NCBI GenBank assembly: GCA_040755995.1
Contig: JBFMAF010000026.1
Coordinates: forward strand, 108,889 to 172,888
Source of the DNA: Acidobacteriota bacterium
GTDB lineage: Bacteria; Acidobacteriota; CAIWXX01
Direction: 5' to 3'
Length of the DNA: 64,000 nt
Position numbers and translations under genes: made by a program. Numbering within the stretch: the stretch's first letter is position 1; each line of letters starts with the position of its first letter. Of the stretch, positions 1-64,000 are shown in pieces. The notes below the pieces were generated by a model, which had not been told where the DNA came from, did no database searches, and worked only from the letters and a program-made list of their open reading frames with translations.

Positions 1-848
1 CTGGTCAGAATGGATGTGTTGTCGGAACCGAGGGCATGCGGTGCCACCGGCGCCACCGTCTGCGTGCTCTCCCAGTCACCCCCCTGCTTCTGATTCAGAA
101 ACTCCCGGAGCGATGCGTTCGACGTATGCAGCGCGTTCCAACGGAAGTCGGACCAGTCGTTGACCAGGCCGCTGAGGTTGAGCAGCGAGCTCGGGACCTC
201 CCCCTCCAGACGGTTCGATGACAGCCCCAATCCGTACAAGGATGTCAGGTTGCCAAGCTCGGCCGGGATGGCACCGCTGAGTTGATTCCTGGAGAGCGAC
301 AGCCGGCGGATGTTCGGAAGTCCTCCCAGCGCTGGCGGGATGGGACCGCTCAGCATGTTGTCATTCAGGTACAGATCGGACACACTGGCGAGGTTCCCCA
401 GTTCAGCCGGAATATCGCCGCTGAGCTGATTGTTGCCAAGGGTGAGGGTTTCAAGCTGGAGAAGGCCGCCCAGTGCCGCCGGTATGTTGCCGCTCAGGTG
501 GTTGCTATCCAGTTGGAGTTCCTTCAGATTGATGAGTTGTCCCAGCTCGGCAGGAATCGTCCCACACAGGTTGTTGTGAGCGAGAAAGACATAGGTGACG
601 GTCCAGTTCCCGTCGGTGTAGACGAAAGCCCATGTGTTCTCGGTTCCGGGCAACGCGAATCCGTCGTCCGCGAGTGGCGGCGTCCTCCAGCCGGTGTTGT
701 TATTCCAACCGTCCCCGTTCGTGCTGTTGTAGAGCGCGATCAACGCGGCGCGTTCCTCGGGAGGTATCGCGGCCGAAACCGGTCGCCCCAGCGACCCGAG
801 CAGGAACGCAGCCGTGAACGGTGCCCACAGTGCCCTCTTCACAATCAT
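1..848 (-). CDS. Secreted leucine-rich repeat protein, 3' end outside window; paralog of 3330..4964
   Basis: Hand translation from ATG at 848 (AGGAGG upstream): MIVKRALWAPFTAAFLLGSLGRPVSAAIPPEERAALIALYNST, then 24-aa LxLxxNxLSGxIPxxLG repeats; open to window edge. Confidence 0.9.
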   Translation of the reverse strand, partial: MIVKRALWAPFTAAFLLGSLGRPVSAAIPPEERAALIALYNSTNGDGWNNNTGWRTPPLADDGFALPGTENTWAFVYTDGNWTVTYVFLAHNNLCGTIPAELGQLINLKELQLDSNHLSGNIPAALGGLLQLETLTLGNNQLSGDIPAELGNLASVSDLYLNDNMLSGPIPPALGGLPNIRRLSLSRNQLSGAIPAELGNLTSLYGLGLSSNRLEGEVPSSLLNLSGLVNDWSDFRWNALHTSNASLREFLNQKQGGDWESTQTVAPVAPHALGSDNTSILT

Positions 849-1155
849 GTCAAACCTCCTCAGCCGATCCTCTTCGTTCCCTTCATCTGAAATAGGCGAC
901 AAAAGGCAGCCAAGGGGCTCACCCGCAGGCAACTCCAACAACATCGTCAGAAAACGATACACGTCGTCGCGCCGATCTCCCACCGGCGAGCACCTTCACC
1001 TTCGTCATGGCTTTGACTTTGGATCGGCCTTGTGGCATCGTAATCCGGCATCACGCGAGTCGCTCCGGTGCATGTCCTGAGGCTATGGTGGTCCGGCTAG
1101 TTGGCACGTACGATCCCGTTCCGCCCATAAATTGTGAGGAAAAGGAGTCAACGCA

Positions 1156-1887
1156 ATGAACATCCGCAGAACGTTTGCGATGGCGCTATTGCTCTGTCTG
1201 GCAGCAGGTGCCTCGACAGTTTTCGCTGATTCGGCTGATCCGGAAATCGACTGGATCATGGCCCTTTCCGGCATCCAAGCCACCACGGTCAAGCACGCGG
1301 GAGGCCGGGTTGACGTAGTGTGCACACTCGTCGGAAACACCTCCGGTCTCATCGGCACAATTCGCGAGGGGCTCAAGAAGAGAGGATGGACGATCGCGGA
1401 GGGGTCTGACGTCCAGGCGGTGGGAGCCAGCGTGAGCAAGATCGTGGCGGAAAAGGCGGGCATGCACCTCCTGGTTTCCACTCAAGAGGTGGGTGTGCTC
1501 CAGTCGATGCAGTTGAGCCTCACCAAGTCCGGCGCGTCGGGAATGCCCGCGACGAGCACGACCAAGCAGGCCGAGGTCGCAGTTGGTGAGTCCTCTGGTG
1601 CGAGCCAGGCCATCGTCATCGACGACAGCCATCTGGAACGGACCGTTCATTGCACAGCGGGCCAGAAAGTAGTGCTCAACGGCAGCCACAATGAGCTCAC
1701 CATCACGGGGAAGTGCGGCGCGATTGAGCTCTACAGCAGCCACAACCACATCGTCGTAAAGGCGCAGACTGAAAGAATCCGCATCCTCGGCAGCTACAAC
1801 ACCGTCGAATGGTCGAAGAGCGCCAATCCGACTGCGCCTCAGGTCGCCAACCTGGGTTCTGACAACGAGGTGGAGGCGATTGAGTAA
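1156..1887 (+). CDS. Exported protein with C-terminal DUF3060-like beta-rich domain
   Basis: AAGGAG RBS, signal peptide, C-terminal repeats (NGSHNELTITGKC, GSYNTVEW). Confidence 0.7.
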   Translation: MNIRRTFAMALLLCLAAGASTVFADSADPEIDWIMALSGIQATTVKHAGGRVDVVCTLVGNTSGLIGTIREGLKKRGWTIAEGSDVQAVGASVSKIVAEKAGMHLLVSTQEVGVLQSMQLSLTKSGASGMPATSTTKQAEVAVGESSGASQAIVIDDSHLERTVHCTAGQKVVLNGSHNELTITGKCGAIELYSSHNHIVVKAQTERIRILGSYNTVEWSKSANPTAPQVANLGSDNEVEAIE

Positions 1888-2007
1888 GCGGTAGACGCAA
1901 AGAACTGCGCCGGGCTGGGCCCACTGTTTGCCAGGACGCCAGCCGTCGGCGACTCCAAGCGCCTCGAGAGGACGGGCAGGCTGGCGCCGCTGCGGCGAGG
2001 CGCTCCG

Positions 2008-3252
2008 TCAGTAGTCGGGCAGGTCCACCACTTTCCAGTAGTTGCCCGTCCCGCCGATGTTCTCGATGATGTTCAGCGATGTGGCGTGTGTCTGGCGGTT
2101 GATGTTGTTCATGATCCGGAACATGTTCTGCCGCGCCTGCGCCTCGCGCATCTGATCGTACATGGTGCCTTTGCTCGCACCTGCACGGGATGGGGCAGAA
2201 TACTGCTGGGGCTGGGCCGGCGGGCCGACCTGGGCAGCATATTGTGCGCGGAACTGCTGCTGTTGCGACGGCGTCAACCTGCTCCAATTGCCCTCCATCA
2301 GCTGCCAGAGCAGGCTGGCGGAGCAGACCAGCTGCTTCTGCTCCACCGTCATCTGCGGGAAACGGCCCATCAGGTCGCTCTCCACGGATTGGCGCAGTGA
2401 ATCCGTCAACTGCACGGGCTGACCCGACAATCCGGAAAGAAACGCGAGATACCGAACCATGCCGGTCACATCCCGGTCCGTCAGGACTGACTGTGTTGCC
2501 GCGTCGTACGCCAGAACACGGATGTGCCGGTTCATCACCTGGATCATGAGCGGCTTCTCCGATTCCGGCAGCTCGCGCGATGCCAGGTAGAGAGCCGCAA
2601 AGAGCTGCTGGCGGGCGAGCCCGATGCGAAGCGGGTCGGTCAGCGTGTAGAGCTGTTGCAAGGATCGGTTCAGGCTCTCCAACTCCTGCGTGTGCCTCTC
2701 CGGCTGTTGATTGAACTCCAGGATGCAGCGATCCTCGAGCTCCTTCGCCTCAGCTGGGGTCACCGGCTGGCCGATGATGAACTGGAGCAGCCCGATACCG
2801 GCGCTCACCTGGCCGCGCGACAGCGCGTAGGCTCCAGCGCGCGCCAGGACCGTGTTGTCCGTGTTCACTGCCGCAGCAGGTGAGGTCGGAGGTGCGCCCG
2901 AGGGAGGCGAGGCAGTCGACTGGCGGAGAAAGCGCATCTGCACACCGTTGCCATCCTGAAGCACCAGCTCCGTCGTGGTGAGCTGCAGCACCGCATACTG
3001 CACAGGAGCCCCGCCGGCAGCGTCCTGGAGCCAGAGGACGTTGCCGGAGACACCGCAGCGCCCCTGGCTGCGGCCGTTTGCGTGCTGCAGGCCATATGAC
3101 CCGTCGGCCGCGAGGACCAGCGTGATGCCGTACTGGCTGTCAACCCACGTCCCATCCAGCGTCTGTGCGTCGGCGCCCGTCCCCGGCGCTAGAAGGACCA
3201 GACACGACCACAGCACAATCGACTGTGCGATACTTGGATTCCTCGCCGCCAT
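2008..3252 (-). CDS. Exported hypothetical protein
   Basis: Long ORF with signal peptide, LDGTW beta-domain and helical C-terminal part; alternative start 3282. Confidence 0.7.
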   Translation of the reverse strand: MAARNPSIAQSIVLWSCLVLLAPGTGADAQTLDGTWVDSQYGITLVLAADGSYGLQHANGRSQGRCGVSGNVLWLQDAAGGAPVQYAVLQLTTTELVLQDGNGVQMRFLRQSTASPPSGAPPTSPAAAVNTDNTVLARAGAYALSRGQVSAGIGLLQFIIGQPVTPAEAKELEDRCILEFNQQPERHTQELESLNRSLQQLYTLTDPLRIGLARQQLFAALYLASRELPESEKPLMIQVMNRHIRVLAYDAATQSVLTDRDVTGMVRYLAFLSGLSGQPVQLTDSLRQSVESDLMGRFPQMTVEQKQLVCSASLLWQLMEGNWSRLTPSQQQQFRAQYAAQVGPPAQPQQYSAPSRAGASKGTMYDQMREAQARQNMFRIMNNINRQTHATSLNIIENIGGTGNYWKVVDLPDY

Positions 3253-3329
3253 CGGTTCACCCCCGTTTGATGTTTGGCTCATGTTCTGCAGTGTGGTGTC
3301 CTACTCCAGCGCCGGCACAACCGCCTCGC

Positions 3330-4964
3330 CTACTTGAGCTTGTAGCTGATCACATTGCTGGTCAGGCCGCCGGACACTACCTTCACCTTGTACGTCTTGC
3401 CGCTCCTGCACTTCGACGGTATCGTCAGGTTGAGCCGGCCCGACGAAGCTGATTTCGGCGTGACCTTCAGCTTCCCGAAGTAGATTGTGTTCGAGGCCGG
3501 GCTGGCGGAGAACCCCGAGCCGTAGATGGTGGCGGCCGTTCCCGGCTTCCCCTTCTTGCTCTTGATCGACGTGATCTTTGGACCGGCGGCAGGAGTGTCC
3601 TTCACGGTGACTATGGCGATTGAGCTGTCCACTGCCCCGCATGCATTGGTCACGTGCACCCAGTATTCAGCGTTCGCCGTAAGCGGCGGCGTGGTGTAGG
3701 CCGGCCAATCAATGCCCACCGGACTGCCAGTGCCCGCTCCCTTGTACCACTGGTACCGCAACGGCGCCGTGCCCGTCGCACCGACGCTGAGCGTGGCATA
3801 CTGGCCGCTCGAGATCGTCAGGTCGGATGGTTGGACGTGAATCGCCGGTGGCGTGCATGTGCCACCCGACAACGTGGTCCCCGGAAATTCAGCTGTCCGT
3901 TCGCTGATCACGGCATTCGCGTTGTCGGTGTGTGGGTGCGTGAAGGTGTCGGCCACGAAGTAGTACGTGGTGCCCGGGGCGAGCCCATTGACGGGCATGC
4001 TGGTGATTGACTTGCTCGTGGTGCTGCCGTACAGCGTGTATGGGCCTCCGGGGGTCGTAGAGTAGTAGAGCCGATACCCGCCGTCGTCGCTCGTGTAGGC
4101 GATCGGAGACCAGCTGGTCAGGATGGATGTGTTGTCGGAGCCGACTGCATGCGGTGCCACCGGCGCCACCGTCTGCGTGCTCTCCCAGTCACCCCCCAAT
4201 TGCTTCTGGTTCAGGAACTCACGGAGTGAGGCGGTCGACGTATGCAGCGCGTTCCAACTAAAATCGGAAAAGCCGTCGAGCAGGCCGCTGAGGTTGAGGA
4301 GCGAACTCGGGACGTCTCCCACCAGTCCATTCGACGACAGCATCAATCTGCTCAAGGATGTCAGGTTGCCAAGCTCGGCCGGGATGACACCGCTGAGTTG
4401 ATTCCTGGAGAGCCACAGGAAGAGTATGTTTGGAAGTCCTCCCAGCGCCGGCGGGATGGGACCGCTCAGCATGTTGTCATTCAGGTACAGCTCGGACACA
4501 CTGGCAAGGTTCCCCAGTTCAGCCGGAATATCGCCGCTGAGCTCGTTGCTGTTAAGGACGAGGTTCTCAAGTTGGAGAAGACCGCCCAGTGCCGGCGGAA
4601 TGTTGCCGCTCAGGTGGTTGTTGTTAAGCCAGAGATCCTTCAGGTTCGTGAGTAGGCCCAGCTCAGCAGGAATCGTTCCACACAAGTTGTTGTAAGAGAG
4701 TTTGACGTTAGTGACGGTCCAATTCCCGTCGGTGAAGACGCCAGCCCATGTGTACTCGGTTCCTGGCAACGCGAATCCGTCGCCCGCAAGTGGCGGGGTC
4801 TTCCAGGCGGTGTTGTTATTCCAACCGTCCCCATTCGTGCTGTTGTAGAGCGCGATCAGCGCGGCGCGTTCCGCGGGGGGGATCGCGGCCGAAACCGGTC
4901 GCCCGAGCGACGCGAGCAAGAACGCAGTGGCTAGAAAAGCCCACAGGGCCCTCTTCCCGTTCAT
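3330..4964 (-). CDS. Secreted LRR + fibronectin III + Ig + IPT/TIG surface protein
   Basis: AGGAGG before ATG 4964; about six LRRs; FN3 (GYRLYY...LAPGTTYYFV); Ig (PAIHVQP...YQWY); Lys-rich IPT (IYGSGFS). Confidence 0.9.
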   Translation of the reverse strand: MNGKRALWAFLATAFLLASLGRPVSAAIPPAERAALIALYNSTNGDGWNNNTAWKTPPLAGDGFALPGTEYTWAGVFTDGNWTVTNVKLSYNNLCGTIPAELGLLTNLKDLWLNNNHLSGNIPPALGGLLQLENLVLNSNELSGDIPAELGNLASVSELYLNDNMLSGPIPPALGGLPNILFLWLSRNQLSGVIPAELGNLTSLSRLMLSSNGLVGDVPSSLLNLSGLLDGFSDFSWNALHTSTASLREFLNQKQLGGDWESTQTVAPVAPHAVGSDNTSILTSWSPIAYTSDDGGYRLYYSTTPGGPYTLYGSTTSKSITSMPVNGLAPGTTYYFVADTFTHPHTDNANAVISERTAEFPGTTLSGGTCTPPAIHVQPSDLTISSGQYATLSVGATGTAPLRYQWYKGAGTGSPVGIDWPAYTTPPLTANAEYWVHVTNACGAVDSSIAIVTVKDTPAAGPKITSIKSKKGKPGTAATIYGSGFSASPASNTIYFGKLKVTPKSASSGRLNLTIPSKCRSGKTYKVKVVSGGLTSNVISYKLK

Positions 4965-5184
4965 TTCAAACCTCCTCTGACGATTGTCTTCGTTCCCTTC
5001 ATCAAGAAATGGCGACAAAAGTCAGCCAAGGGGCTCACGGGCTCCTGTTGACCACACACCGCGCCTCGCACGTGACATTGCGCTGCGCGATCGGGATGCT
5101 GCGGCCGGCCAGCCATGAGACAGGCCTATCGGAAGGGTGCTCAACGAGGGCCAGCAGGAGGTGTGGGGGCGATCGCCTTGGCGA

Positions 5185-5517
5185 TCAGTCAACGATGAAG
5201 ACAGTCGCCCCCGTGGTCGAGTACGCGAGATGCGGATTGGCTTCGTCGTCTCCGGTCTGGAAGCTCAGCCCTGCCGTGAGGACGAACTCGCGGCCGTCTT
5301 TCAGCGCGATGATCAGCTCTCCCTGCAGCACCAGCAACACGTGGCCGCGCGGGCAGTAGTGGTCCGAGCGAAACCCGGGCGAGTAGTCCACGCGCCTGAC
5401 GCGGATGTTTCCCGCCACGAACGTCCGCCAGAACGACGTGCCGCTGTCGCCCGGATGCTCCTCAGCTGGCAGCGTGCTCCAGTCAGTCACAGTGAAAGGC
5501 ACTTGCCCGATGTCCAT
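5185..5517 (-). CDS. DHCW-motif cupin-fold protein
   Basis: EHPGDSGTSFWRT...DHYCPRGH; GGAGG RBS. Confidence 0.8.
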   Translation of the reverse strand: MDIGQVPFTVTDWSTLPAEEHPGDSGTSFWRTFVAGNIRVRRVDYSPGFRSDHYCPRGHVLLVLQGELIIALKDGREFVLTAGLSFQTGDDEANPHLAYSTTGATVFIVD

Positions 5518-5598
5518 GCCAGTCCCTCCGTTTTCGACACCACGCGTGTGGTTCGATCGACAACGCCGGCCGGTCTGTCACCGAATCCCTGCGCTACC

Positions 5599-5928
5599 TC
5601 AGCGCTTCGCCTTCTCGTCGAACTCCAGGAACTCGATGGGAGCGCCGTTGTGTGCGATGAACGCGACCCGTACGCCGGGCGAAGGGCTGTTGGGTGCGAT
5701 GAGGATCTCCTTGCCCGTGATCTCGTCTTCAAGGCAGTCGACTTCGAACGCCACGTGCGGGACAGTCCGAACCAGAAGCGGCAGTGTGCACTCCGGCTCA
5801 AATCGCATCCACTCGACTCCATACGGGCTCTCCTCGTACCCGGCGACGTGGACTTTGAACTCAGCCAGGTACGTCTCGCCGGTGTGCGGAACGGTCGTGG
5901 GAATTCCAAGGTGGTGGTATCTCCTCAT
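5599..5928 (-). CDS. VOC/glyoxalase-like small protein
   Basis: MRRYHHLGIPT...PHVAFEV...GAPIEFLEF; AAGGAGG upstream. Confidence 0.7.
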   Translation of the reverse strand: MRRYHHLGIPTTVPHTGETYLAEFKVHVAGYEESPYGVEWMRFEPECTLPLLVRTVPHVAFEVDCLEDEITGKEILIAPNSPSPGVRVAFIAHNGAPIEFLEFDEKAKR

Positions 5929-5967
5929 TGATGGGGGCTGCCTCCTTCTCGCCGGTACGGGCACGGT

Positions 5968-6022
5968 CGGCGTGGCATGGAGCGCAGTGGAAACCGCGTC
6001 CGTGTGGAATGCGTTGTCATGC
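5968..6022 (-). mobile_element. Degenerate, truncated attC-like site
   Basis: Minus strand just after the 6030 stop: GCATGAC AACGCATTCCACACGGACGCGG...; resembles an attC left half; right half missing. Confidence 0.4.
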
Positions 6023-6029
6023 CTGGGTG

Positions 6030-6518
6030 CTACCTCTCCGGCATTGCAGACGAGTGATGGCTGATAATGAGCCATTGCTTGCCATCCCAGCGATAGGTGA
6101 AACTGTATCGTGCCGTAACCTTGGTTCCCGTCTTGGAGAACTCGAAGGTATAGAGCCCGGAATCTACCGCCATGTTGCAGCCAATCTCTATCTGTCGCAT
6201 GTTGATTTCTCCCGAGGGTTGGTCCTCAAGGAAGTGTTGAAAGTAGTCCAGCTTCTCCTCCGGCGTGAGCCGAGGCTTGTTCGAGACTGTGGGCAAGAGA
6301 ATCGACCGCTCAGCATAGTTGTCAACGACTTTCTGTGGATCACCTGTTTGCAGCGATTGGTTCCACCTGTCAAACAATGATGCAATTTCCTGTTCTGTCG
6401 CCGCGACGCGCCTTTCCGTGCAAACCGCGGATGATTGATCGTCGCTGGATGTAGCTGTGGCGCATCCAGTGATGAGCAAGGAGGTGATCACGAGCAGTGC
6501 GGAGAATGGGGCTTTCAT
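6030..6518 (-). CDS. NTF2-like lipoprotein (CaMKII association domain / SgcJ-EcaC type)
   Basis: Lipobox ITGC; LFDRWN...LLPTVS...ARYSFTY...IISHHSSAMPE. Confidence 0.85.
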   Translation of the reverse strand: MKAPFSALLVITSLLITGCATATSSDDQSSAVCTERRVAATEQEIASLFDRWNQSLQTGDPQKVVDNYAERSILLPTVSNKPRLTPEEKLDYFQHFLEDQPSGEINMRQIEIGCNMAVDSGLYTFEFSKTGTKVTARYSFTYRWDGKQWLIISHHSSAMPER

Positions 6519-6566
6519 GAGTTCTTACTCCTTTGCGCTCTTGAGGAACCTGTTGGGGCATGACGC

Positions 6567-6642
6567 GCCTGACGCCGGCACTAACCCGCGAGCGTAGCTC
6601 CATCATGCCATGCGGCGCGCGTCGTTCAGCACCAAGTTCGGC
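6567..6642 (-). mobile_element. Degenerate attC-like site
   Basis: Minus strand GCCGAAC TTGGTGCTGAAC...GGTTAGTGCCGGC GTCAGGC: outer and inner inverted boxes with one extra base, 76 bp. Confidence 0.5.
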
Positions 6643-6882
6643 GGCTCGCACATTGAAAGGTGCGAGGAATCTCGGCCGTCTCCATGCCTTGTCCATCGAA
6701 ATAGAGCAGAGATCCACTCCTCCCGTTGCCCAACAGCATTATGAGATGACCACCTGATCCAGAGCAAGATCCAATCATTTCACGCATCCCGAAACCCAAT
6801 GGCCATGCCCAGGGAGGGGATGTTCGACGCCGGCTTGTGTTTCGGCTCTGCGAGACACGAAGCTCTATTCCGTTCGGCCGGT

Positions 6883-7098
6883 TCAGATCTCTTCGGGTTT
6901 CAAGCCGGTGCGCTTGGCGATCCGGGCCATCATCCGTGGGCCGATTTCGTCGCGGTCGTGAAACGCAAGAACGTAATCGGGCCAGCCGGGCCGGGCGAGC
7001 ACGCGATGGGAGCCGACGGATTCCCGCTTGATCGACCAGCCGATGCGAAGGAGGGCGGCAAGCACCTGCTTCGCCTTGGCTGAAGGCCATTGGCTCAT
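6883..7098 (-). CDS. hicA: HicA-family toxin
   Basis: 71 aa; LLRIGW...GSHRVL...AFHD; ATGA-coupled to hicB. Confidence 0.85.
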   Translation of the reverse strand: MSQWPSAKAKQVLAALLRIGWSIKRESVGSHRVLARPGWPDYVLAFHDRDEIGPRMMARIAKRTGLKPEEI

Positions 7099-7295
7099 GC
7101 AGACAGCGCGAAGAGCTCGCTCAGCTCGGGAATCGCCTCCCCGTGGTCGAGACGATCCGCGATGACGCGTAGCGCCAGCGCTTCCACCTTGGCGATGGCT
7201 CCCTCCTGCGTTGGACCGTACGCCATCACCCCGGGCAGATCTGGCACTTCCGCGATCCAGCGACCGTCGTCCTCGCGCTCGATTTCAATCTTCAT
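7095..7295 (-). CDS. hicB: HicB-family antitoxin (short, no DNA-binding domain)
   Basis: EDDGRWIAEVPDLPGVMAYGPT. Confidence 0.85.
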   Translation of the reverse strand: MKIEIEREDDGRWIAEVPDLPGVMAYGPTQEGAIAKVEALALRVIADRLDHGEAIPELSELFALSA

Positions 7296-7381
7296 GCGGC
7301 CTCCCGTGATCGTTCCTCATCGTAGCGCATCCTCCGGTGATGGGCAAGTTCAGCTCGCCCTCCGGCGCTAACCCCGTAGCC

Positions 7382-7552
7382 CCAGAGCAGTTTCTTGAAT
7401 TCCTCCATGCTCAAGCCGGCGTCCCTAACAATCCCTGCCATGGTGTAGCCATTGACCGGATTGTTGCGCGGCATGGTGACAAATCGCGCTCCGTTGGACA
7501 TGACGATGTGCTTCCCCTGACGAACAATTCGGAAACCGGTTTTCTCAAGAGC
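7382..7552 (-). pseudogene. Second HicA-family toxin fragment
   Basis: ALEKTGFRIVRQGKHIVMS...NPVNGYTMAGIVRDAGLSMEEFKKLL; N-terminus absent and TGG where a stop is expected. Confidence 0.65.
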
Positions 7553-8055
7553 AGGGGGATGACCCACGCCCAAGCCTAGAGAATTCAATCAACTCAATCC
7601 TCGATCCTGCTGAGTGCACCGATGTTGCCGTCGTGTCGCCCACCGCCGCAGACCAGGGGCCTAGAGGCGGAAGCCGGTTCGGGCGAACAAAAGCAGGACG
7701 CCGGCGAAGGCCAGGAACGCCAGCAAGAACCCCAGCGCAATGGTCCCACCGACGATCAGGAGCTTCCACCGGGCCCGCTGCTGCTGACCGAACGCACACC
7801 CGAGAAGTATTTCGGAGAAGAGGACCCTCGGCGAGCCAGGTGGTATGCACCCTTGTCGCAGTCCATTTCTGGATACGGATGCAGAAGTGAGCAAGTTCCA
7901 TCGAGACGACGCATGATCCGGCGGCAGGAGCCAACTCGGCGGAAGGGGCACGGGCGCCGGCACGCCTGGCAATCCGGCGGCGTATCCGAGTATGGCGTCG
8001 CTACGGTAGAATCCCGGTGGTGCGCCCGTCTCGATGAGGGCGAAGGAGGCATACG

Positions 8056-9699
8056 ATGAGCTACCGCGGCGGTGTACGCCCGATTCTGGAGATAGCACAG
8101 GAACTTGGTATCGATCGCCGGCACGTCATGCTCTACGGAGATGACAAGGCGAAAGTCTCGCTCGATGCTCGCGACCCGTCGCGCGCATTCGGCAAGCTGA
8201 TCCTCGTTTCGGCAATCACACCGACTGATGCAGGCGAGGGCAAGACCACGACCTCGATCGGACTCGCCCAGGGCTTTGCCAAAATCGGCGAGCGCGTGTG
8301 CCTGGCGCTGCGCGAGCCTTCGCTCGGACCGACATTCGGGCTCAAGGGCGGGGCAACCGGCGGGGGGCTGGCGCGGGTCGTCCCGGAAGCGGACATCAAC
8401 CTGCATTTCACCGGGGACTTCCACGCGATCTCGGCCGCACACAACCTCCTGGCGGCCATGCTGGACAACCACATCCACCACGGCAACTCTCTGGAGATCG
8501 ATCCACGCCGGGTGCTGTGGCGGCGAGTCATCGACATGAACGACCGCTCGCTGAGGCACGTCGTGATCGGGCTGGGCGGCGCGCTCGATGGTGTGCCGCG
8601 CGAGACAGGATTCGACATCACTCCAGCCTCCGAACTGATGGCTGCGCTCTGTCTGGCAGAGAACGCCGAGGACTTGCGAAAGAGGCTCGCGCGCGTGATC
8701 GTGGCGCTGACCTTCCAGAAGGAGCCTGTGACGGCCGCTGACTTGAAGGCCGTGGGGGCGATGATGGTGGTCCTCAAGGACGCCATCAAGCCGAATCTCG
8801 TCCAGACACTCGATGGAGGGCCCGCCTTCGTGCACGGCGGCCCGTTCGCCAACATCGCACATGGCTGCAACTCGGTCATCGCCACCAAGATGGCACTCGC
8901 ACACGCCGATTGGGCCGTGACTGAAGCGGGCTTCGGGTTCGATCTCGGCGCCGAGAAGTTCTACGACATCAAGTGTGTTTCCGCAGGGCTCGACACGGCC
9001 GCGGTGGTACTAGTTGCCACCGTGCGTGCGCTCAAGCTGCATGGCGGGGCCGACAAGACCGCCCTGACCACACCGGATCCCGCCGCCGTCGAACACGGGC
9101 TGGGCAATCTGGAAAAGCATGTCGGGAACATTCGCGCCTTTTGCGAGCCGCCGGTCGTTGCGCTCAACAGATTCGGCAGCGACTCGGACGACGAGATCGC
9201 CGTGGTGCGGCGGGAGTGCGAACGGCTGGGCGCACCGTTCGCCCTCTCGGATGTGTTCGCCAAGGGTGGTGAGGGCGGGGTCGAGCTCGCGCGCGCCGTC
9301 ATGGCCCACGCCGAGAAGCACTCGAAGCGGTTCTGCCCTCTCTACGATTGGAATGAACCGGTCAAGACGAAGATGGAGAAGATCGCCCGGGCGATGTATG
9401 GAGCGAGAGAGGTGGGGTGGAGCAAGGAGGCGGAGCAGGACCTCGCGCTGATCCGCAAGCTCGGTTACGAGAACCTGCCGCTCTGTGTCGCCAAGACGCA
9501 GAAGTCGCTGTCGGACGATCCGAAGCTGCTGGGCCGCCCCGAGGACTTCGAGATCTCGGTTCGGAATGTGGTCCTCGCGGCCGGCGCACACTACCTGGTG
9601 CCGATCCTCGGCGACATCATGCGCATGCCGGGGCTCCCAGTTTCGCCTCAGGCCGAGCGCATGGACCTGGTCGACGGCGGAGTAGTCGGCATGTCATGA
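8056..9699 (+). CDS. fhs: Formate--tetrahydrofolate ligase
   Basis: GEGKTTT, KGGATGGG, HGGPFANIAHGCNS, TEAGFG, MRMPGL. Confidence 0.97.
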   Translation: MSYRGGVRPILEIAQELGIDRRHVMLYGDDKAKVSLDARDPSRAFGKLILVSAITPTDAGEGKTTTSIGLAQGFAKIGERVCLALREPSLGPTFGLKGGATGGGLARVVPEADINLHFTGDFHAISAAHNLLAAMLDNHIHHGNSLEIDPRRVLWRRVIDMNDRSLRHVVIGLGGALDGVPRETGFDITPASELMAALCLAENAEDLRKRLARVIVALTFQKEPVTAADLKAVGAMMVVLKDAIKPNLVQTLDGGPAFVHGGPFANIAHGCNSVIATKMALAHADWAVTEAGFGFDLGAEKFYDIKCVSAGLDTAAVVLVATVRALKLHGGADKTALTTPDPAAVEHGLGNLEKHVGNIRAFCEPPVVALNRFGSDSDDEIAVVRRECERLGAPFALSDVFAKGGEGGVELARAVMAHAEKHSKRFCPLYDWNEPVKTKMEKIARAMYGAREVGWSKEAEQDLALIRKLGYENLPLCVAKTQKSLSDDPKLLGRPEDFEISVRNVVLAAGAHYLVPILGDIMRMPGLPVSPQAERMDLVDGGVVGMS

Positions 9700-9763
9700 T
9701 GAACGGACGCGTTTCGCCCGGCGGGAGCCTCATGCGGCTCACGCGGTTGAGTCAGGAGGGTCA

Positions 9764-12547
9764 ATGAAGCAGTACTGGTACAAACTGACGACATCTGACG
9801 CCCTCGCGCGGCTGGGCGTCGGCGCGGCGCAGGGGTTAACTGGGGCCGAGGCGGCCGAGCGACTGACCCGCTACGGCCCCAACGAGCTGGTCGAAAGAGG
9901 CGGGCGGAGTCGCAAGGACATCATTGTCGAGCAGCTCACGGGCGTCTTGACGATTCTCCTGTTCGTCGCCGCCCTCGTCTCGGCGATGCTCGGCGACTGG
10001 ATCGAGATGGTCGTCATCCTGCTCATCGTGATTCTCAACGCCGTTCTCGGTTACACGCAGGAGTACAAGGCCGAGCAGTCCATGGCCGCTCTGAAGCGGA
10101 TGACCGTGCCGAAGGTGCGAGTCCGGCGCGATGAAAAGGTTCAGGAGATCTCGGCGCGCGACCTGGTTCCTGGTGACCTGGTGCTTGTCGAAAGCGGCAA
10201 CATCGTGCCGGCCGACGGTCGCGTCATCCAGAGCGCGAACCTGCGTGTCGAGGAGGCTGCGCTGACGGGCGAGTCGGAGCCGGTGGAGAAGCACGCCGAG
10301 CTGGTCTTCGAGACCGATCGCGCGCTCGGTGACCGCCGCAACATGGTCTACAGCGGCACCATCGTCAACTATGGACGCGGCGAGTTCGCGGTCACCGAAA
10401 CCGGCATGCACACCGAGCTCGGCCACATCGCCAATATGATCCAGGCGGTCCAACAGGAACAGACGCCGCTGCAACAGCGTCTGGATCGGGTGGGCAAGAT
10501 GCTGGCCTACGCCGCGCTGGTTCTGGTGGTGGTCGTGTTCGTCGAGGGGCTCATCCAGGGGCACAGCAAGATCGAGGATCTGCTGCTGACGTCCGTCAGC
10601 CTTGCGGTGGCGGCGGTGCCCGAGGCTCTGACGGCGGTCGTGACGATCGCGTTGTCTTTGGGCGCTCAGCGCATGCTGAAGCGGCGGGCGCTGATCCGCA
10701 AGCTCCCGGCCGTCGAGACGCTCGGCTCAGTCTCTGTGATCTGCTCGGACAAGACCGGCACGCTCACCTTGAACCGGATGACGGTCACTGCGGTCGACAT
10801 CGCCAACCACTCGTTCGAGCTGACACGATCGAGCGAGGCGGAGCGCGCCGAGTTGGTGCCCGTCGGCAAGGCCGGCACTCCCGGGGCTCAACCGACCCTC
10901 GACCTGCTTCTCTGCGCCGGCGCGCTTTGCAACGACGCCGTCCTCTCCTCAGACGGCAGGCAGTCGGGGCACCACCACGCAATCGGAGATCCTACCGAAG
11001 GAGCGCTGGTCATCGCGGCGGCTTACGCGGGCATCATCAAGAACGACCTGGACGTCGCGTTCCCGCGCGTCTCCGAAGTGCCATTCGACTCGGTCCGCAG
11101 GCGGATGACCACCGTTCACCGCATCCCTGCCAGCGGGGAGAGTCTGCCGCCCGGCCTGAAACCGATCTGGGAACGACGCGCGATACGTGGCACGCCGCCG
11201 CCGTTCATGGCTTTCACCAAGGGGGCGATCGACGGGCTCCTCACCATCTCCACCCACGTCTGGGTGGAAGGAGAGGCGCTGCCGCTGGACGAGGCATGGC
11301 GAACGCGGGTCAAGACCGCACATGACCAGATGGCCGCAAAGGGGATGAGGGTCCTGGGCGTGGGAGTCCGAGGGTGGGACCGCCAGCCGGATGACACGAC
11401 GGAGAAGTCGCTGGAGCGTGATCTGACGCTGGTTGGCCTCTTCGGCATGATGGATCCGCCGCGGCCGGAGGTCCGGGATGCGGTGCGTGCATGCCGGAGC
11501 GCCGGGATACGGCCGGCCATGATCACAGGCGATCATCCGCTGACCGCCAGGCATATCGCCCAGCAGATCGGCATCGCCGAGAACGACCGCTTCCTCACGG
11601 GGCAGGAGCTTGACCGCATGTCCGCTGAGGAGCTGGTCGAGGCGACCAGGGACGTCTCGATCTTCGCTCGAGTCTCGCCCGAGCACAAGCTGAAGCTCAT
11701 CGACGCCTACCAGCGCCAGAGCCACATCGTAGCAATGACCGGCGACGGCGTAAACGATGCGCCGGCGCTCAAGAAATCGGACATCGGCGTCGCAATGGGA
11801 ATCACCGGAACCGACGTAGCAAAGGGCGCTTCCGACATGGTGCTGCTGGATGACAACTTCGCGACGATCGTGGCCGCGGTCGAGGAAGGCCGGGTCATCT
11901 ACGACAACATCCGGCGCTTCATCAAGTACCTGCTGACGTGCAACACGAGCGAGATCGCGGTCATGCTCGTCGGGCCGCTGCTCGGCATGCCGCTCCCGCT
12001 GCTGCCGCTCCAGATCCTGTGGATGAATCTGGTCACAGACGGCCTCCCGGCCCTCGCTCTTGGTGTCGAGCCCGCAGAGAAGAACGTGATGAAACGCCCG
12101 CCGTACTCGGCCACCGAAAGCGTGTTCGGGAGAGGCATGGGACCTTTCATAATCGCCATCGGGATCGTGATGGGGATCATGTCGATCGGCGCCGCATTCG
12201 GGCTCTGGCGCGCCGGCGATCCGAGGTGGCAGACAGTGCTCTTCACCACCCTGGTTCTGACGCAACTGGCCGTCGCACTCGCCGTTCGCTCGGAAGAGAA
12301 CTCGCTCTTCCGAATCGGGATCCTCTCGAACCCGCACATGCTGTTTGCGATCGTGACAACCGTCGCGGCCCAGCTGGCTGTCGTCTACATGCCGATCGGG
12401 CAGCGCATCTTCCGCACCGCGTCCATGACCGCAGCCGAGATCGCTCTCAGCTTCGGCCTCGCCGTATTGGCATTCATCGTCGTCGAGGCCTGGAAGGTGG
12501 CGGCGCGGCGGCGATACGCTTCAAGTCCGGGGAACGAGAGCCGTTGA
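9764..12547 (+). CDS. Cation-translocating P-type ATPase (P2A, Ca2+-type)
   Basis: [28 protein letters not shown]. Confidence 0.95.
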
Positions 12548-12782
12548 GCAGTCGCCGGCTGGGCCTGTAGTCAGCGTCTGTCGGCGCCGTGGGCGCTGCG
12601 GCGCTTTGTGCGGCGGGCGCTTGCTGCTGGCGCCGAGAGACCAGACGAACAGCGTCGCGGGCCATGAGAGGCAGCGAAGGGGCTCAGGCGCCCATGACGC
12701 AGTGAGCGGTTGGGGTGTGTTGACGGGTCGTTCCAATCGGGCCAGCTTGCTCACAAGAGAATCTCTCACCCGTCGCACCATG

Positions 12783-15700
12783 TCATCGCTGGCGTTGAGC
12801 GAGGCGATTCTGCTTCCCATACAGGTTCCTCAGAAGCGGATTGAGCTTGAAAGCGCTGTCGAAGGCTTGCTGCGACTGCTCATAAGCCACCTTGGCCTCG
12901 GCGCCGGCACCGCGGCTTTTCAGCAAGAGCAATGAACCGCGAATCGCTTCCGCTTCTCCAGATGCGGCGTTTATTGCGAGAGAGGCAACGGCCGCATCCA
13001 GGCCATTCGCTATCTCGTTGCCCGCATCGTTGCTCTCTTGGATCTTCCACTCCGCCCATCGGAGGTAGATCTCCGCGAGCAGTCTGGAGTGGGCCGCCTC
13101 CTTCTTCTCTTGTACGGCCTGCTCGACGCGCCGGACCGCCCGGCTGAAGTCTGATTCCGGGGGTCGCCCCAGGGAGACCTTCCACTGCGCCTCCAGGAGA
13201 TCAAGAAGTGCCTCGACACGCAACCCGGAGTTGGAATTGGGGAAGAGACGCTGCCCTTCGTCAAGCACTCTGCGGGCTTCGCCCAGCGGCATCTTGGGGG
13301 AACGGTTGCTGCGAAGATCAAATCGCGCCTGAAGAGCGAGGATCTCCGCAAGCTCCGGCCGGGCTTCCATGTTTTCGCTGCTCTTGGCAAGCCCGCGACG
13401 ATAGCTGTCTGCCGCCTGGGCTATGCGCTTGCCCGGGTCGCGGCCTGTCATGTACGCGTATCGCGCCAATCCGAAGTGCGCGAGTCCTTCAGCGAATTCG
13501 GGCAAGCCGTATGCGGGGACGATTGCCTTGGATAGCCGAGCGACGGCCTGCGTGAACTGCACGCTCGGGTCCTCACCCCTGTCGAGTTTGTAGTTGCCGA
13601 GATCGATCAGGGCGAGGGACTCGTTTCGCAGGTCCTCAGCTTGGCCGGTCTCGCTAACCTGATGAAGCAGCTCGACGGCACGGCTGAGTGAACGAGCCGC
13701 ATCGAGCCCATGCTCCGCCTCGTACCGGCCTTTGACAATGTAGGTCGTGCCCAACCTCGAGGCTATCGCTCTTCCTGCAGGATATCGCTTGTGTGCCTCC
13801 TCCAGCCGATCAACAGCCTCGTGGAGCCACGGCAAAGGATCCTCTCCGCGCCACCATGCAATCAAGCCTCGGCTATACAGCCTCTCTCCAAGGTTCACGT
13901 ATGTAAGCATCCATTCCGGTGCCAGTTCTCGGGCGCGCCGCATATCCTCGATCGCCATTTCCTGGGGCGGGATGGCATCGCGACTGCGCATGAAGGCGAA
14001 CTCGGCGAGCCTGGCGAGCAATGCGGACCGCATTATGTAGTTCGAAGGATCATCCGGCTGCAACGCCACTGCTCGATCCGCTTTCTCCAGCGCCTCCTGG
14101 CACAGACCCTCAGCCGCATCGTCCGGCCAGATGGCGGCAGCCTGCCACGACAGCAGCTCGGACGCGACGCGCAACGAGGTCGCACTCTCAGGGTCCAGGC
14201 CGATTGCGCATGCACACTCACCAGCAGCTTCCCCCATTTCGTGCTGGGACGGACGGGCCTCGCGCAGAACAACCTGTGCTCGCAGCATGAGTGAACGTAT
14301 TCTGCACAAGGTGTCATGAACCACAGGACAACTTCGACCTATGCTAGCCGCATCGTGGCCGGCGGCGAGTGCGACCGCGAACTCTTGAGTGGCTCGTCGA
14401 GCATCGTTTTCATCAAACAGCGCCGTGTACCCTTTCTCGAAGTGAACGGTGGCTTTCAGCAAGGGCGCTTCATACAGCCATCTGGATTTCTTTGCGGCCG
14501 CGTCGGCGAGCGTAATAGCCTCGTCCCAGCGCCGTTCGAACAGGGCGATCTGGCCATTGATGAGCTCGGGAAACGTGAGCGAACCACCGCGGCTGCGCCT
14601 CAGTTCCGCAAGCGCAGGCTCACGCAGTTCCCTTGCGGCACGTTTCTCGTCCATGACGCGCAGTTCCGGGCTTCGGGACATTCTGATTGCTGAAATCTCG
14701 CTCTTGTACAGTTCTCCCAATGCGGTGCCAAGCGCATAGGAGACCTCCGGCGTGTGATAGTCCTCTCGTACGGCCGCCTCGAGATGGCTCCTTGCTGCCC
14801 TGAAATCACCCAAGGCCAGTGCGCCGCGCCCGAGGGCCGCATGGCCGGGACCAGCAGCCAGCCCGCCTATCTCTGCCATGCTCGCTTCGAGCGATTTCAT
14901 GCGGCGGCGAACTTCATTCTTGCCCGGCCGGATGTCGTGCGCGGGGCTCAGATACTCCGCTCTCATCAGCCATTCGACGTCTCGAGCTTCTTCTCCGAAA
15001 TGCCGTGCGATTTCTACATGCCTGGCCGCCCGGATGCGCGAAACAAATACCGCAATTCCGGCGGCCAGTAGCACGGCTGCGAATGCGGCGCCTGCGGCGA
15101 TGCGCAGCCGCCTGCGGCGCCGTCGCGCCGGTTTCTCTTGCACCCATCGAAGCTGGGACACAGCCTCGCGAGCCGTCGGGCGTTCGATCGCACGGAGTGC
15201 GGTAAGCTTGCGGATCAGCAACGCGAGATCCGGATCGATCTCACCGATCGGTCCCGTCCGGCCGGCGCGGACTCGGTCCAAGAGCTCCTCTATGGGCAAA
15301 TCATCCGGATAGGCAGGTTTCCCTGTGAATATCTCCTGTAGGAACAACCCGAACGAAAACATGTCACAGGCCGGAGTTACCGGATCACCTTTGATCTGCT
15401 CGGGGCTCATATACCGCAGAGTGCCGAGCGCCGAACCGGCGCGGGTCAGAGTGGTGCGTGTGCCGAGGCCGGCGGCGGTATTCATGGTCCCATCGCGCTT
15501 CGCCTGTTCATCCCGGCCGAGAGGCTCGGTCGTGCCCTCCGATGTGGCCTGACTTCCCGCCGCCGGAGCTGCGGCGAGCAGAAACGGGCTGCATTCCTGA
15601 GCCCCGTTCACGCGCTTTTCTATGCCGCCGTTCCTGCTCACGCTGCGCGCAATTCCAAAGTCCAGGATCTTGACGGCCCCGCGGTTGGTAACCATGACGT

Positions 15701-16385
15701 TGTCGGGTTTGAGATCCCGGTGCACGACATCGGCCTCATGCGCGGCTGACAGGGCCTCGGCGATCTCAATCGAGATGCGTAGCTTCTGGGCCAACGGGAG
15801 TTGCTGGACAGATTCCCCTCGCAGCGTGCGCCCTTCGACGAATTCCAGCACCAGGTAGTCCGCGTCCGGAGCCTCGATGAGATCGTATGCCTGGCAGATA
15901 CTGGGGTGGTTCAATTTCGACAGAGTGCGTGCCTCTCGCAGGAACCGGGCCTTCGATTCGGCACTCAGACGCCTCTCGGCTCGAATCGTCTTGACGGCGA
16001 CCGTTCGTTGGAGTTTCTCGTCGAACCCGCGGTAGACCTCTCCCATCCCGCCGATCCCGATAAGAGCGTCCAGGCGGATGCTGCCGACCCGCGAACCTTC
16101 CAGGCTCTCTGGCGGCCGGCCATCGGAGCTGAGACGCGCCCCCGTCAATGATACGTCCGGACGCACCGCCATCTCACGCCTCAGCTCTTCGATTCCCCGC
16201 TGTGCAGCCTTCTCTATCGGCGCGCCAGACACGTCGTGGCACGCAAGCAGTTCCTGGACCTCCTTCAGCAGGGACTCGTCGCCAGCGCATTCGCGGCGGA
16301 CGAAGGTCAAACGCTCAGCCGGATCACCAATCTCAGCGGCGTTCTCGAAGATGTCCTTGACCCGCTGCCACTGTTCAGGCGTCAT
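12783..16385 (-). CDS. Hanks-type Ser/Thr kinase with TM segment and TPR region
   Basis: GIGGMGEVY, HRDLKPDN, DFG, YMSPEQ; TM helix; long TPR-like C-terminus. Confidence 0.92.
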   Translation of the reverse strand: MTPEQWQRVKDIFENAAEIGDPAERLTFVRRECAGDESLLKEVQELLACHDVSGAPIEKAAQRGIEELRREMAVRPDVSLTGARLSSDGRPPESLEGSRVGSIRLDALIGIGGMGEVYRGFDEKLQRTVAVKTIRAERRLSAESKARFLREARTLSKLNHPSICQAYDLIEAPDADYLVLEFVEGRTLRGESVQQLPLAQKLRISIEIAEALSAAHEADVVHRDLKPDNVMVTNRGAVKILDFGIARSVSRNGGIEKRVNGAQECSPFLLAAAPAAGSQATSEGTTEPLGRDEQAKRDGTMNTAAGLGTRTTLTRAGSALGTLRYMSPEQIKGDPVTPACDMFSFGLFLQEIFTGKPAYPDDLPIEELLDRVRAGRTGPIGEIDPDLALLIRKLTALRAIERPTAREAVSQLRWVQEKPARRRRRRLRIAAGAAFAAVLLAAGIAVFVSRIRAARHVEIARHFGEEARDVEWLMRAEYLSPAHDIRPGKNEVRRRMKSLEASMAEIGGLAAGPGHAALGRGALALGDFRAARSHLEAAVREDYHTPEVSYALGTALGELYKSEISAIRMSRSPELRVMDEKRAARELREPALAELRRSRGGSLTFPELINGQIALFERRWDEAITLADAAAKKSRWLYEAPLLKATVHFEKGYTALFDENDARRATQEFAVALAAGHDAASIGRSCPVVHDTLCRIRSLMLRAQVVLREARPSQHEMGEAAGECACAIGLDPESATSLRVASELLSWQAAAIWPDDAAEGLCQEALEKADRAVALQPDDPSNYIMRSALLARLAEFAFMRSRDAIPPQEMAIEDMRRARELAPEWMLTYVNLGERLYSRGLIAWWRGEDPLPWLHEAVDRLEEAHKRYPAGRAIASRLGTTYIVKGRYEAEHGLDAARSLSRAVELLHQVSETGQAEDLRNESLALIDLGNYKLDRGEDPSVQFTQAVARLSKAIVPAYGLPEFAEGLAHFGLARYAYMTGRDPGKRIAQAADSYRRGLAKSSENMEARPELAEILALQARFDLRSNRSPKMPLGEARRVLDEGQRLFPNSNSGLRVEALLDLLEAQWKVSLGRPPESDFSRAVRRVEQAVQEKKEAAHSRLLAEIYLRWAEWKIQESNDAGNEIANGLDAAVASLAINAASGEAEAIRGSLLLLKSRGAGAEAKVAYEQSQQAFDSAFKLNPLLRNLYGKQNRLAQRQR

Positions 16386-16570
16386 TGACGTGCCTCTCGC
16401 CGAGCCTCAATACAGGCTCAATTCCCAGAGAGGTCGAGAATTCCCATGATGTGGAGTCCGTCTTCCCGCCGAGTATATCACGCCGCAAAATCGTGCCATA
16501 GGCGGTGGAAGCGTGGCAAGCGTGGTGGCGGCGGTGATCAAACCCAGCAGAGAAGGCTGCCGCGGTTTGA

Positions 16571-17386
16571 TCAGTTCCCGGTTCGAACCACTAGCATCGC
16601 CGTCTGCGCGCGCCTCAGAACGCTCGCAACGGTTCTCACGCTGACAGTTCTACCGGTCGTGCGCCCGGTTGGCGCTCCGGCAATCACGATCTCCACCCGC
16701 CGCTCCTTCGCGAGCGCCGCCACTGCGGCGTCGACTGTGTTCGCAATGACGGTCCGGGCTACGCTGACATCGACCCGACCGGCCATCCGTTCGAGCTCTG
16801 CCGCATGCTCCAGGCCACGCTCCACACTCGCCGGAATCGGCAGGATGTCGAGTATGGCGCCATACGCTCTGGCGAGAGCGATAGCGACCAGGCCGGCCGA
16901 GACGCTCGACGGAAGCCCGTCGGTCATGAGCGCGACCCGCTGCCACTCGAGTTCAGGACGCTCGGGAAGCAGAAGCAGGTTCCGTCGCGACGACCTCAAG
17001 GTCTGAGCTGCGACCGAAGCGAGCAGCGGCCAGCGACGGCGCGCGAGCCTGCCTGCGCCCATCACGACCAGATCGCAATCGTGCCGATCGGCGAAGTCTA
17101 CGATGACCGGAGCAGGATCGCCCCTCTCATCGTAGAAGGCGACATCGACCCCTTCGGCACTCGACACGCCTTCAACCATGCGGCGGGCGCTGGCGCATGG
17201 TTCTTCGAGCAGGCGTCCAACATCTCCTGCACCGAACAGCCTGAGATCGCCCTCGTAGCGCGGCGCCACACACATCGCGAGCAGCTTCGCGCGTTCCGCC
17301 CGCGCCAGCCTGCATGCTTCCCGGAATGCGGTGCGGCTGCCGGCAGATCCGTCCACCGCGGCCAGGATCTTCTTGAACAGCGACAC
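16571..17386 (-). CDS. Universal stress protein, tandem USP domains
   Basis: KKILAAVDGS...DLVVMG...; second USP repeat. Confidence 0.88.
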   Translation of the reverse strand: MSLFKKILAAVDGSAGSRTAFREACRLARAERAKLLAMCVAPRYEGDLRLFGAGDVGRLLEEPCASARRMVEGVSSAEGVDVAFYDERGDPAPVIVDFADRHDCDLVVMGAGRLARRRWPLLASVAAQTLRSSRRNLLLLPERPELEWQRVALMTDGLPSSVSAGLVAIALARAYGAILDILPIPASVERGLEHAAELERMAGRVDVSVARTVIANTVDAAVAALAKERRVEIVIAGAPTGRTTGRTVSVRTVASVLRRAQTAMLVVRTGN

Positions 17387-17517
17387 GGCTAGGGCCTGGG
17401 GGTCCTTTTCGCGAGTGCCGCGCCGGAGGTTTCACCCATGCCGGCATCATAGCGCGGAGACGCCGATCCGGTCCAGGAGCCGGGCACCCGCGCACCCGCC
17501 GTGACTGGGAATCCGGG

Positions 17518-18330
17518 TTAGCGTGTGTAGAGCGACATCGGGGCGACCTTGACGGACACCGTCTTGACCCCACGAACCGCAGCTGCCGTGCTCTCTATCT
17601 CTCCGCCGGCGTCCATCTGCTGGGGCAGCGCCTTCACTCTGACGACGACGTTGCCGTCGTCGGCGGATACCTCGAGGTGCGGGTTCAAGGTCATCAGGGC
17701 GGCCTTCACATCAGCAGCCAGTGAGAGATCGGAGATGGCTTTGAGCGACTGCGGTGTAGTGCGAAACCTGTCGAGCTTGACCGTGTCACAGATCAGTTCG
17801 GCGGCATCGTCCACCGTCAGGTGCCGGATATGCACCACGAGATCGTAGAGGCTGGAATCGTTGGTGTCGATGCCGTAGAGTGAGAGGCTCCATTTCCTGC
17901 GCTGCTCGTCGTCTTTCTCGATGGTGCGGCGTGCCTCAATATAGTCAGTCTTCTCTCGCTCCATCTCCGTGCGGATCCGGTCTTCGAGGTCGGCGATGAT
18001 GCGCACCTTGAGCACGTGCGCAACTCCGGGCACGAAGAAATGCCCGGCCAGCCCATGGTAGACGATGTTGTCCTCTTTCAGGTATCTCAGCAGCGCCGCC
18101 TGAATATACGCGACATAGCTCTCCCTGCCGTACGTGAAGCGATCGAGGATTGACGGAGCGTCGTGGATGGCGCGGACCAGTTTCACCTCCGGAATGTTGA
18201 ACAGCTCTGACGCATCCAGCAGGATGTCGCGCGAGATGCAGTCATAGCCGAGCTTGCCGGCCACCTTTTCGGCAACGTCCTTCCCCCTGCTGTAGGACCC
18301 GCGTGAGATTGTAACGATCGCCATGATCAA
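17518..18330 (-). CDS. Cytidylate kinase-like protein with C-terminal BON domain
   Basis: IVTISRGSYSRG, YHGLAGH, YDLVV; BON-like tail (VSADDGNVVV...GVKTV). Confidence 0.85.
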   Translation of the reverse strand: MIMAIVTISRGSYSRGKDVAEKVAGKLGYDCISRDILLDASELFNIPEVKLVRAIHDAPSILDRFTYGRESYVAYIQAALLRYLKEDNIVYHGLAGHFFVPGVAHVLKVRIIADLEDRIRTEMEREKTDYIEARRTIEKDDEQRRKWSLSLYGIDTNDSSLYDLVVHIRHLTVDDAAELICDTVKLDRFRTTPQSLKAISDLSLAADVKAALMTLNPHLEVSADDGNVVVRVKALPQQMDAGGEIESTAAAVRGVKTVSVKVAPMSLYTR

Positions 18331-18404
18331 GTTCCTCCTGCTACCCGGTAGGTCCCGGCGAGCTGACTGGGCTCAGGCAGGCGCGTAGAAGGGGAGGTCG
18401 TCAC

Positions 18405-19484
18405 CTACCCGAGTCCGACCTCCGCATTGGCATAGTCTTCCTGCGCCGCGCGAGCCGCCCTGCTCGCCTTCCACATGCTTCCGAGAATAATGAGTGCTCC
18501 TACCGCCAGCGCGATGCACATGGTGACGAAGCTGACGATGTCGGCAATGTGGACGGTTCTCTCGGAGAAGCCTGCCAGGCCGAGTTTGCTGAGGTACTTC
18601 GGCATTGCCAGCGCGCGGCTAAGAGCAACGATCAGCATGATCGTCCCCATCACCACCTTGATCACATGCTCCTTGACGATCGTCGTCCCTATGGCGCCGA
18701 GCTGCACCCCGAGAAGCGAGCCGCCCAGGATGATGAGAACCAGACGGATGTCAATCAAGCCGTGCATCGCCCAGTTGATCGAGCCGCCGAATCCCATCAC
18801 GAAGGCCACCACCAGTTCGGTGGCCGACGCGATCAACGGCGAGGCTCCCATCACGTATATCATACCCGGCACGCCGATGAAGCCGCCAACGGCAATCGTC
18901 GCGGCCAGCATCCCAGTTGCAAAGCCGACGGGAAGGATGAACCAGAGCGAGATACGCATGTTGGCTGTCTTGAAGTGCACCATCGGGGGCAGGCGAATCG
19001 CCTGCAGCCGCAACGCCAGCGCCGCGGTGCCCCGATCCAGCCCGGTCTTGAGAGACTTGCGTGCATCGTGAAACACATACCCGCCGACCGTCACAAGCAC
19101 GGCTACAAAAGCACAGCTCACGTACAGGTCGGAGCCGGCCTGCCCCCACCTTTCGAGAACCAACTGCTGCACCTTGATGCCCACCTGCACGCCGATCGCC
19201 GCGAACGCGGCCACCGTCAGGCCCAGCTTGATGTCGACCTGCCCATACTTGTAGCGCTTGATGGCACCGACGAGCGCCTTCGGAAACTTGTGGCACATGT
19301 TGGTGGCCACGGCCACGGCCCCGGGGACTCCGAGGCTCATCATCCCGGGCGTCAACACAAAGGCGCCCCCGGATCCGATGAAACCGCTGACAAGCCCCCC
19401 GATGAAGCCGACGACGAAGAGGAACAGGACGTTGAGCAGGTTCAGGTCAATGAACTGGATCGCATTACTCGCAACTTCGTGCAT
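18405..19484 (-). CDS. TauE/SafE-family (TSUP) permease
   Basis: GFIGSGGAFVLTP and VGGFIGVP repeats; multiple TM helices. Confidence 0.9.
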   Translation of the reverse strand: MHEVASNAIQFIDLNLLNVLFLFVVGFIGGLVSGFIGSGGAFVLTPGMMSLGVPGAVAVATNMCHKFPKALVGAIKRYKYGQVDIKLGLTVAAFAAIGVQVGIKVQQLVLERWGQAGSDLYVSCAFVAVLVTVGGYVFHDARKSLKTGLDRGTAALALRLQAIRLPPMVHFKTANMRISLWFILPVGFATGMLAATIAVGGFIGVPGMIYVMGASPLIASATELVVAFVMGFGGSINWAMHGLIDIRLVLIILGGSLLGVQLGAIGTTIVKEHVIKVVMGTIMLIVALSRALAMPKYLSKLGLAGFSERTVHIADIVSFVTMCIALAVGALIILGSMWKASRAARAAQEDYANAEVGLG

Positions 19485-19590
19485 GATGACTAACTCCTCA
19501 GTCCTTCAGGACCGGCGCATGAAATGTTCACCCCGATTTGGCTTCACTGATACAGGGACGACCCCGCCGAATCATGGGTACTCCGCATGA

Positions 19591-20469
19591 CTACAGTCTG
19601 TGCCACGGATTGATATAAGCGTATGCGCGAGGCCTCTTGGCGGGCCGTTTCCTCACGACCTGCGATTCGCGCTTCTGTTGGAAACCGCTCTTCCTGGCCT
19701 CTATTCCCAACGCGGACCATAGATGGCTGGCAAAGCTCCCGTGTACCGCGGAAAATATGAATGCAGTCGTAATGGGGAACGCCGCATACCAGCCGCCTTT
19801 CGTGAAGTAGGGCATGAGCGAGTCCGCTCCCGCGAACAACACTCCGTAGAGGCCCACAGATCCCAGGCCGAGCGCCACGGTTCTTGCGATCAACGAATTG
19901 CGTGATGACCTCGACTCCTCAACCATTCCCGTTCCTCCTTTCGGATCGTCCCGTAGTCCACCTGCCCGCCTGGTCGAGCGGACCGGTGTTATGCTGTAGA
20001 CGGGAACCGGCACGTGAAATCCGATCTCGTCCTTGTCTTCTTCCGAGCCCGTGATGACCAGCTCGATGCGCTTGTGCGCGCGGAAAGTTCTCTCGATCGC
20101 GCTGCCCAACTCCTCGCTAGCGACTTCGCGCCGGCAGAGTATTCCCCTCGCCGCGGCGCTGCTGCACAGATTTTCCACTCCGACAGCTGGACCGCCAATG
20201 CCCTTGCGATGATCGTGCAACGGTCGATCCGCGTTCCCTCTCACGAGGAGAGCGATGATGCCGTAATTGAGCCTCTCCGCCAGATCGATCGAGTAGTCGG
20301 CCACACAATCCGAAAGGCGGTCCGAGTTGGCGACGACCAGTATCTTCGGCCGCAGCCCACCAGGCAGCTCAGCCACCGGGCTCGCCGGCCGATCACCCGC
20401 GGCTGGTGCCGCCGGGCTGGCTGTTCCATTTCTTCTCGACAACATCAATCGCCTGAGCATGGTGTACAT
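19591..20469 (-). CDS. USP-like domain fused to small two-TM protein
   Basis: KILVV...YSIDLAERL N-part; C-part FTKGGWYAAFPITTAFIFSAVHGSFA; internal RBS/ATG at 19926. Confidence 0.75.
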   Translation of the reverse strand: MYTMLRRLMLSRRNGTASPAAPAAGDRPASPVAELPGGLRPKILVVANSDRLSDCVADYSIDLAERLNYGIIALLVRGNADRPLHDHRKGIGGPAVGVENLCSSAAARGILCRREVASEELGSAIERTFRAHKRIELVITGSEEDKDEIGFHVPVPVYSITPVRSTRRAGGLRDDPKGGTGMVEESRSSRNSLIARTVALGLGSVGLYGVLFAGADSLMPYFTKGGWYAAFPITTAFIFSAVHGSFASHLWSALGIEARKSGFQQKRESQVVRKRPAKRPRAYAYINPWHRL

Positions 20470-20506
20470 CTAACCTCGCCGATCCGTTCCCCTCCGAGCC
20501 TACCTT

Positions 20507-20522
20507 TGCAAACTAGGTGCCA
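20507..20522 (-). promoter_or_regulatory. sigma54 -24/-12 promoter
   Basis: TGGCAC-CTAGT-TTGCA upstream of ATG 20469. Confidence 0.85.
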
Positions 20523-20611
20523 GCACTAACTCCCTTGCGGATCAAGACGTTGCGTCCCCCAGCGGCTGCTGGCGCTGTTGCCATATGCAGCGACGCGAGG
20601 GCGAATGAGGC

Positions 20612-20624
20612 TAATTCCTTGATT
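20612..20624 (-). promoter_or_regulatory. IHF-like site
   Basis: AATCAA-GGAA-TTA matches WATCAANNNNTTR; weaker match at 20540..20552. Confidence 0.55.
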
Positions 20625-20662
20625 TGCAAGGCCTTCGCTGCTATTGCATCGACATTTGCCAG

Positions 20663-20679
20663 CGTTGCATCTCGCAACG
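20663..20679. promoter_or_regulatory. Candidate enhancer (UAS) palindrome
   Basis: CGTTGC-ATCTC-GCAACG; related GTTGC-CATAT-GCAGC at 20577..20591. Confidence 0.5.
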
Positions 20680-20700
20680 TCAGGAATGCGATGACGACGC

Positions 20701-20729
20701 TTGCGTGGCCTTTCGATTTGACCTATAAG
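20701..20729 (+). promoter_or_regulatory. Candidate sigma70 promoter of lon-REC
   Basis: TTGCGT-N17-TATAAG upstream of ATG 20768. Confidence 0.4.
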
Positions 20730-20767
20730 AGGACTATCCCGGAAGGGGACCGCACCGAGGAGCAGAG

Positions 20768-22792
20768 ATGGGTCTATTCAAGAAGGACGAGCCCCAGGAA
20801 GTGGAGCAGGCGCCACGGCCCGACACGGCGATCGCGGAGCTCCGGGGCAGCCTGGAGAGGGCTAGGCTGCCTGAGACAGCGGCCGTTGTTGCGGCCAGGG
20901 AGCTTCAAAAGCTGGAGAAGACTGAGGCCGGCACACCGGAGTACACGATCGCAGTGAACTACCTGGAGTATCTGGCGGCGCTGCCCTGGAACCGCTTCAC
21001 AGAGGACAACCTGGACATGAAGCGCGCCGAGGCGCTGTTGGAGTCGAGGCATCACGGGCTGGCGCACGTGAAGGAGCGAATCCTGGAGTATCTGGCCGTC
21101 CGGACCCTGTATAGCCTTCGCACGTCACACATACTCGTCGTAGACGACGAGGAAATCGCCCGCAACAACCTCGAGCACGTGCTGCGGAAGGAAGGCTACA
21201 AGGTCACCACTGCGGGCAACGGCCGCGAGGCTCTGGAGAAGGTGAAGGAAAACGAGTTCGACATCGTCCTGACGGATCTCAAGATGGAGAAGATGGACGG
21301 GATGCAGCTGCTGGCCTCGCTCAAGCAGGTGGCGCCTCACTCGCGGGTGGTGATGATCACCGGCTACGCCACGGTCGCCTCCGCAGTGGACGCCCTGAAG
21401 CAGGGGGCTGCCGACTACCTGCCCAAACCGATCAACCTCGACGAGCTGCGCGCGGTCGTGCGCCAGATCCTCGAGAAGCGGCGCCACCTGCAGCTATCGA
21501 AGAGTCCTCTGTTGTGTTTCTCGGGGCCGCCTGGCACGGGCAAGACGTCGATCGGCCAGTCGATTGCGGAGGCGTTGGAGCGGAGGTTCGTGCGGATTTC
21601 GGTGGCGGGGCTGCGGGATGAGGCTGACATGCGAGGCCATCGAAGAACGTACGTGGGGGCGATGCCGGGGAGGATCATCAACGAGATCAAACGCATTGAC
21701 GTCCGGAACCCGGTATTCATGCTCGACGAAATCGACAAAGTGGGGCAGGACTTCCGCGGCGATCCCGCCTCGGTTCTGCTGGAGGTGCTCGATCCGGAGC
21801 AGAACAGCCGCTTTGTCGACCACTACCTGGATGTACCCTTCGATCTATCCGGCGTCATGTTCATCGCCACCGCGAACATCGTGGAAAAACTGCCGGACGC
21901 GCTGCGTGACCGGCTGGAAGTGATACCGTTCCCGGGATACACGGAATCGGAGAAGCAGAAGATCGCGAGACAGTATCTCATACCTCGCCAGTCGAGGGAG
22001 CACGGCCTGCCGCTTCAGGAGGTAGACTTCACCGACGGGGCCGTCGTCAAGCTCATCCGCGAGCACACGCAGGAGGCCGGCGTGAGAAACCTGGAAAGAG
22101 AGATCGCGACCATCCTCCGGAAGCTGGCCCGGCGGCAGTTGCGCGGCGATAGGGACACGGGTCGGACGCAGATCGATGAGGCGTTGGTCGAAGCCCTGTT
22201 GGGGCCACGCAGGTTCACTCACGATACCATCAGCGGTGCGAACCGCACGGGAGTAGCTACCGGGCTCGTCTGGACGGAGTTCGGTGGTGAGATCGTCTTC
22301 GTCGAGACGACCATGATGAAAGGGAGCCAGCAGCTCATCTTGACCGGCTCTCTCGGGAGTGTACTGCGCGAGTCGGCCCAGACGGCGCTGAGCTATATTC
22401 GAAGTCGCGCGAGCGATTTTGGGGTCGATCCTGATTTCTTCAGGGGGCACGACATTCACGTCCATATTCCCGCGGGTGCAATTCCCAAGGACGGCCCCTC
22501 GGCCGGCCTGACTGTGGCGTTGGCCTTGATCTCACTGCTCACGGGCAGGCCCGCCCGCTGCGATACGGCTCTCACGGGCGAGATAACCCTCAACGGCCGC
22601 ATCCTGCCCATCAGCGGCGTCCGAGAGAAGGTGCTTGCCGCTCAGCGAGCAGGTGTCAGGTGTGTCGTGTTCCCTGCAGACAACGCGGTCGACGTGGCGG
22701 GACTGGACTCGGAGACGAAGGAAGGCGTCGAGGTCATCCTCGCAGGTGAGATTGCCACGCTTCTTGACGTGGTGCTCGTCGCCCCGGCCTGA
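20768..22792 (+). CDS. lon: Lon (endopeptidase La) lacking the N-domain, with inserted receiver domain
   Basis: ERILEYLAV, REC (ILVVDDE, LTDLKM, YLPKP), GPPGTGKT, RGHRRTYVGAMPG, LDEIDK, PKDGPSAG. Confidence 0.93.
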   Translation: MGLFKKDEPQEVEQAPRPDTAIAELRGSLERARLPETAAVVAARELQKLEKTEAGTPEYTIAVNYLEYLAALPWNRFTEDNLDMKRAEALLESRHHGLAHVKERILEYLAVRTLYSLRTSHILVVDDEEIARNNLEHVLRKEGYKVTTAGNGREALEKVKENEFDIVLTDLKMEKMDGMQLLASLKQVAPHSRVVMITGYATVASAVDALKQGAADYLPKPINLDELRAVVRQILEKRRHLQLSKSPLLCFSGPPGTGKTSIGQSIAEALERRFVRISVAGLRDEADMRGHRRTYVGAMPGRIINEIKRIDVRNPVFMLDEIDKVGQDFRGDPASVLLEVLDPEQNSRFVDHYLDVPFDLSGVMFIATANIVEKLPDALRDRLEVIPFPGYTESEKQKIARQYLIPRQSREHGLPLQEVDFTDGAVVKLIREHTQEAGVRNLEREIATILRKLARRQLRGDRDTGRTQIDEALVEALLGPRRFTHDTISGANRTGVATGLVWTEFGGEIVFVETTMMKGSQQLILTGSLGSVLRESAQTALSYIRSRASDFGVDPDFFRGHDIHVHIPAGAIPKDGPSAGLTVALALISLLTGRPARCDTALTGEITLNGRILPISGVREKVLAAQRAGVRCVVFPADNAVDVAGLDSETKEGVEVILAGEIATLLDVVLVAPA

Positions 22793-22857
22793 GCCGCATG
22801 CTCTGGATCGGAAATGGGCAGGGCGCGCGCCGCGCGCCCCTACGCCTCATCTGGCGG

Positions 22858-22998
22858 TTTGCATTGTGCCCTTTGCATTTCGCGCTCCACACTGTGCACT
22901 CCACGCTCTGCATATTGTTTACATATGGCAATGTGCACGGCGCATGTTCCTTACACTTTGCATTCAGTGCATACCGTGCACTTTGCATGTTGCATTGT
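22858..22998. repeat. Degenerate heptamer array (TTTGCAT/TGCAC)
   Basis: Repeated TGCA(T/C) cores at about 7-bp spacing between convergent genes. Confidence 0.65.
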
Positions 22999-22999
22999 C

Positions 23000-24349
23000 C
23001 TAGGATTCCATCTTGTATCGTCGGAGCTTTCGCCAGAGCGAGACCCGATCGATTCCCAGCATCTCCGCCGCCCTCGTCTTGTTGCCCTGCACCTGCTCCA
23101 GGACCCACGCGATGTACTCTTTCTCGTTCTCCTCCAGTGTCAGGAAGCGTGAGGGCCCACGGCACTGAAAGCGGAGGCTCAGCTGCTGCAGGTCTGGCGG
23201 CAGGTGGCGGCGTTCGATAATCGGGCCCTCTGCCAGCGCCACAGCCCGCTCGATCACATTCTCCAGCTCGCGCACGTTGCCCGGGAACTCATAGGACATG
23301 AGCGTCTGCATCACATCATCGGCGACGCGGTCGATCCGTTTGGCCTGAGCCAGGGAGAACTTCTGAATGAAGTGCTGGACGAGCAGTGGAACGTCGTCGT
23401 TTCGTTCGGCAAGCGAGGGGACGCGAATTGCGAAGATGTTGAGACGATAGTACAGGTCCTGGCGGAACGCACCCCTCTCGACTTCCAGCTTGAGATCCTT
23501 GTTGGTCGCGGCTATCACACGGATATCTACGGCGATCTCGTCGGTCGCCCCTACGCGCATGAGTCGCTTCTCCTGCAGCACTCGAAGCAGCTTGACCTGC
23601 ATGGACTGGGGCATTTCTGCGATCTCGTCCAGGAACATGGTCCCGTCGCTGGCGGCTTCCAAGAGCCCCTTCTTGACGCTGCGGGCCCCTGTGAACGCCT
23701 CGCGCTCGTGGCCAAACAGCTCGTTTGCCAGCAGCTCCTCGGAAAAGGCGCCGCAATTGACGGCGAGGAAGCGACGGGCGGAGCGGCTGCTGAGCTGATG
23801 AACCGTCTTCGCCACCAGCTCCTTGCCCGTCCCGGTCGCTCCAAGTATCAGGACTGTGCAGTCGGTCGCGGCGACCTGCGCGATGCTCTTCTTGAGAGCC
23901 TCCATAGGAGGGCTGCTGCCGACCAGATTGTCGATCTCCTTCCGCACTTCCTGCCTGAGCTGTGTGACTTCACGGCGGAGGGCACGCCGCTCGACCGCCC
24001 TGCGGGCGACGATCCTGACTTCGTCGATTTCGTAAGGCTTGGGGATGTAGTGATACGCGCCTTTGTGCATCGCCTCCACAGCCGAGGCCACCGTCGCGTA
24101 TCCCGTGATCACGATGACCTCGGTGTCCGGCCAGAGCTGCTTCGCCCGTTCCATGACCTGCATCCCGTCGAAGTCCGGCATGCGCAGGTCGGTGAACACA
24201 AGATCGAACTCCGCGCTCTCCAGCTCCCGGATAGCAGCCGCTCCACCCGCTGCCGTTACCGTCGCATAACCTTCTTTGCGGAGGACATGATCCAGATTCT
24301 CGCGCGCGATTGCCTCGTCTTCTACGATCAGTATGCGAGGCGGGTCCAC
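23000..24349 (-). CDS. sigma54-dependent response regulator (NtrC family)
   Basis: REC, GATGTGKE, EAFTGA, LDEI, PGNVRELEN, Fis HTH. Confidence 0.95.
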   Translation of the reverse strand: MDPPRILIVEDEAIARENLDHVLRKEGYATVTAAGGAAAIRELESAEFDLVFTDLRMPDFDGMQVMERAKQLWPDTEVIVITGYATVASAVEAMHKGAYHYIPKPYEIDEVRIVARRAVERRALRREVTQLRQEVRKEIDNLVGSSPPMEALKKSIAQVAATDCTVLILGATGTGKELVAKTVHQLSSRSARRFLAVNCGAFSEELLANELFGHEREAFTGARSVKKGLLEAASDGTMFLDEIAEMPQSMQVKLLRVLQEKRLMRVGATDEIAVDIRVIAATNKDLKLEVERGAFRQDLYYRLNIFAIRVPSLAERNDDVPLLVQHFIQKFSLAQAKRIDRVADDVMQTLMSYEFPGNVRELENVIERAVALAEGPIIERRHLPPDLQQLSLRFQCRGPSRFLTLEENEKEYIAWVLEQVQGNKTRAAEMLGIDRVSLWRKLRRYKMES

Positions 24350-24380
24350 GACTCAGTCCTCCCCGGAGGCGATGAACATG

Positions 24381-25862
24381 TCACAGGATCAGAGACCCCG
24401 GGTCCGTCATCTCGGAGGCGGGCTCGGTGGGTGTGAGACTCGGGCGCAGCGGCAGTCTGATGGTGAAGCGAGTACCCTCGCCCTGCTTGCTCTCCACGGT
24501 TATCGTCCCCTGATGGCGCTGGATGATACCATAGACGATCGAGAGCCCCAATCCGGTGCCGGAGCTCACATCTTTGGTCGTGAAGAACGGATCGAAGATG
24601 CGCGGGAGGTCCTTGTCGGCGATGCCGATGCCCGTGTCTTCCAGCGTGATGACGGCCTGGTCCTGGGCGGCATCCGTGGATGCGTGGATGCGGACCTGGC
24701 CCGGAGGGGATTCGATTGCCTGGATGGCGTTCATCAACAGGTTCAGGAACACCTGCTGCATGCGCTGTGAGTCCAGGTACAGCATCATCTCCTTCGGGAC
24801 TTCCCTGAGCAGGTCGACACCGGGCGGCAATTGGCTCGATATCAATCTCACCGAGCTCTCCACCACCTCCCACAGCGACGCCCGGTTGAGCGCGAACTCC
24901 TTGACCCTGGAGAACTCAAGAAGGCCCCGCACGGTGTCGCGCGCCCTCCGGACCTCCTGCTCGACATTCGCGAGCATCTTTCGGAGAAACGGGGCGTCGC
25001 CGTGGCCGAGCTCCTCGATGAGTATCTGGCAGGAGGTGGAGATGTTGTTTAGCGGGTTGTTGAGCTGATGGGCGATGCCCGAAGTGAGGATTCCGAGCGA
25101 CGAGAGCTTCTTGGCCTGGAGAAGCTGATCCTGTCGCTTCTGGAGCTCCATGACCATGCGATTGAATACCTCGACCACGCGTTGCGTCTCGTCACCGGAA
25201 TCTACGACCGGCAGGAGACTAAAGTGACCTTGAGCTATGCGGTGCGTCGTCTCCTCGATCGCTCTCAGTGGTCGTATGATCCCTCTGGCAACCACCGGAA
25301 TGAGGAAGGCGCTCAGGCCGAGGAACACGAGCAACGAGTAGAGGAGGTGGGCCTTGAGCGTCCGGATGATCGTCAGCACTTTCTCCCGTTCGAAGCTCAC
25401 CAGCTCTTGTGCGATATCCACCATGGTCTTGCCGGTCTCCCGCAGACGCTCCTCCACGTGCTCCGCGCACAGCCTGTCCGACCGCTCGCGGCAGCCCTGT
25501 ATCTGCTGCATCAGGTTGCGATACTCGTAGAAATCGCTCTGGAGCACGTCCAGTCGCAGAGCCCCCTCCACGTCCGCTATCTCCGGCTCGATCGAGTCGA
25601 GCACCTCGATGCCTTTCTGCACGTACCGGCTGTTCTCGTCCAGATCGCTCTGCATGCCATATAACAGGTAGTTCTTCTCGTACCGGCGCGCCTCCAGAAT
25701 AACGTTGCTGAGGTCGTCCGCGATCTCTACTATGCGCTGGTTGCGTTCCACCTGCCTCAGGTAGTCGTACGAAAGCGCCCCGATCGAACCGATGAGGATA
25801 ACCGCCAGCGTGAGCGCACCCGCGACCTTCTGCCTGATGTTCAGACGGAGCCTTGATCGCAT
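24381..25862 (-). CDS. HAMP sensor histidine kinase
   Basis: Two TM helices, HAMP, AHQLNNPL, NAIQA, DTGIGI, FFTTK, GTGLGL. Confidence 0.95.
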   Translation of the reverse strand: MRSRLRLNIRQKVAGALTLAVILIGSIGALSYDYLRQVERNQRIVEIADDLSNVILEARRYEKNYLLYGMQSDLDENSRYVQKGIEVLDSIEPEIADVEGALRLDVLQSDFYEYRNLMQQIQGCRERSDRLCAEHVEERLRETGKTMVDIAQELVSFEREKVLTIIRTLKAHLLYSLLVFLGLSAFLIPVVARGIIRPLRAIEETTHRIAQGHFSLLPVVDSGDETQRVVEVFNRMVMELQKRQDQLLQAKKLSSLGILTSGIAHQLNNPLNNISTSCQILIEELGHGDAPFLRKMLANVEQEVRRARDTVRGLLEFSRVKEFALNRASLWEVVESSVRLISSQLPPGVDLLREVPKEMMLYLDSQRMQQVFLNLLMNAIQAIESPPGQVRIHASTDAAQDQAVITLEDTGIGIADKDLPRIFDPFFTTKDVSSGTGLGLSIVYGIIQRHQGTITVESKQGEGTRFTIRLPLRPSLTPTEPASEMTDPGSLIL

Positions 25863-25908
25863 ACCTGCCTGGCTAGAAGCGAAGGCCCGCCCTGACGTAC
25901 ATGTGCGG

Positions 25909-27096
25909 TCAGGAGCCGCCGGTCCGAGTGAAGCGGAGGTGCTGATTGACGAACTGTTCGATGTACATGTCGGTGACCGGCTCGTTGAGCAGCACCATGT
26001 CGAGCTGCTTGGTGTAGGCCGTCAGCTTGCCGATCGCCTCCAGCCGCGCCTCCAGGTCCTCCAGCGCCCGCCGGGCCAGAATCGAATCGATCAGGTCGTC
26101 CTTCTGGAACACCCTGAAGCCCATCCGCCTGAGGATCTCGGCTACCAGTCTGATCCGCCGGAGCCTCCGGTCAAGCGCGGCGCCGCCGCCCTTGAAGAAG
26201 AACCGTATGTAGTTCTCGGAAACGCTCTCGCCGGCGTAGGAGTCCACCATGGAGAAATGATACCCCAGCCTGATCGCGAAGTTCGTGTAGTTCCGGGACA
26301 CGACACCGAAGCTCCGTTCTCCCATTCTCCGGATCTGTTCGTCCGGCACAGTCGCCGCGTGGGCCATCATGCCCAGGAATCCACGAGCATCGACCGGCGG
26401 GGGATCGGGCCATTTCATCGAAATCATCCCCTTCAGCAAGGGACGAAACGGCACCGACAGAATATCTTCCGGCGTGGCTTTTTTCAGATCGGGTTTGAGC
26501 CCGCCCCCCATGTCGGAAATCTGCGCGAGGATCGGGATGCCGGCGACCAGGTCCACCGTCCGCTTCGCCTGGACGTGCAGCCCGGATGTAACCTTGACGA
26601 AAAAATAGATCGCCTTCTCGTGTGAGAAGTGCGTGACGTCGTGCAGAGTCCGGCACGACTCGGGCTTGAAATCCGGATCCTCGGGGTCCACAAGATGAAG
26701 AGGGGAGATGTGATGCAGCAGGTCCGGAAGCGCAGGGGGGCCGCCGGATTCCTCCGATCGAGGATTCAACCGCGCTTCCAGCGCACATCGGATCCGTTCG
26801 TCGATCCCGGCGACGATCGAGGGAAGCTGCGGGAATTTCTCCTTGGAGAGCGCATTCAGCCCGTCCACCATGCACACCACATCTCTTGCCAGCTCACCGA
26901 TCGCTCCCGCCAGGCGACCCGGGTCAGGATTGTCCTTCGTAACCAGCGCTTCCTCGATCTCGGCGATCAGCTCCAGCGCGCGGTTGTTCCTCGCGAGTAT
27001 GTCTTGGAACACGCCGCAGGGCTCGACTGCCGCCGCGGGTGTCTCCTCAGCGACCGCAGTTGCGTTCCTCCGAAAGAGCTTCCAGATATCCGGCAT
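25909..27096 (-). CDS. PEP-synthase/dikinase-associated protein lacking the catalytic core
   Basis: NNRALELIAE N-part; CRTLHDVTHFSHEKA, RLGYHF, FFKGGGA C-part; no ATP-grasp or phospho-His motif seen. Confidence 0.65.
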   Translation of the reverse strand: MPDIWKLFRRNATAVAEETPAAAVEPCGVFQDILARNNRALELIAEIEEALVTKDNPDPGRLAGAIGELARDVVCMVDGLNALSKEKFPQLPSIVAGIDERIRCALEARLNPRSEESGGPPALPDLLHHISPLHLVDPEDPDFKPESCRTLHDVTHFSHEKAIYFFVKVTSGLHVQAKRTVDLVAGIPILAQISDMGGGLKPDLKKATPEDILSVPFRPLLKGMISMKWPDPPPVDARGFLGMMAHAATVPDEQIRRMGERSFGVVSRNYTNFAIRLGYHFSMVDSYAGESVSENYIRFFFKGGGAALDRRLRRIRLVAEILRRMGFRVFQKDDLIDSILARRALEDLEARLEAIGKLTAYTKQLDMVLLNEPVTDMYIEQFVNQHLRFTRTGGS

Positions 27097-27104
27097 GCGG
27101 GGTA

Positions 27105-27110
27105 ATTATA
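27105..27110 (-). promoter_or_regulatory. Candidate -10 box (possibly leaderless transcript)
   Basis: TATAAT 8 nt before ATG 27096; no RBS. Confidence 0.4.
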
Positions 27111-27165
27111 CAGCGCGTCATCAGTCCACAACAGATCCCCGAGCCGCCTTCGTCCGGCGGCACCG

Positions 27166-27260
27166 CACGTGCACACGTGAACGTAGACATCGACGTGAAC
27201 GTGAACGAATCCCAGCGGTTGGGCCGTTCACGTCCACGTTCACGTTCTACGATCACGATC
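27166..27260. repeat. Hexamer arrays in inverted orientation (ACGTGA / TCACGT)
   Basis: GACGTGAACGTGAACG...CGTTCACGTCCACGTTCACGT. Confidence 0.7.
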
Positions 27261-27371
27261 AGCAACCAGCTGGGGAAGGTGTCTCTGAATGGTATCACCG
27301 CACCACAGCATTGGCACCGGATCGGGGAGTCGACGCGCCGGATGACGCGCTGCGTCACAACAGGATGACGC

Positions 27372-27400
27372 TTGACTGAAATAGGTAATATCATTAGTCT
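27372..27400 (+). promoter_or_regulatory. Candidate sigma70 promoter of gntR operon
   Basis: TTGACT-N17-TAGTCT in an AT-rich patch. Confidence 0.5.
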
Positions 27401-27425
27401 GATGTTGTCTTAAGATCGTAAGGTT

Positions 27426-28190
27426 ATGACAACCGGACAATCGAATCCACCAACTGAGCCTCTGGACCGTGATCATCACCAGAAGCTGTATGTGCAGCTA
27501 TATGAGGCGTTGAAGCGCAAGATCGAGACAGGGGAGTGGGCGGTTGGATCGCAGATTCCGACCGAGGGCGGGCTCTGCGAGATGTTCAACGTGAGCCGAG
27601 CTACTGTGCGTGCAGCCATGCAGGACCTTGCCCGCCAGGGCTATCTGACTCGCCGGCAGGGCAAGGGTACATTTGTTCAGCGGCGGACGGCATCCGAAGG
27701 TCTCCCGGTACACACGAGCTTCCAGGAGCTGATGCTGGAAGACGCGGCGAAATGCGCCGTCACACTACTGGCGCGCACGGTCATGATGCCGGTGGACGGG
27801 CTGGACGCGGAGCTCGGCATCGCTCCGGACAGGCACGTGATCTACATCAGGCGGCTCTGGGCGATGGCGAACGAGCCGGTGATTCAGCAGGAGGCCTACA
27901 TCCCCTACCAGGCGTGCCCTGCTCTTCTGGAAGCGGAAATCTCAGGTGAGCCGCTGGTGTCGATTCTGGAGCGCAAGCACGGTATCAGGATCACTCGAGT
28001 GAGAACAAGGCTGGATGCGGTCCCGGCCGGCCCGGCGGATCGAAAGGCGATGAAAGTGCACGAAGGGTCCCCGTTGCTGGTTCTGCTCCAGCATTTCTAC
28101 TCCGGCGATACCGCCGTCGCATACGCGCGTTCGATAAAACCGGCTCGAAAACAGAGCCTGCTACTGGACTTCGAAAGGGAATCGGCTTGA
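27426..28190 (+). CDS. GntR-family regulator (HutC/UTRA type)
   Basis: LYVQL...IPTE...VSRATVRAA...QGKGTFV plus UTRA. Confidence 0.92.
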   Translation: MTTGQSNPPTEPLDRDHHQKLYVQLYEALKRKIETGEWAVGSQIPTEGGLCEMFNVSRATVRAAMQDLARQGYLTRRQGKGTFVQRRTASEGLPVHTSFQELMLEDAAKCAVTLLARTVMMPVDGLDAELGIAPDRHVIYIRRLWAMANEPVIQQEAYIPYQACPALLEAEISGEPLVSILERKHGIRITRVRTRLDAVPAGPADRKAMKVHEGSPLLVLLQHFYSGDTAVAYARSIKPARKQSLLLDFERESA

Positions 28191-28205
28191 TGAAAGGAGG
28201 AGCCA

Positions 28206-28730
28206 ATGTCTGATACCAAGGTCGTCAAAGATCTGATGATCGGCATCTTCGACTACCCGCATGTACCGTACTGGTTCTCGATCAGCCAGGCAATCAAGAT
28301 CGTGAGGGTATCGTTCCTGGACACCAACAAGTATCCCGAGCCGCTCGCGATCCTCGTCTTTGACCAGAAATACCACCTCCTCGGCACACTCACGCTCCGG
28401 GATATCCTTCGCGGATTGGAACCCAAGTTCCTGAAGGCGACTGTCGGCGGAGCCCATATCGTGGAGGGGGACCAGACGGAGCTCGCGCTCATCTGGGACA
28501 GTCTCTTCGACATCAAGGCGAAGGAGATGGCGGAGAGGCCGGTGAGCGAGATCATGATCCCGGCCAAGCACTTCGTGGAACCGCATGATCCGATCACGAA
28601 AGCCGCGTACCTGATGCTGCAGCATGACCTTGTGCTGCTGCCGGTTCTCGAAGAGAAGCGGAAGTTCGTCGGCTTGGTGCGCATGATCGAGATCTTCGAC
28701 GCGCTCTCGAACGCGATTCTGAAGGAGTAG
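28206..28730 (+). CDS. CBS-domain protein
   Basis: VKDLM...LLGTLTLRDIL...PVSEIM...LPVLE...FVGLV. Confidence 0.88.
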   Translation: MSDTKVVKDLMIGIFDYPHVPYWFSISQAIKIVRVSFLDTNKYPEPLAILVFDQKYHLLGTLTLRDILRGLEPKFLKATVGGAHIVEGDQTELALIWDSLFDIKAKEMAERPVSEIMIPAKHFVEPHDPITKAAYLMLQHDLVLLPVLEEKRKFVGLVRMIEIFDALSNAILKE

Positions 28731-28735
28731 CGGAG

Positions 28736-30250
28736 ATGGCAGAGGAGAAGAGGGCCGTCGAGGGACTGCCTGCGCCGCCTCTCGAAATCACCGTCGCGGT
28801 TCCCACGGTCAAGGTTGACTGGAAGCGGATCCTTTTCATTGCCTTGGGCCTGGCGCTTTTCCTGATTGTCTTCTACATGCCGCCGTGGCCCGACGCCGTC
28901 GACCCGCTGGGCAAGCACTTCACGCTCTCCAAAGAGGGGAAGGCCGCGATCGCGCTGTTCCTGATGGCCGGCACCTGGTGGGTCGCCGAGGTGGTGCCGA
29001 TCGGCGCCACGGCCATTGCGATCGGTGTATTCCAGGTTCTGTTCAACATCCGCCCGGCCAAAGAAGCATTCAAAGATTTCTTTGATCCGTCCGTATGGTT
29101 CATATTCGGATCCGTCGTCATCGGGGCCGCCTTCACCAGGACCGGCCTCACAAAGCGGCTGGCCGTGCAGATGCTCTCGATCGTGGGAGAGCGCACCAGC
29201 ATGATCCTTCTCGGCTCATATCTCGTGACCGCCGGACTGACTCTGGTGATGGCCCACACCGCCGCGGCTGCCACCGTCTTCCCGATCCTCATGGCCACCT
29301 ATGCACTGTACGGCGAAGGCGATCGCAAGACGAAGTTTGGCAAGGCGCTTTTCATCGGGATGGCGTACGCCGCAGGTGCTGGCAGCATCATTACGTACCT
29401 GGGCGCGGCGCGTGGGCCCGCCGCGGCCGGGATGTTCAAGGAGTTCACCGGGCGTGAGATGGGCTTCTTCCAGCTGCCGCTCTACATGCTCCTGATCGCC
29501 GTCGTGATGACCTTCGTCATCTGGGTCAACTTCATGGTCTTCCTGAAGCCGGAGAAGAAGACGATCCCGGGCTTGAAGGAGAAGGTGAAGCATCTTGCGA
29601 GAGAGCTCGGGCCGATGACGATCGGCGAGAAGTTCGTGATCGCAATCGTCGTCCTCGTCGTCCTCCTGATGGGCCTGCAGGCGTTTGTGCCGGCGCTCAA
29701 GACGATCGACCGAGCTGCAATCATGCTGATCGCCACACTGGCGTTCTTCGTGTTCAAGATCCTGACGGTGAAGGAGCTCGAGGAGATCCCGTGGAACATC
29801 ATCCTGCTTTTCGGCGGGGCGATGAGCATCGGCTTCTGCCTGTGGCGAACGGGCGGGGCCGAGTGGCTCGCGATCGAGTGGCTCGGGCTGTTCAAGGATG
29901 CGCCGTGGTTGATATTCGTGCTGAGCGTCGCGTTCTTCGTTCTGATCACGACCAACTTCATCATGAACGTGGCGGCGATCGCGCTGTCGCTGCCGATCTC
30001 TCTAGTTGTGGCGAAGTACATGGGTGTGGCTCCCGAGGTGATCGTATATGCATCACTCGTAACAGCAGGCATGCCGTTCTTGTTGCTCATCGGTGCAGCG
30101 CCCAACGCGATCGCGTACGGCTCGGAGCAGTTCACGGCCGGAGAGTATTTCAAGTACGGATTGATCCCGACGGTGGTGCTGATGGTCGTGCTCGGCATCG
30201 CGATCGTGACAATCTGGCCGCTCTGCGGAATGCCCGTGCTCGTGAAATAG
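28736..30250 (+). CDS. SLC13/DASS-family anion permease
   Basis: WWVAEVVP, MAHTA, GAARGP, IGAAPNAIAY; many TM helices. Confidence 0.9.
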   Translation: MAEEKRAVEGLPAPPLEITVAVPTVKVDWKRILFIALGLALFLIVFYMPPWPDAVDPLGKHFTLSKEGKAAIALFLMAGTWWVAEVVPIGATAIAIGVFQVLFNIRPAKEAFKDFFDPSVWFIFGSVVIGAAFTRTGLTKRLAVQMLSIVGERTSMILLGSYLVTAGLTLVMAHTAAAATVFPILMATYALYGEGDRKTKFGKALFIGMAYAAGAGSIITYLGAARGPAAAGMFKEFTGREMGFFQLPLYMLLIAVVMTFVIWVNFMVFLKPEKKTIPGLKEKVKHLARELGPMTIGEKFVIAIVVLVVLLMGLQAFVPALKTIDRAAIMLIATLAFFVFKILTVKELEEIPWNIILLFGGAMSIGFCLWRTGGAEWLAIEWLGLFKDAPWLIFVLSVAFFVLITTNFIMNVAAIALSLPISLVVAKYMGVAPEVIVYASLVTAGMPFLLLIGAAPNAIAYGSEQFTAGEYFKYGLIPTVVLMVVLGIAIVTIWPLCGMPVLVK

Positions 30251-30324
30251 GGGAAAGGCGAGAGGGAATAGGGGAAAGGGTGGGGAGGCACGGAGCACCG
30301 AGCACTGAGCGCTGAGCACCGCGC
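30251..30324 (+). repeat. Short heptamer arrays (GGGAAAG; GAGCAC[CT])
   Basis: GAGCACC GAGCACT GAGCGCT GAGCACC after the SLC13 stop. Confidence 0.55.
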
Positions 30325-30366
30325 AGCAGCCACTCTTCCTCACGAGCCAGGACTCACGGAGGGGGC

Positions 30367-31080
30367 ATGGCATTCGAGGATATCCTGAGGGGCAGTTTTG
30401 GAAAAGTGCTCACGGAGACGAGTTTCGTCAAGAGGAGCTACAACACGCTCAAGGATCACGGGTTCACCGACGACAACTCGATCGCCTCGGTCTGCGTGTG
30501 CCGGGACGAGATTTCGCAGCCGATCCGCAGCGCGATTCGCAGTACGTGGGGCGAGGCGTTCAATCTGTCGAGCCTCGGCGCCATGTTCACCGCGGGCAAG
30601 ACGGGGCTGCGGGCCGCAATGAACCACTCGCCGCAGGTTGAGGGGAAGGAGCGGTACATCTTCTATATCCTGCCGCACATAGCGATCGACGAACAGGGGA
30701 CCGCGGGCTCCTACCGGCGCAGAGGCTCGCGGCTGTCCAGCGCGTGCGGCGCCTTGTGCCAGTTCCTGGCGGAGCTGAGGGAACGGCGGGTGCGCATCTT
30801 GATGGACGAGGAGGACGTCGAGGAGAGCCTACTCAAGCGGCGTCTCGTGAGAGAGATCCCATGGGGCGAGATACCCGAGCTGATCCCGCTCACCGAGATC
30901 GCCCGGCGGGTATCGCAGAGCGACCTCGAACACGCCTTGTACAAGGTGGTGGACTTCGCCACGAGCGATACGGCCGTCCTCACGGGCATCCAGATCCACG
31001 GGCCCGAATCGAACTATGTCGCGCCACGAGAATCATACTTGATACTGAACGGGCAGAGGCAGGAGCTAAGGCTGGTGTAA
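30367..31080 (+). CDS. LCIB/C-type (theta-class) carbonic anhydrase homolog
   Basis: VCRDE, LPHIAI, ACGAL Zn-ligand motifs; GIQIHG. Confidence 0.8.
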   Translation: MAFEDILRGSFGKVLTETSFVKRSYNTLKDHGFTDDNSIASVCVCRDEISQPIRSAIRSTWGEAFNLSSLGAMFTAGKTGLRAAMNHSPQVEGKERYIFYILPHIAIDEQGTAGSYRRRGSRLSSACGALCQFLAELRERRVRILMDEEDVEESLLKRRLVREIPWGEIPELIPLTEIARRVSQSDLEHALYKVVDFATSDTAVLTGIQIHGPESNYVAPRESYLILNGQRQELRLV

Positions 31081-31151
31081 GCAGTGCTGGCGCTGAGTCG
31101 ATACGCGCTGAGCTTGCACCGCCGGACGACTTCCAGAGGAGATAGTGAATC

Positions 31152-32957
31152 ATGCAGAAACGCGCTAATGATTGCGGCTGGCAGGTGGACTGTGAGAACG
31201 GCCGGAGGGAGAGCCCGTGCGGCTTCGGAGTGTCCTTGAGTGTTGCGATACTTCTCGCCCTGGCGGTGGGCGTAGGTCTCGGCTCAGGGGCCGAAGGCGG
31301 GCAGCCTGACGAGATTCTGCACATTTCCGGTACCGTGACCGATGCGCACAGGGAACCGGTGCGGGGAGCGCAGGTGATGATTCTCGTAGACAGCGCGCCT
31401 CAACAGCTGATGGTTGGGGAGGAGCTGGAGCTGTCCACCGAGACGTCTCCGCTCGGCTCCTACGTCGCCAAGGTCGTACTGCCTCCGGGACAGATCCACA
31501 CGGCGGGAATCGAGGTCGAGATAGCCAAGACCGCGTACACGCAGGTACGCATCGCGATCGAGAAGGAAGCCCTGGCGAGCAAAGGCGATGTCCACTACGC
31601 CGTTCTCGACGTGCAGCTGAAACGAGTGCTCGGGCCGGCCTTCTACCTTGCGACGGTGTTATTCCTGGTGGTCTACATCCTCATCTCCTTCGAGCTGCTC
31701 CACCGCACGATGGCTGCCATGCTCGGAGCTGCCATCATGCTGCTGGTGAGCTATACGGCCGGCACGCTCAACCCGGACTACTATCTCATATCTTTCGAAC
31801 GGGCCATGCGCGCGATAGACATGAACGTCGTATTTCTGTTGATGGGGATGATGATCATCGTGGGAGTGCTCAAGCACACCGGGGTCTTCCAGTGGTGCGC
31901 TTACATGAGCTTCAAGCTCGCACGCGGAAACGTGGCCGGCCTCGCTGTGATCTCCTGCATCTTCATCGCGGTGACTTCTGCGTTCCTGGACAACGTCACG
32001 ACGATGCTGCTCTATACACCGGTGCTGATCGAGATCTCGATCGCCCTCAAGATCTCGCCGCTGACGCTCCTCATCCCAGGAGTCATGGCATCCAACGTAG
32101 GGGGCACTACCACACTGATAGGCGACCCGCCGAACATCATGATCGGGTCGTATACCGGGCTCACATTCATGCAGTTCGTCCAGAACCTGACCCTGGTTTG
32201 TCTCGTCGCCATGGTCGCTCTGGCGGCGTACAACCATTTGTTCTACAAGAAGGCCTATCACGAGGGTCGGGTCGAGGACGTCGGAGCGTTCACGGCCTAT
32301 CTGAAGGAGGTCTACCAGATCACCGACAAGCGGCTCCTCGGATATGGCCTCATCATGATGGCGATCGTGATCGGCTTCTTCTTGACCCACGGGTTCTGGC
32401 ACATGGAGGTCTGCATACCGGCGCTCTTCGGTGCCGCTGCGATCTTTTCCTATGCCGTCCTGACGAAACGAGTGAAGATGCTCGATCTGATCGAGAAAGA
32501 CATCGAATGGACAACACTGCTCTTTTTCATCTTCCTGTTCATCATCGTGGGAGCGGTCGAGGAGGTAGGCTTGTTGGCCGTCATCGCGGACTGGGTCCTC
32601 TCACTCTCCGCGGGAAGCCTGGTGGCCGCTATCTGCCTGATCCTCTGGGTGTCGGCCATCATGAGCGCATTCGTCGACAACATCCCGTTCACCGCGACGA
32701 TGCTCCCCATCACCGCCTACCTCACGAAGGTGATCCCCGGCGCGGCGGAGTCGAACGTGCTGTGGTGGGCGCTTTCTCTCGGCGCATGCCTGGGGGGCAA
32801 CGGCACCATGATCGGCGCGAGTGCAAACGTCGTAACCATGGGCATCGCCGAAGGCGCCGGCCACCGGATCCGCTTCTTCGCTTTCATGAAGTACGCGTTC
32901 CTGTACATGTTGATCAGCGTTGCCATCGCCAACGTGTGGTTGCTGCTGTTCTACTGA
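31152..32957 (+). CDS. ArsB/NhaD-family (IT superfamily) transporter with N-terminal soluble beta domain
   Basis: SAFLDNVTT, GDPPNIMIG, SAFVDNIP, GGNGTMIGASAN. Confidence 0.9.
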   Translation: MQKRANDCGWQVDCENGRRESPCGFGVSLSVAILLALAVGVGLGSGAEGGQPDEILHISGTVTDAHREPVRGAQVMILVDSAPQQLMVGEELELSTETSPLGSYVAKVVLPPGQIHTAGIEVEIAKTAYTQVRIAIEKEALASKGDVHYAVLDVQLKRVLGPAFYLATVLFLVVYILISFELLHRTMAAMLGAAIMLLVSYTAGTLNPDYYLISFERAMRAIDMNVVFLLMGMMIIVGVLKHTGVFQWCAYMSFKLARGNVAGLAVISCIFIAVTSAFLDNVTTMLLYTPVLIEISIALKISPLTLLIPGVMASNVGGTTTLIGDPPNIMIGSYTGLTFMQFVQNLTLVCLVAMVALAAYNHLFYKKAYHEGRVEDVGAFTAYLKEVYQITDKRLLGYGLIMMAIVIGFFLTHGFWHMEVCIPALFGAAAIFSYAVLTKRVKMLDLIEKDIEWTTLLFFIFLFIIVGAVEEVGLLAVIADWVLSLSAGSLVAAICLILWVSAIMSAFVDNIPFTATMLPITAYLTKVIPGAAESNVLWWALSLGACLGGNGTMIGASANVVTMGIAEGAGHRIRFFAFMKYAFLYMLISVAIANVWLLLFY

Positions 32958-33030
32958 CCCCTGGGTCGCGGCGACGCGGTGAGGGTTCGTGGTTCCAGCC
33001 GGCCCCACACGGCGTCTCCGCCCCGGTCCC

Positions 33031-34224
33031 CTACGCCGCTACTTGCTTCAAGACGCGCTGCGTCACGCCGTAGATCTCGTCCGGTGTGAACGGCTTGGGC
33101 ATGTAGTCGGCCGCGCCCCTCTGGATCGCCTCCATCGCCGTGTCGATCGACGCAAAGCCGGTGACGATCACCACGGGTAGAGCCGGCCGGAGCTTTCGGA
33201 TGGTCGAGATCATCTCCAGCCCGTTGAGATCTTTCAGCTTCATGTCGAGCAGCACCAGAGAGAACTCCTCGGCCTGGATCCTTGCCAGTGCGTCGACACC
33301 GCCGAAAGACTCGGCGATCTGGTAGCCCTTGCGGGTCAAGCTCTTTCGAATGCTGTTGACGACCACAGCCTCATCGTCCACCACCAGGATCCTCGGGGCG
33401 CTCTCGGCCCGAACGACCTCCTCCCAGTGCCCGACGACAGGCATGTCCGAACGCCCCAGGGCCCTGGCGTACGACTCCGAAGTCGCCGCCGCCACTTCGG
33501 CGTATGAGAAGGGCATGTCTGCGTCGATGGGATCGGCAATCCAGGCCGCAAGGCTGTGCGACATCCCCTGCTTCTTGCGTTCGGCCACGACAACCGGGCA
33601 TTCCTCCTGCTCGCAGACTCCCTTCGTGCGCATACGCTTGCAGCTCCGGCTTCCCTTGAGGCAGTAGTCAGGTGCGATCGGCTTCAGAGGTGCTCGGGCA
33701 ACGGCCAGGTCGGAACGAGTGAGCTGTTCGAGGTAGGCGGGGGAGGTCGCCAGGGCCACCTCACGAGCGTCGAACGGCATATCGACGTCGATGATGCCCG
33801 CCGGAGGCAGCGAGTCGGGCTCGCTGAAGCACCGGCAGCCGCCAAGAGCCTCCTCGACAGCGTGCTCGAGCTCCTCGGGTGTAAACGGCTTGGCAACGTA
33901 GCCGGCCGCACCGAACTTGGCTGCCTCGACCGCCGAGGCGATAGACGCGTATCCGGTCACGATCAGCACGTTCGTCCCGGTAAACGAATCCTTCACGATC
34001 TTCAGCAATTCGATGCCGCCGGCCTGCGGCATCATCAGGTCCGCGATCACCAGATCGAATCTGTTCCCTCGACGTATCGCGTCAAGGGCCTCCTGCGCCG
34101 AAGCGACCTCCTGGACGGAATATCCCCTTCTCTTCAGAATCTTGCTGATGCTCCTGCATACATCCGGCTCGTCGTCCACGGCCAGTATGTTCTTGACTCC
34201 GGGAATCACCGTCGTGTCTTGCAT
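33031..34224 (-). CDS. Double receiver-domain protein with internal repeat and Cys cluster
   Basis: Two RECs (AVDDE/ADLMM; VVDDE/LDMKL); AAGGAGG before ATG 34224. Confidence 0.88.
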   Translation of the reverse strand: MQDTTVIPGVKNILAVDDEPDVCRSISKILKRRGYSVQEVASAQEALDAIRRGNRFDLVIADLMMPQAGGIELLKIVKDSFTGTNVLIVTGYASIASAVEAAKFGAAGYVAKPFTPEELEHAVEEALGGCRCFSEPDSLPPAGIIDVDMPFDAREVALATSPAYLEQLTRSDLAVARAPLKPIAPDYCLKGSRSCKRMRTKGVCEQEECPVVVAERKKQGMSHSLAAWIADPIDADMPFSYAEVAAATSESYARALGRSDMPVVGHWEEVVRAESAPRILVVDDEAVVVNSIRKSLTRKGYQIAESFGGVDALARIQAEEFSLVLLDMKLKDLNGLEMISTIRKLRPALPVVIVTGFASIDTAMEAIQRGAADYMPKPFTPDEIYGVTQRVLKQVAA

Positions 34225-34278
34225 TGCTGCCTCCTTGATGTTGCTCTTGGTCATCTGCGTGGTCTCACCATCCCTAGG

Positions 34279-34294
34279 TGCAAACCCGATGCCA
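34279..34294 (-). promoter_or_regulatory. sigma54 -24/-12 promoter
   Basis: TGGCAT-CGGGT-TTGCA upstream of ATG 34224. Confidence 0.8.
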
Positions 34295-34401
34295 GCTTGG
34301 GCAGCGATCACACGCCGGCTGCAATGTAGCAGCTAGGTCTGTTGAGTCAGTGAGTTGGCACGAAGCTGGTGGACTCGACCGAGCATCCCGTAGCACACCC
34401 G

Positions 34402-34535
34402 GTGCATGCGGGCCGCATGCAGCATCCGCGGTTGTATCTGCCTTCGATCCGCTCGGGCCGCTGGGCAGGCCGGTAGTGCGGCACATCGTGAGGGTGCATA
34501 CATCCGGCATGCACGTGAATACCGAAAGCATGCAC
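34402..34535. promoter_or_regulatory. Three 21-bp quasi-palindromes, candidate UAS
   Basis: GTGCATGCGGGCCGCATGCAG (34402), GTGCATACATCCGGCATGCAC (34494), GTGAATACCGAAAGCATGCAC (34515). Confidence 0.6.
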
Positions 34536-34771
34536 TCGGCCATGCCCCGGGTGGCACCCGCCGGGACACACCTTTGCGTCGATCCGAAAGCTCCGAGTTG
34601 GGCGATTTCGTAGTTTTTCGGAACCTCTTTCGTGACTTCTTGGAGGCGATGGGCGAGAACATGAGTGGATATGAACTCGGCTGCCTGAACTGCTTGCAGC
34701 TGGGCCGGTTCGAAGGAGGGAGCATGGCGAACTCAGGATGGACACTGACATCGCGCAGCAAGGAGGAGGCC

Positions 34772-36538
34772 GTGATTCGAGTGCACATAGGTCTGGCAGG
34801 GGCCCTCATTGTCGGAGGCAGCATGATTCTGGCTGCCGGGATGGCGAACGCCGGGGCCGCGGCGATCAACTGGGAGCTGAAGACTCCGGCCGCATCGCCA
34901 CCCGCCCGGTATCAGCACTCGATGGCATACGATGCGGCCCGGGGTCAGCTCGTCCTGTTCGGGGGATATGCGCATCCTGCCGCTTTGGGCGATACCTGGG
35001 TGTGGGACGGCTCGAACTGGACGCAGAAGAGCCCACCGTCATGGCCATCAGCCCGGTTTACCCATGCCATGGCGTACGACGCGGCCCGGGGTCAGGTTGT
35101 CCTCTTCGGGGGATACGACGGCGCGAGCAGCTTCAACGACACCTGGGTGTGGGACGGGTCAACGTGGACGCAGAAGACTCCGGCGGCTTCCCCGCCGGCT
35201 CGATTTCTTCACGCCATGACATACGACGCGGCCCGCGGCCAGGTGGTTCTCTTCGGCGGCCACGAAAGCGGCTTCCTGGCGGATACCTGGGTCTGGGACG
35301 GCTCGAACTGGGCTCAGAAGAAGGGGCCCACACCGGGGCCGTCGGCCCGGTGCGGGCATGCAATCGCATACGATGCGGCCCGCAGCCAGGTCGTCCTCTT
35401 CGGAGGCGAAGACGGCGGGAGCCGTCTCAACGATACTTGGGTCTGGAACGGTTCCACGTGGACCCAGAAGACCACAGCCTCGCCAGCGATTCGAAACAAC
35501 CACGCCATGGCCTATGACGGAGCCCGAGGTGAGGTGGTCCTTTTCGGTGGAGGAGGCCAAACCTACCTGGGCGATACATGGGCTTGGGACGGCTCCGCGT
35601 GGAATCAAGAAAATCCAGCGGCTTCGCCCTCGGCCCGGTACCAGCATGCCATGGCCTATGACGCCGCCCGCGGGCGGCTTGTCCTTTTTGGGGGATGGGA
35701 CGGCTCCGCCTACAGGGACGACACCTGGGTGACGTCTGCGTCCTGTGGCACGATCACGGTAGCGCCGGCAGGGATGCCGGGGGCGATCGCCGGGCAGTTC
35801 TTTCAAGAGACTGTATCCGCGACCGGCGGCAACGCTCCGTATGGCTACGCGATGACCGCAGGCACCCCGCCGCCCGGGATGGGATTCGATACGGTGACCG
35901 GCGTCCTGTCGGGCACGTGCGGTGCTGCCGGCGACTACAGCTTCACGATCACCGCGACTGACTCGTGGGGATGCACGGGCAGCCGTGTATACACACTGAC
36001 AGTGTCGTCAGGCTGCGTCCAGCCTTTCATCATTCTGCAGCCCACGAGCAAGACCGTCGTCAGTGGGCAGCAAGTGTTGATCGAGGTCATCACCGGTGGC
36101 ACAGACCCGATGAATTTCCAATGGTACGAGGGAGCCAGCGGGGATACCGGCGCTCCGGTCAGCGGGGCCATCACCGACTTGCTATTGACGCCGGCGCTCA
36201 CCACGACAACGAACTACTGGTTGCGCATCGGCAACACCTGCGGGACAGTCGACAGCGCCACCATTACAGTCACCGTGACCAGCGCCGGTCCGACGATCAC
36301 CAGGATCAAGTCGAAGACCAGCAAGCCCGGCAGCAGCGCGACGATCTACGGTGCAGGCTTCAGTGCGACCCCCTCGCAGAACACCGTCTACTTCGGCAAG
36401 AAGAAGGCCGCCGTAAAGAAGGCAAGAGCGACGAGCCTGCAGGTAACGATCCCGAGCAAAGCCAAGAAGGGCAGCGTAGGCGTCTATGTCGTCGTGAACG
36501 GCAAGAATAGCAACACCGTGCAGTTCACGGTGAAGTGA
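34772..36538 (+). CDS. Secreted six-bladed kelch propeller + Ig + IPT/TIG protein
   Basis: Six HxMxYDAARGxxVLFGG...DTW repeats; GTG start after AGGAGGAGG (alternative ATG 34724). Confidence 0.9.
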   Translation: MIRVHIGLAGALIVGGSMILAAGMANAGAAAINWELKTPAASPPARYQHSMAYDAARGQLVLFGGYAHPAALGDTWVWDGSNWTQKSPPSWPSARFTHAMAYDAARGQVVLFGGYDGASSFNDTWVWDGSTWTQKTPAASPPARFLHAMTYDAARGQVVLFGGHESGFLADTWVWDGSNWAQKKGPTPGPSARCGHAIAYDAARSQVVLFGGEDGGSRLNDTWVWNGSTWTQKTTASPAIRNNHAMAYDGARGEVVLFGGGGQTYLGDTWAWDGSAWNQENPAASPSARYQHAMAYDAARGRLVLFGGWDGSAYRDDTWVTSASCGTITVAPAGMPGAIAGQFFQETVSATGGNAPYGYAMTAGTPPPGMGFDTVTGVLSGTCGAAGDYSFTITATDSWGCTGSRVYTLTVSSGCVQPFIILQPTSKTVVSGQQVLIEVITGGTDPMNFQWYEGASGDTGAPVSGAITDLLLTPALTTTTNYWLRIGNTCGTVDSATITVTVTSAGPTITRIKSKTSKPGSSATIYGAGFSATPSQNTVYFGKKKAAVKKARATSLQVTIPSKAKKGSVGVYVVVNGKNSNTVQFTVK

Positions 36539-36543
36539 GGCGC

Positions 36544-38655
36544 TCAGAAGTCGATGCCTTCGACGGCGTAGATAGAGGAGACGCCGTGGCTCACGAGCAA
36601 CGCAATGGGTGCGCCTGCGCGAGCGATGTCGAGGTCCTCCACGACGAAGTCCGCTTCCGGCGGGCGCACACGAACTGGCTGGCCGCCGTCGAGGGTTACT
36701 CTCCAGATCCCCGACATGTCCAGGAACCGCGCGAAGAGCAGACTCTCACCTGATGGTTCCCATACGGGGAACTGGCCGTCAGGCGAGAGGCGCCGCGGGC
36801 TTCCGCCGAATGCATCGACCACCCACAGTCCGCAGCTCCTGGTGTCCTCGGGCCGATACGCGCCGCTCCAGGCGATTCTCCTGCCGTCAGGGGACCAGCG
36901 GACCCCCTCGATCCGCGGCGATACGGCGAGGACTCTCTCCTGATTGCTCCTCAGGTCGATAACGGCGAGCTCCCACTCCGAATCCGCGTGACGGGCCGCG
37001 GCGAGCGATGCGCCATCCGGGGAGATGTCGGGCCAATCCCAGCCTCGATCGCCGGCGGTAAGTCTGGCCGGCATGCCGCCACCCGGGGAGAGTCTCCAGA
37101 CCTGGCGCACACCGCCATCGGCCGGAGCCGCGAGAAGCAACAGATCGCCGTCGCGGGTCCATCTGACTCTCCACACGCTCATATCTGTGATCTGACGGCG
37201 CTCCTGTGTGGTGGTATCGAGCACGCTGAGTGTCGGGCCGACTGCACCGGTCCGCGAAATGACTGCGATCAGCCGGCCGTCGGGAGACACGGATGCCGCC
37301 TGCAGATCCTCGGAGCGGAGAAGGGGCGAGGCGGGTGCCTTCAAATCGCGCCCGAGCTGCACCTCATGCGCTCCTCGCGAGCACGAGAACGCGACGGCGC
37401 GCCCATCGGGCGACACGGTGGGACTGGCGATGTTGCCCGGACCGGCCGTGATTTCGGCCGCGGGGCCGCCAGCCGCCGCTACACGCCACAGGTTCATGGC
37501 TCCGCTCAGATCGCTGGCGAAAACAATCCACCGCGAATCAGGTGCCCACGCGAGCCCGTATAGCTGGCTCCCGCGATCTGTCAGCTGACGGCGTTCCGAT
37601 GCATCCGGTCGGACGACATAGAGATGTCCCTTTCCGCCTTCGGGGTCGCTGGTCGCATACGCGATCCAGCGCCCGTCAGGTGACCAGCGAGGCCAGTGGC
37701 CGTGTTCGGCAACTTCGATCTCCCTGCCGTCCGAGCGCAGCACTCGGATCGCAGTGCCGGCGGCACCCACGAATGCGCATGCAATTGCCGAGCCGTCTGG
37801 AGACGGACTCGCTGCGGAGGCTCGCGCGAACATGACGTGTGGCGTCCCACCTACCACAGGCACGGCCCAGACGTCCGGAACCGTGTCCCCCTCGCGGCCC
37901 TGCCTGTAGCTCGTGAACATCGCGAGGTCTCCATCGGTGGAGAAGGTTGGAGCGGGCCCGCGCACTTCGATCGTCTGGGTGAGCTGCAATGGCGCGCCGC
38001 CCCCGGGCCTCACGAGAAAGAGCGAATGCACGCCGGTGCTCGGATCCGGAGCGACCACCAGCATCGACTTGCCGTCGGGCGAGTACGCTGGCTTGACCAT
38101 GCCACGAGGCTCCGACAGGAGTTCACGAAAGCGTTTGCTGTCCCCGGGTTGCTGAGCGCCCACCGCTGAAGGCCTCGGCGCTCTCTCAGGCAACAATCCC
38201 ACGACGAGGAGGCCCGTTACAACCACCGCTCCCAACCCCGCAGCCCATAACGTGCGCCTGATAGACCGGTGTGGCGGCGCACTTCTATTGTCACTCTGCT
38301 CAGACGCGGGCGGTACCGGCCCTGTTCCCTCTGAGTCCGAAACCTCCACTGGCGCAATGAACCGGTAACCCCGCCGGTGGACTGTCTGCACGAACCTTGG
38401 GTCCTTTGCGTCATCGCCGAGGACGGAGCGAATCTCGCCGATGGCCTGCACCAGATTGTCATCGACCACCGCTACCCCGGCCCAGACCTTCTCGAAGATC
38501 GTCTGCTTCTCGACCAATGAGCCGCTGTTCTCGAGAAGCAGCACGAGTACGGAGAACGCACGGTTCGTCAGCAAGACGAGGCTGCCTTGCTTCGTCAACC
38601 GCCGCTGCTCGCGGTCGAGAACAAACGCGCCGAATCTGTAGAAGGATCCCGCCAT
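36544..38655 (-). CDS. CadC-like winged-helix + TM + TolB-like (PD40) propeller regulator
   Basis: YRFGAFVLD...FVQTVHRRGYRF; TM helix; many SPDG repeats. Confidence 0.9.
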   Translation of the reverse strand: MAGSFYRFGAFVLDREQRRLTKQGSLVLLTNRAFSVLVLLLENSGSLVEKQTIFEKVWAGVAVVDDNLVQAIGEIRSVLGDDAKDPRFVQTVHRRGYRFIAPVEVSDSEGTGPVPPASEQSDNRSAPPHRSIRRTLWAAGLGAVVVTGLLVVGLLPERAPRPSAVGAQQPGDSKRFRELLSEPRGMVKPAYSPDGKSMLVVAPDPSTGVHSLFLVRPGGGAPLQLTQTIEVRGPAPTFSTDGDLAMFTSYRQGREGDTVPDVWAVPVVGGTPHVMFARASAASPSPDGSAIACAFVGAAGTAIRVLRSDGREIEVAEHGHWPRWSPDGRWIAYATSDPEGGKGHLYVVRPDASERRQLTDRGSQLYGLAWAPDSRWIVFASDLSGAMNLWRVAAAGGPAAEITAGPGNIASPTVSPDGRAVAFSCSRGAHEVQLGRDLKAPASPLLRSEDLQAASVSPDGRLIAVISRTGAVGPTLSVLDTTTQERRQITDMSVWRVRWTRDGDLLLLAAPADGGVRQVWRLSPGGGMPARLTAGDRGWDWPDISPDGASLAAARHADSEWELAVIDLRSNQERVLAVSPRIEGVRWSPDGRRIAWSGAYRPEDTRSCGLWVVDAFGGSPRRLSPDGQFPVWEPSGESLLFARFLDMSGIWRVTLDGGQPVRVRPPEADFVVEDLDIARAGAPIALLVSHGVSSIYAVEGIDF

Positions 38656-38993
38656 GCACCACTGCCCAGTTTCAGAGCTGCACGAATCATAGCACAGGCG
38701 TGAGCCCGCGTGGCATCGCCCGGCGCTGACGCATGAGGGGTGACGGCGGGGTTCGCGCGGGCTGCTCCGATTGGTGCCTGGGACAAGCCGAGGCAGATGC
38801 ACGGAATCCGAGGGCCTCGTAGTGGTACGAAAGCCATCTCGGAACCTCCCGCGCAGACGGGTTCACTCCTACTATGGTTCGGCGTTGCGTGCTCGACGCC
38901 GATCGAACATAATGAAAGAAGCCTCAAGGTGGATTGGGTGAAGACGCGTTGTGATGCCAGGAGCACCGCGGCAATGCAATGGAGGAGACGGCG

Positions 38994-39455
38994 ATGAAGA
39001 TGCCTGCAGCAGCGACGACGATCAAGCGGAGCCGAGCGCTCCGGCGCACGCGATTCAATGAGTCCGACTTGCCTCTGGAGGTCCGGGACTTGAGGCGTAG
39101 GTTTCGCGAGTGGCACGAGAGTAGTGGCAACAGAGCAAAACGCATGGCATACATCCGAAGACTCACGAAGAGAATTGCCGAAGCATGCGGGCCGGAGGGA
39201 ATCATCCTGTTCGGCTCATTTGCGTGCGGGAACCCGACGCCCGAGTCCGATGTGGACCTGCTGATCGTCATGGACTACGAAGGCAGCCCGCTCGAACAGA
39301 TGCAGAGAATTCGCAGGGATCTGGATCTGGTAGCGCCGGTTGACCTGCTGGTGCGCAGTCCAACAGAAGTCCGTGACAGAGTCGAGGACGGAGATATGTT
39401 CATGATCGACATACTGAGGCGCGGCAAGGTCTTGTATGAAGCAAAGCACGATTGA
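38994..39455 (+). CDS. Minimal nucleotidyltransferase (MNT antitoxin)
   Basis: IILFGSFACG...SDVDLLIV; start uncertain. Confidence 0.85.
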   Translation: MKMPAAATTIKRSRALRRTRFNESDLPLEVRDLRRRFREWHESSGNRAKRMAYIRRLTKRIAEACGPEGIILFGSFACGNPTPESDVDLLIVMDYEGSPLEQMQRIRRDLDLVAPVDLLVRSPTEVRDRVEDGDMFMIDILRRGKVLYEAKHD

Positions 39456-39501
39456 GTGGATTCAGAAAGCAGAAGGAGATTGGGAGATGGCTCAGCGGGC
39501 C
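39436..39501 (+). pseudogene. HEPN-domain toxin, N-terminal remnant
   Basis: MKQSTIEWIQKAEGDWEMAQRA overlapping the MNT end; similarity lost after about 22 codons. Confidence 0.7.
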
Positions 39502-39538
39502 GGGCGCGGGCGCGGCATCTACGGGACGCGGCACGCGC

Positions 39539-40963
39539 TCAGGGATCGCTGCAGGCTGGGCCGTCTTTCTGGAGTTGCCGGATGCCGTACTTGCGCATCA
39601 GGGCCTGCAGGTTCTGCCGCTGCATGCCGACGTCTTCGGCTGCGCGGCTGACGTTCCAGCCGCTTCTCTCCAGGGCGTTGACCACGAAGGCGCGTTCCAC
39701 CTCGCCGACCGCCTCGTCCCGCAGCCGCCGCTTCAACGCGAGAAGCTCGCTCTTGGTCGCCGGTATCGTGATGTCGGGCGGGATTCCGTGGATCGTCTTA
39801 GGCAGATGGTGCGGTTCGATCGGCCCGCCCTCGTGGTTGATCACCGCCCACTCGATCGCGTTCTCGAGCTGGCGAATGTTGCCGGGCCAATCGTATTTCT
39901 CCAACAGCCTCAAAGCCGCCTCTGAGAGCGTGGCCGCCTCCCGGCCCGTCCTCTCCTGCATCTTTTTCAGGATGTGAAAGGCGAGCAGCGGGACGTCTTC
40001 TTTTCGCTCTCTCAACGGCGGCAAATGGATCGGGTAGACGTAGAGCCGATAGTAGAGATCCTCTCTGAACGATTTCTCCGAGACCATTTTCGAAAGATCC
40101 CGATTCGTCGCGAAGATCAGCCTCACGTCCACCTGCTTCACTTCGGTGCCGCCCAGCGGGATGAACTGCCGCTCCTGAACGAACCTCAGGAGCTTGCCCT
40201 GGATATCCAGATCGACGTTGCAGATCTCGTCGAGGAAGACGGTGCCGCTATCCGCGGCTTCGAAGATCCCCTGCTTGTTGGCGATCGCGCCGGTGAACGC
40301 GCCCCTCACGTGTCCGAAGAGCTCGCTCTGCAGCAGTTCCAGCGACAGCGTGCCGCAGTCGACGGCGAAGAAGCGGTTGTCCCTGCGCGGGCTCAGGCCG
40401 TGGATCGCCCTCGCGACCAGCTCCTTGCCCGTCCCGCTCTCTCCCACGATCAAGACGGTGCTCGAAGTCGGGGCCACTTTGCGGATGAGCGAATAGACCT
40501 CTTGCATCCGCTGGCTTCTTCCGACTATGCCCGGAAACTCGGGGATCGCCACACCAGCCTCCACGGCCCTCTGCTCCATGACCAGCTTTCTCTTCTCCCA
40601 CGCCTTCTGAGCCACACTCGCGAGCTCCTGTGCCGTGAACGGCTTGGGCAGATAGTCGAATGCGCCGAGCTTCATCGTCTCGACAACGGAGGCGATGGTG
40701 GCGTAGCCCGTTATCACCACGACGATCACGTCGGGGTACTGGTTGCGCAGAATCTCTATCAGCTCCATCCCACCGATCTCGACCATCTTCAGATCGGTGA
40801 TTACGAGGTCGAAGGGCTGCTCTCGCAGCGATCCGAGCGCCTGCTTTCCGGAGAGGGCGGTCTTGACGGTGAACCCCAGGCGTGCGAGCACCTTCTCACA
40901 ACTCCTGCAGATCGAGAGCTCGTCATCGACGACGAGAACCTGCGGCCGGCCGGCTTCAGGCAT
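39539..40963 (-). CDS. sigma54-dependent response regulator (NtrC family)
   Basis: REC, GESGTGKE, GAFTGA, WPGNIRQLEN, HTH; start overlaps HK stop. Confidence 0.95.
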   Translation of the reverse strand: MPEAGRPQVLVVDDELSICRSCEKVLARLGFTVKTALSGKQALGSLREQPFDLVITDLKMVEIGGMELIEILRNQYPDVIVVVITGYATIASVVETMKLGAFDYLPKPFTAQELASVAQKAWEKRKLVMEQRAVEAGVAIPEFPGIVGRSQRMQEVYSLIRKVAPTSSTVLIVGESGTGKELVARAIHGLSPRRDNRFFAVDCGTLSLELLQSELFGHVRGAFTGAIANKQGIFEAADSGTVFLDEICNVDLDIQGKLLRFVQERQFIPLGGTEVKQVDVRLIFATNRDLSKMVSEKSFREDLYYRLYVYPIHLPPLRERKEDVPLLAFHILKKMQERTGREAATLSEAALRLLEKYDWPGNIRQLENAIEWAVINHEGGPIEPHHLPKTIHGIPPDITIPATKSELLALKRRLRDEAVGEVERAFVVNALERSGWNVSRAAEDVGMQRQNLQALMRKYGIRQLQKDGPACSDP

Positions 40964-42941
40964 GGGGCTGGCTGTTCTGGATCGGGAGGCGTATCGAGAA
41001 GGTCGTACCCTGGCCGGCAGCGCTTCGGAGCTGGATACTACCGCCGTGGCGCTCGACAATTCCATACGCGATGGAAAGGCCCAGGCCCGTTCCGGTTTTC
41101 TTGGTCGTGAAGAAAGGCTCGAACAGCTTGTCTTTGATCTCGTCGGGAATTCCGGGGCCGTTGTCCTGGATGTGGAGCTCCACCATTTTCAGATCGGCCG
41201 CCACGCCCGTCCGGATTCTGATCTCGCCGTTGTTGGGGATCGCGTCCGCCGCGTTCAAGACGATGTTCAGTACGACCTGCCGCATCTGATCCATGTCGGC
41301 CATGATGCTCGGAACGGAAGGATCGAGATCGGTCTTGATCACCGCATTCCGGAAGCTGGCCTGGTTCCTGACCAGCGCCAGCACGTCCTCGACTACGCGG
41401 TTCAGACTCAGGGATTGTTTGTGCGGTTGGGTCTGGCGAGCGAAGTCCAGGAGTCCCTTGACGATCTTGCGGCACCTGAGGGTCTCGTTCACGATCGTCT
41501 GGAGATCCTCCCGATGCGGGTCATCCGCCGTTGTGTCTTCGAGCATCAGGCTGCTGTTCGTGAGAATGCCCGTCAGCGGATTGTTGATCTCGTGAGCGAC
41601 GCCGGCGGCGAGCTTGCCTATGCCCGCGAGCTTCTCCGCCTGCAGCAGCTGGGTCTGCATCGCCCTCAGCTCGGCAGTGCGTTGATCCACCTTTCGCTCG
41701 AGGTTCTCCGCCCACTCTCGCAGATCCTGGTGTGCCTTCGAGAGCTCGCGCACCATCTTGTTGAACGAGCTGGCCAGATGCGCGATTTCATCCTCGCCGG
41801 TAACCTCGATCTCCTGCGAGTAGTCCCCTCCGGCGAGCCCCTGCGATGCGAGAGCGATCGCCCGGATGGGCTTCGAAATCCTGTCTGCCGCCTTCATCGC
41901 CACCCAGGAGACGAGGACCACTCCGAGGAGGGCGATTCCGAGAAAGACGAGCAGGCTTCTCCAGAGACTGTCCCGAAAAGGCCGTTCGAGCGTGCCGACG
42001 TAGAGCATCCCGATCGTCTTTCCCTGCATGTCCAGGATTGGAGCATAGGCGGAGATGTACCAGTCGTTCACGACGAAGGCTCGGCCGCGCCACGTGTTGC
42101 CTCTCTCGAGCACCTCCTTTGCGACCTCCGCGGACACCCTGGTCGTGATGGCGCGGTTGCCGTCGGCATTCCGCACATTCGTCGAAATGCGGACATCATC
42201 CTGGAATATCGTGGCTGTGCCTACCTCTCTGCCCTTGTAAACCCCTTCCTTGAACACAGTCTTGCGTATCTTGTCCACAACTTCGTAGTTCCGGTTGATG
42301 AGAACGCCGCCGTACAGGATCCCAACCATTCTATTCTGCGGCGTGAAGACAGGCGCGGCTGCCATCAGAAGCATGCCGTCGGCGAGCGTAGTTCGCTCGG
42401 TCGGAGCGGCATGGGGGGTCGGGGTAATGCTCATTCCCGCCTGCTCGGCCAGCGCATCTGACTCCTTCTGAAGCTCCACTGCGGTGAAGATGATGGTGCT
42501 CGCCACCGACTCCCTCCTGAAGAGCGCCATGTGGACGAGCTCCTCGCGCGACATGTCGTCGCCCCGCTGCGCCGGACGGTTCGTGCGATAGAACACCCTG
42601 CCCGAGGAATCGGTGACTGTGAGGATGTCGAGTCGCTCCGCCGACTTCACGCGCTCCATCTCGGGCCCCAGGTTCGACAGATCGTTCCTGTCCAATGCTC
42701 CGTAAATCATCATCCGCGTCGCGTGGATCCTCAAGGAGTCCTTGAGCCGCTCGAGATATCCCTGATAGATCTCCTTCGCGGACTCCAAATCGGAGCTCAC
42801 CTTCGATTCGGCCTGCTCGTAGACGTGGCGCTGAATCATGCGAACTCCGACGAGAGTCGTGATGAGGGCCGGGATCATGATGGCCACGGCGAAGCTTGTG
42901 ATCAGGCGCGCCTTGAGGCTGGAGAGAATACGTAAACGCAT
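40956..42941 (-). CDS. Cache-HAMP sensor histidine kinase
   Basis: Two TM helices, Cache (ATIFQDDVRISTNV), HAMP, AHEINNPL, GTGLGL. Confidence 0.95.
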   Translation of the reverse strand: MRLRILSSLKARLITSFAVAIMIPALITTLVGVRMIQRHVYEQAESKVSSDLESAKEIYQGYLERLKDSLRIHATRMMIYGALDRNDLSNLGPEMERVKSAERLDILTVTDSSGRVFYRTNRPAQRGDDMSREELVHMALFRRESVASTIIFTAVELQKESDALAEQAGMSITPTPHAAPTERTTLADGMLLMAAAPVFTPQNRMVGILYGGVLINRNYEVVDKIRKTVFKEGVYKGREVGTATIFQDDVRISTNVRNADGNRAITTRVSAEVAKEVLERGNTWRGRAFVVNDWYISAYAPILDMQGKTIGMLYVGTLERPFRDSLWRSLLVFLGIALLGVVLVSWVAMKAADRISKPIRAIALASQGLAGGDYSQEIEVTGEDEIAHLASSFNKMVRELSKAHQDLREWAENLERKVDQRTAELRAMQTQLLQAEKLAGIGKLAAGVAHEINNPLTGILTNSSLMLEDTTADDPHREDLQTIVNETLRCRKIVKGLLDFARQTQPHKQSLSLNRVVEDVLALVRNQASFRNAVIKTDLDPSVPSIMADMDQMRQVVLNIVLNAADAIPNNGEIRIRTGVAADLKMVELHIQDNGPGIPDEIKDKLFEPFFTTKKTGTGLGLSIAYGIVERHGGSIQLRSAAGQGTTFSIRLPIQNSQPHA

Positions 42942-43132
42942 TCGACCCTGCAGCGACTGAAATGCGGACGGCACGTTCAGAGATTAGCAGCCCAGCGCTT
43001 CAGCACGCAAGGCACTCTGCTCAAGATTAACACGATTTAATTCGCTCTTAAGGGTCCTTTCATCCGCGGGTGTTAGCTTTCAGGTATGAAACCAACCCGG
43101 GAAACGTACGAACTCCCCGAGGAGGACGGACG

Positions 43133-43714
43133 ATGGTAGACCAACGAGACATAGTGCTGGAAGCGGGAGCAAAGCACGACTTCATCGACGAGCTGCTCGC
43201 GGTGCCGGGCGGCGAGGCGATACGCGACTGCATCCAATGCGGCACGTGCAGCGGCTCTTGCCCCGTTTCCTATTTTATGGACAACACGCCGCGGAAGCTC
43301 TTCGCCATGATCCGCGCGGGGCTGCGCGACCGGGTGCTTGAGAGCGCAAGCCTATGGTTGTGCACGTCGTGCTACACGTGCACCTTGCGCTGCCCAAGGC
43401 AGATAGCCGTGACCGACATCATCTACGCGCTCAAGCGGCTCGCGATGAAGGAGGGCAAGGGGGCCGGCGCGGCGAAGGCAGTGGCGCTGGCCAGCTCGTT
43501 CGTCGCCGTCGTCGATCGCCGGGGCCGCAACTATGAGCCCGAGCTGCTGATACGCTACTACCTGAAGACGAACCCGGCGGCCTTCGTGAACCAGGCCGGA
43601 CTGGGCATGAAGCTGCTGGGACGGGGGCGCTTCCCATTGAAGGGTGAGAAGATACACGGCCTCGACCAGATCCGCACGATTATCGCCAAGTCGCACGAAA
43701 TCGGAGGTCTGTGA
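43133..43714 (+). CDS. hdrC: Heterodisulfide reductase subunit C
   Basis: CIQCGTCSGSCP and CTSCYTCTLRCP; GAGGAGG RBS. Confidence 0.92.
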   Translation: MVDQRDIVLEAGAKHDFIDELLAVPGGEAIRDCIQCGTCSGSCPVSYFMDNTPRKLFAMIRAGLRDRVLESASLWLCTSCYTCTLRCPRQIAVTDIIYALKRLAMKEGKGAGAAKAVALASSFVAVVDRRGRNYEPELLIRYYLKTNPAAFVNQAGLGMKLLGRGRFPLKGEKIHGLDQIRTIIAKSHEIGGL

Positions 43715-44619
43715 TGCGTTTCGCATACTACCCGGGCTGCTCGCTGGAGGCAACGGGGCGAGCCTATGAGGAGTCCACATCGGCGCTTGCCAAGCCGCTG
43801 GGTCTCGATCTCAAGGAACTGGACGACTGGAACTGCTGCGGCGCAACATCGTACATGTCGGTGCGCGAGCTGCTGTCGTACTCGATCTCTGCCAGGAACC
43901 TCTGCCTTGCGCAGAAGCAGGGGCTGGATATTGTCGCGCCGTGCTCGGCCTGCTTCACCATCCTGCGGAAGACCGATCATTACCTGCAGGAGATGCCCGA
44001 GCTGCGAAGAAAGGTGGAGAGTGTTCTGGGAGCTGCCGGCCTGTCCTACACGCCCGGCAGCGTGCGTGTCCGGCACCTGCTGGAGGTGATGACAGGGAAC
44101 GGCGGCCTCGGCAAGATCCGCGACCTGGTGCGGAATCCGCTGAAGACTCTCAAGGTCGCTCCGTATTACGGCTGTCAGATCGTGCGCCCGCGGGTGGATT
44201 TCGACGACCCGGAATACCCGATGGTCCTGGACCGGGTGATCGAGGCGATCGGAGCGCAGGCGGTCTACTATCCGGTGAAATCGCGCTGCTGCGGGGCGTC
44301 ACTGATGGCGTCGAACGAACCCGCCGCGATCCGCCTCTGCAAGAACCTGTTGCTTTGTGCCCAGCAGAACGAGGCCGATTGCATCATCACTGTCTGCCCC
44401 CTCTGCCAGATGAACCTGGACGCGTTTCAGAACAAGGTGAACCTGAAGTATGGAACGCGCTTCAACATCCCTGTTCTTTACTTCACGCAGCTCGTGGGCC
44501 TGGCTTTGGGAATGCCGGCCGGGGCCGTGGGAATAGGCCGGGAGATCGTCCCGGCCGCTTCACTGCTGGGCCGGTACGCCGATACCCCGACGGCCCCAGC
44601 ATCCGTTGCACACGCATGA
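43714..44619 (+). CDS. hdrB: Heterodisulfide reductase subunit B
   Basis: YYPGC, WNCCG, CSAC, YYGC, CCG, CPLC: two CCG domains. Confidence 0.95.
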   Translation: MRFAYYPGCSLEATGRAYEESTSALAKPLGLDLKELDDWNCCGATSYMSVRELLSYSISARNLCLAQKQGLDIVAPCSACFTILRKTDHYLQEMPELRRKVESVLGAAGLSYTPGSVRVRHLLEVMTGNGGLGKIRDLVRNPLKTLKVAPYYGCQIVRPRVDFDDPEYPMVLDRVIEAIGAQAVYYPVKSRCCGASLMASNEPAAIRLCKNLLLCAQQNEADCIITVCPLCQMNLDAFQNKVNLKYGTRFNIPVLYFTQLVGLALGMPAGAVGIGREIVPAASLLGRYADTPTAPASVAHA

Positions 44620-44721
44620 TGAACAAGATCGTCCGCGAGCAGCACCGGCGAAGACAGACCGGATCGCGTGCGGGCCTCGCGCCCGCTCCAATCTTTCGCA
44701 CCTGAAGAAGGAGGATAGACC

Positions 44722-45624
44722 ATGGCCGAACCAGGCGATAGCATAGCAGCGAACGAATCCACGATCGGCCAGGCGACCGACGGTCTCCGTATCGGCGTCT
44801 ATGTCTGCCACTGCGGGACGAATATATCGGGCAAGGTCGACGTCGAGAACGTCTCGCGATACGCGGCCAAACTGCCGGGTGTAGTGATCGCCAGGGACTA
44901 TAAGTTCTTGTGCTCGGATCCCGGGCAGGATCTCATCATCAAGGACATACAGACATACAAACTCCAGCGCGTCGTGGTCTCTTCCTGCTCGCCCAGGATG
45001 CACGAGCCGACGTTCCGCGGAGCCTGCGGCCGGGCGGAGCTCAATCCGTTTCTGATGACCATGGCAAACATCCGCGAACACTGTTCGTGGGTCACCGCAG
45101 ATCCGACCGCGGCCACGGACAAAGCCAAAGCGCTGATACGAGGAGCAGTTGCGCGCGCGGCCAACCTGGAGCCTCTGCACGTGCGCGAAGTGCCGGTCGC
45201 ACCGGCCGTGATGGTCATCGGCGGCGGAATCGCCGGTATCCAGGCGGCCCTGGACGTGGCAAGCGCCGGAAAGAAGGTCTATCTCGTCGAGAAGGAGCCG
45301 AGTATCGGCGGTCACATGGCGCAGTTCGACAAGACCTTCCCGACACTCGACTGCGCCGCCTGCATTCTGACGCCCAAGATGGTCAACGTGGGCCAGAACC
45401 CGAATATCGAGCTTCTCACGTATAGCGAGGTCGAGGATGTGTCTGGATACATCGGCAACTTCAAGGTGCGCGTACGCAGGAAGGCCCGGTTCGTAGACGA
45501 GGACAAGTGTAACGGTTGCGGCGCGTGCTGGGAGGCCTGTCCCGCCAAACGAGTCCCGGCGACACGGGTGATACGCAAGGGGAAGCTCGTCATCGGCCGG
45601 ACGAAGCTACCCTCTGAAAGCTGA
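44722..45624 (+). CDS. hdrA: Heterodisulfide reductase subunit A, N-terminal half
   Basis: CHCGTNI, CSPRMHE, NIREHCSW, GGGIAG, KTFPTLDC, CNGCGACWEACP, then stop. Confidence 0.92.
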   Translation: MAEPGDSIAANESTIGQATDGLRIGVYVCHCGTNISGKVDVENVSRYAAKLPGVVIARDYKFLCSDPGQDLIIKDIQTYKLQRVVVSSCSPRMHEPTFRGACGRAELNPFLMTMANIREHCSWVTADPTAATDKAKALIRGAVARAANLEPLHVREVPVAPAVMVIGGGIAGIQAALDVASAGKKVYLVEKEPSIGGHMAQFDKTFPTLDCAACILTPKMVNVGQNPNIELLTYSEVEDVSGYIGNFKVRVRRKARFVDEDKCNGCGACWEACPAKRVPATRVIRKGKLVIGRTKLPSES

Positions 45625-45660
45625 GTCATCACCAGATGATCCTGTTCACGGGAGCCGAAG

Positions 45661-45996
45661 ATGACGCTCGCAGACGTACGGGATATCCTGAGGGCGGAAA
45701 TCCTCTGGGCGAACGATCTTACTACAGTCGTAGAATCGGTCGGGGCCGCCGACCTGATGAGCGACGTGCTGGCCCTCAGCAGACCGGGCATGCTGCTGCT
45801 TTCAGGGCTGCTCAGCGTGCAGACCATACGCACCGCGGCGGTGGCCGATCTGATTGGAGTCGTGTTCGTGCGCGGGAAGATTCCCGATTCGCAGATCGTC
45901 AGGGCGGCCGAGGAGGCCGGGGTGCCAATCATGAGCACAGCCTTCACAATGTTCGAGGCATCAGGCCTGCTTTACTGCGCGCTGAACCGGCGCTGA
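45661..45996 (+). CDS. DRTGG-domain protein
   Basis: AADLMSDVL...VFVRGK. Confidence 0.85.
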   Translation: MTLADVRDILRAEILWANDLTTVVESVGAADLMSDVLALSRPGMLLLSGLLSVQTIRTAAVADLIGVVFVRGKIPDSQIVRAAEEAGVPIMSTAFTMFEASGLLYCALNRR

Positions 45997-46019
45997 GCAG
46001 GCCGCTGTGTGATGCCGGT

Positions 46020-46448
46020 ATGCAGATGGAGGAGTTCGAGCGGAGCTACACGATCACAGGAAGGGACTTCGTGAACGCAGGTCGGGCCTCTACGGCTGTC
46101 AAGGACATTCTCAAGGGAATGGGTGTCAGGGCCGATCTGGTGCGGCGCGCGGCGATTGCCGCATATGAGGCGGAGATGAACGTAGTGATGTATGCGAGTC
46201 GCGGCACAATGACGCTGCACGTGACCCCTTCGCGGCTGTTGATCGAGGTTGATGACGAGGGGCCCGGAATAGCGGATCTGGAGCTGGCGATGAAGGAGGG
46301 CTATTCCACTGCGACCCACGAGATGCGCGAAATGGGATTCGGCGCCGGAATGGGACTGCCGAATATCAAGAGGAACGCGCATGAGATGAGCATCCAGTCG
46401 GTCGTCGGTGTGGGCACGAAGCTCTCCGTTCAAGTGAGATTCGATTAG
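46020..46448 (+). CDS. Anti-sigma-factor-type (RsbT-like) Ser/Thr kinase
   Basis: YEAEMN, DEGPGI, GYST, GAGMGLPN. Confidence 0.88.
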   Translation: MQMEEFERSYTITGRDFVNAGRASTAVKDILKGMGVRADLVRRAAIAAYEAEMNVVMYASRGTMTLHVTPSRLLIEVDDEGPGIADLELAMKEGYSTATHEMREMGFGAGMGLPNIKRNAHEMSIQSVVGVGTKLSVQVRFD

Positions 46449-46459
46449 AGGGGCATTCA

Positions 46460-47800
46460 GTGCAGGCTTACTATCACTCGATTCGCTTCGACGCGGCCCG
46501 TTGCGACGGCTGCATGTCGTGCATGCGCGTCTGCCCCACGCGAGCGGTCCGAATCCGCAAAGGCGGCGCAGTGATGCTGGAGGATCGCTGCATAGACTGC
46601 GGTGAATGCATCAGGTCGTGCACGCGTGGAGCGGTGGTTCCGCTCACTGGAACGCTCGAGGATCTCTCCAGCTTCACGTACAAGGTGGCAATCCCATCAC
46701 CGGCTCTCTATGCACAGTTCGATCCGGAAGTGACGCCCGGCATGATACTCGACGCGCTGAAGATCTGCGGGTTCGATGATGCAGTGAGTCTGTCGGCTTC
46801 CTGCGATGCCGTGGCGGCTGCCACTGAGCTGTTTCTCGACGAGTATCGCGGCCAGTATCCGTTGATATCCTCGTTCTGCCCGTCGGTAGTGCGGCTTATC
46901 CAGGTGCAGTACCCGGACCTGGTGGAGCAGCTGCTGCCCATATTGACTCCAAGGGAAATAGCCGCGCGGGAAGCCAAGGTGAAGAAGGAAGTGGATAGCG
47001 GCATCGACACGGAGCGAATCGGTGCCGTGTACATCACCCCCTGCCCCGCCAAGATGGTATCGATTGTCGACCACCCGGGAATGGACAGATCCTACCTCGA
47101 CTCTGCCGTCTCCATAAGAGACCTGTACCAGATCCTCGCCGCAGCCCTGGCGCAGAGCCAGGAACGCAAAGATCGCGCAGGCGATGGCGAGACTGCGTCG
47201 GGCATTGCATGGGCCTATCTTGGAGCGTTGCCGATGTCGGTGCCCGCGGAGAACAGCATGTCCGTTGCCGGGCTTCCGAATGTAATCCGGATTCTGGACG
47301 ACATAGAGAAGGGCCGGCTGCGAAGGTATTCGTTCGTTGAGTGTCACGCATGTCCTGAGGGGTGTGTCAGCGGCCCGCTGACCATCGAAAACCCTTACGT
47401 AGCGAGGGCCAGAGCGATCAGACTGTCCGGATCGCTGGAGAGGGCGGAGGCGGCCAGGAGTGAGCAGATTCTCCGGCTCTACCGTGAAGGTGCGTTCCTG
47501 ATGAAACAGACGATCGGCGCCCGGCCGCACAAGCCGCTGGACACCGACATATCGCGCGCAATCGCCAAGATGAAGGAAAAGGACCGGATCCGCGCCGGGC
47601 TGCCTGGGATTGACTGCGGGGCATGCGGTGCGCCGACGTGCGAGGCGTTTGCCGAGGACCTTGTCGAAGGAGAAACCGAAGCAGCCTCTTGTGTGTTCGT
47701 GCGCCAGCAACAGGTCAGCGAACTTGTCGAGAGGCTGGGCGTGCTTCTGAAGATCCATTCAGGCAGCGGCGAACGGCCGTCTGTGGGAGTACAGCAATGA
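46460..47800 (+). CDS. [FeFe]-hydrogenase-like FeS protein (putative sensory, group D type)
   Basis: 2x[4Fe-4S]; SSFCPS, TPCPAK, ECHACPEGCVSG; C-terminal CGACGAPTC FeS domain. Confidence 0.85.
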   Translation: MQAYYHSIRFDAARCDGCMSCMRVCPTRAVRIRKGGAVMLEDRCIDCGECIRSCTRGAVVPLTGTLEDLSSFTYKVAIPSPALYAQFDPEVTPGMILDALKICGFDDAVSLSASCDAVAAATELFLDEYRGQYPLISSFCPSVVRLIQVQYPDLVEQLLPILTPREIAAREAKVKKEVDSGIDTERIGAVYITPCPAKMVSIVDHPGMDRSYLDSAVSIRDLYQILAAALAQSQERKDRAGDGETASGIAWAYLGALPMSVPAENSMSVAGLPNVIRILDDIEKGRLRRYSFVECHACPEGCVSGPLTIENPYVARARAIRLSGSLERAEAARSEQILRLYREGAFLMKQTIGARPHKPLDTDISRAIAKMKEKDRIRAGLPGIDCGACGAPTCEAFAEDLVEGETEAASCVFVRQQQVSELVERLGVLLKIHSGSGERPSVGVQQ

Positions 47801-48147
47801 GGGTTGCCGACATTGCACCCATGTTGAACGGAACAATCGTCGGCGGCATCGAAGCTGCGGACAAGGAAGCCAACGGGGGCTATGTTTCTGATCTACTCTC
47901 GGACGTCATGGGCAACGCCAATGCAGGCGACGTCTGGGTGACAATCCAGAAGCACGTGAACACGATCGCAGTCGCGCATCTCCGGGATATCGCCGCAATC
48001 GTGCTGGCGAACGGGAGGCAACCGGAGGACGAGACGGTGCGGCGGGCCGCAGAGGAACAGGTGCCCGTCATCCTCACCCAGCTGCCGGTCTTCGACGTAG
48101 CTGGAATTCTGTACGGGGTGGGTTTGCGCGGGGGGAGGAAGCCCTGA
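47797..48147 (+). CDS. DRTGG-domain protein
   Basis: GGYVSDLLSDVM...VWVTIQKHVN; ATGA coupling. Confidence 0.85.
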   Translation: MRVADIAPMLNGTIVGGIEAADKEANGGYVSDLLSDVMGNANAGDVWVTIQKHVNTIAVAHLRDIAAIVLANGRQPEDETVRRAAEEQVPVILTQLPVFDVAGILYGVGLRGGRKP

Positions 48148-48149
48148 AG

Positions 48150-49511
48150 GTGTTTACACTGGACACGCATATGCACACTTGCCTCTCCCCGTGTGCAGAT
48201 CTGGACATGCACCCGACTGCCATCGTCGCCACGGCGATACAGGCCGGACTGGACGGCATCGTGGTGTGCGACCATAACTCGGCCGAGAACCTGGCTGCGG
48301 TCCAGCGGGCCGGGCAACGGGTGGGGCTCTCCGTTCTGGCTGGGATGGAGATTGCGAGCGCCGAAGAGGTTCATGTGGTGGCACTGCTGCCTGACCTCGA
48401 AGCTGCTCTGAAATTGCAACGGCGGGTCTACGCGGAGCTGCCCGGTAAGAATGACGAAGAGGCGTTCGGGATGCAGGTTGTAGCCGGTGAAGACGGCGAG
48501 GTGCTCGGCTTCAATCAGCGTCTCCTGATCGGCGCTACCACCATGAGCGTCGAGGAAGTCGTCGCGGCAATCCACGATGCCGGTGGAGTCGCAGTGGCGG
48601 CGCACGTCGATCGCGAAGGTTTCGGGATCATCGGTCAGCTCGGCATGATACCCCCCGGGCTGGCGCTGGACGCACTGGAGGTCTCGAGGCTCACGCCGCT
48701 GTCCGTCGCCCGCCTGAAGTACGTTCCTTCGGGCGAGCTCCCGCTGCTCTGCGGCTCGGATGCCCACGAACCGAAGTTCGTCGGAACAGCGGTGACCTTC
48801 ATGCTGCTGCAGGAACCGACTTTTGCCGAAGTGAATGCGGCCCTCGCGGAGAAGAGCGGCAGGACGGTTCTTGGTGGAGGCAGGCCGATGGAAGATCTTT
48901 CAATGCACATCCTCGACATCGCGCAGAATTCGATCGAGGCCGGAGCCTCTTCCGTCGAGATCAGCCTCGTCGAAGACATTGCGCGCGACCTGCTCGAGAT
49001 CGAAGTGCGCGACGACGGGAAGGGCATGGACCCTGAGACGATCGCGAAGGTCGCCGACCCCTTCTTCACCACGAGAACGACACGAAAGGTGGGGATGGGT
49101 CTGGCGTTCCTCGCACAGGCCGCGCAGGCTGCGGGCGGCGAGTTGTCAATCAAGTCGGAACCCGGGCAGGGGACTCGCGTGAAAGCGTCCTTCGGCCTGA
49201 GTCACATAGACCGCGCGCCGATCGGAGACGTCGAGACTACGCTGATGGTGCTTCTGGCAGGACACGACAACGTCGATCTCACGTTCAGGCATTCAATCGG
49301 CGGGCGGGAGTTCTCGCTGTGTACGGCGGATCTGAAGGAGGCCGCCGGGGGTGGACCGCTTTCCACACCGGCGGGTCTCGCGCTGCTCCGGCAGGCCATT
49401 CGCCTCGGCGAGTCATCCTTGCGCGAGCCGGATCCGGCGAGGCAGACCCGGCGACCAGGAAATCAGACGGCGGCTTCACTGGAGGTCAACAATGAATATC
49501 GAGACCGGTAG
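48150..49511 (+). CDS. PHP phosphoesterase fused to HATPase_c kinase
   Basis: DTHMHT, DHNS, AHVDR, SDAH; then HILDIAQNS, DDGKGM, PFFTT, GMGL. Confidence 0.88.
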   Translation: MFTLDTHMHTCLSPCADLDMHPTAIVATAIQAGLDGIVVCDHNSAENLAAVQRAGQRVGLSVLAGMEIASAEEVHVVALLPDLEAALKLQRRVYAELPGKNDEEAFGMQVVAGEDGEVLGFNQRLLIGATTMSVEEVVAAIHDAGGVAVAAHVDREGFGIIGQLGMIPPGLALDALEVSRLTPLSVARLKYVPSGELPLLCGSDAHEPKFVGTAVTFMLLQEPTFAEVNAALAEKSGRTVLGGGRPMEDLSMHILDIAQNSIEAGASSVEISLVEDIARDLLEIEVRDDGKGMDPETIAKVADPFFTTRTTRKVGMGLAFLAQAAQAAGGELSIKSEPGQGTRVKASFGLSHIDRAPIGDVETTLMVLLAGHDNVDLTFRHSIGGREFSLCTADLKEAAGGGPLSTPAGLALLRQAIRLGESSLREPDPARQTRRPGNQTAASLEVNNEYRDR

Positions 49512-49989
49512 GGTCAGCGAGATCGCAATGCGGCATGGGAGGAGGCGGGAGCACATCATTGCTATCCTGCTGGATTGCCAGGAGGAGTTCCTGCACTTGC
49601 CCAGGCAGGTAATCGAAACGGTGGCCAAGGACGTCGGCGCTCCTGTTTCGACCGTCCTCGGCATCGCCACGTTCTTCAGGGCTTTCAGCCTCAAGCCGGT
49701 GGGGCGCTACCCGATTCATGTTTGCATGGGCACGGCCTGCCACGTGCAGGGCGCTCCGAGGCTGTTGGAGGCGCTGGAGAGGGAGATTGGCGTGAAGAGG
49801 GGCGAGACCACGTCGGACATGGCATTCAACCTCGACACCGTCAACTGCCTCGGCTGCTGCGGTCTGGCTCCAGTGATCAACGTCGGCAAGGATGTTCACG
49901 GCAAGCTCAAGCAGTCGGCCATACCACGTCTCGTCAAGACGTATCGGGCCAAGTTTGCCAGGGAGGCGGAGGTGAAGGGCCATGCCTAA
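49492..49989 (+). CDS. HydC/NuoE-like [2Fe-2S] subunit
   Basis: CMGTAC...CLGCC. Confidence 0.92.
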   Translation: MNIETGRVSEIAMRHGRRREHIIAILLDCQEEFLHLPRQVIETVAKDVGAPVSTVLGIATFFRAFSLKPVGRYPIHVCMGTACHVQGAPRLLEALEREIGVKRGETTSDMAFNLDTVNCLGCCGLAPVINVGKDVHGKLKQSAIPRLVKTYRAKFAREAEVKGHA

Positions 49990-50365
49990 ACTCACGATCG
50001 AGGATCTGAAGAGGATCAGCGAGCAGGCCAAAGCCACGATGACACTCCGCTCGGGCACCGCCCGCGCAAAGGTGACCGTCCACATGGGAACGTGCGGGAT
50101 CTCGGCAGGAGCGCGCGAGGTGATGGCGGCGCTGTTGAAGGAGATCGAGACGGGCGGAGTGACCGATGTACTGGTAGGCACTTCGGGTTGTGCAGGGTTA
50201 TGCAGTCGCGAACCGATGGCGACTGTCGAGATCCGGGGCCAGCCGCCGGTGAAGTACGTGGACCTCTCGCCTGAGAAGATGGGCCAGGTATTCCGGAAAC
50301 ACGTCATGGGCGGGACGATCTTGATGGAGTACGCGCTGGCAGCGGGGAGCGAAACGACCGGTTGA
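49982..50365 (+). CDS. HydD-like thioredoxin-fold ferredoxin
   Basis: MGTCGISAG...GCAGLC..EP. Confidence 0.88.
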   Translation: MPKLTIEDLKRISEQAKATMTLRSGTARAKVTVHMGTCGISAGAREVMAALLKEIETGGVTDVLVGTSGCAGLCSREPMATVEIRGQPPVKYVDLSPEKMGQVFRKHVMGGTILMEYALAAGSETTG

Positions 50366-50384
50366 CGGCCGGGGAGGAGTGCAT

Positions 50385-52208
50385 ATGGCATACCGTACAC
50401 ACGTTCTGATTTGTGGCGGAACGGGATGCGTCTCGAGCGGCTCGTTCGAATTGCGCGGCGTCTTCACGGCCGAACTGCAGAAACAGGGTCTCGCCAAGGA
50501 AGTGCAGGTCATCATCACGGGGTGCCAGGGATTCTGCGCCGAGGGGCCGATCATGATCGTGCAACCGGACGGGGTCTTCTATTGCGGCGTCCAGAAGAAG
50601 GACATACCCAACCTGGTCACCGAACACCTGCTGAAAGGCCGGCCGGTGAAGAAGCTGATGTATACGCCGCCGGTCGAGAAGGTGCCGATCCCGGCGCTCA
50701 AGGACATCCCGTTCTTCGCGAAGCAACGGCTGGTGGTCTTGCGCAACCGCGGGTTGATCGATCCGGAGCGGATTGACGACTACATCGCCGTAGGCGGCTA
50801 CACCGCCCTGGTCAAGGCGCTTACGGAGATGACGCCGGAAGATATCATTTCCGAGATCAAGAGGTCTGGTCTGAGAGGCCGCGGTGGAGGCGGATTCCCG
50901 GCGGGCATCAAATGGGAAACATGCCGGCGCGCGGCGCAGAAGCGCGGGGTAGCGCCGGTGGTGGTCTGCAACGCCGATGAGGGCGATCCCGGCGCCTTCA
51001 TGGACCGCAGCATCATCGAATGCGACCCGCATTCGGTGGTGGAGGGGATGATCATCGGCGCATCCGCCATCGGCTGCAGTGAAGGGTTCGTCTACATCCG
51101 CCACGAGTACCCCATCGCGCGCGAGCGGTTGCTGAAGGCGCTGGAACAGGCCCGCGACTACGGGCTGCTGGGCAACGACATCCTGGGCACGGGACTGAAC
51201 TTCGACATCGAAATCGTCCAGGGGGCCGGCGCCTTCGTCTGCGGAGAGTCCACTGCGCTCATGGCGTCGCTCGAGGGCAAGATCGGCGAGCCGAGGGCCA
51301 AGTACATCCATACGGTGGAGTACGGTTACAAGAACCAGCCCACGAATCTCAACAACGTGGAGACCTGGGCGAATGTGCCCTTGATCGTGAATCGCGGGGC
51401 GGGCTGGTTCTCGTCGATGGGGACCGGGGACGTGGCTGAGAATCCGTGGGGCGGGAGCAGCGGGACGAAGGTGTTCTCGCTGGTCGGCAAGGTCAACAAC
51501 ACCGGGTTGATAGAAGTCCCCATGGGGATCTCATTGCGCGAGATCATCTTCGATATCGGCGGAGGCATTCCGGGAGGCAGGGAGTTCAAGGCTGTGCAGA
51601 CGGGTGGTCCCTCCGGCGGCTGCCTCCCGAGCTCGCTGCTGGACATGCCCGTCGATTTCGACAGCCTCACCGAAGCGGGCTCCATGATGGGCTCCGGCGG
51701 CATGATCGTGATGGATGACCACACGTGCATGGTGGATGTCGCGAGGTACTTCATCAACTTCCTCACGGAGGAATCCTGCGGCAAGTGCATACCCTGTCGC
51801 GAGGGACTGCGGCATTCCCTTCGGATACTCAACAACATCAGCGACGGAAACGGGCGGCCGGAAGACGTGGATCTCTTGCAGGAAATGGGCGAGGTGATGC
51901 AGGACAGCTGCCTGTGCGCGCTGGGCACTTCGGCTCCAAACCCCGTCCTCTCCACCCTCCGCTACTTCAAGGGCGAGTACGAAGCGCACATCAAGGACCA
52001 CAGGTGTCCGGGGGGCGTCTGCAAGGCGCTGGTTGAATACTCGATCGATCAGCAGTTGTGCGACGGCTGCCACGCCTGCGTGCCTGCCTGTTCGACGCAG
52101 GCGATCACCGGCAAGGTCAAAGAGAAGCACACTCTGGACAAGACGAAGTGCATCAAGTGCGGCGCCTGTATTGAGGTTTGCAAGCGCGAAGCCGTACTGC
52201 GGGTCTAG
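50385..52208 (+). CDS. HydB/NuoF-like FMN/NAD subunit, bifurcating-type architecture
   Basis: N-terminal 2Fe-2S, RGRGGGGFP, EGDPGAFMDR, GGPSGG, CGKCIPCREG, HRCPGGVC, C-terminal 2x[4Fe-4S]. Confidence 0.93.
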   Translation: MAYRTHVLICGGTGCVSSGSFELRGVFTAELQKQGLAKEVQVIITGCQGFCAEGPIMIVQPDGVFYCGVQKKDIPNLVTEHLLKGRPVKKLMYTPPVEKVPIPALKDIPFFAKQRLVVLRNRGLIDPERIDDYIAVGGYTALVKALTEMTPEDIISEIKRSGLRGRGGGGFPAGIKWETCRRAAQKRGVAPVVVCNADEGDPGAFMDRSIIECDPHSVVEGMIIGASAIGCSEGFVYIRHEYPIARERLLKALEQARDYGLLGNDILGTGLNFDIEIVQGAGAFVCGESTALMASLEGKIGEPRAKYIHTVEYGYKNQPTNLNNVETWANVPLIVNRGAGWFSSMGTGDVAENPWGGSSGTKVFSLVGKVNNTGLIEVPMGISLREIIFDIGGGIPGGREFKAVQTGGPSGGCLPSSLLDMPVDFDSLTEAGSMMGSGGMIVMDDHTCMVDVARYFINFLTEESCGKCIPCREGLRHSLRILNNISDGNGRPEDVDLLQEMGEVMQDSCLCALGTSAPNPVLSTLRYFKGEYEAHIKDHRCPGGVCKALVEYSIDQQLCDGCHACVPACSTQAITGKVKEKHTLDKTKCIKCGACIEVCKREAVLRV

Positions 52209-52228
52209 GGCTCACGGAGGAGTTGGCC

Positions 52229-53977
52229 ATGAAAGTAGTGAAGCTGAAAGTCGATGGCGTCGAGACTGAAGCCGAAGACCGAACATCGCTTCTGACGGTT
52301 ACCAAGAAGCTCGGCATCAAGGTCCCGACCTTGTGCTACCACCCGATCATCGAGCCTGCAGGCGTCTGCCGGATCTGCACGGTGGAGGTTCGGATGCGCA
52401 ATCGGGTCCGATTGGTGACAGCGTGCAACTACCCCGTGAGCGAAGGGATCGAGGTGTTGACGAATTCCGAGCGTGTCCGCCGGACCCGCAGGCTGATCAT
52501 TGAATGGCTGCTTTCCCGCTGCGGGAACGTCAAGGTGTTGAACGATCTTGCGGCCGAATATGGGATCACGGAGCCGAGGTTCGGACGGGGCGATGAGGAC
52601 TGCATCCTGTGCGGCCTCTGCGTGCGCGTCTGTTCGGATGTCGTCGGCAGGCACGTCCTGGGCTTCTTCAACCGCGGCACTACTCGCGAAGTCAACACAC
52701 CGTACGGCGAGACTAGCGAGGAGTGCATTGCGTGCGGGGCCTGCGCATACGTCTGCCCGACCGGATGCATCACGATCCAGGATGAGGAGAAGCTGGTGCG
52801 GCAGGAGCTGCCGATGGGCCCGATCACTCCAATATCCATCCCATTCATGCAGGCGGTCCCCGCAGTGCCCGTCATCGACAAGGCGAGCTGCGTCTACTTC
52901 AAGACCGGTGGATGCCAGGTGTGCAAGTCGGTTTGCGAGAAACAGGCCATCGAACACACCGCTGATGACAAGCTTGTCGAATTCGAAGTCGGCAGCATCA
53001 TCGCCGCCACCGGTTTCCAGTCAATGGATCCGACCAGACTCTCACAGTACGGATACGGCCGGCTTGGAAACGTGTTCACGGCGCTGGAATTCGAGAAGCT
53101 GAACAACGCGTCGGGGCCGACTGGCGGAAGGATCCTGATGGCCGACGGCAGGGCTCCGGAGAGCGTGGCGCTGCTGCACTGCGTCGGCAGCCGCGACAAG
53201 AACTACCACGAATACTGTTCGCGCGTCTGCTGCATGATGGCCCTCAAGTATGCCCACCTCATTCACGAGAAAACCGGGGCGGCCGTCTACGATTTCTTCA
53301 TCGATCTCCGCTGCTTCGGCAAGGGCTACGAGGAGTTCTACAACCGGCTGCTCGAAGAGGGGGTCTTCTTCATCCGGGGTCGAGCCGGTGAGGTTTCTGA
53401 CTTCGCGATCTATGAAGAAGAGCGGGGGAAGCTCATCGTTCGGTGCGAAGACACGCTCATCGGCGTCGTGCGGCGGATCCCGGTGGACATGGTCGTCCTC
53501 ATGACCGCTCTGGAACCGGCGAATGACGCCAACAATGTTGCGAGGCTGCTGAACATCTCGTGCAGCAAAGACAGTTTCTTCCTGGAACAGCATCCGAAAC
53601 TGGCGCCCGTGGCCACACCGACCGACGGCGTGTTCATCGCCGGAGCCTGCCAGGGTCCTAAGGACATCCCGGACGCGGTCGCGCAAGCCTCCGCCGCCGC
53701 CTCGGCGGCCATCTCGCTGTCCGTCCGTGGAAGAGTCGAGATCGAACCGGTTACCTGTGTGGTGGATGGCGAGCGGTGCGCTGCATGCCGTATATGCAAC
53801 ACGCTCTGCCCGTTCACAGCCATCAGCTTCGACATCGAGAAAGATGCGTCCGTCATCAACGACGCGCTGTGCAAGGGGTGCGGCACCTGCGCGGCGGCCT
53901 GCCCGAGCAGCGCAATCACCGCGCGGCATTTCAACGACCGGCAGCTGCTCAACGAAATCGCGGGGGTGTGTGCATGA
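52229..53977 (+). CDS. hdrA: Fusion of HydA/NuoG-type N-terminal FeS module and HdrA C-terminal half
   Basis: PTLC, CRIC, TAC; CILCGLC, CIACGAC; then IPFMQAVP, AATG, LEFE, CVGSRD, YCSRVCCM, GACQGPKDI, 2x[4Fe-4S]. Confidence 0.9.
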   Translation: MKVVKLKVDGVETEAEDRTSLLTVTKKLGIKVPTLCYHPIIEPAGVCRICTVEVRMRNRVRLVTACNYPVSEGIEVLTNSERVRRTRRLIIEWLLSRCGNVKVLNDLAAEYGITEPRFGRGDEDCILCGLCVRVCSDVVGRHVLGFFNRGTTREVNTPYGETSEECIACGACAYVCPTGCITIQDEEKLVRQELPMGPITPISIPFMQAVPAVPVIDKASCVYFKTGGCQVCKSVCEKQAIEHTADDKLVEFEVGSIIAATGFQSMDPTRLSQYGYGRLGNVFTALEFEKLNNASGPTGGRILMADGRAPESVALLHCVGSRDKNYHEYCSRVCCMMALKYAHLIHEKTGAAVYDFFIDLRCFGKGYEEFYNRLLEEGVFFIRGRAGEVSDFAIYEEERGKLIVRCEDTLIGVVRRIPVDMVVLMTALEPANDANNVARLLNISCSKDSFFLEQHPKLAPVATPTDGVFIAGACQGPKDIPDAVAQASAAASAAISLSVRGRVEIEPVTCVVDGERCAACRICNTLCPFTAISFDIEKDASVINDALCKGCGTCAAACPSSAITARHFNDRQLLNEIAGVCA

Positions 53978-54402
53978 GCTTCGAACCGAAGATCGTGGGA
54001 ATCCTGTGCAACTGGTGCTCCTACACCGGCGCAGACCTGGCGGGCACCGCCAGGATCCAGTACGCGCCCAACGTTCGAGTGGTCCGCGTGATGTGTTCCG
54101 GCCGCGTCGACCCGTCCTTCGTGCTGAAGGCGCTCCAGTGCGGCGCCGACGGGGTCCTGATCGCCGGCTGCCACCTTGGCGACTGCCACTATCAGTCGGG
54201 CAACTACAAGACGATGCGCCGCTTCGCGCTGATGAAGCGCGTGCTCGCTCAGCTGGGCGTCGAGCCCGACAGGGTGCGGCTGGAATGGGTCAGCGCATCG
54301 GAAGGTGAGCGCTGGGCGGCGGTCGTCAACGACATGACCGAGAAGGTGCGCGCCCTGGGCCCATTCACCTCGGGCGACGGCAACAACGCGTTGGGGGCCT
54401 GA
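53974..54402 (+). CDS. mvhD: MvhD [2Fe-2S] subunit
   Basis: CNWCSY, MCSGRV, GCHLGDCHY, WVSASEG. Confidence 0.95.
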   Translation: MSFEPKIVGILCNWCSYTGADLAGTARIQYAPNVRVVRVMCSGRVDPSFVLKALQCGADGVLIAGCHLGDCHYQSGNYKTMRRFALMKRVLAQLGVEPDRVRLEWVSASEGERWAAVVNDMTEKVRALGPFTSGDGNNALGA

Positions 54403-54426
54403 CCCGATGGACGGCACGAGCACCGC

Positions 54427-54475
54427 GAACCGTGAACCAGGAACCGGGAACCTTGAACCGGGAACCTTGAACCGA
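54427..54475 (+). repeat. Heptamer tandem repeat GAACCNN x7
   Basis: GAACCGT GAACCAG GAACCGG GAACCTT GAACCGG GAACCTT GAACCGA. Confidence 0.85.
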
Positions 54476-54498
54476 TGTAGAGGCAGGGAGGTGTTCCC

Positions 54499-55467
54499 AT
54501 GGGCAAACTGAAACTCGCGCTTTACTGGGCCGGAGCCTGCGGAGGCTGCGACGTCTCCGTGCTGGACACCAACGAGCGAATTCTAAAGATCGCCGAGCTG
54601 GCCGATCTGTTGCTCTGGCCGATCGCCCTGGACTTCAAGTATCACCACATCGAAGCGCTCCCCGACGAGCACATCGACGTCTGCCTTTTCAACGGAGCAA
54701 TTCGCAATTCGGAGAACGAACACCTCGCGAAGCTGCTGCGGCAGAAGTCGAAGGTGATGGTCGCGTACGGATCGTGCGCGCACCTGGGCGGCATCCCCGG
54801 GCTGGCGAATTTCTCCACGCGGAGAGACATCCTCCATCACGTCTACATGGACAGCGCCTCGACTGTGAATCCCGGGGGCACAGTTCCACTGGAGAAGACC
54901 GCCCTTCCCATCGGGGACCTCGAGCTGCCGAAGTTCCACTATGAGGTGCACTCCCTCGACCAGGTCGTTCCCGTCGACTACTACCTTCCCGGCTGCCCGC
55001 CCGCTGTGGACCAGGTCTGGGCGGCGATCGAGGCCATTGCCACGGACAAGTTGCCCGCGGCGGGATCGGTGGTGGGCGCTGACCAGGTGGCGCTTTGCGA
55101 CAAATGCACGAGAAAGAAGTCCGAGAAGCGGATAAAAGAGTTCAAATCGATCGCCCAGGTGATTCCGGACCCGGAGATCTGCTTCCTCGAACAGGGCATC
55201 GTCTGCTGCGGTCCCGCGACTCGAGCGGGATGCGGCGCCCCCTGCATCAATGCCAACATGCCGTGTCGCGGCTGCTACGGCCCGGCACCGGACGTGCCGG
55301 ACATGGGCGGAAAGCTGCTGTCGGCGATCGCGTCGGTGATCGATTCGGATGATCCGGCTGAGATCGACCGCATCGTGGCTCAGATCGAGGACCCGGCGGG
55401 GACGTTCTACCGGTTCAGCCTGCCGAGCTCGCTCCTCTCCGGCACGCAACAGAAGGAGGCCGCATGA
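54499..55467 (+). CDS. mvhG: [NiFe] hydrogenase small subunit (group 3c type)
   Basis: CGGC, GSCA, PGCPP, CFLEQG..C.GP.T.AGC, CRGC. Confidence 0.92.
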   Translation: MGKLKLALYWAGACGGCDVSVLDTNERILKIAELADLLLWPIALDFKYHHIEALPDEHIDVCLFNGAIRNSENEHLAKLLRQKSKVMVAYGSCAHLGGIPGLANFSTRRDILHHVYMDSASTVNPGGTVPLEKTALPIGDLELPKFHYEVHSLDQVVPVDYYLPGCPPAVDQVWAAIEAIATDKLPAAGSVVGADQVALCDKCTRKKSEKRIKEFKSIAQVIPDPEICFLEQGIVCCGPATRAGCGAPCINANMPCRGCYGPAPDVPDMGGKLLSAIASVIDSDDPAEIDRIVAQIEDPAGTFYRFSLPSSLLSGTQQKEAA

Positions 55468-56924
55468 AACGCATCACGATCGATCCCATCACACGCCTCG
55501 AGGGGCACGGCAAGATCGAGATCTTCCTGGACGATACCGGAGAGGTCGCGGATGTGTACTTCCAGGTGCCCGAGCTGCGCGGATTCGAGAAGTTCTGCCA
55601 GGGACGGCCCGTGTGGGAATTGGCTTCGATTGTTCCCAAGATCTGCGGCGTCTGCCCGGGGGCTCATCACCTGGCCGCGGGCAAGGCGATCGATGCCGTT
55701 TACAAAGTGGATCCGCCGCCCGCGGCGAAGAAGCTGCGGGAGCTCTTCTACTCTGCCCACTACGTGCACAGCCACATTGCGCACTTCTACGCCCTGGCGG
55801 CGCCCGACTTCGTCGTCGGCCCGACGGCCGATCCCGCTCAGCGCAACATCCTCGGCGTTGTGGCGAAAGTCGGGCTCGAGCTCGGTGGCGCCGTGATCGC
55901 CCACCGCAAGATGGCCCAGGAGATTCAAGCCACGCTGGCCGGCCATCAGACCCACACGCGATGGTGCGTCCCAGGCGGAGTGAGCAGGGGAATAACCGAA
56001 GCGCAACGCCTCGAAGTCGTCGAAAAAGCGATCTCGTGTCTCGAGTTCGCCAAGACCTCGATAAAGATCTTTGACGACGTCGTCCTGAAGAACAAGGAGT
56101 ACGTCGACCTGATCCTCTCCGATGCCTACTCGCTCACCACGCACTACATGGGACTGGTGGACGACAACAACAGGGTGAACTTCTACGACGGCAAGGTCCG
56201 AGTCGTCGACACGGCCGGAAAGGAGATCGTCAAGTACGCTCCCGCCGAGTACCTGAATCATGTCGGCGAGCACGTGGAAACCTGGTCATACTTGAAGTTC
56301 CCATTCCTGAAGGCGAAGGGCTGGAAGGGGTTGGTGGACGGGCAGGACTCCGGCGTCTACCGGGCTGCGCCGCTCGCGCGGCTCAATGCCGCCGACGGAA
56401 TGGCCACACCGCTCGCTCAGCAGGAGTACGACAAGTTCTTCCAGACACTCGGCGGCAAGCCGGTTCACGCTACGCTCGCTCAACACTGGGCTCGAATCGT
56501 CGAGCTTGCGTATGCCTCGGAGCGGCTGCTGGAACTGGCGAATGACCCGGAGGTGGCAAGTCCAAACGTCCGCTGCCTGCCACAGGCGACACCGCACGAG
56601 GGGGTCGGGATCGTCGAGGCGCCCAGAGGCACGCTGACCCATCACTACGTCACCGACGAGCGTGGAATGACGACGAACGTGAACCTGATCGTCGGCACCA
56701 CCAACAACCACGCTCCGATCTGCATGTCGATCAAGAAGGCGGCCAAAGGCCTGATCAAACGCGGGAAGGAGATCACGGAGGGGACGCTCAACATGATCGA
56801 GATGGCCTTCCGCGCATACGACCCGTGCTTCTCATGCGCCACGCACAGTCTGCCCGGCCGCCTGCCTTTCGAGGTTGTCGTGCGGGAGCCGGATGGCTCG
56901 ATTGCGCATGTCGCAAAGAGATAA
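55464..56924 (+). CDS. mvhA: [NiFe] hydrogenase large subunit (group 3c type)
   Basis: TRLEGH, ICGVC, EAPRG, RAYDPCFSCATH plus C-terminal extension. Confidence 0.95.
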   Translation: MKRITIDPITRLEGHGKIEIFLDDTGEVADVYFQVPELRGFEKFCQGRPVWELASIVPKICGVCPGAHHLAAGKAIDAVYKVDPPPAAKKLRELFYSAHYVHSHIAHFYALAAPDFVVGPTADPAQRNILGVVAKVGLELGGAVIAHRKMAQEIQATLAGHQTHTRWCVPGGVSRGITEAQRLEVVEKAISCLEFAKTSIKIFDDVVLKNKEYVDLILSDAYSLTTHYMGLVDDNNRVNFYDGKVRVVDTAGKEIVKYAPAEYLNHVGEHVETWSYLKFPFLKAKGWKGLVDGQDSGVYRAAPLARLNAADGMATPLAQQEYDKFFQTLGGKPVHATLAQHWARIVELAYASERLLELANDPEVASPNVRCLPQATPHEGVGIVEAPRGTLTHHYVTDERGMTTNVNLIVGTTNNHAPICMSIKKAAKGLIKRGKEITEGTLNMIEMAFRAYDPCFSCATHSLPGRLPFEVVVREPDGSIAHVAKR

Positions 56925-56937
56925 GCCGGACGCGACC

Positions 56938-57039
56938 CGGAGAATCGGAGAAACGGAGAACCGGGGAAACGGAGAACCGGCGAAGCGGGGAAACGGAGAA
57001 ATGGAGAACCCGGGAAACGGAGACGGGGAAACGGGGAAA
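56938..57039 (+). repeat. Octamer tandem repeat CGGRGAAN, about 13 units
   Basis: CGGAGAAT CGGAGAAA CGGAGAAC CGGGGAAA... right after mvhA. Confidence 0.85.
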
Positions 57040-57152
57040 CAGTGACAGGGCGAACGAACGCGGATGATGGCGTGCATCACGCGAGGGCGGTGTTGCCGGC
57101 GCCGGGCGGCACTGTCAACTGCCGACCGGCAACTGACAACTGCTAGACTCCC

Positions 57153-57704
57153 ATGCAAGAGCGTGTACTGGTCCTGGGGCTTGGGAATCCGATACTGACG
57201 GATGATGCGGTCGGATTGCTGGTCGCGCGCGAGGTTCGGCAGCGGATCGGCTCAGGTGTCCACGTCGCCGAAGCGTCGGTCGCCGGTTTCGATCTGATCG
57301 AGGCGTTCTCGGGATACGATCGTGTGATCGTGATCGACTCGATCCGGACGCCCGGCGGCAGCCCCGGTGCAGTGTATCTCCTCGCTTCTGAGGACCTGCC
57401 AGCCACCGAACGCCTCACCGGGGCTCACGAGATCGACCTGGCTACGGCAATCGCCTTGGGGCGCAGGCTGGGCCTGCACATGCCGCACACGGTCCGCATC
57501 GTGGCCGTCGAGGTCCAGGACAACCGAACGTTCGGCGAATCGTGCACTCCGGAGGTCGCACGCTCGATCGACTCGGCTGTGGAGCTCGTCCTGGATGAGA
57601 TTCTCTTCAAGAGTCGTCGACTAATCCGCTCGCGGATCGAAACATGCAATCGGGGCGCCATATCAGCCCTGCAAAGAAGGGAGGTCGAAAGTGCCCGCCC
57701 CTGA
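57153..57704 (+). CDS. Hydrogenase maturation protease
   Basis: LGLGNPILTDDAVG, VIDS, AHE. Confidence 0.92.
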   Translation: MQERVLVLGLGNPILTDDAVGLLVAREVRQRIGSGVHVAEASVAGFDLIEAFSGYDRVIVIDSIRTPGGSPGAVYLLASEDLPATERLTGAHEIDLATAIALGRRLGLHMPHTVRIVAVEVQDNRTFGESCTPEVARSIDSAVELVLDEILFKSRRLIRSRIETCNRGAISALQRREVESARP

Positions 57705-58728
57705 ACACCTGAAGATCTTCGAAACAGCAGCCGAGGTGCTCAACTCTCCGGCGGAAGTGCCGGAGATGCTTCGGGCCATCTCGAACGCGATCGCCCGCGG
57801 CATGTCCATCAAAGGATGCCAGTTCTTCCTGCTGAGCCGGGACCAGCGGGTGCTGGAGCCGATTGCTTCATCAGGGTTGAGCGAGGCGTTCGCGAACCAG
57901 GAGTCGGTGGAGATGAATCGCATGCTGCGCGAGATCCTGCAAGGCCAGCCGGTCTCCGTGCGCGACTGCACTACCGATCCCCGTATCCATCGCTCGCTGG
58001 CCTATAGCGTCGAGGGCATCCGATCGACGCTCTGGATACCGTTGAAGAGCCGCGGGCAGGTCATCGGAGCGATGCAGCTGACGACCGCGGATGTGCACGA
58101 GTTTTCGGAAGAGGAGATCGAGGTCGCGCGCGTCGTCGCGGCCGTCTGCGCCAGTCTCATCCTGCGGTCGATGTTCCAGAGGATCGTGAGCGGCGTGTCT
58201 GACACAGTGCGTCATTCGTTGGACGTCGACGAGGTGCTCAAGCGGATCGTCCGCGTGATCACCGAGGACCTTCGCGCCAAAGGCTGCCTCATCCGGCTGA
58301 TCGACCCGGACACGAATCGTCTTGAGCTGCGCGCGGCCTACGGCCTCAGCGAAGCCTACCTGCAGAGCGGCCCGCGCGACGCCGCGAAAGCAACGGCGGA
58401 GGTGCTGGAGGGTAAGCCGGTGTTCTTCCTCGACGCCGGGCAGTATCTGCAGTACGCGGAAGATGCAAGACGCGAGGGCATCGCATCGCTGCTGAGCGTG
58501 CCGTTGATGATCCACGGCAAGTCAATCGGCGTGCTGCGAGTCTACACGTACAAGCCGTACGAGTTCTCGGAGGAGGAGATCCATCTGATGAAGATGGTGG
58601 CCGAGCAGTGCGCGTTGCTCATCAAGAACGCGCAGCTCTACAGCGGCATGAAAGAGCGGTACCAGCAGCTGATCGGCGATTTCCACGAGTGGTTCGACCG
58701 CTTCTACGGGCCGGGAGGTATGAGGTAG
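57691..58728 (+). CDS. Tandem GAF-domain protein
   Basis: Two repeats of GLSEA...EGIxSxLxxPL...IG...FSEEEI. Confidence 0.88.
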   Translation: MPAPEHLKIFETAAEVLNSPAEVPEMLRAISNAIARGMSIKGCQFFLLSRDQRVLEPIASSGLSEAFANQESVEMNRMLREILQGQPVSVRDCTTDPRIHRSLAYSVEGIRSTLWIPLKSRGQVIGAMQLTTADVHEFSEEEIEVARVVAAVCASLILRSMFQRIVSGVSDTVRHSLDVDEVLKRIVRVITEDLRAKGCLIRLIDPDTNRLELRAAYGLSEAYLQSGPRDAAKATAEVLEGKPVFFLDAGQYLQYAEDARREGIASLLSVPLMIHGKSIGVLRVYTYKPYEFSEEEIHLMKMVAEQCALLIKNAQLYSGMKERYQQLIGDFHEWFDRFYGPGGMR

Positions 58729-58731
58729 CCC

Positions 58732-60639
58732 GTGTTGAGTGTCGCGACCACCTGCCCGTACTGCGCGTGCGGCTGCGGGCTGTATCTGCTCGCCAACCGC
58801 GGTGAGCTGGTCGGCGTGGCTCCGAGCGAGAACCACCCGGTGTCGCAGGGGAGATTGTGCGCGCGCGGCTGGAGCGCACATGAGGCGCCGTCCTGGGGAG
58901 GACGCCTGCGCACCCCGCTGATACGGAAGAACGGGCGGAGCGAGAGCGCATCCTGGAGCGCCGCCATGGACATGCTGGCGAGCGAGATCGGAAGGCTGAT
59001 GCACGAGGGAAAGGCCATAGGCGTGCTCGGTTCTCCGCGGGCCACTAACGAGGAGAACTACCTGGCGGGCAAGTTGGCCAGGGCCGCCCTCGGCACCAGC
59101 CACCTCGACTTCTGCCTGCACAGCAGCTTCCGGCCGCTGATGGCGGGTCTCGAGGACGTGACCGGCGCGTACTGTGGCGCTGCGAGCCTGGCAGACGTGG
59201 AGGCCGCCGATGCGATCCTGCTCATGGAAGGAGATCTCGCGCGAGCTCACCCGCGCGCCGCATACTCGGTCATGAGAGCGGTGGATCGCGGAGCGCGCCT
59301 GATCACGATCGGGTGCGCGAGCACCCAGATGGCGCGATTGTCAGCAGTCTACCTGCCGGCAGCACCTGGATGCTCAGGCGATGTCATCGACGGACTGCTG
59401 GGAGGTGTCGTGGCCGGCGGGCTGGAAGACCGCGGCTCCGTCAGCGCCTGGTGCGACGGGTACGAGGCATTGGCGAGCGCGCTTTCGCCGGCGGAGCAGA
59501 CCGAGCAGTTGCGCCAGGCCGTCGAATGGATCGCGCGTGCGAACCGGGCCACGTTCCTGCTCGCGCCCAGCGGGGCGAGCGGCGAACAGCTTCGCAGAGA
59601 TGCGGCCGCCGTCGCCAGCCTGGCCGGAATCACGGGTCATCTGGACCGACAGGGATCAGGGATCATGCTGCTGCTCGGCCGGAGCAACCTCAGAGGAGCT
59701 TGCGAGATGGGGGTCGCCGCCGGCCGCCTGCCTGGATATCTGCCCCTGGCCGACCGGAGCGCACGCGACCGGCTGTGCAGCCTCTGGGGCAAGGAGCTCG
59801 CCGCCGGGACAGGTGGGGACGCCGAGAGCTTCATCGAGTCTGTGAGCGGGCTGATTGTCGTGGCCGACGACCCTGCCTCTGCGCTTCCTGCCGGAAGGCG
59901 AGCGCAGGCGGCGATGGAGAAGATGGAGTTCCTGGTCGTACTGGACGCCTTCGTCACTGCCGCCGTGGAGATGGCGCACGTGGTTCTGCCGATCGCGAGC
60001 TACGCGGAGACCGATGGCACACTGACGAGCCTGGAGGGTCGCGTGCAGCGTTGTCGCGCCGCCGCCGACCCGCCTGGGGAGGCTCGCGCCGGATGGCAGG
60101 CGCTGGCCGAGCTGTGTTCGCGATTCGGTCTTTCTGCCCCCTACCGATCGTCATCGGAGGTCCTGGCGGAGATCGGCGCGGCGGTGCCGGTGTACGCGCC
60201 GGCAGGGCAGGCGGGTGAGGGCTGGGGCGGAGCGTTCGTCGGGGCCGTGCGTAAGCCGAAGGCGAACGTATGTGCCTCCGGTTCCCAGCCCATAACCTAC
60301 GCCGAATACCCGCACGTGCTGGCTCACGAAGGCGTCATCGATTGGGGCAAGGACCCGCTCGTGGCGTTCTCCCCGACGCTGAATCGCGAACACAGGTCCC
60401 GCGCGAGACTGAACCCTCAGGGCCTGGTCGAAATCAGCAAGCACGATGCGGACCAGCTCGGCCTACGCTCAGGGTGGCACGTGAGGGTGGAGTCCACATT
60501 TGGAGACGTAGTGCTGCCGGCTGTCATTCGGCCCGAACTGAGCGCAGGGGTGCTGCTGGTGCCATACGCGTTCAGAGATCACGCTGCCGCTGTGTTCGCG
60601 GGTCGCGATATGGCTGCGGTGAAGGTCGAGCGTGTGTGA
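58732..60639 (+). CDS. Formate dehydrogenase alpha-like protein lacking the Mo/W-ligating Cys/Sec
   Basis: CPYCACGC, LCARG, TNEENY, AHVVLP; HLDFCLHSSF where FDHs have DxCARL(C/U)H. Confidence 0.85.
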   Translation: MLSVATTCPYCACGCGLYLLANRGELVGVAPSENHPVSQGRLCARGWSAHEAPSWGGRLRTPLIRKNGRSESASWSAAMDMLASEIGRLMHEGKAIGVLGSPRATNEENYLAGKLARAALGTSHLDFCLHSSFRPLMAGLEDVTGAYCGAASLADVEAADAILLMEGDLARAHPRAAYSVMRAVDRGARLITIGCASTQMARLSAVYLPAAPGCSGDVIDGLLGGVVAGGLEDRGSVSAWCDGYEALASALSPAEQTEQLRQAVEWIARANRATFLLAPSGASGEQLRRDAAAVASLAGITGHLDRQGSGIMLLLGRSNLRGACEMGVAAGRLPGYLPLADRSARDRLCSLWGKELAAGTGGDAESFIESVSGLIVVADDPASALPAGRRAQAAMEKMEFLVVLDAFVTAAVEMAHVVLPIASYAETDGTLTSLEGRVQRCRAAADPPGEARAGWQALAELCSRFGLSAPYRSSSEVLAEIGAAVPVYAPAGQAGEGWGGAFVGAVRKPKANVCASGSQPITYAEYPHVLAHEGVIDWGKDPLVAFSPTLNREHRSRARLNPQGLVEISKHDADQLGLRSGWHVRVESTFGDVVLPAVIRPELSAGVLLVPYAFRDHAAAVFAGRDMAAVKVERV

Positions 60640-60652
60640 GCTCGAGGTGCAG

Positions 60653-61708
60653 ATGGCAATGGCGCAACAGGCGAGCGCGATAACCAAGGCCGGGGCGCTG
60701 GAGTGGCTTGGGAGGCTGATGGAGCAGGCGGAAGTGATCGCGCCTGTCGCAGGGTTCGGAGGCGACACGGTCTTCTCTCCGCTGCGCTCACCCGCGCAGA
60801 TCAGATGGGACTTCGAAAACCCGCTGCATCCGCCAAAGCAGACGCTCCTCCCTCAGACCGACCCGATCGTCTCCATCCAGCGAGATGGGGATTGCTATGA
60901 GGTTCTTCCGATCTACGACGAATCTCCGCGCGTCCTGTTCAATATCCGGAGCTGTGACGTGAAGGGGATCGCTTTCCTGGAGCGCATGCATGCGGCGGAT
61001 CCACCGGATGCCTCGTACCTCCGGCGAGCCGAGAGAACGGCCGCGATCAGCCTTTCATGCGTCGCCCCCTGCGCGTCCTGTTTCTGCATCTGCACTGACT
61101 CGGGGCCCTTTTTGCGGGAGTCGTACGACATCCAGCTTACCGATCTGGGAGAGGATCTGTTCGTGGAGGTGGGCAGCAAGAAAGGCGAGGCGCTCCTCGC
61201 GGGGTCTCAGGATCTGTTCCGTGCCGCGACCGAGCCGGAGTTGGAGCGGAGGCGGGAGCTGGAGGAGAGCGCGAGGAGGCGGTTTGGAGAAGAGACCTGC
61301 CACTTCGCGTCTGCCATGCGAAGGATATCCACAGGCAGGGTTGCGGAGGCGCTATGGGCGAAGATGAGCGATTGGTGCCTTGAGTGCGGCGGCTGCAACC
61401 TCATCTGTCCTACCTGCTACTGCTTCAGTGTGAAGGACCGCGGATCCGACGGCAGGCTGGTACGATGCCGGATGTGGGATTCCTGCCAGTACCCGGCGTT
61501 CACGCTGGAGGCTTCAGGGCACAACCCGCGCGAACAACGGAAGGACCGGATGAAACGAAGGTTCTTCCACAAGGTGAGCGCGCAGTACTACATGCGCGAC
61601 GGAGCCATCGGATGCGTCGGCTGTGGCAGATGCGTCAAGGTGTGCATGGGCACGACCGACATGCCCGCCGTGGTGGCGGCGATTCGGAAGGGGAGCTGGC
61701 GTGGCTGA
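60653..61708 (+). CDS. AsrA / sulfhydrogenase-beta / Flx-like 4Fe-4S protein
   Basis: RSCD, CFC, CLECGGCNLICPTCYC, CVGCGRCVKVC. Confidence 0.88.
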   Translation: MAMAQQASAITKAGALEWLGRLMEQAEVIAPVAGFGGDTVFSPLRSPAQIRWDFENPLHPPKQTLLPQTDPIVSIQRDGDCYEVLPIYDESPRVLFNIRSCDVKGIAFLERMHAADPPDASYLRRAERTAAISLSCVAPCASCFCICTDSGPFLRESYDIQLTDLGEDLFVEVGSKKGEALLAGSQDLFRAATEPELERRRELEESARRRFGEETCHFASAMRRISTGRVAEALWAKMSDWCLECGGCNLICPTCYCFSVKDRGSDGRLVRCRMWDSCQYPAFTLEASGHNPREQRKDRMKRRFFHKVSAQYYMRDGAIGCVGCGRCVKVCMGTTDMPAVVAAIRKGSWRG

Positions 61709-62543
61709 AACGAGCACGCGCGGCAACGACGTTTTCCTCCCCTGGATCGCCCGCATCGAAGACGTGCGCGACGAGACACCAGACACCAAGACGTTCACAC
61801 TGCGATTCAGGGACCCCGAGGTCATGCGGGAGTTTGAGTACGCCCCGGGCCAGTTCGTGGAGCTATCGGTGTTCGGCCTCGGCGAAGCGCCTTTCTGCGT
61901 AGCGTCGAGTCCCACACGCGCGGGAAACTTCCAGACCACGGTCAGAAGAACTGGCCAGCTCACGGACGCACTGCACTTGCTGGGGTGCGGCGACGAGGTC
62001 GGCATTCGCGGACCCTTCGGCAACGGGTTTGACGTTACGGCCGCCGCCGGCAAGGACCTGCTCTTCGTCGCCGGCGGGATCGGGCTGCCTCCCCTGCGAA
62101 GCCTCATCTGGAACATCCTGGACGAACGATCGCGTTTCGGCAGAGTCACGATTCTGTACGGAGCCAGGACGCCCACCGACCTCGTCTACAAGTATGAGCT
62201 CAAGGAGTGGGAACGCCGGGACGACATTGAGTTCCTCCTGACGGTGGACCGCAGCGAGCCCGGTTGGGAAGGGAACGTCGGCATGGTGCCGATCCTCTTC
62301 GAGAAAACCACTCTACGCCCCGAGAGCACCCTGGCTTACGTCTGCGGCCCTCCGATCATGATCAAATTCGTCGTACAGGACCTTCTGATGCGCGGGTTCA
62401 GGGATGAGACCGTCATCTCCACGCTCGAGCGCATGATGCAGTGCGGCATCGGCAAATGCAATCATTGCGCCATCGGCCATCGGTACGTCTGCCGGGATGG
62501 GCCGGTGTTCAACTTCCGGCAGATAAGGGAGCTGGTGGAATGA
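61701..62543 (+). CDS. AsrB / FlxA / sulfhydrogenase-gamma-like FAD/NAD(P) subunit
   Basis: PGQF, GPFGNGF, AGGIG, CGPPIM, CGIGKCNHC...CRDGPVF. Confidence 0.9.
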   Translation: MAETSTRGNDVFLPWIARIEDVRDETPDTKTFTLRFRDPEVMREFEYAPGQFVELSVFGLGEAPFCVASSPTRAGNFQTTVRRTGQLTDALHLLGCGDEVGIRGPFGNGFDVTAAAGKDLLFVAGGIGLPPLRSLIWNILDERSRFGRVTILYGARTPTDLVYKYELKEWERRDDIEFLLTVDRSEPGWEGNVGMVPILFEKTTLRPESTLAYVCGPPIMIKFVVQDLLMRGFRDETVISTLERMMQCGIGKCNHCAIGHRYVCRDGPVFNFRQIRELVE

Positions 62544-63097
62544 GCTTGAAGGAAGAAATAGCCTCACGGTTGCACGGCCGCGTCGTGGTCTTCGGGATCG
62601 GCAACCCGGAACGGGGCGATGACGGAGCCGGCAGCGCCGTGGCGCGATCGGTCGAGGCCAGGAACGGCATCCGCGTCTTCGACGCCCAGGATGTCCCCGA
62701 AAACTACCTCGGGCCCATCGTCGCCGCACGACCGGACACGGTGATGCTTATCGATTCTGTGGACATGGGTGCCCCTCCGGGCTCCATAACCATTCTCACC
62801 AAGAACGACCTCGCCGGCTACTGGCCGTCCACCCACCGGATACCGCTCTGTCTGCTGATGAACTACCTGGAAAGGGAGACCGGAGCCGACGTCTTCCTGG
62901 CCGGAATCCAGCCGGCCCACCTGGAATTCGGCCGTCCGATGTGCGAGACAATACGCCGCGCCGCGGGGGAATTAGCGGCGATTATTGATCACGCAGTCGC
63001 GACACAGCAGCACGAACCTGCGCTTTCCGAAGCGCCCGAATGCGGCCTCTGGACACGGATGCGATACGTCCTGCATGGCAGCGCCAGCAGCGGATAG
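62540..63097 (+). CDS. HycI-like hydrogenase maturation protease
   Basis: GIGNPERGDDGAG, PEN, STHRIPL, GIQP. Confidence 0.88.
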   Translation: MSLKEEIASRLHGRVVVFGIGNPERGDDGAGSAVARSVEARNGIRVFDAQDVPENYLGPIVAARPDTVMLIDSVDMGAPPGSITILTKNDLAGYWPSTHRIPLCLLMNYLERETGADVFLAGIQPAHLEFGRPMCETIRRAAGELAAIIDHAVATQQHEPALSEAPECGLWTRMRYVLHGSASSG

Positions 63098-63105
63098 CCA
63101 TGGGA

Positions 63106-63140
63106 GATTTCGGATTGCAGATTGCAGATTGCGGATTGAG
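63106..63140 (+). repeat. Heptamer tandem repeat GATTGC[AG] x5
   Basis: GATTTCG GATTGCA GATTGCA GATTGCG GATTGAG. Confidence 0.75.
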
Positions 63141-63260
63141 AAGGACACCGCAGTGCGCCTGTTCGTGCTCACTGAGGCCAGGCGGTCACGACGGGATCGG
63201 GGCCCTGAAGCGAGGTCGACCGAAGTCCGCAAGAGCGTGGTCTGAGGGGAGGAGAGTGGA

Positions 63261-64000
63261 TTGAGCCAGCAGCTGGCACTCTTGATGATCGTGCTGCCCG
63301 TTGTGGGGGCCGTGCTCTGCGGGACGATCATGAAGGGTTGCCGGCATGTTGCCGTGGGCTGCTCCGCGGGCGTTCTGGGGCTGGCCGTGTGGACAGTGAC
63401 AGCGGGATTCGGCGCGTCATCTCGGCTGATGTTCGGTCGACTGCCGTGGCTGACCGCCATGTCCAATGAGCCGCTCTTCGGCATCATGATCGACCCGCTG
63501 TCTGCGCTGATGCTGGTGCTCGTCACCACCATCGGCTTCCTCACCGTCCTGTATTCGACGCAGTACTTGACGGAACGCCACAAGGAGCATCCGGTGCCTG
63601 CCGGAGAACACGGCCGCTACTACTTCTGGCTGCTGCTGTTTCTGGCCAGCATGGTGGGCGTTTCGGTGTCGCCGAATTTTCTACAATTGCTACTGTTCTG
63701 GGAATTGACCACCGTCTGCTCCTGGGCCCTCATCTCATTCCACAGGAACGCGCGGAGCCTGCGCGCCGGGTTCAAGGCCCTCGTCATGACCCACGCCGGC
63801 GGGCTGTTCTTTCTCGTCGCGATCTGCATCCTCTTCGCGCGGGGACACTCGTTCGACTTCAGCGCCATCGCCGCGCTGCCCGAGGGCCTCCGGGCCTGGG
63901 TGTTCGTATGCCTGATGATCGCTGCATGGGCCAAGGCGGCACAGGTTCCGTTGCACACCTGGTTGCCGGACGCGATGGAGGCCCCAACCCCGATCAGCGC
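63261..64000 (+). CDS. hyfD: HyfD/NuoL-like antiporter-type membrane subunit, 3' end outside window
   Basis: Hand translation from TTG 63261: IDPLS...FWELTTVCSWALIS...KALVMTH...AAWAKAAQVPLHTWLPDAMEAPTPIS. Confidence 0.85.
   Translation, partial: MSQQLALLMIVLPVVGAVLCGTIMKGCRHVAVGCSAGVLGLAVWTVTAGFGASSRLMFGRLPWLTAMSNEPLFGIMIDPLSALMLVLVTTIGFLTVLYSTQYLTERHKEHPVPAGEHGRYYFWLLLFLASMVGVSVSPNFLQLLLFWELTTVCSWALISFHRNARSLRAGFKALVMTHAGGLFFLVAICILFARGHSFDFSAIAALPEGLRAWVFVCLMIAAWAKAAQVPLHTWLPDAMEAPTPIS

Follow-up and report, generated by a model that had tools for sequence, protein, structure and literature searches.

Two-chain HdrA with a spliced-in BfuA wire, probably part of a two-stage bifurcating [NiFe] hydrogenase, in an Acidobacteriota bacterium

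In the window analysed here (the whole stretch of 64,000 nucleotides), hdrA lies in two pieces, which raises the question of whether these make a working HdrA and what enzyme the surrounding operon encodes; its layout probably encodes a two-stage enzyme. The preliminary description had placed the pieces about 6.6 kb apart, and this was borne out: the open reading frames lie at 44722..45624 (HdrA-N, 300 aa) and 52229..53977 (the fusion, 582 aa), on the + strand like all the genes named below, and profile search matched them to positions 1-256 and, from residue 162 of the fusion on, 238-639 of the HdrA2 profile NF040770. From the end of the HdrA-N match to the open frame of the fusion there are 6,557 bases. 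Compared with the solved chain 5ODC_A, the halves together cover 5-258 (HdrA-N) and 244-649 (fusion). The gene in the hydA position had been said to keep the FeS module of HydA and to continue into HdrA-C, and so it does, its first ~185 residues matching a Fer2_4 plus 2x[4Fe-4S] domain by profile search and no H-cluster domain (Fe_hyd_lg_C) being found in it by Pfam scan. The ribosome binding sites claimed for both halves were also seen, AGGAGG 7 bases 5' of the ATG of HdrA-N and GGAGGAG 6 bases 5' of that of the fusion. Annotation pipelines name both halves HdrA or 4Fe-4S protein, and the architecture is thereby hidden.

The cut falls inside the 2x[4Fe-4S] ferredoxin domain inserted in HdrA and parts its two Cys motifs, of which one (M0) ends HdrA-N and the other (M3) lies in the fusion, behind a BfuA-type wire. 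HdrA-N comprises the N-terminal FeS domain, the GxGxxG half of the FAD domain, a CxxC (C211/C214), M0 (45508..45540; C263, C266, C269, C273) and a partly conserved C-terminal tail (45541..45621), which in the complex model packs on M3 and the wire and whose place is taken by NuoE in fused forms. The wire (52229..52783) carries A1 [2Fe-2S] and A2/A4 2x[4Fe-4S] (motifs M1 and M2) without A3; the HdrA C-half (52796..53977) holds M3 (52889-52936), the C part of the FAD domain, the HA4 cluster and the C-terminal ferredoxin. Residues E289 and K340 of the fusion align with E356 and K409 of 5ODC, and Lys409/Glu356 of HdrA are named as FAD residues in the accessible text of PMC12054007. The N-terminal FeS domain, HA4 and both 2x[4Fe-4S] domains, inserted and C-terminal, are all present, spread over two chains; instead of one polypeptide whose inserted ferredoxin domain is free, there are two genes, with the wire spliced into that domain. 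The wire superposes on WorA (9MQX_A) with a TM of 0.71 on the target and an rmsd of 1.8 Å, and since it lacks the His-ligated A3 cluster it is closer to WorA than to [FeFe] HydA.

Upstream of the halves lie hdrC (43133..43714), a 2x[4Fe-4S] protein matched by TIGR03290 under its cut-off (E 6e-28) and having an ATG and RBS, and hdrB (43714..44619), with two CCG domains and ten cluster Cys, each kept in 39-40 of 40 homologs. Between the halves, a regulatory cassette and HydC, HydD and HydB had been described, which held in part. The cassette is present, consisting of a DRTGG protein (45661..45996; PF07085), an RsbW-like ATPase/kinase (46020..46448, with the ATG at 46020; PF13581, scan from 45993), an FeS protein that resembles [FeFe] hydrogenase and is probably a sensor (46460..47800; PF02906 and PF04060; the one Fe_hyd_lg_C match of the source genome), a second DRTGG protein (47797..48147; Pfam) and a PHP phosphoesterase-HATPase fusion (48150..49511; fused in 3 loci only), but it is no constant part, occurring in 29/70 loci. 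NuoE and NuoF stood, the set being better called BfuABC with an A3-less BfuA; the HydD-like gene is optional (homolog upstream in 37/70 loci). This gene (49982..50365) encodes a 127-aa protein without a Pfam/NCBIfam match, which we take to be HydD-like from its Cys pattern and position. BfuC (NuoE/HydC; 49492..49989; PF01257 E 3e-44) is a thioredoxin-like [2Fe-2S] protein. BfuB (NuoF/HydB; 50379..52208) has the FMN/NAD(H) site and the ligands for B1, B2/Zn, B3, B4 and B5 (C12/17/49/53, C450/H537/C543/C548, C467/470/473/513, C561-601); its top solved matches are bifurcating HydB/WorB/NfnB chains (612-766 bits, all others at most 351), and its Asp, Ala, Met and Phe positions are in common with bifurcating HydB/WorB chains. 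With C1 in BfuC and the relay clusters A1, A2 and A4 in BfuA, the sequence features used to assign the Bfu family are all in the window. Also as described before, the fusion is followed by mvhD (53974..54402; PF02662 E 4e-56), mvhG (54499..55467; VhuG model best) and mvhA (55464..56924; Mvh-type [NiFe] large subunit, VhuA model best, 391 bits), and a hydrogenase maturation protease (57153..57704; TIGR00072 above cut-off), found 3' of mvhA in many loci, is part of the conserved operon. The MvhA L1/L2 motifs agree with those in PMC6085437; L1 has Lys in the window and Arg in most homologs. A promoter/terminator scan gave counts at chance level.

Such a gene could in principle be a misassembly or a decaying insertion, a reading that is refuted at the family level and hardly credible. 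The whole fusion (99-100% coverage, 56-73% identity) is found in 117 of the best 119 non-self matches listed, the split/fusion junction in 24/400 genomes of the phylum and the identical 16-gene order in 19 other loci, the same junction and order thus recurring in many independent genomes; the records of carriers name 14 bacterial phyla, and many carriers are uncultured anaerobes. Of 62 loci in which the DNA reaches far enough upstream, 60 have HdrA-N there, and two loci with more than 9 kb of upstream DNA are without the half. The intact motifs that had been held against decay are conserved as well: the M0 Cys are invariant (60/60), the A1 ligands are kept in 64/65, and M1, M2, M3, HA4, E289 and K340 each in 65/65 by alignment census. 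In 9/60 HdrA-N halves there is an in-frame TGA at the CxxC, which is consistent with selenocysteine and would likewise speak against decay. HdrA-N is fused to NuoE in 15/70 loci and NuoF lies upstream of the fusion in 69/70, which ties both HdrA halves to the Bfu module. Other parts vary: MvhAG is replaced or absent next door in 18/46 loci, and in 'type II' relatives the HdrA dimer is fused, with the spliced wire still present. Among NuoFs, B3/B4 ligands are absent in 11/65, B5 Cys12 in 18/65 and Cys17 in 13/65, and long NuoF-GltD fusions make up 9/66 (one checked); judged from these sequences, bifurcation at the Bfu site is not universal within the family.

Modelling predicts that HdrA-N and the fusion pair as one HdrA. 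The complex model scored 0.80 against 0.51 for the best control, at a pass mark reached by 51/78 solved pairs and 2/108 mismatched pairs, although, HdrA being already solved, the pass may reflect likeness; it has 472-479 contacts, of which runs share at least 86%, with partner pLDDT of at least 87, and its interface includes 4/4 M3 Cys and 0/4 M1 Cys. When the fusion is modelled alone, the wire has a pLDDT of ~90 and the FAD-domain pieces 248-260 and 452-507 fall below 50. Since the count of ferredoxin motifs in the fusion is odd (three), M0 from the other chain is needed. The association of the halves proposed earlier is thus upheld by the invariant M0 with the three fusion motifs, the model and the HdrA-N-NuoE fusions. 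Partial distance correlations over 30 loci (N-C 0.46, wire-NuoF 0.42, wire-N 0.34, N-NuoF -0.14, wire-C -0.06), which are descriptive as the pairs are not independent, track expected contacts rather than gene distance.

All six subunit types of MvhAGD-HdrABC of methanogens (PDB 5ODC, 8RVU, 7BKB), in which H2 oxidation is coupled to CoM-S-S-CoB and ferredoxin reduction, and of intact bacterial hdrCBA-mvhDGA, a layout with single-chain hdrA also present in two genomes of the same family, occur in the window, with the HdrA FAD Lys/Glu, HdrB's ten Cys, HdrC, MvhG, MvhD and MvhA L1/L2 kept; however, HdrA is single there and two chains here, with the ferredoxin exit filled by a covalent BfuA wire. 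The class II benzoyl-CoA reductase (BCRII) Bam[(BC)2DEFGHI]2 (bioRxiv 10.64898/2026.04.10.717634; Bam-Bfu, PMC9304861) has, as in the window, HydBC-type and HdrA-type modules in series, whose coexistence was not previously reported according to that preprint, an A3-less BfuA and an MvhD-like adaptor. In BCRII free BamI feeds the input side and the inserted ferredoxin domain leads to BamBC, whereas in the window the hydrogenase is on the input side, Bfu sits in the inserted domain, HdrA is split and there is no tungsten enzyme; BamBC tungsten subunits, dimeric BamE and free BamI on the input side are all absent from the operon. Bfu on the low-potential exit of HdrA, the opposite wiring to BCRII, is the best reading. 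Within the BfuABC family the nearest systems, Wor-Bfu (9MQX) and NiFe-HydABCSL (7T2R), have the five-site BfuB, BfuC and the wire A1/A2/A4 in common with the window, and a CGES/PRxKYIH stretch is common to the window BfuB and 9MQX_B; here, in contrast, BfuA is fused to half an HdrA as its third-reaction domain and the hydrogenase joins via MvhD and a second flavin, not A3, and no half-HdrA type is listed in section 5 of PMC9304861. [FeFe] HydABC has an H-cluster HydA and HydEFG maturases, whereas the fusion is without that domain and no HydG was found in the source genome. Type III HdrA, ANME-1 HdrA9-11 and HdrL, in the accessible text of PMC12054007 and PMC9012536, have a pyridine-nucleotide module in the same ferredoxin loop, and loci L029 and L030 are near in the tree; in those proteins one chain carries a single GltD/NfnB-like domain, present in L029 and L030 and absent from the HdrA pieces of the window, where the insert is a gene-splitting block of three to nine genes. 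Desulfotignum phosphitoxidans nuoEFG-mvhD-hdrA clusters likewise have NuoEFG genes beside hdrA and mvhD, with no split or fusion mentioned in the accessible part of PMC4046663.

We propose that the operon yields one soluble complex, MvhAGD-HdrA'A''BC-BfuABC, in which HdrA would be rebuilt from two chains sharing both the FAD domain and the inserted ferredoxin domain, so that two [4Fe-4S] clusters would be held between M0 of HdrA-N and M3 of the fusion. The BfuA wire is spliced into the inserted domain, the way out for low-potential electrons to ferredoxin in solved Hdr complexes, and would thus sit on the low-potential exit of HdrA; according to the BCRII preprint (bioRxiv 10.64898/2026.04.10.717634), external ferredoxin is reduced by this domain of HdrA, which delivers the low-potential output. 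In the most likely run, H2 would be oxidised at MvhA and electrons would pass via MvhG and MvhD to the HdrA FAD for a first bifurcation, the high-potential branch going through HdrC to HdrB to reduce a putative disulfide (or similar acceptor), and the low-potential branch reaching the BfuB FMN by way of the shared clusters and A4-A2-A1, there to be bifurcated a second time into NADH and reduced ferredoxin; the net reaction would be 4 H2 + 2 RSSR + NAD+ + 2 Fd(ox) -> 4 RSH + NADH + 2 Fd(red). To this whole reading, one Mvh-Hdr-Bfu complex with an H2-driven cascade, we give a probability of about 50%. That the operon proteins form one complex is likely, and that Bfu is wired to the low-potential exit hardly less so, the chances being even that both bifurcations work and run in the H2-oxidising direction.

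With the potentials in PMC9304861, the cascade would be at equilibrium at ~1 Pa H2 with an acceptor of -140 mV and at ~10 Pa with one assumed to be at -200 mV; the corresponding pressures are 67 Pa (Mvh-Hdr) and 15,500 Pa (plain Bfu hydrogenase). The source genome has dsrA and acetyl-CoA synthase (ACS), so H2 uptake fits it. Among 24 other carriers, ACS was found in 2, RnfC above cut-off in 12, HydG in 6 (5 above cut-off) and dsrA in 0, by a search whose model found dsrA in the source genome and gave no match in control genomes either; DsrC was therefore rejected as the family-wide acceptor of HdrB. NADP specificity read from the CGES motif was dropped because the motif recurs in 9MQX_B of Wor-Bfu, which is NAD-linked (Ser in 34/65 homologs, Glu in 28/65). 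Flanking DNA gave 345 ORFs and 14 families in at least three loci, and no recurrent lipoyl or sulfur carrier partner was found among the nine scanned with Pfam together with one extra ORF (a ferredoxin-type protein, ABC ATPase, HypB, HypA, GatC, amidase, receiver domain and three blanks).

The same complex and wiring might run in reverse in fermenters, Bfu confurcating NADH and reduced ferredoxin, HdrA adding electrons from thiols oxidised at HdrB and MvhA releasing H2 at low pressure, which would make it a valve for high-potential electrons. With dsrA and ACS so rare most carriers look like fermenters, in which H2 release is as plausible, and most are without a detected sulfite reductase or [FeFe] maturase. 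The window's cassette, we presume, resembles those beside H2-forming [FeFe] hydrogenases, a further point for this direction. It would be possible only under ~1-10 Pa H2, no recurrent thiol donor gene lies beside the operon in the flanking families scanned, and the source genome itself has dsrA and ACS, so that we regard the reversed run as unlikely, if a serious contender. Quite unlikely is a single bifurcation in which, as with the GltD insert of type III HdrA/HdrL, the NuoEF module would simply collect the low-potential electrons and reduce NAD(P)+ with them: L029 and L030 have GltD-like inserts in the same loop, L029 is sister to the split forms (100% SH-aLRT) and some family members have lost B3/B4 or B5 ligands, but in the window none of B1-B5 is missing from BfuB, which also has the Asp, Ala, Met and Phe positions of bifurcating chains, and NAD+ reduction alone would waste ~200 mV.

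We also doubt that Bfu is a mid-potential input through the inserted domain, the FAD then sending electrons to HdrBC (high) and to MvhD and H2 (low). For type III HdrA, the accessible text of PMC12054007 proposes NADH as such a donor, entering through the GltD insert, and Bfu is the input in BCRII; that type III route is itself only a proposal, however, and the BCRII input enters not via the inserted domain but via the C-terminal ferredoxin domain and the MvhD-like BamF, a side that is here taken by MvhD with the hydrogenase, a formate dehydrogenase (one locus) or AsrAB-like genes. Finally, the halves might rebuild HdrA without binding BfuBC, the wire being a tethered ferredoxin and NuoEF acting separately, as the polyphyly of the NuoF genes beside split hdrA and two loci without nuoE and HdrA-N next door would allow; the near-constant upstream NuoF, the NuoE-HdrA-N fusions, the kept A1 ligands and wire distances that follow NuoF make this very improbable.

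A single origin of the split forms was rejected on HdrA-C (AU p 1.7e-8; LG+G4 quick tree, 44 chosen rows of 118), and the NuoFs adjoining split hdrA are scattered in a fasttree tree. Across HdrA relatives the ferredoxin loop is occupied by Bfu, a GltD-like domain or a receiver domain, or is empty. We tentatively suggest, at somewhat less than even odds, an undescribed and widespread two-stage bifurcating hydrogenase with clusters ligated across chains, in which low-potential electrons of HdrA drive a second bifurcation and yield NADH and reduced ferredoxin from ~1-10 Pa H2, the loop being a general socket whose repeatedly swapped plug sets the output.

No published description of a split HdrA or BfuA-HdrA fusion was found in the literature searched, which covers HdrA reviews and supplements in part, and in that literature BCRII alone has two bifurcation modules in series by structure; short circuits prevented an assay of the coupled reaction of BCRII (bioRxiv 10.64898/2026.04.10.717634). 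The reverse wiring, the simple gas substrate and the NAD+ and ferredoxin read-outs make serial bifurcation directly testable here, and the system is a handle on what bacterial HdrB reduces. If the H2-driven cascade is correct, the Bfu family would gain a new type, and there would be an explanation for the link between H2 at trace pressure and both NADH and ferredoxin in uncultured anaerobes lacking [FeFe] maturases.

As the preliminary description had claimed, ORF positions and domain profiles place the split hdrA around nuoE, a HydD-like gene and nuoF, with mvhDGA after them, and ribosome-binding sites precede both hdrA halves. The gene order is hdrC, hdrB, the N-terminal half HdrA-N (300 aa, 44722-45624), a five-gene cassette (DRTGG, RsbW-like, [FeFe]-hydrogenase-like FeS protein, DRTGG and PHP-HATPase), nuoE, HydD-like, nuoF, a 582-aa fusion of a BfuA-type wire to the HdrA C-half (52229-53977), mvhD, mvhG, mvhA and a maturation protease; GC content is flat throughout (60-64%). 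Compared with the HdrA chain of the solved methanogen MvhAGD-HdrABC, HdrA-N covers 5ODC_A 5-258 and the fusion 244-649, thus no part of HdrA is missing; the overlap arises because wire motif M2 pairs, in these alignments, with the first motif of HdrA's inserted domain. The cut falls between the two Cys motifs of HdrA's inserted ferredoxin domain, and the sequences suggest that the fusion originated by crossover at the motif common to both.

A misassembly was considered as an explanation for this arrangement; however, the junction of wire and C-half and the gene order were found in many other genomes, and this reading is refuted at the family level. Among the best 120 of 7,998 matches, 117 of the 119 non-self ones align along 99-100% of the fusion's length, with identities of 56-73%. 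Of 400 other genomes from this phylum, 24 carry the junction; it was also found in the first 44 of at least 80 loci that a scan of species genomes gave. Record titles, which are MAG labels as deposited, name 14 bacterial phyla plus two archaeal records. The locus set comprised 71 junction loci besides the window (duplicate row L078 dropped), or 70 with the single-chain L109 counted apart. The complete order from hdrC to mvhA is kept in 19 other loci, and HdrA-N lies upstream of the fusion in 60 of the 70, a contig end cutting 8; none was found in L097 and L102 despite more than 9 kb of upstream DNA at each, and short stand-alone N-half frames are present elsewhere in the L102 genome. In two genomes of the family to which the window belongs, hdrA is single-chain and lies within hdrCBA-mvhDGA.

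Three ferredoxin motifs in tandem (M1, M2, M3) are found in the fusion and one (M0) in HdrA-N. In a 2x[4Fe-4S] fold, three Cys of one motif and one of the other ligate each cluster; since each cluster draws on both motifs, M3 requires M0. Alignment showed all twelve Cys of M1-M3 conserved in 65/65 long fusions, as are the ligands of the HdrA cluster HA4 and the FAD residues E289/K340, and all four M0 Cys in 60/60 N-halves. In nine N-halves the C214 codon is an in-frame TGA, which would fit selenocysteine. Modelled alone (30-row alignment; mean pLDDT 69.9), the fusion gave a confident wire and low-confidence FAD-domain pieces. The complex with HdrA-N scored 0.80 against 0.51 for the best control, passing a mark reached by 51/78 solved pairs and 2/108 mismatched pairs, with at least 86% of contacts agreeing between runs and partner pLDDT of at least 87; because the HdrA structure is already solved, this pass indicates likeness more than binding. 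The M3 Cys lie inside the modelled interface and the M1 Cys outside, wire residues 166-184 also contacting HdrA-N. Sequence and model together indicate that the two halves belong together.

The Bfu module (NuoE = BfuC, NuoF = BfuB), judged by its genes, is likewise part of the system. NuoF is encoded upstream of the fusion in 69/70 loci, and in 15/70 NuoE is fused to HdrA-N, so that in those lineages each HdrA half has a covalent link to the module. The highest partial distance correlations over 30 loci, a descriptive measure, were NuoE-NuoF (0.54), N-C (0.46), wire-NuoF (0.42) and wire-N (0.34); wire-C, a pair carried on one chain, was ~0. The nearest solved chains to the window NuoF are bifurcating HydB, WorB and NfnB, and it retains all ligands of the BfuB core as defined in PMC9304861. 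The wire has clusters A1, A2 and A4 without A3, as does WorA, which also matches in fold and for which the accessible part of PMC12318220 gives the electron path A4-A2-A1-B1. B3/B4 ligands are absent in 11 of 65 NuoF homologs and B5 is degenerate in some, which counts against uniform bifurcation across the family.

By sequence, the HdrA ferredoxin loop appears as a socket for differing modules: a GltD-like insert occupies it in L029 and L030. A response-regulator receiver domain is inserted there in an HdrA dimer (L114:5679-9209), and the single-chain 777-aa HdrA of L109 (2820-5153) holds only the 2x[4Fe-4S] part of the wire. The split forms are spread over three clades of HdrA, including that of a BamE-like fused dimer, and intact forms nest between them; NuoFs adjoining split hdrA are also scattered. 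Holding the split forms together was rejected (p-AU 1.7e-8; tree of 44 of 118 rows); as the tree is unrooted, it fits gains, losses and swaps alike. The input side varies too, mvhG/A following the junction in 28 of the 46 loci whose contigs extend far enough, formate dehydrogenase appearing in L064 and AsrAB-like genes in others; the genomes of the Mvh-less copies L077, L078 and L080 also carry a complete copy. NuoF reaches 1020-1046 aa in L070, L072, L075, L076, L079, L081, L116, L119 and L126; a domain scan of L070 showed its C-terminal part to be GltD-like, a predicted third flavin within the operon.

Regarding the cassette, the Cys motifs of the [FeFe]-hydrogenase-like protein (46460-47800) resemble H-cluster ligands; HydG was not found in the source genome and occurs in just 6/24 other carriers, and the protein may be a plain FeS sensor. 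In the window (48150-49511), L060 and L062, a single gene encodes PHP and HATPase together; elsewhere each has its own gene. In L116, L120, L121, L125, L126 and L128 the cassette lacks the [FeFe]-like gene and is placed not behind HdrA-N but downstream of nuoF, ahead of the wire fusion. A divergent Cache histidine kinase and sigma-54 response regulator are encoded at 39539-42974, and comparable regulator pairs lie beside the operon in L061, L071, L073, L074, L079 and L085. At 38979-39651, ORF reading shows a nucleotidyltransferase-like ORF with a short, apparently truncated HEPN-like ORF behind it. The region made up of window 57691-64000 and L165 (G000:C26 171000-181600) encodes a GAF-GAF protein, an FdhF-like protein, AsrA/AsrB-like genes and a second protease, followed by a cluster of group 4 membrane hydrogenase type, possibly a separate NAD(P)-linked membrane hydrogenase; the FdhF-like protein appears to lack the catalytic Cys/Sec-His motif. 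Elsewhere in the genome, L166 (G000:C29 17100-34000) holds a Bam-like DEFGHI cluster (HdrD-like, fused HdrA dimer, long MvhD, nuoE, nuoF, free wire) as well as a further, broken copy of nuoF plus wire; scans of this locus did not confirm a BamB partner. In L132:3695-4654, L144:6726-7688 and L152:6552-7499, NuoE forms the rear part of a fusion that begins with an NqrF-type membrane anchor and a [2Fe-2S] domain, with nuoF and a free wire downstream.

The split-HdrA/Bfu architecture is real, and every single module of it is already known. Type III HdrA and ANME-1 HdrA9-11 already provide examples of an NAD(P)H insert in the same loop, as far as the accessible sources go. Two modules in series are known in class II benzoyl-CoA reductase (BCRII), with wiring opposite to that predicted here. 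We found no account of the hdrA split, the wire fusion or an Hdr-type Bfu in the literature searched, nor any mention in the accessible portions of PMC7325909, PMC4046663, PMC11406978, PMC6085437, PMC6305446, PMC5109826 and bioRxiv 10.1101/2024.09.26.615249.

In the BCRII preprint, as far as its accessible text goes, the C-terminal Fd domain and an MvhD-like adaptor are the input, HdrBC-like BamD the high-potential branch and the inserted Fd domain the low-potential output. By analogy, H2 electrons would enter the window complex via MvhAGD, high-potential electrons would pass to HdrBC, and low-potential electrons would flow directly into Bfu for a second split between NAD+ and ferredoxin. With a -140 mV acceptor and the potentials of PMC9304861, we roughly estimate that the overall reaction reaches equilibrium at ~1 Pa H2; the corresponding pressures are 67 Pa with Mvh-Hdr and 15,500 Pa with a plain Bfu hydrogenase. 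The source genome has dsrA, ACS and several [NiFe] hydrogenases, and its profile search gave no RnfC over the cut-off. Gene content in the 24 other carriers (dsrA 0, ACS 2, RnfC 12, HydG 6) is mostly a poor fit to sulfate reduction or acetogenesis; thus a complex running in reverse and releasing H2 is a serious rival to H2 uptake.
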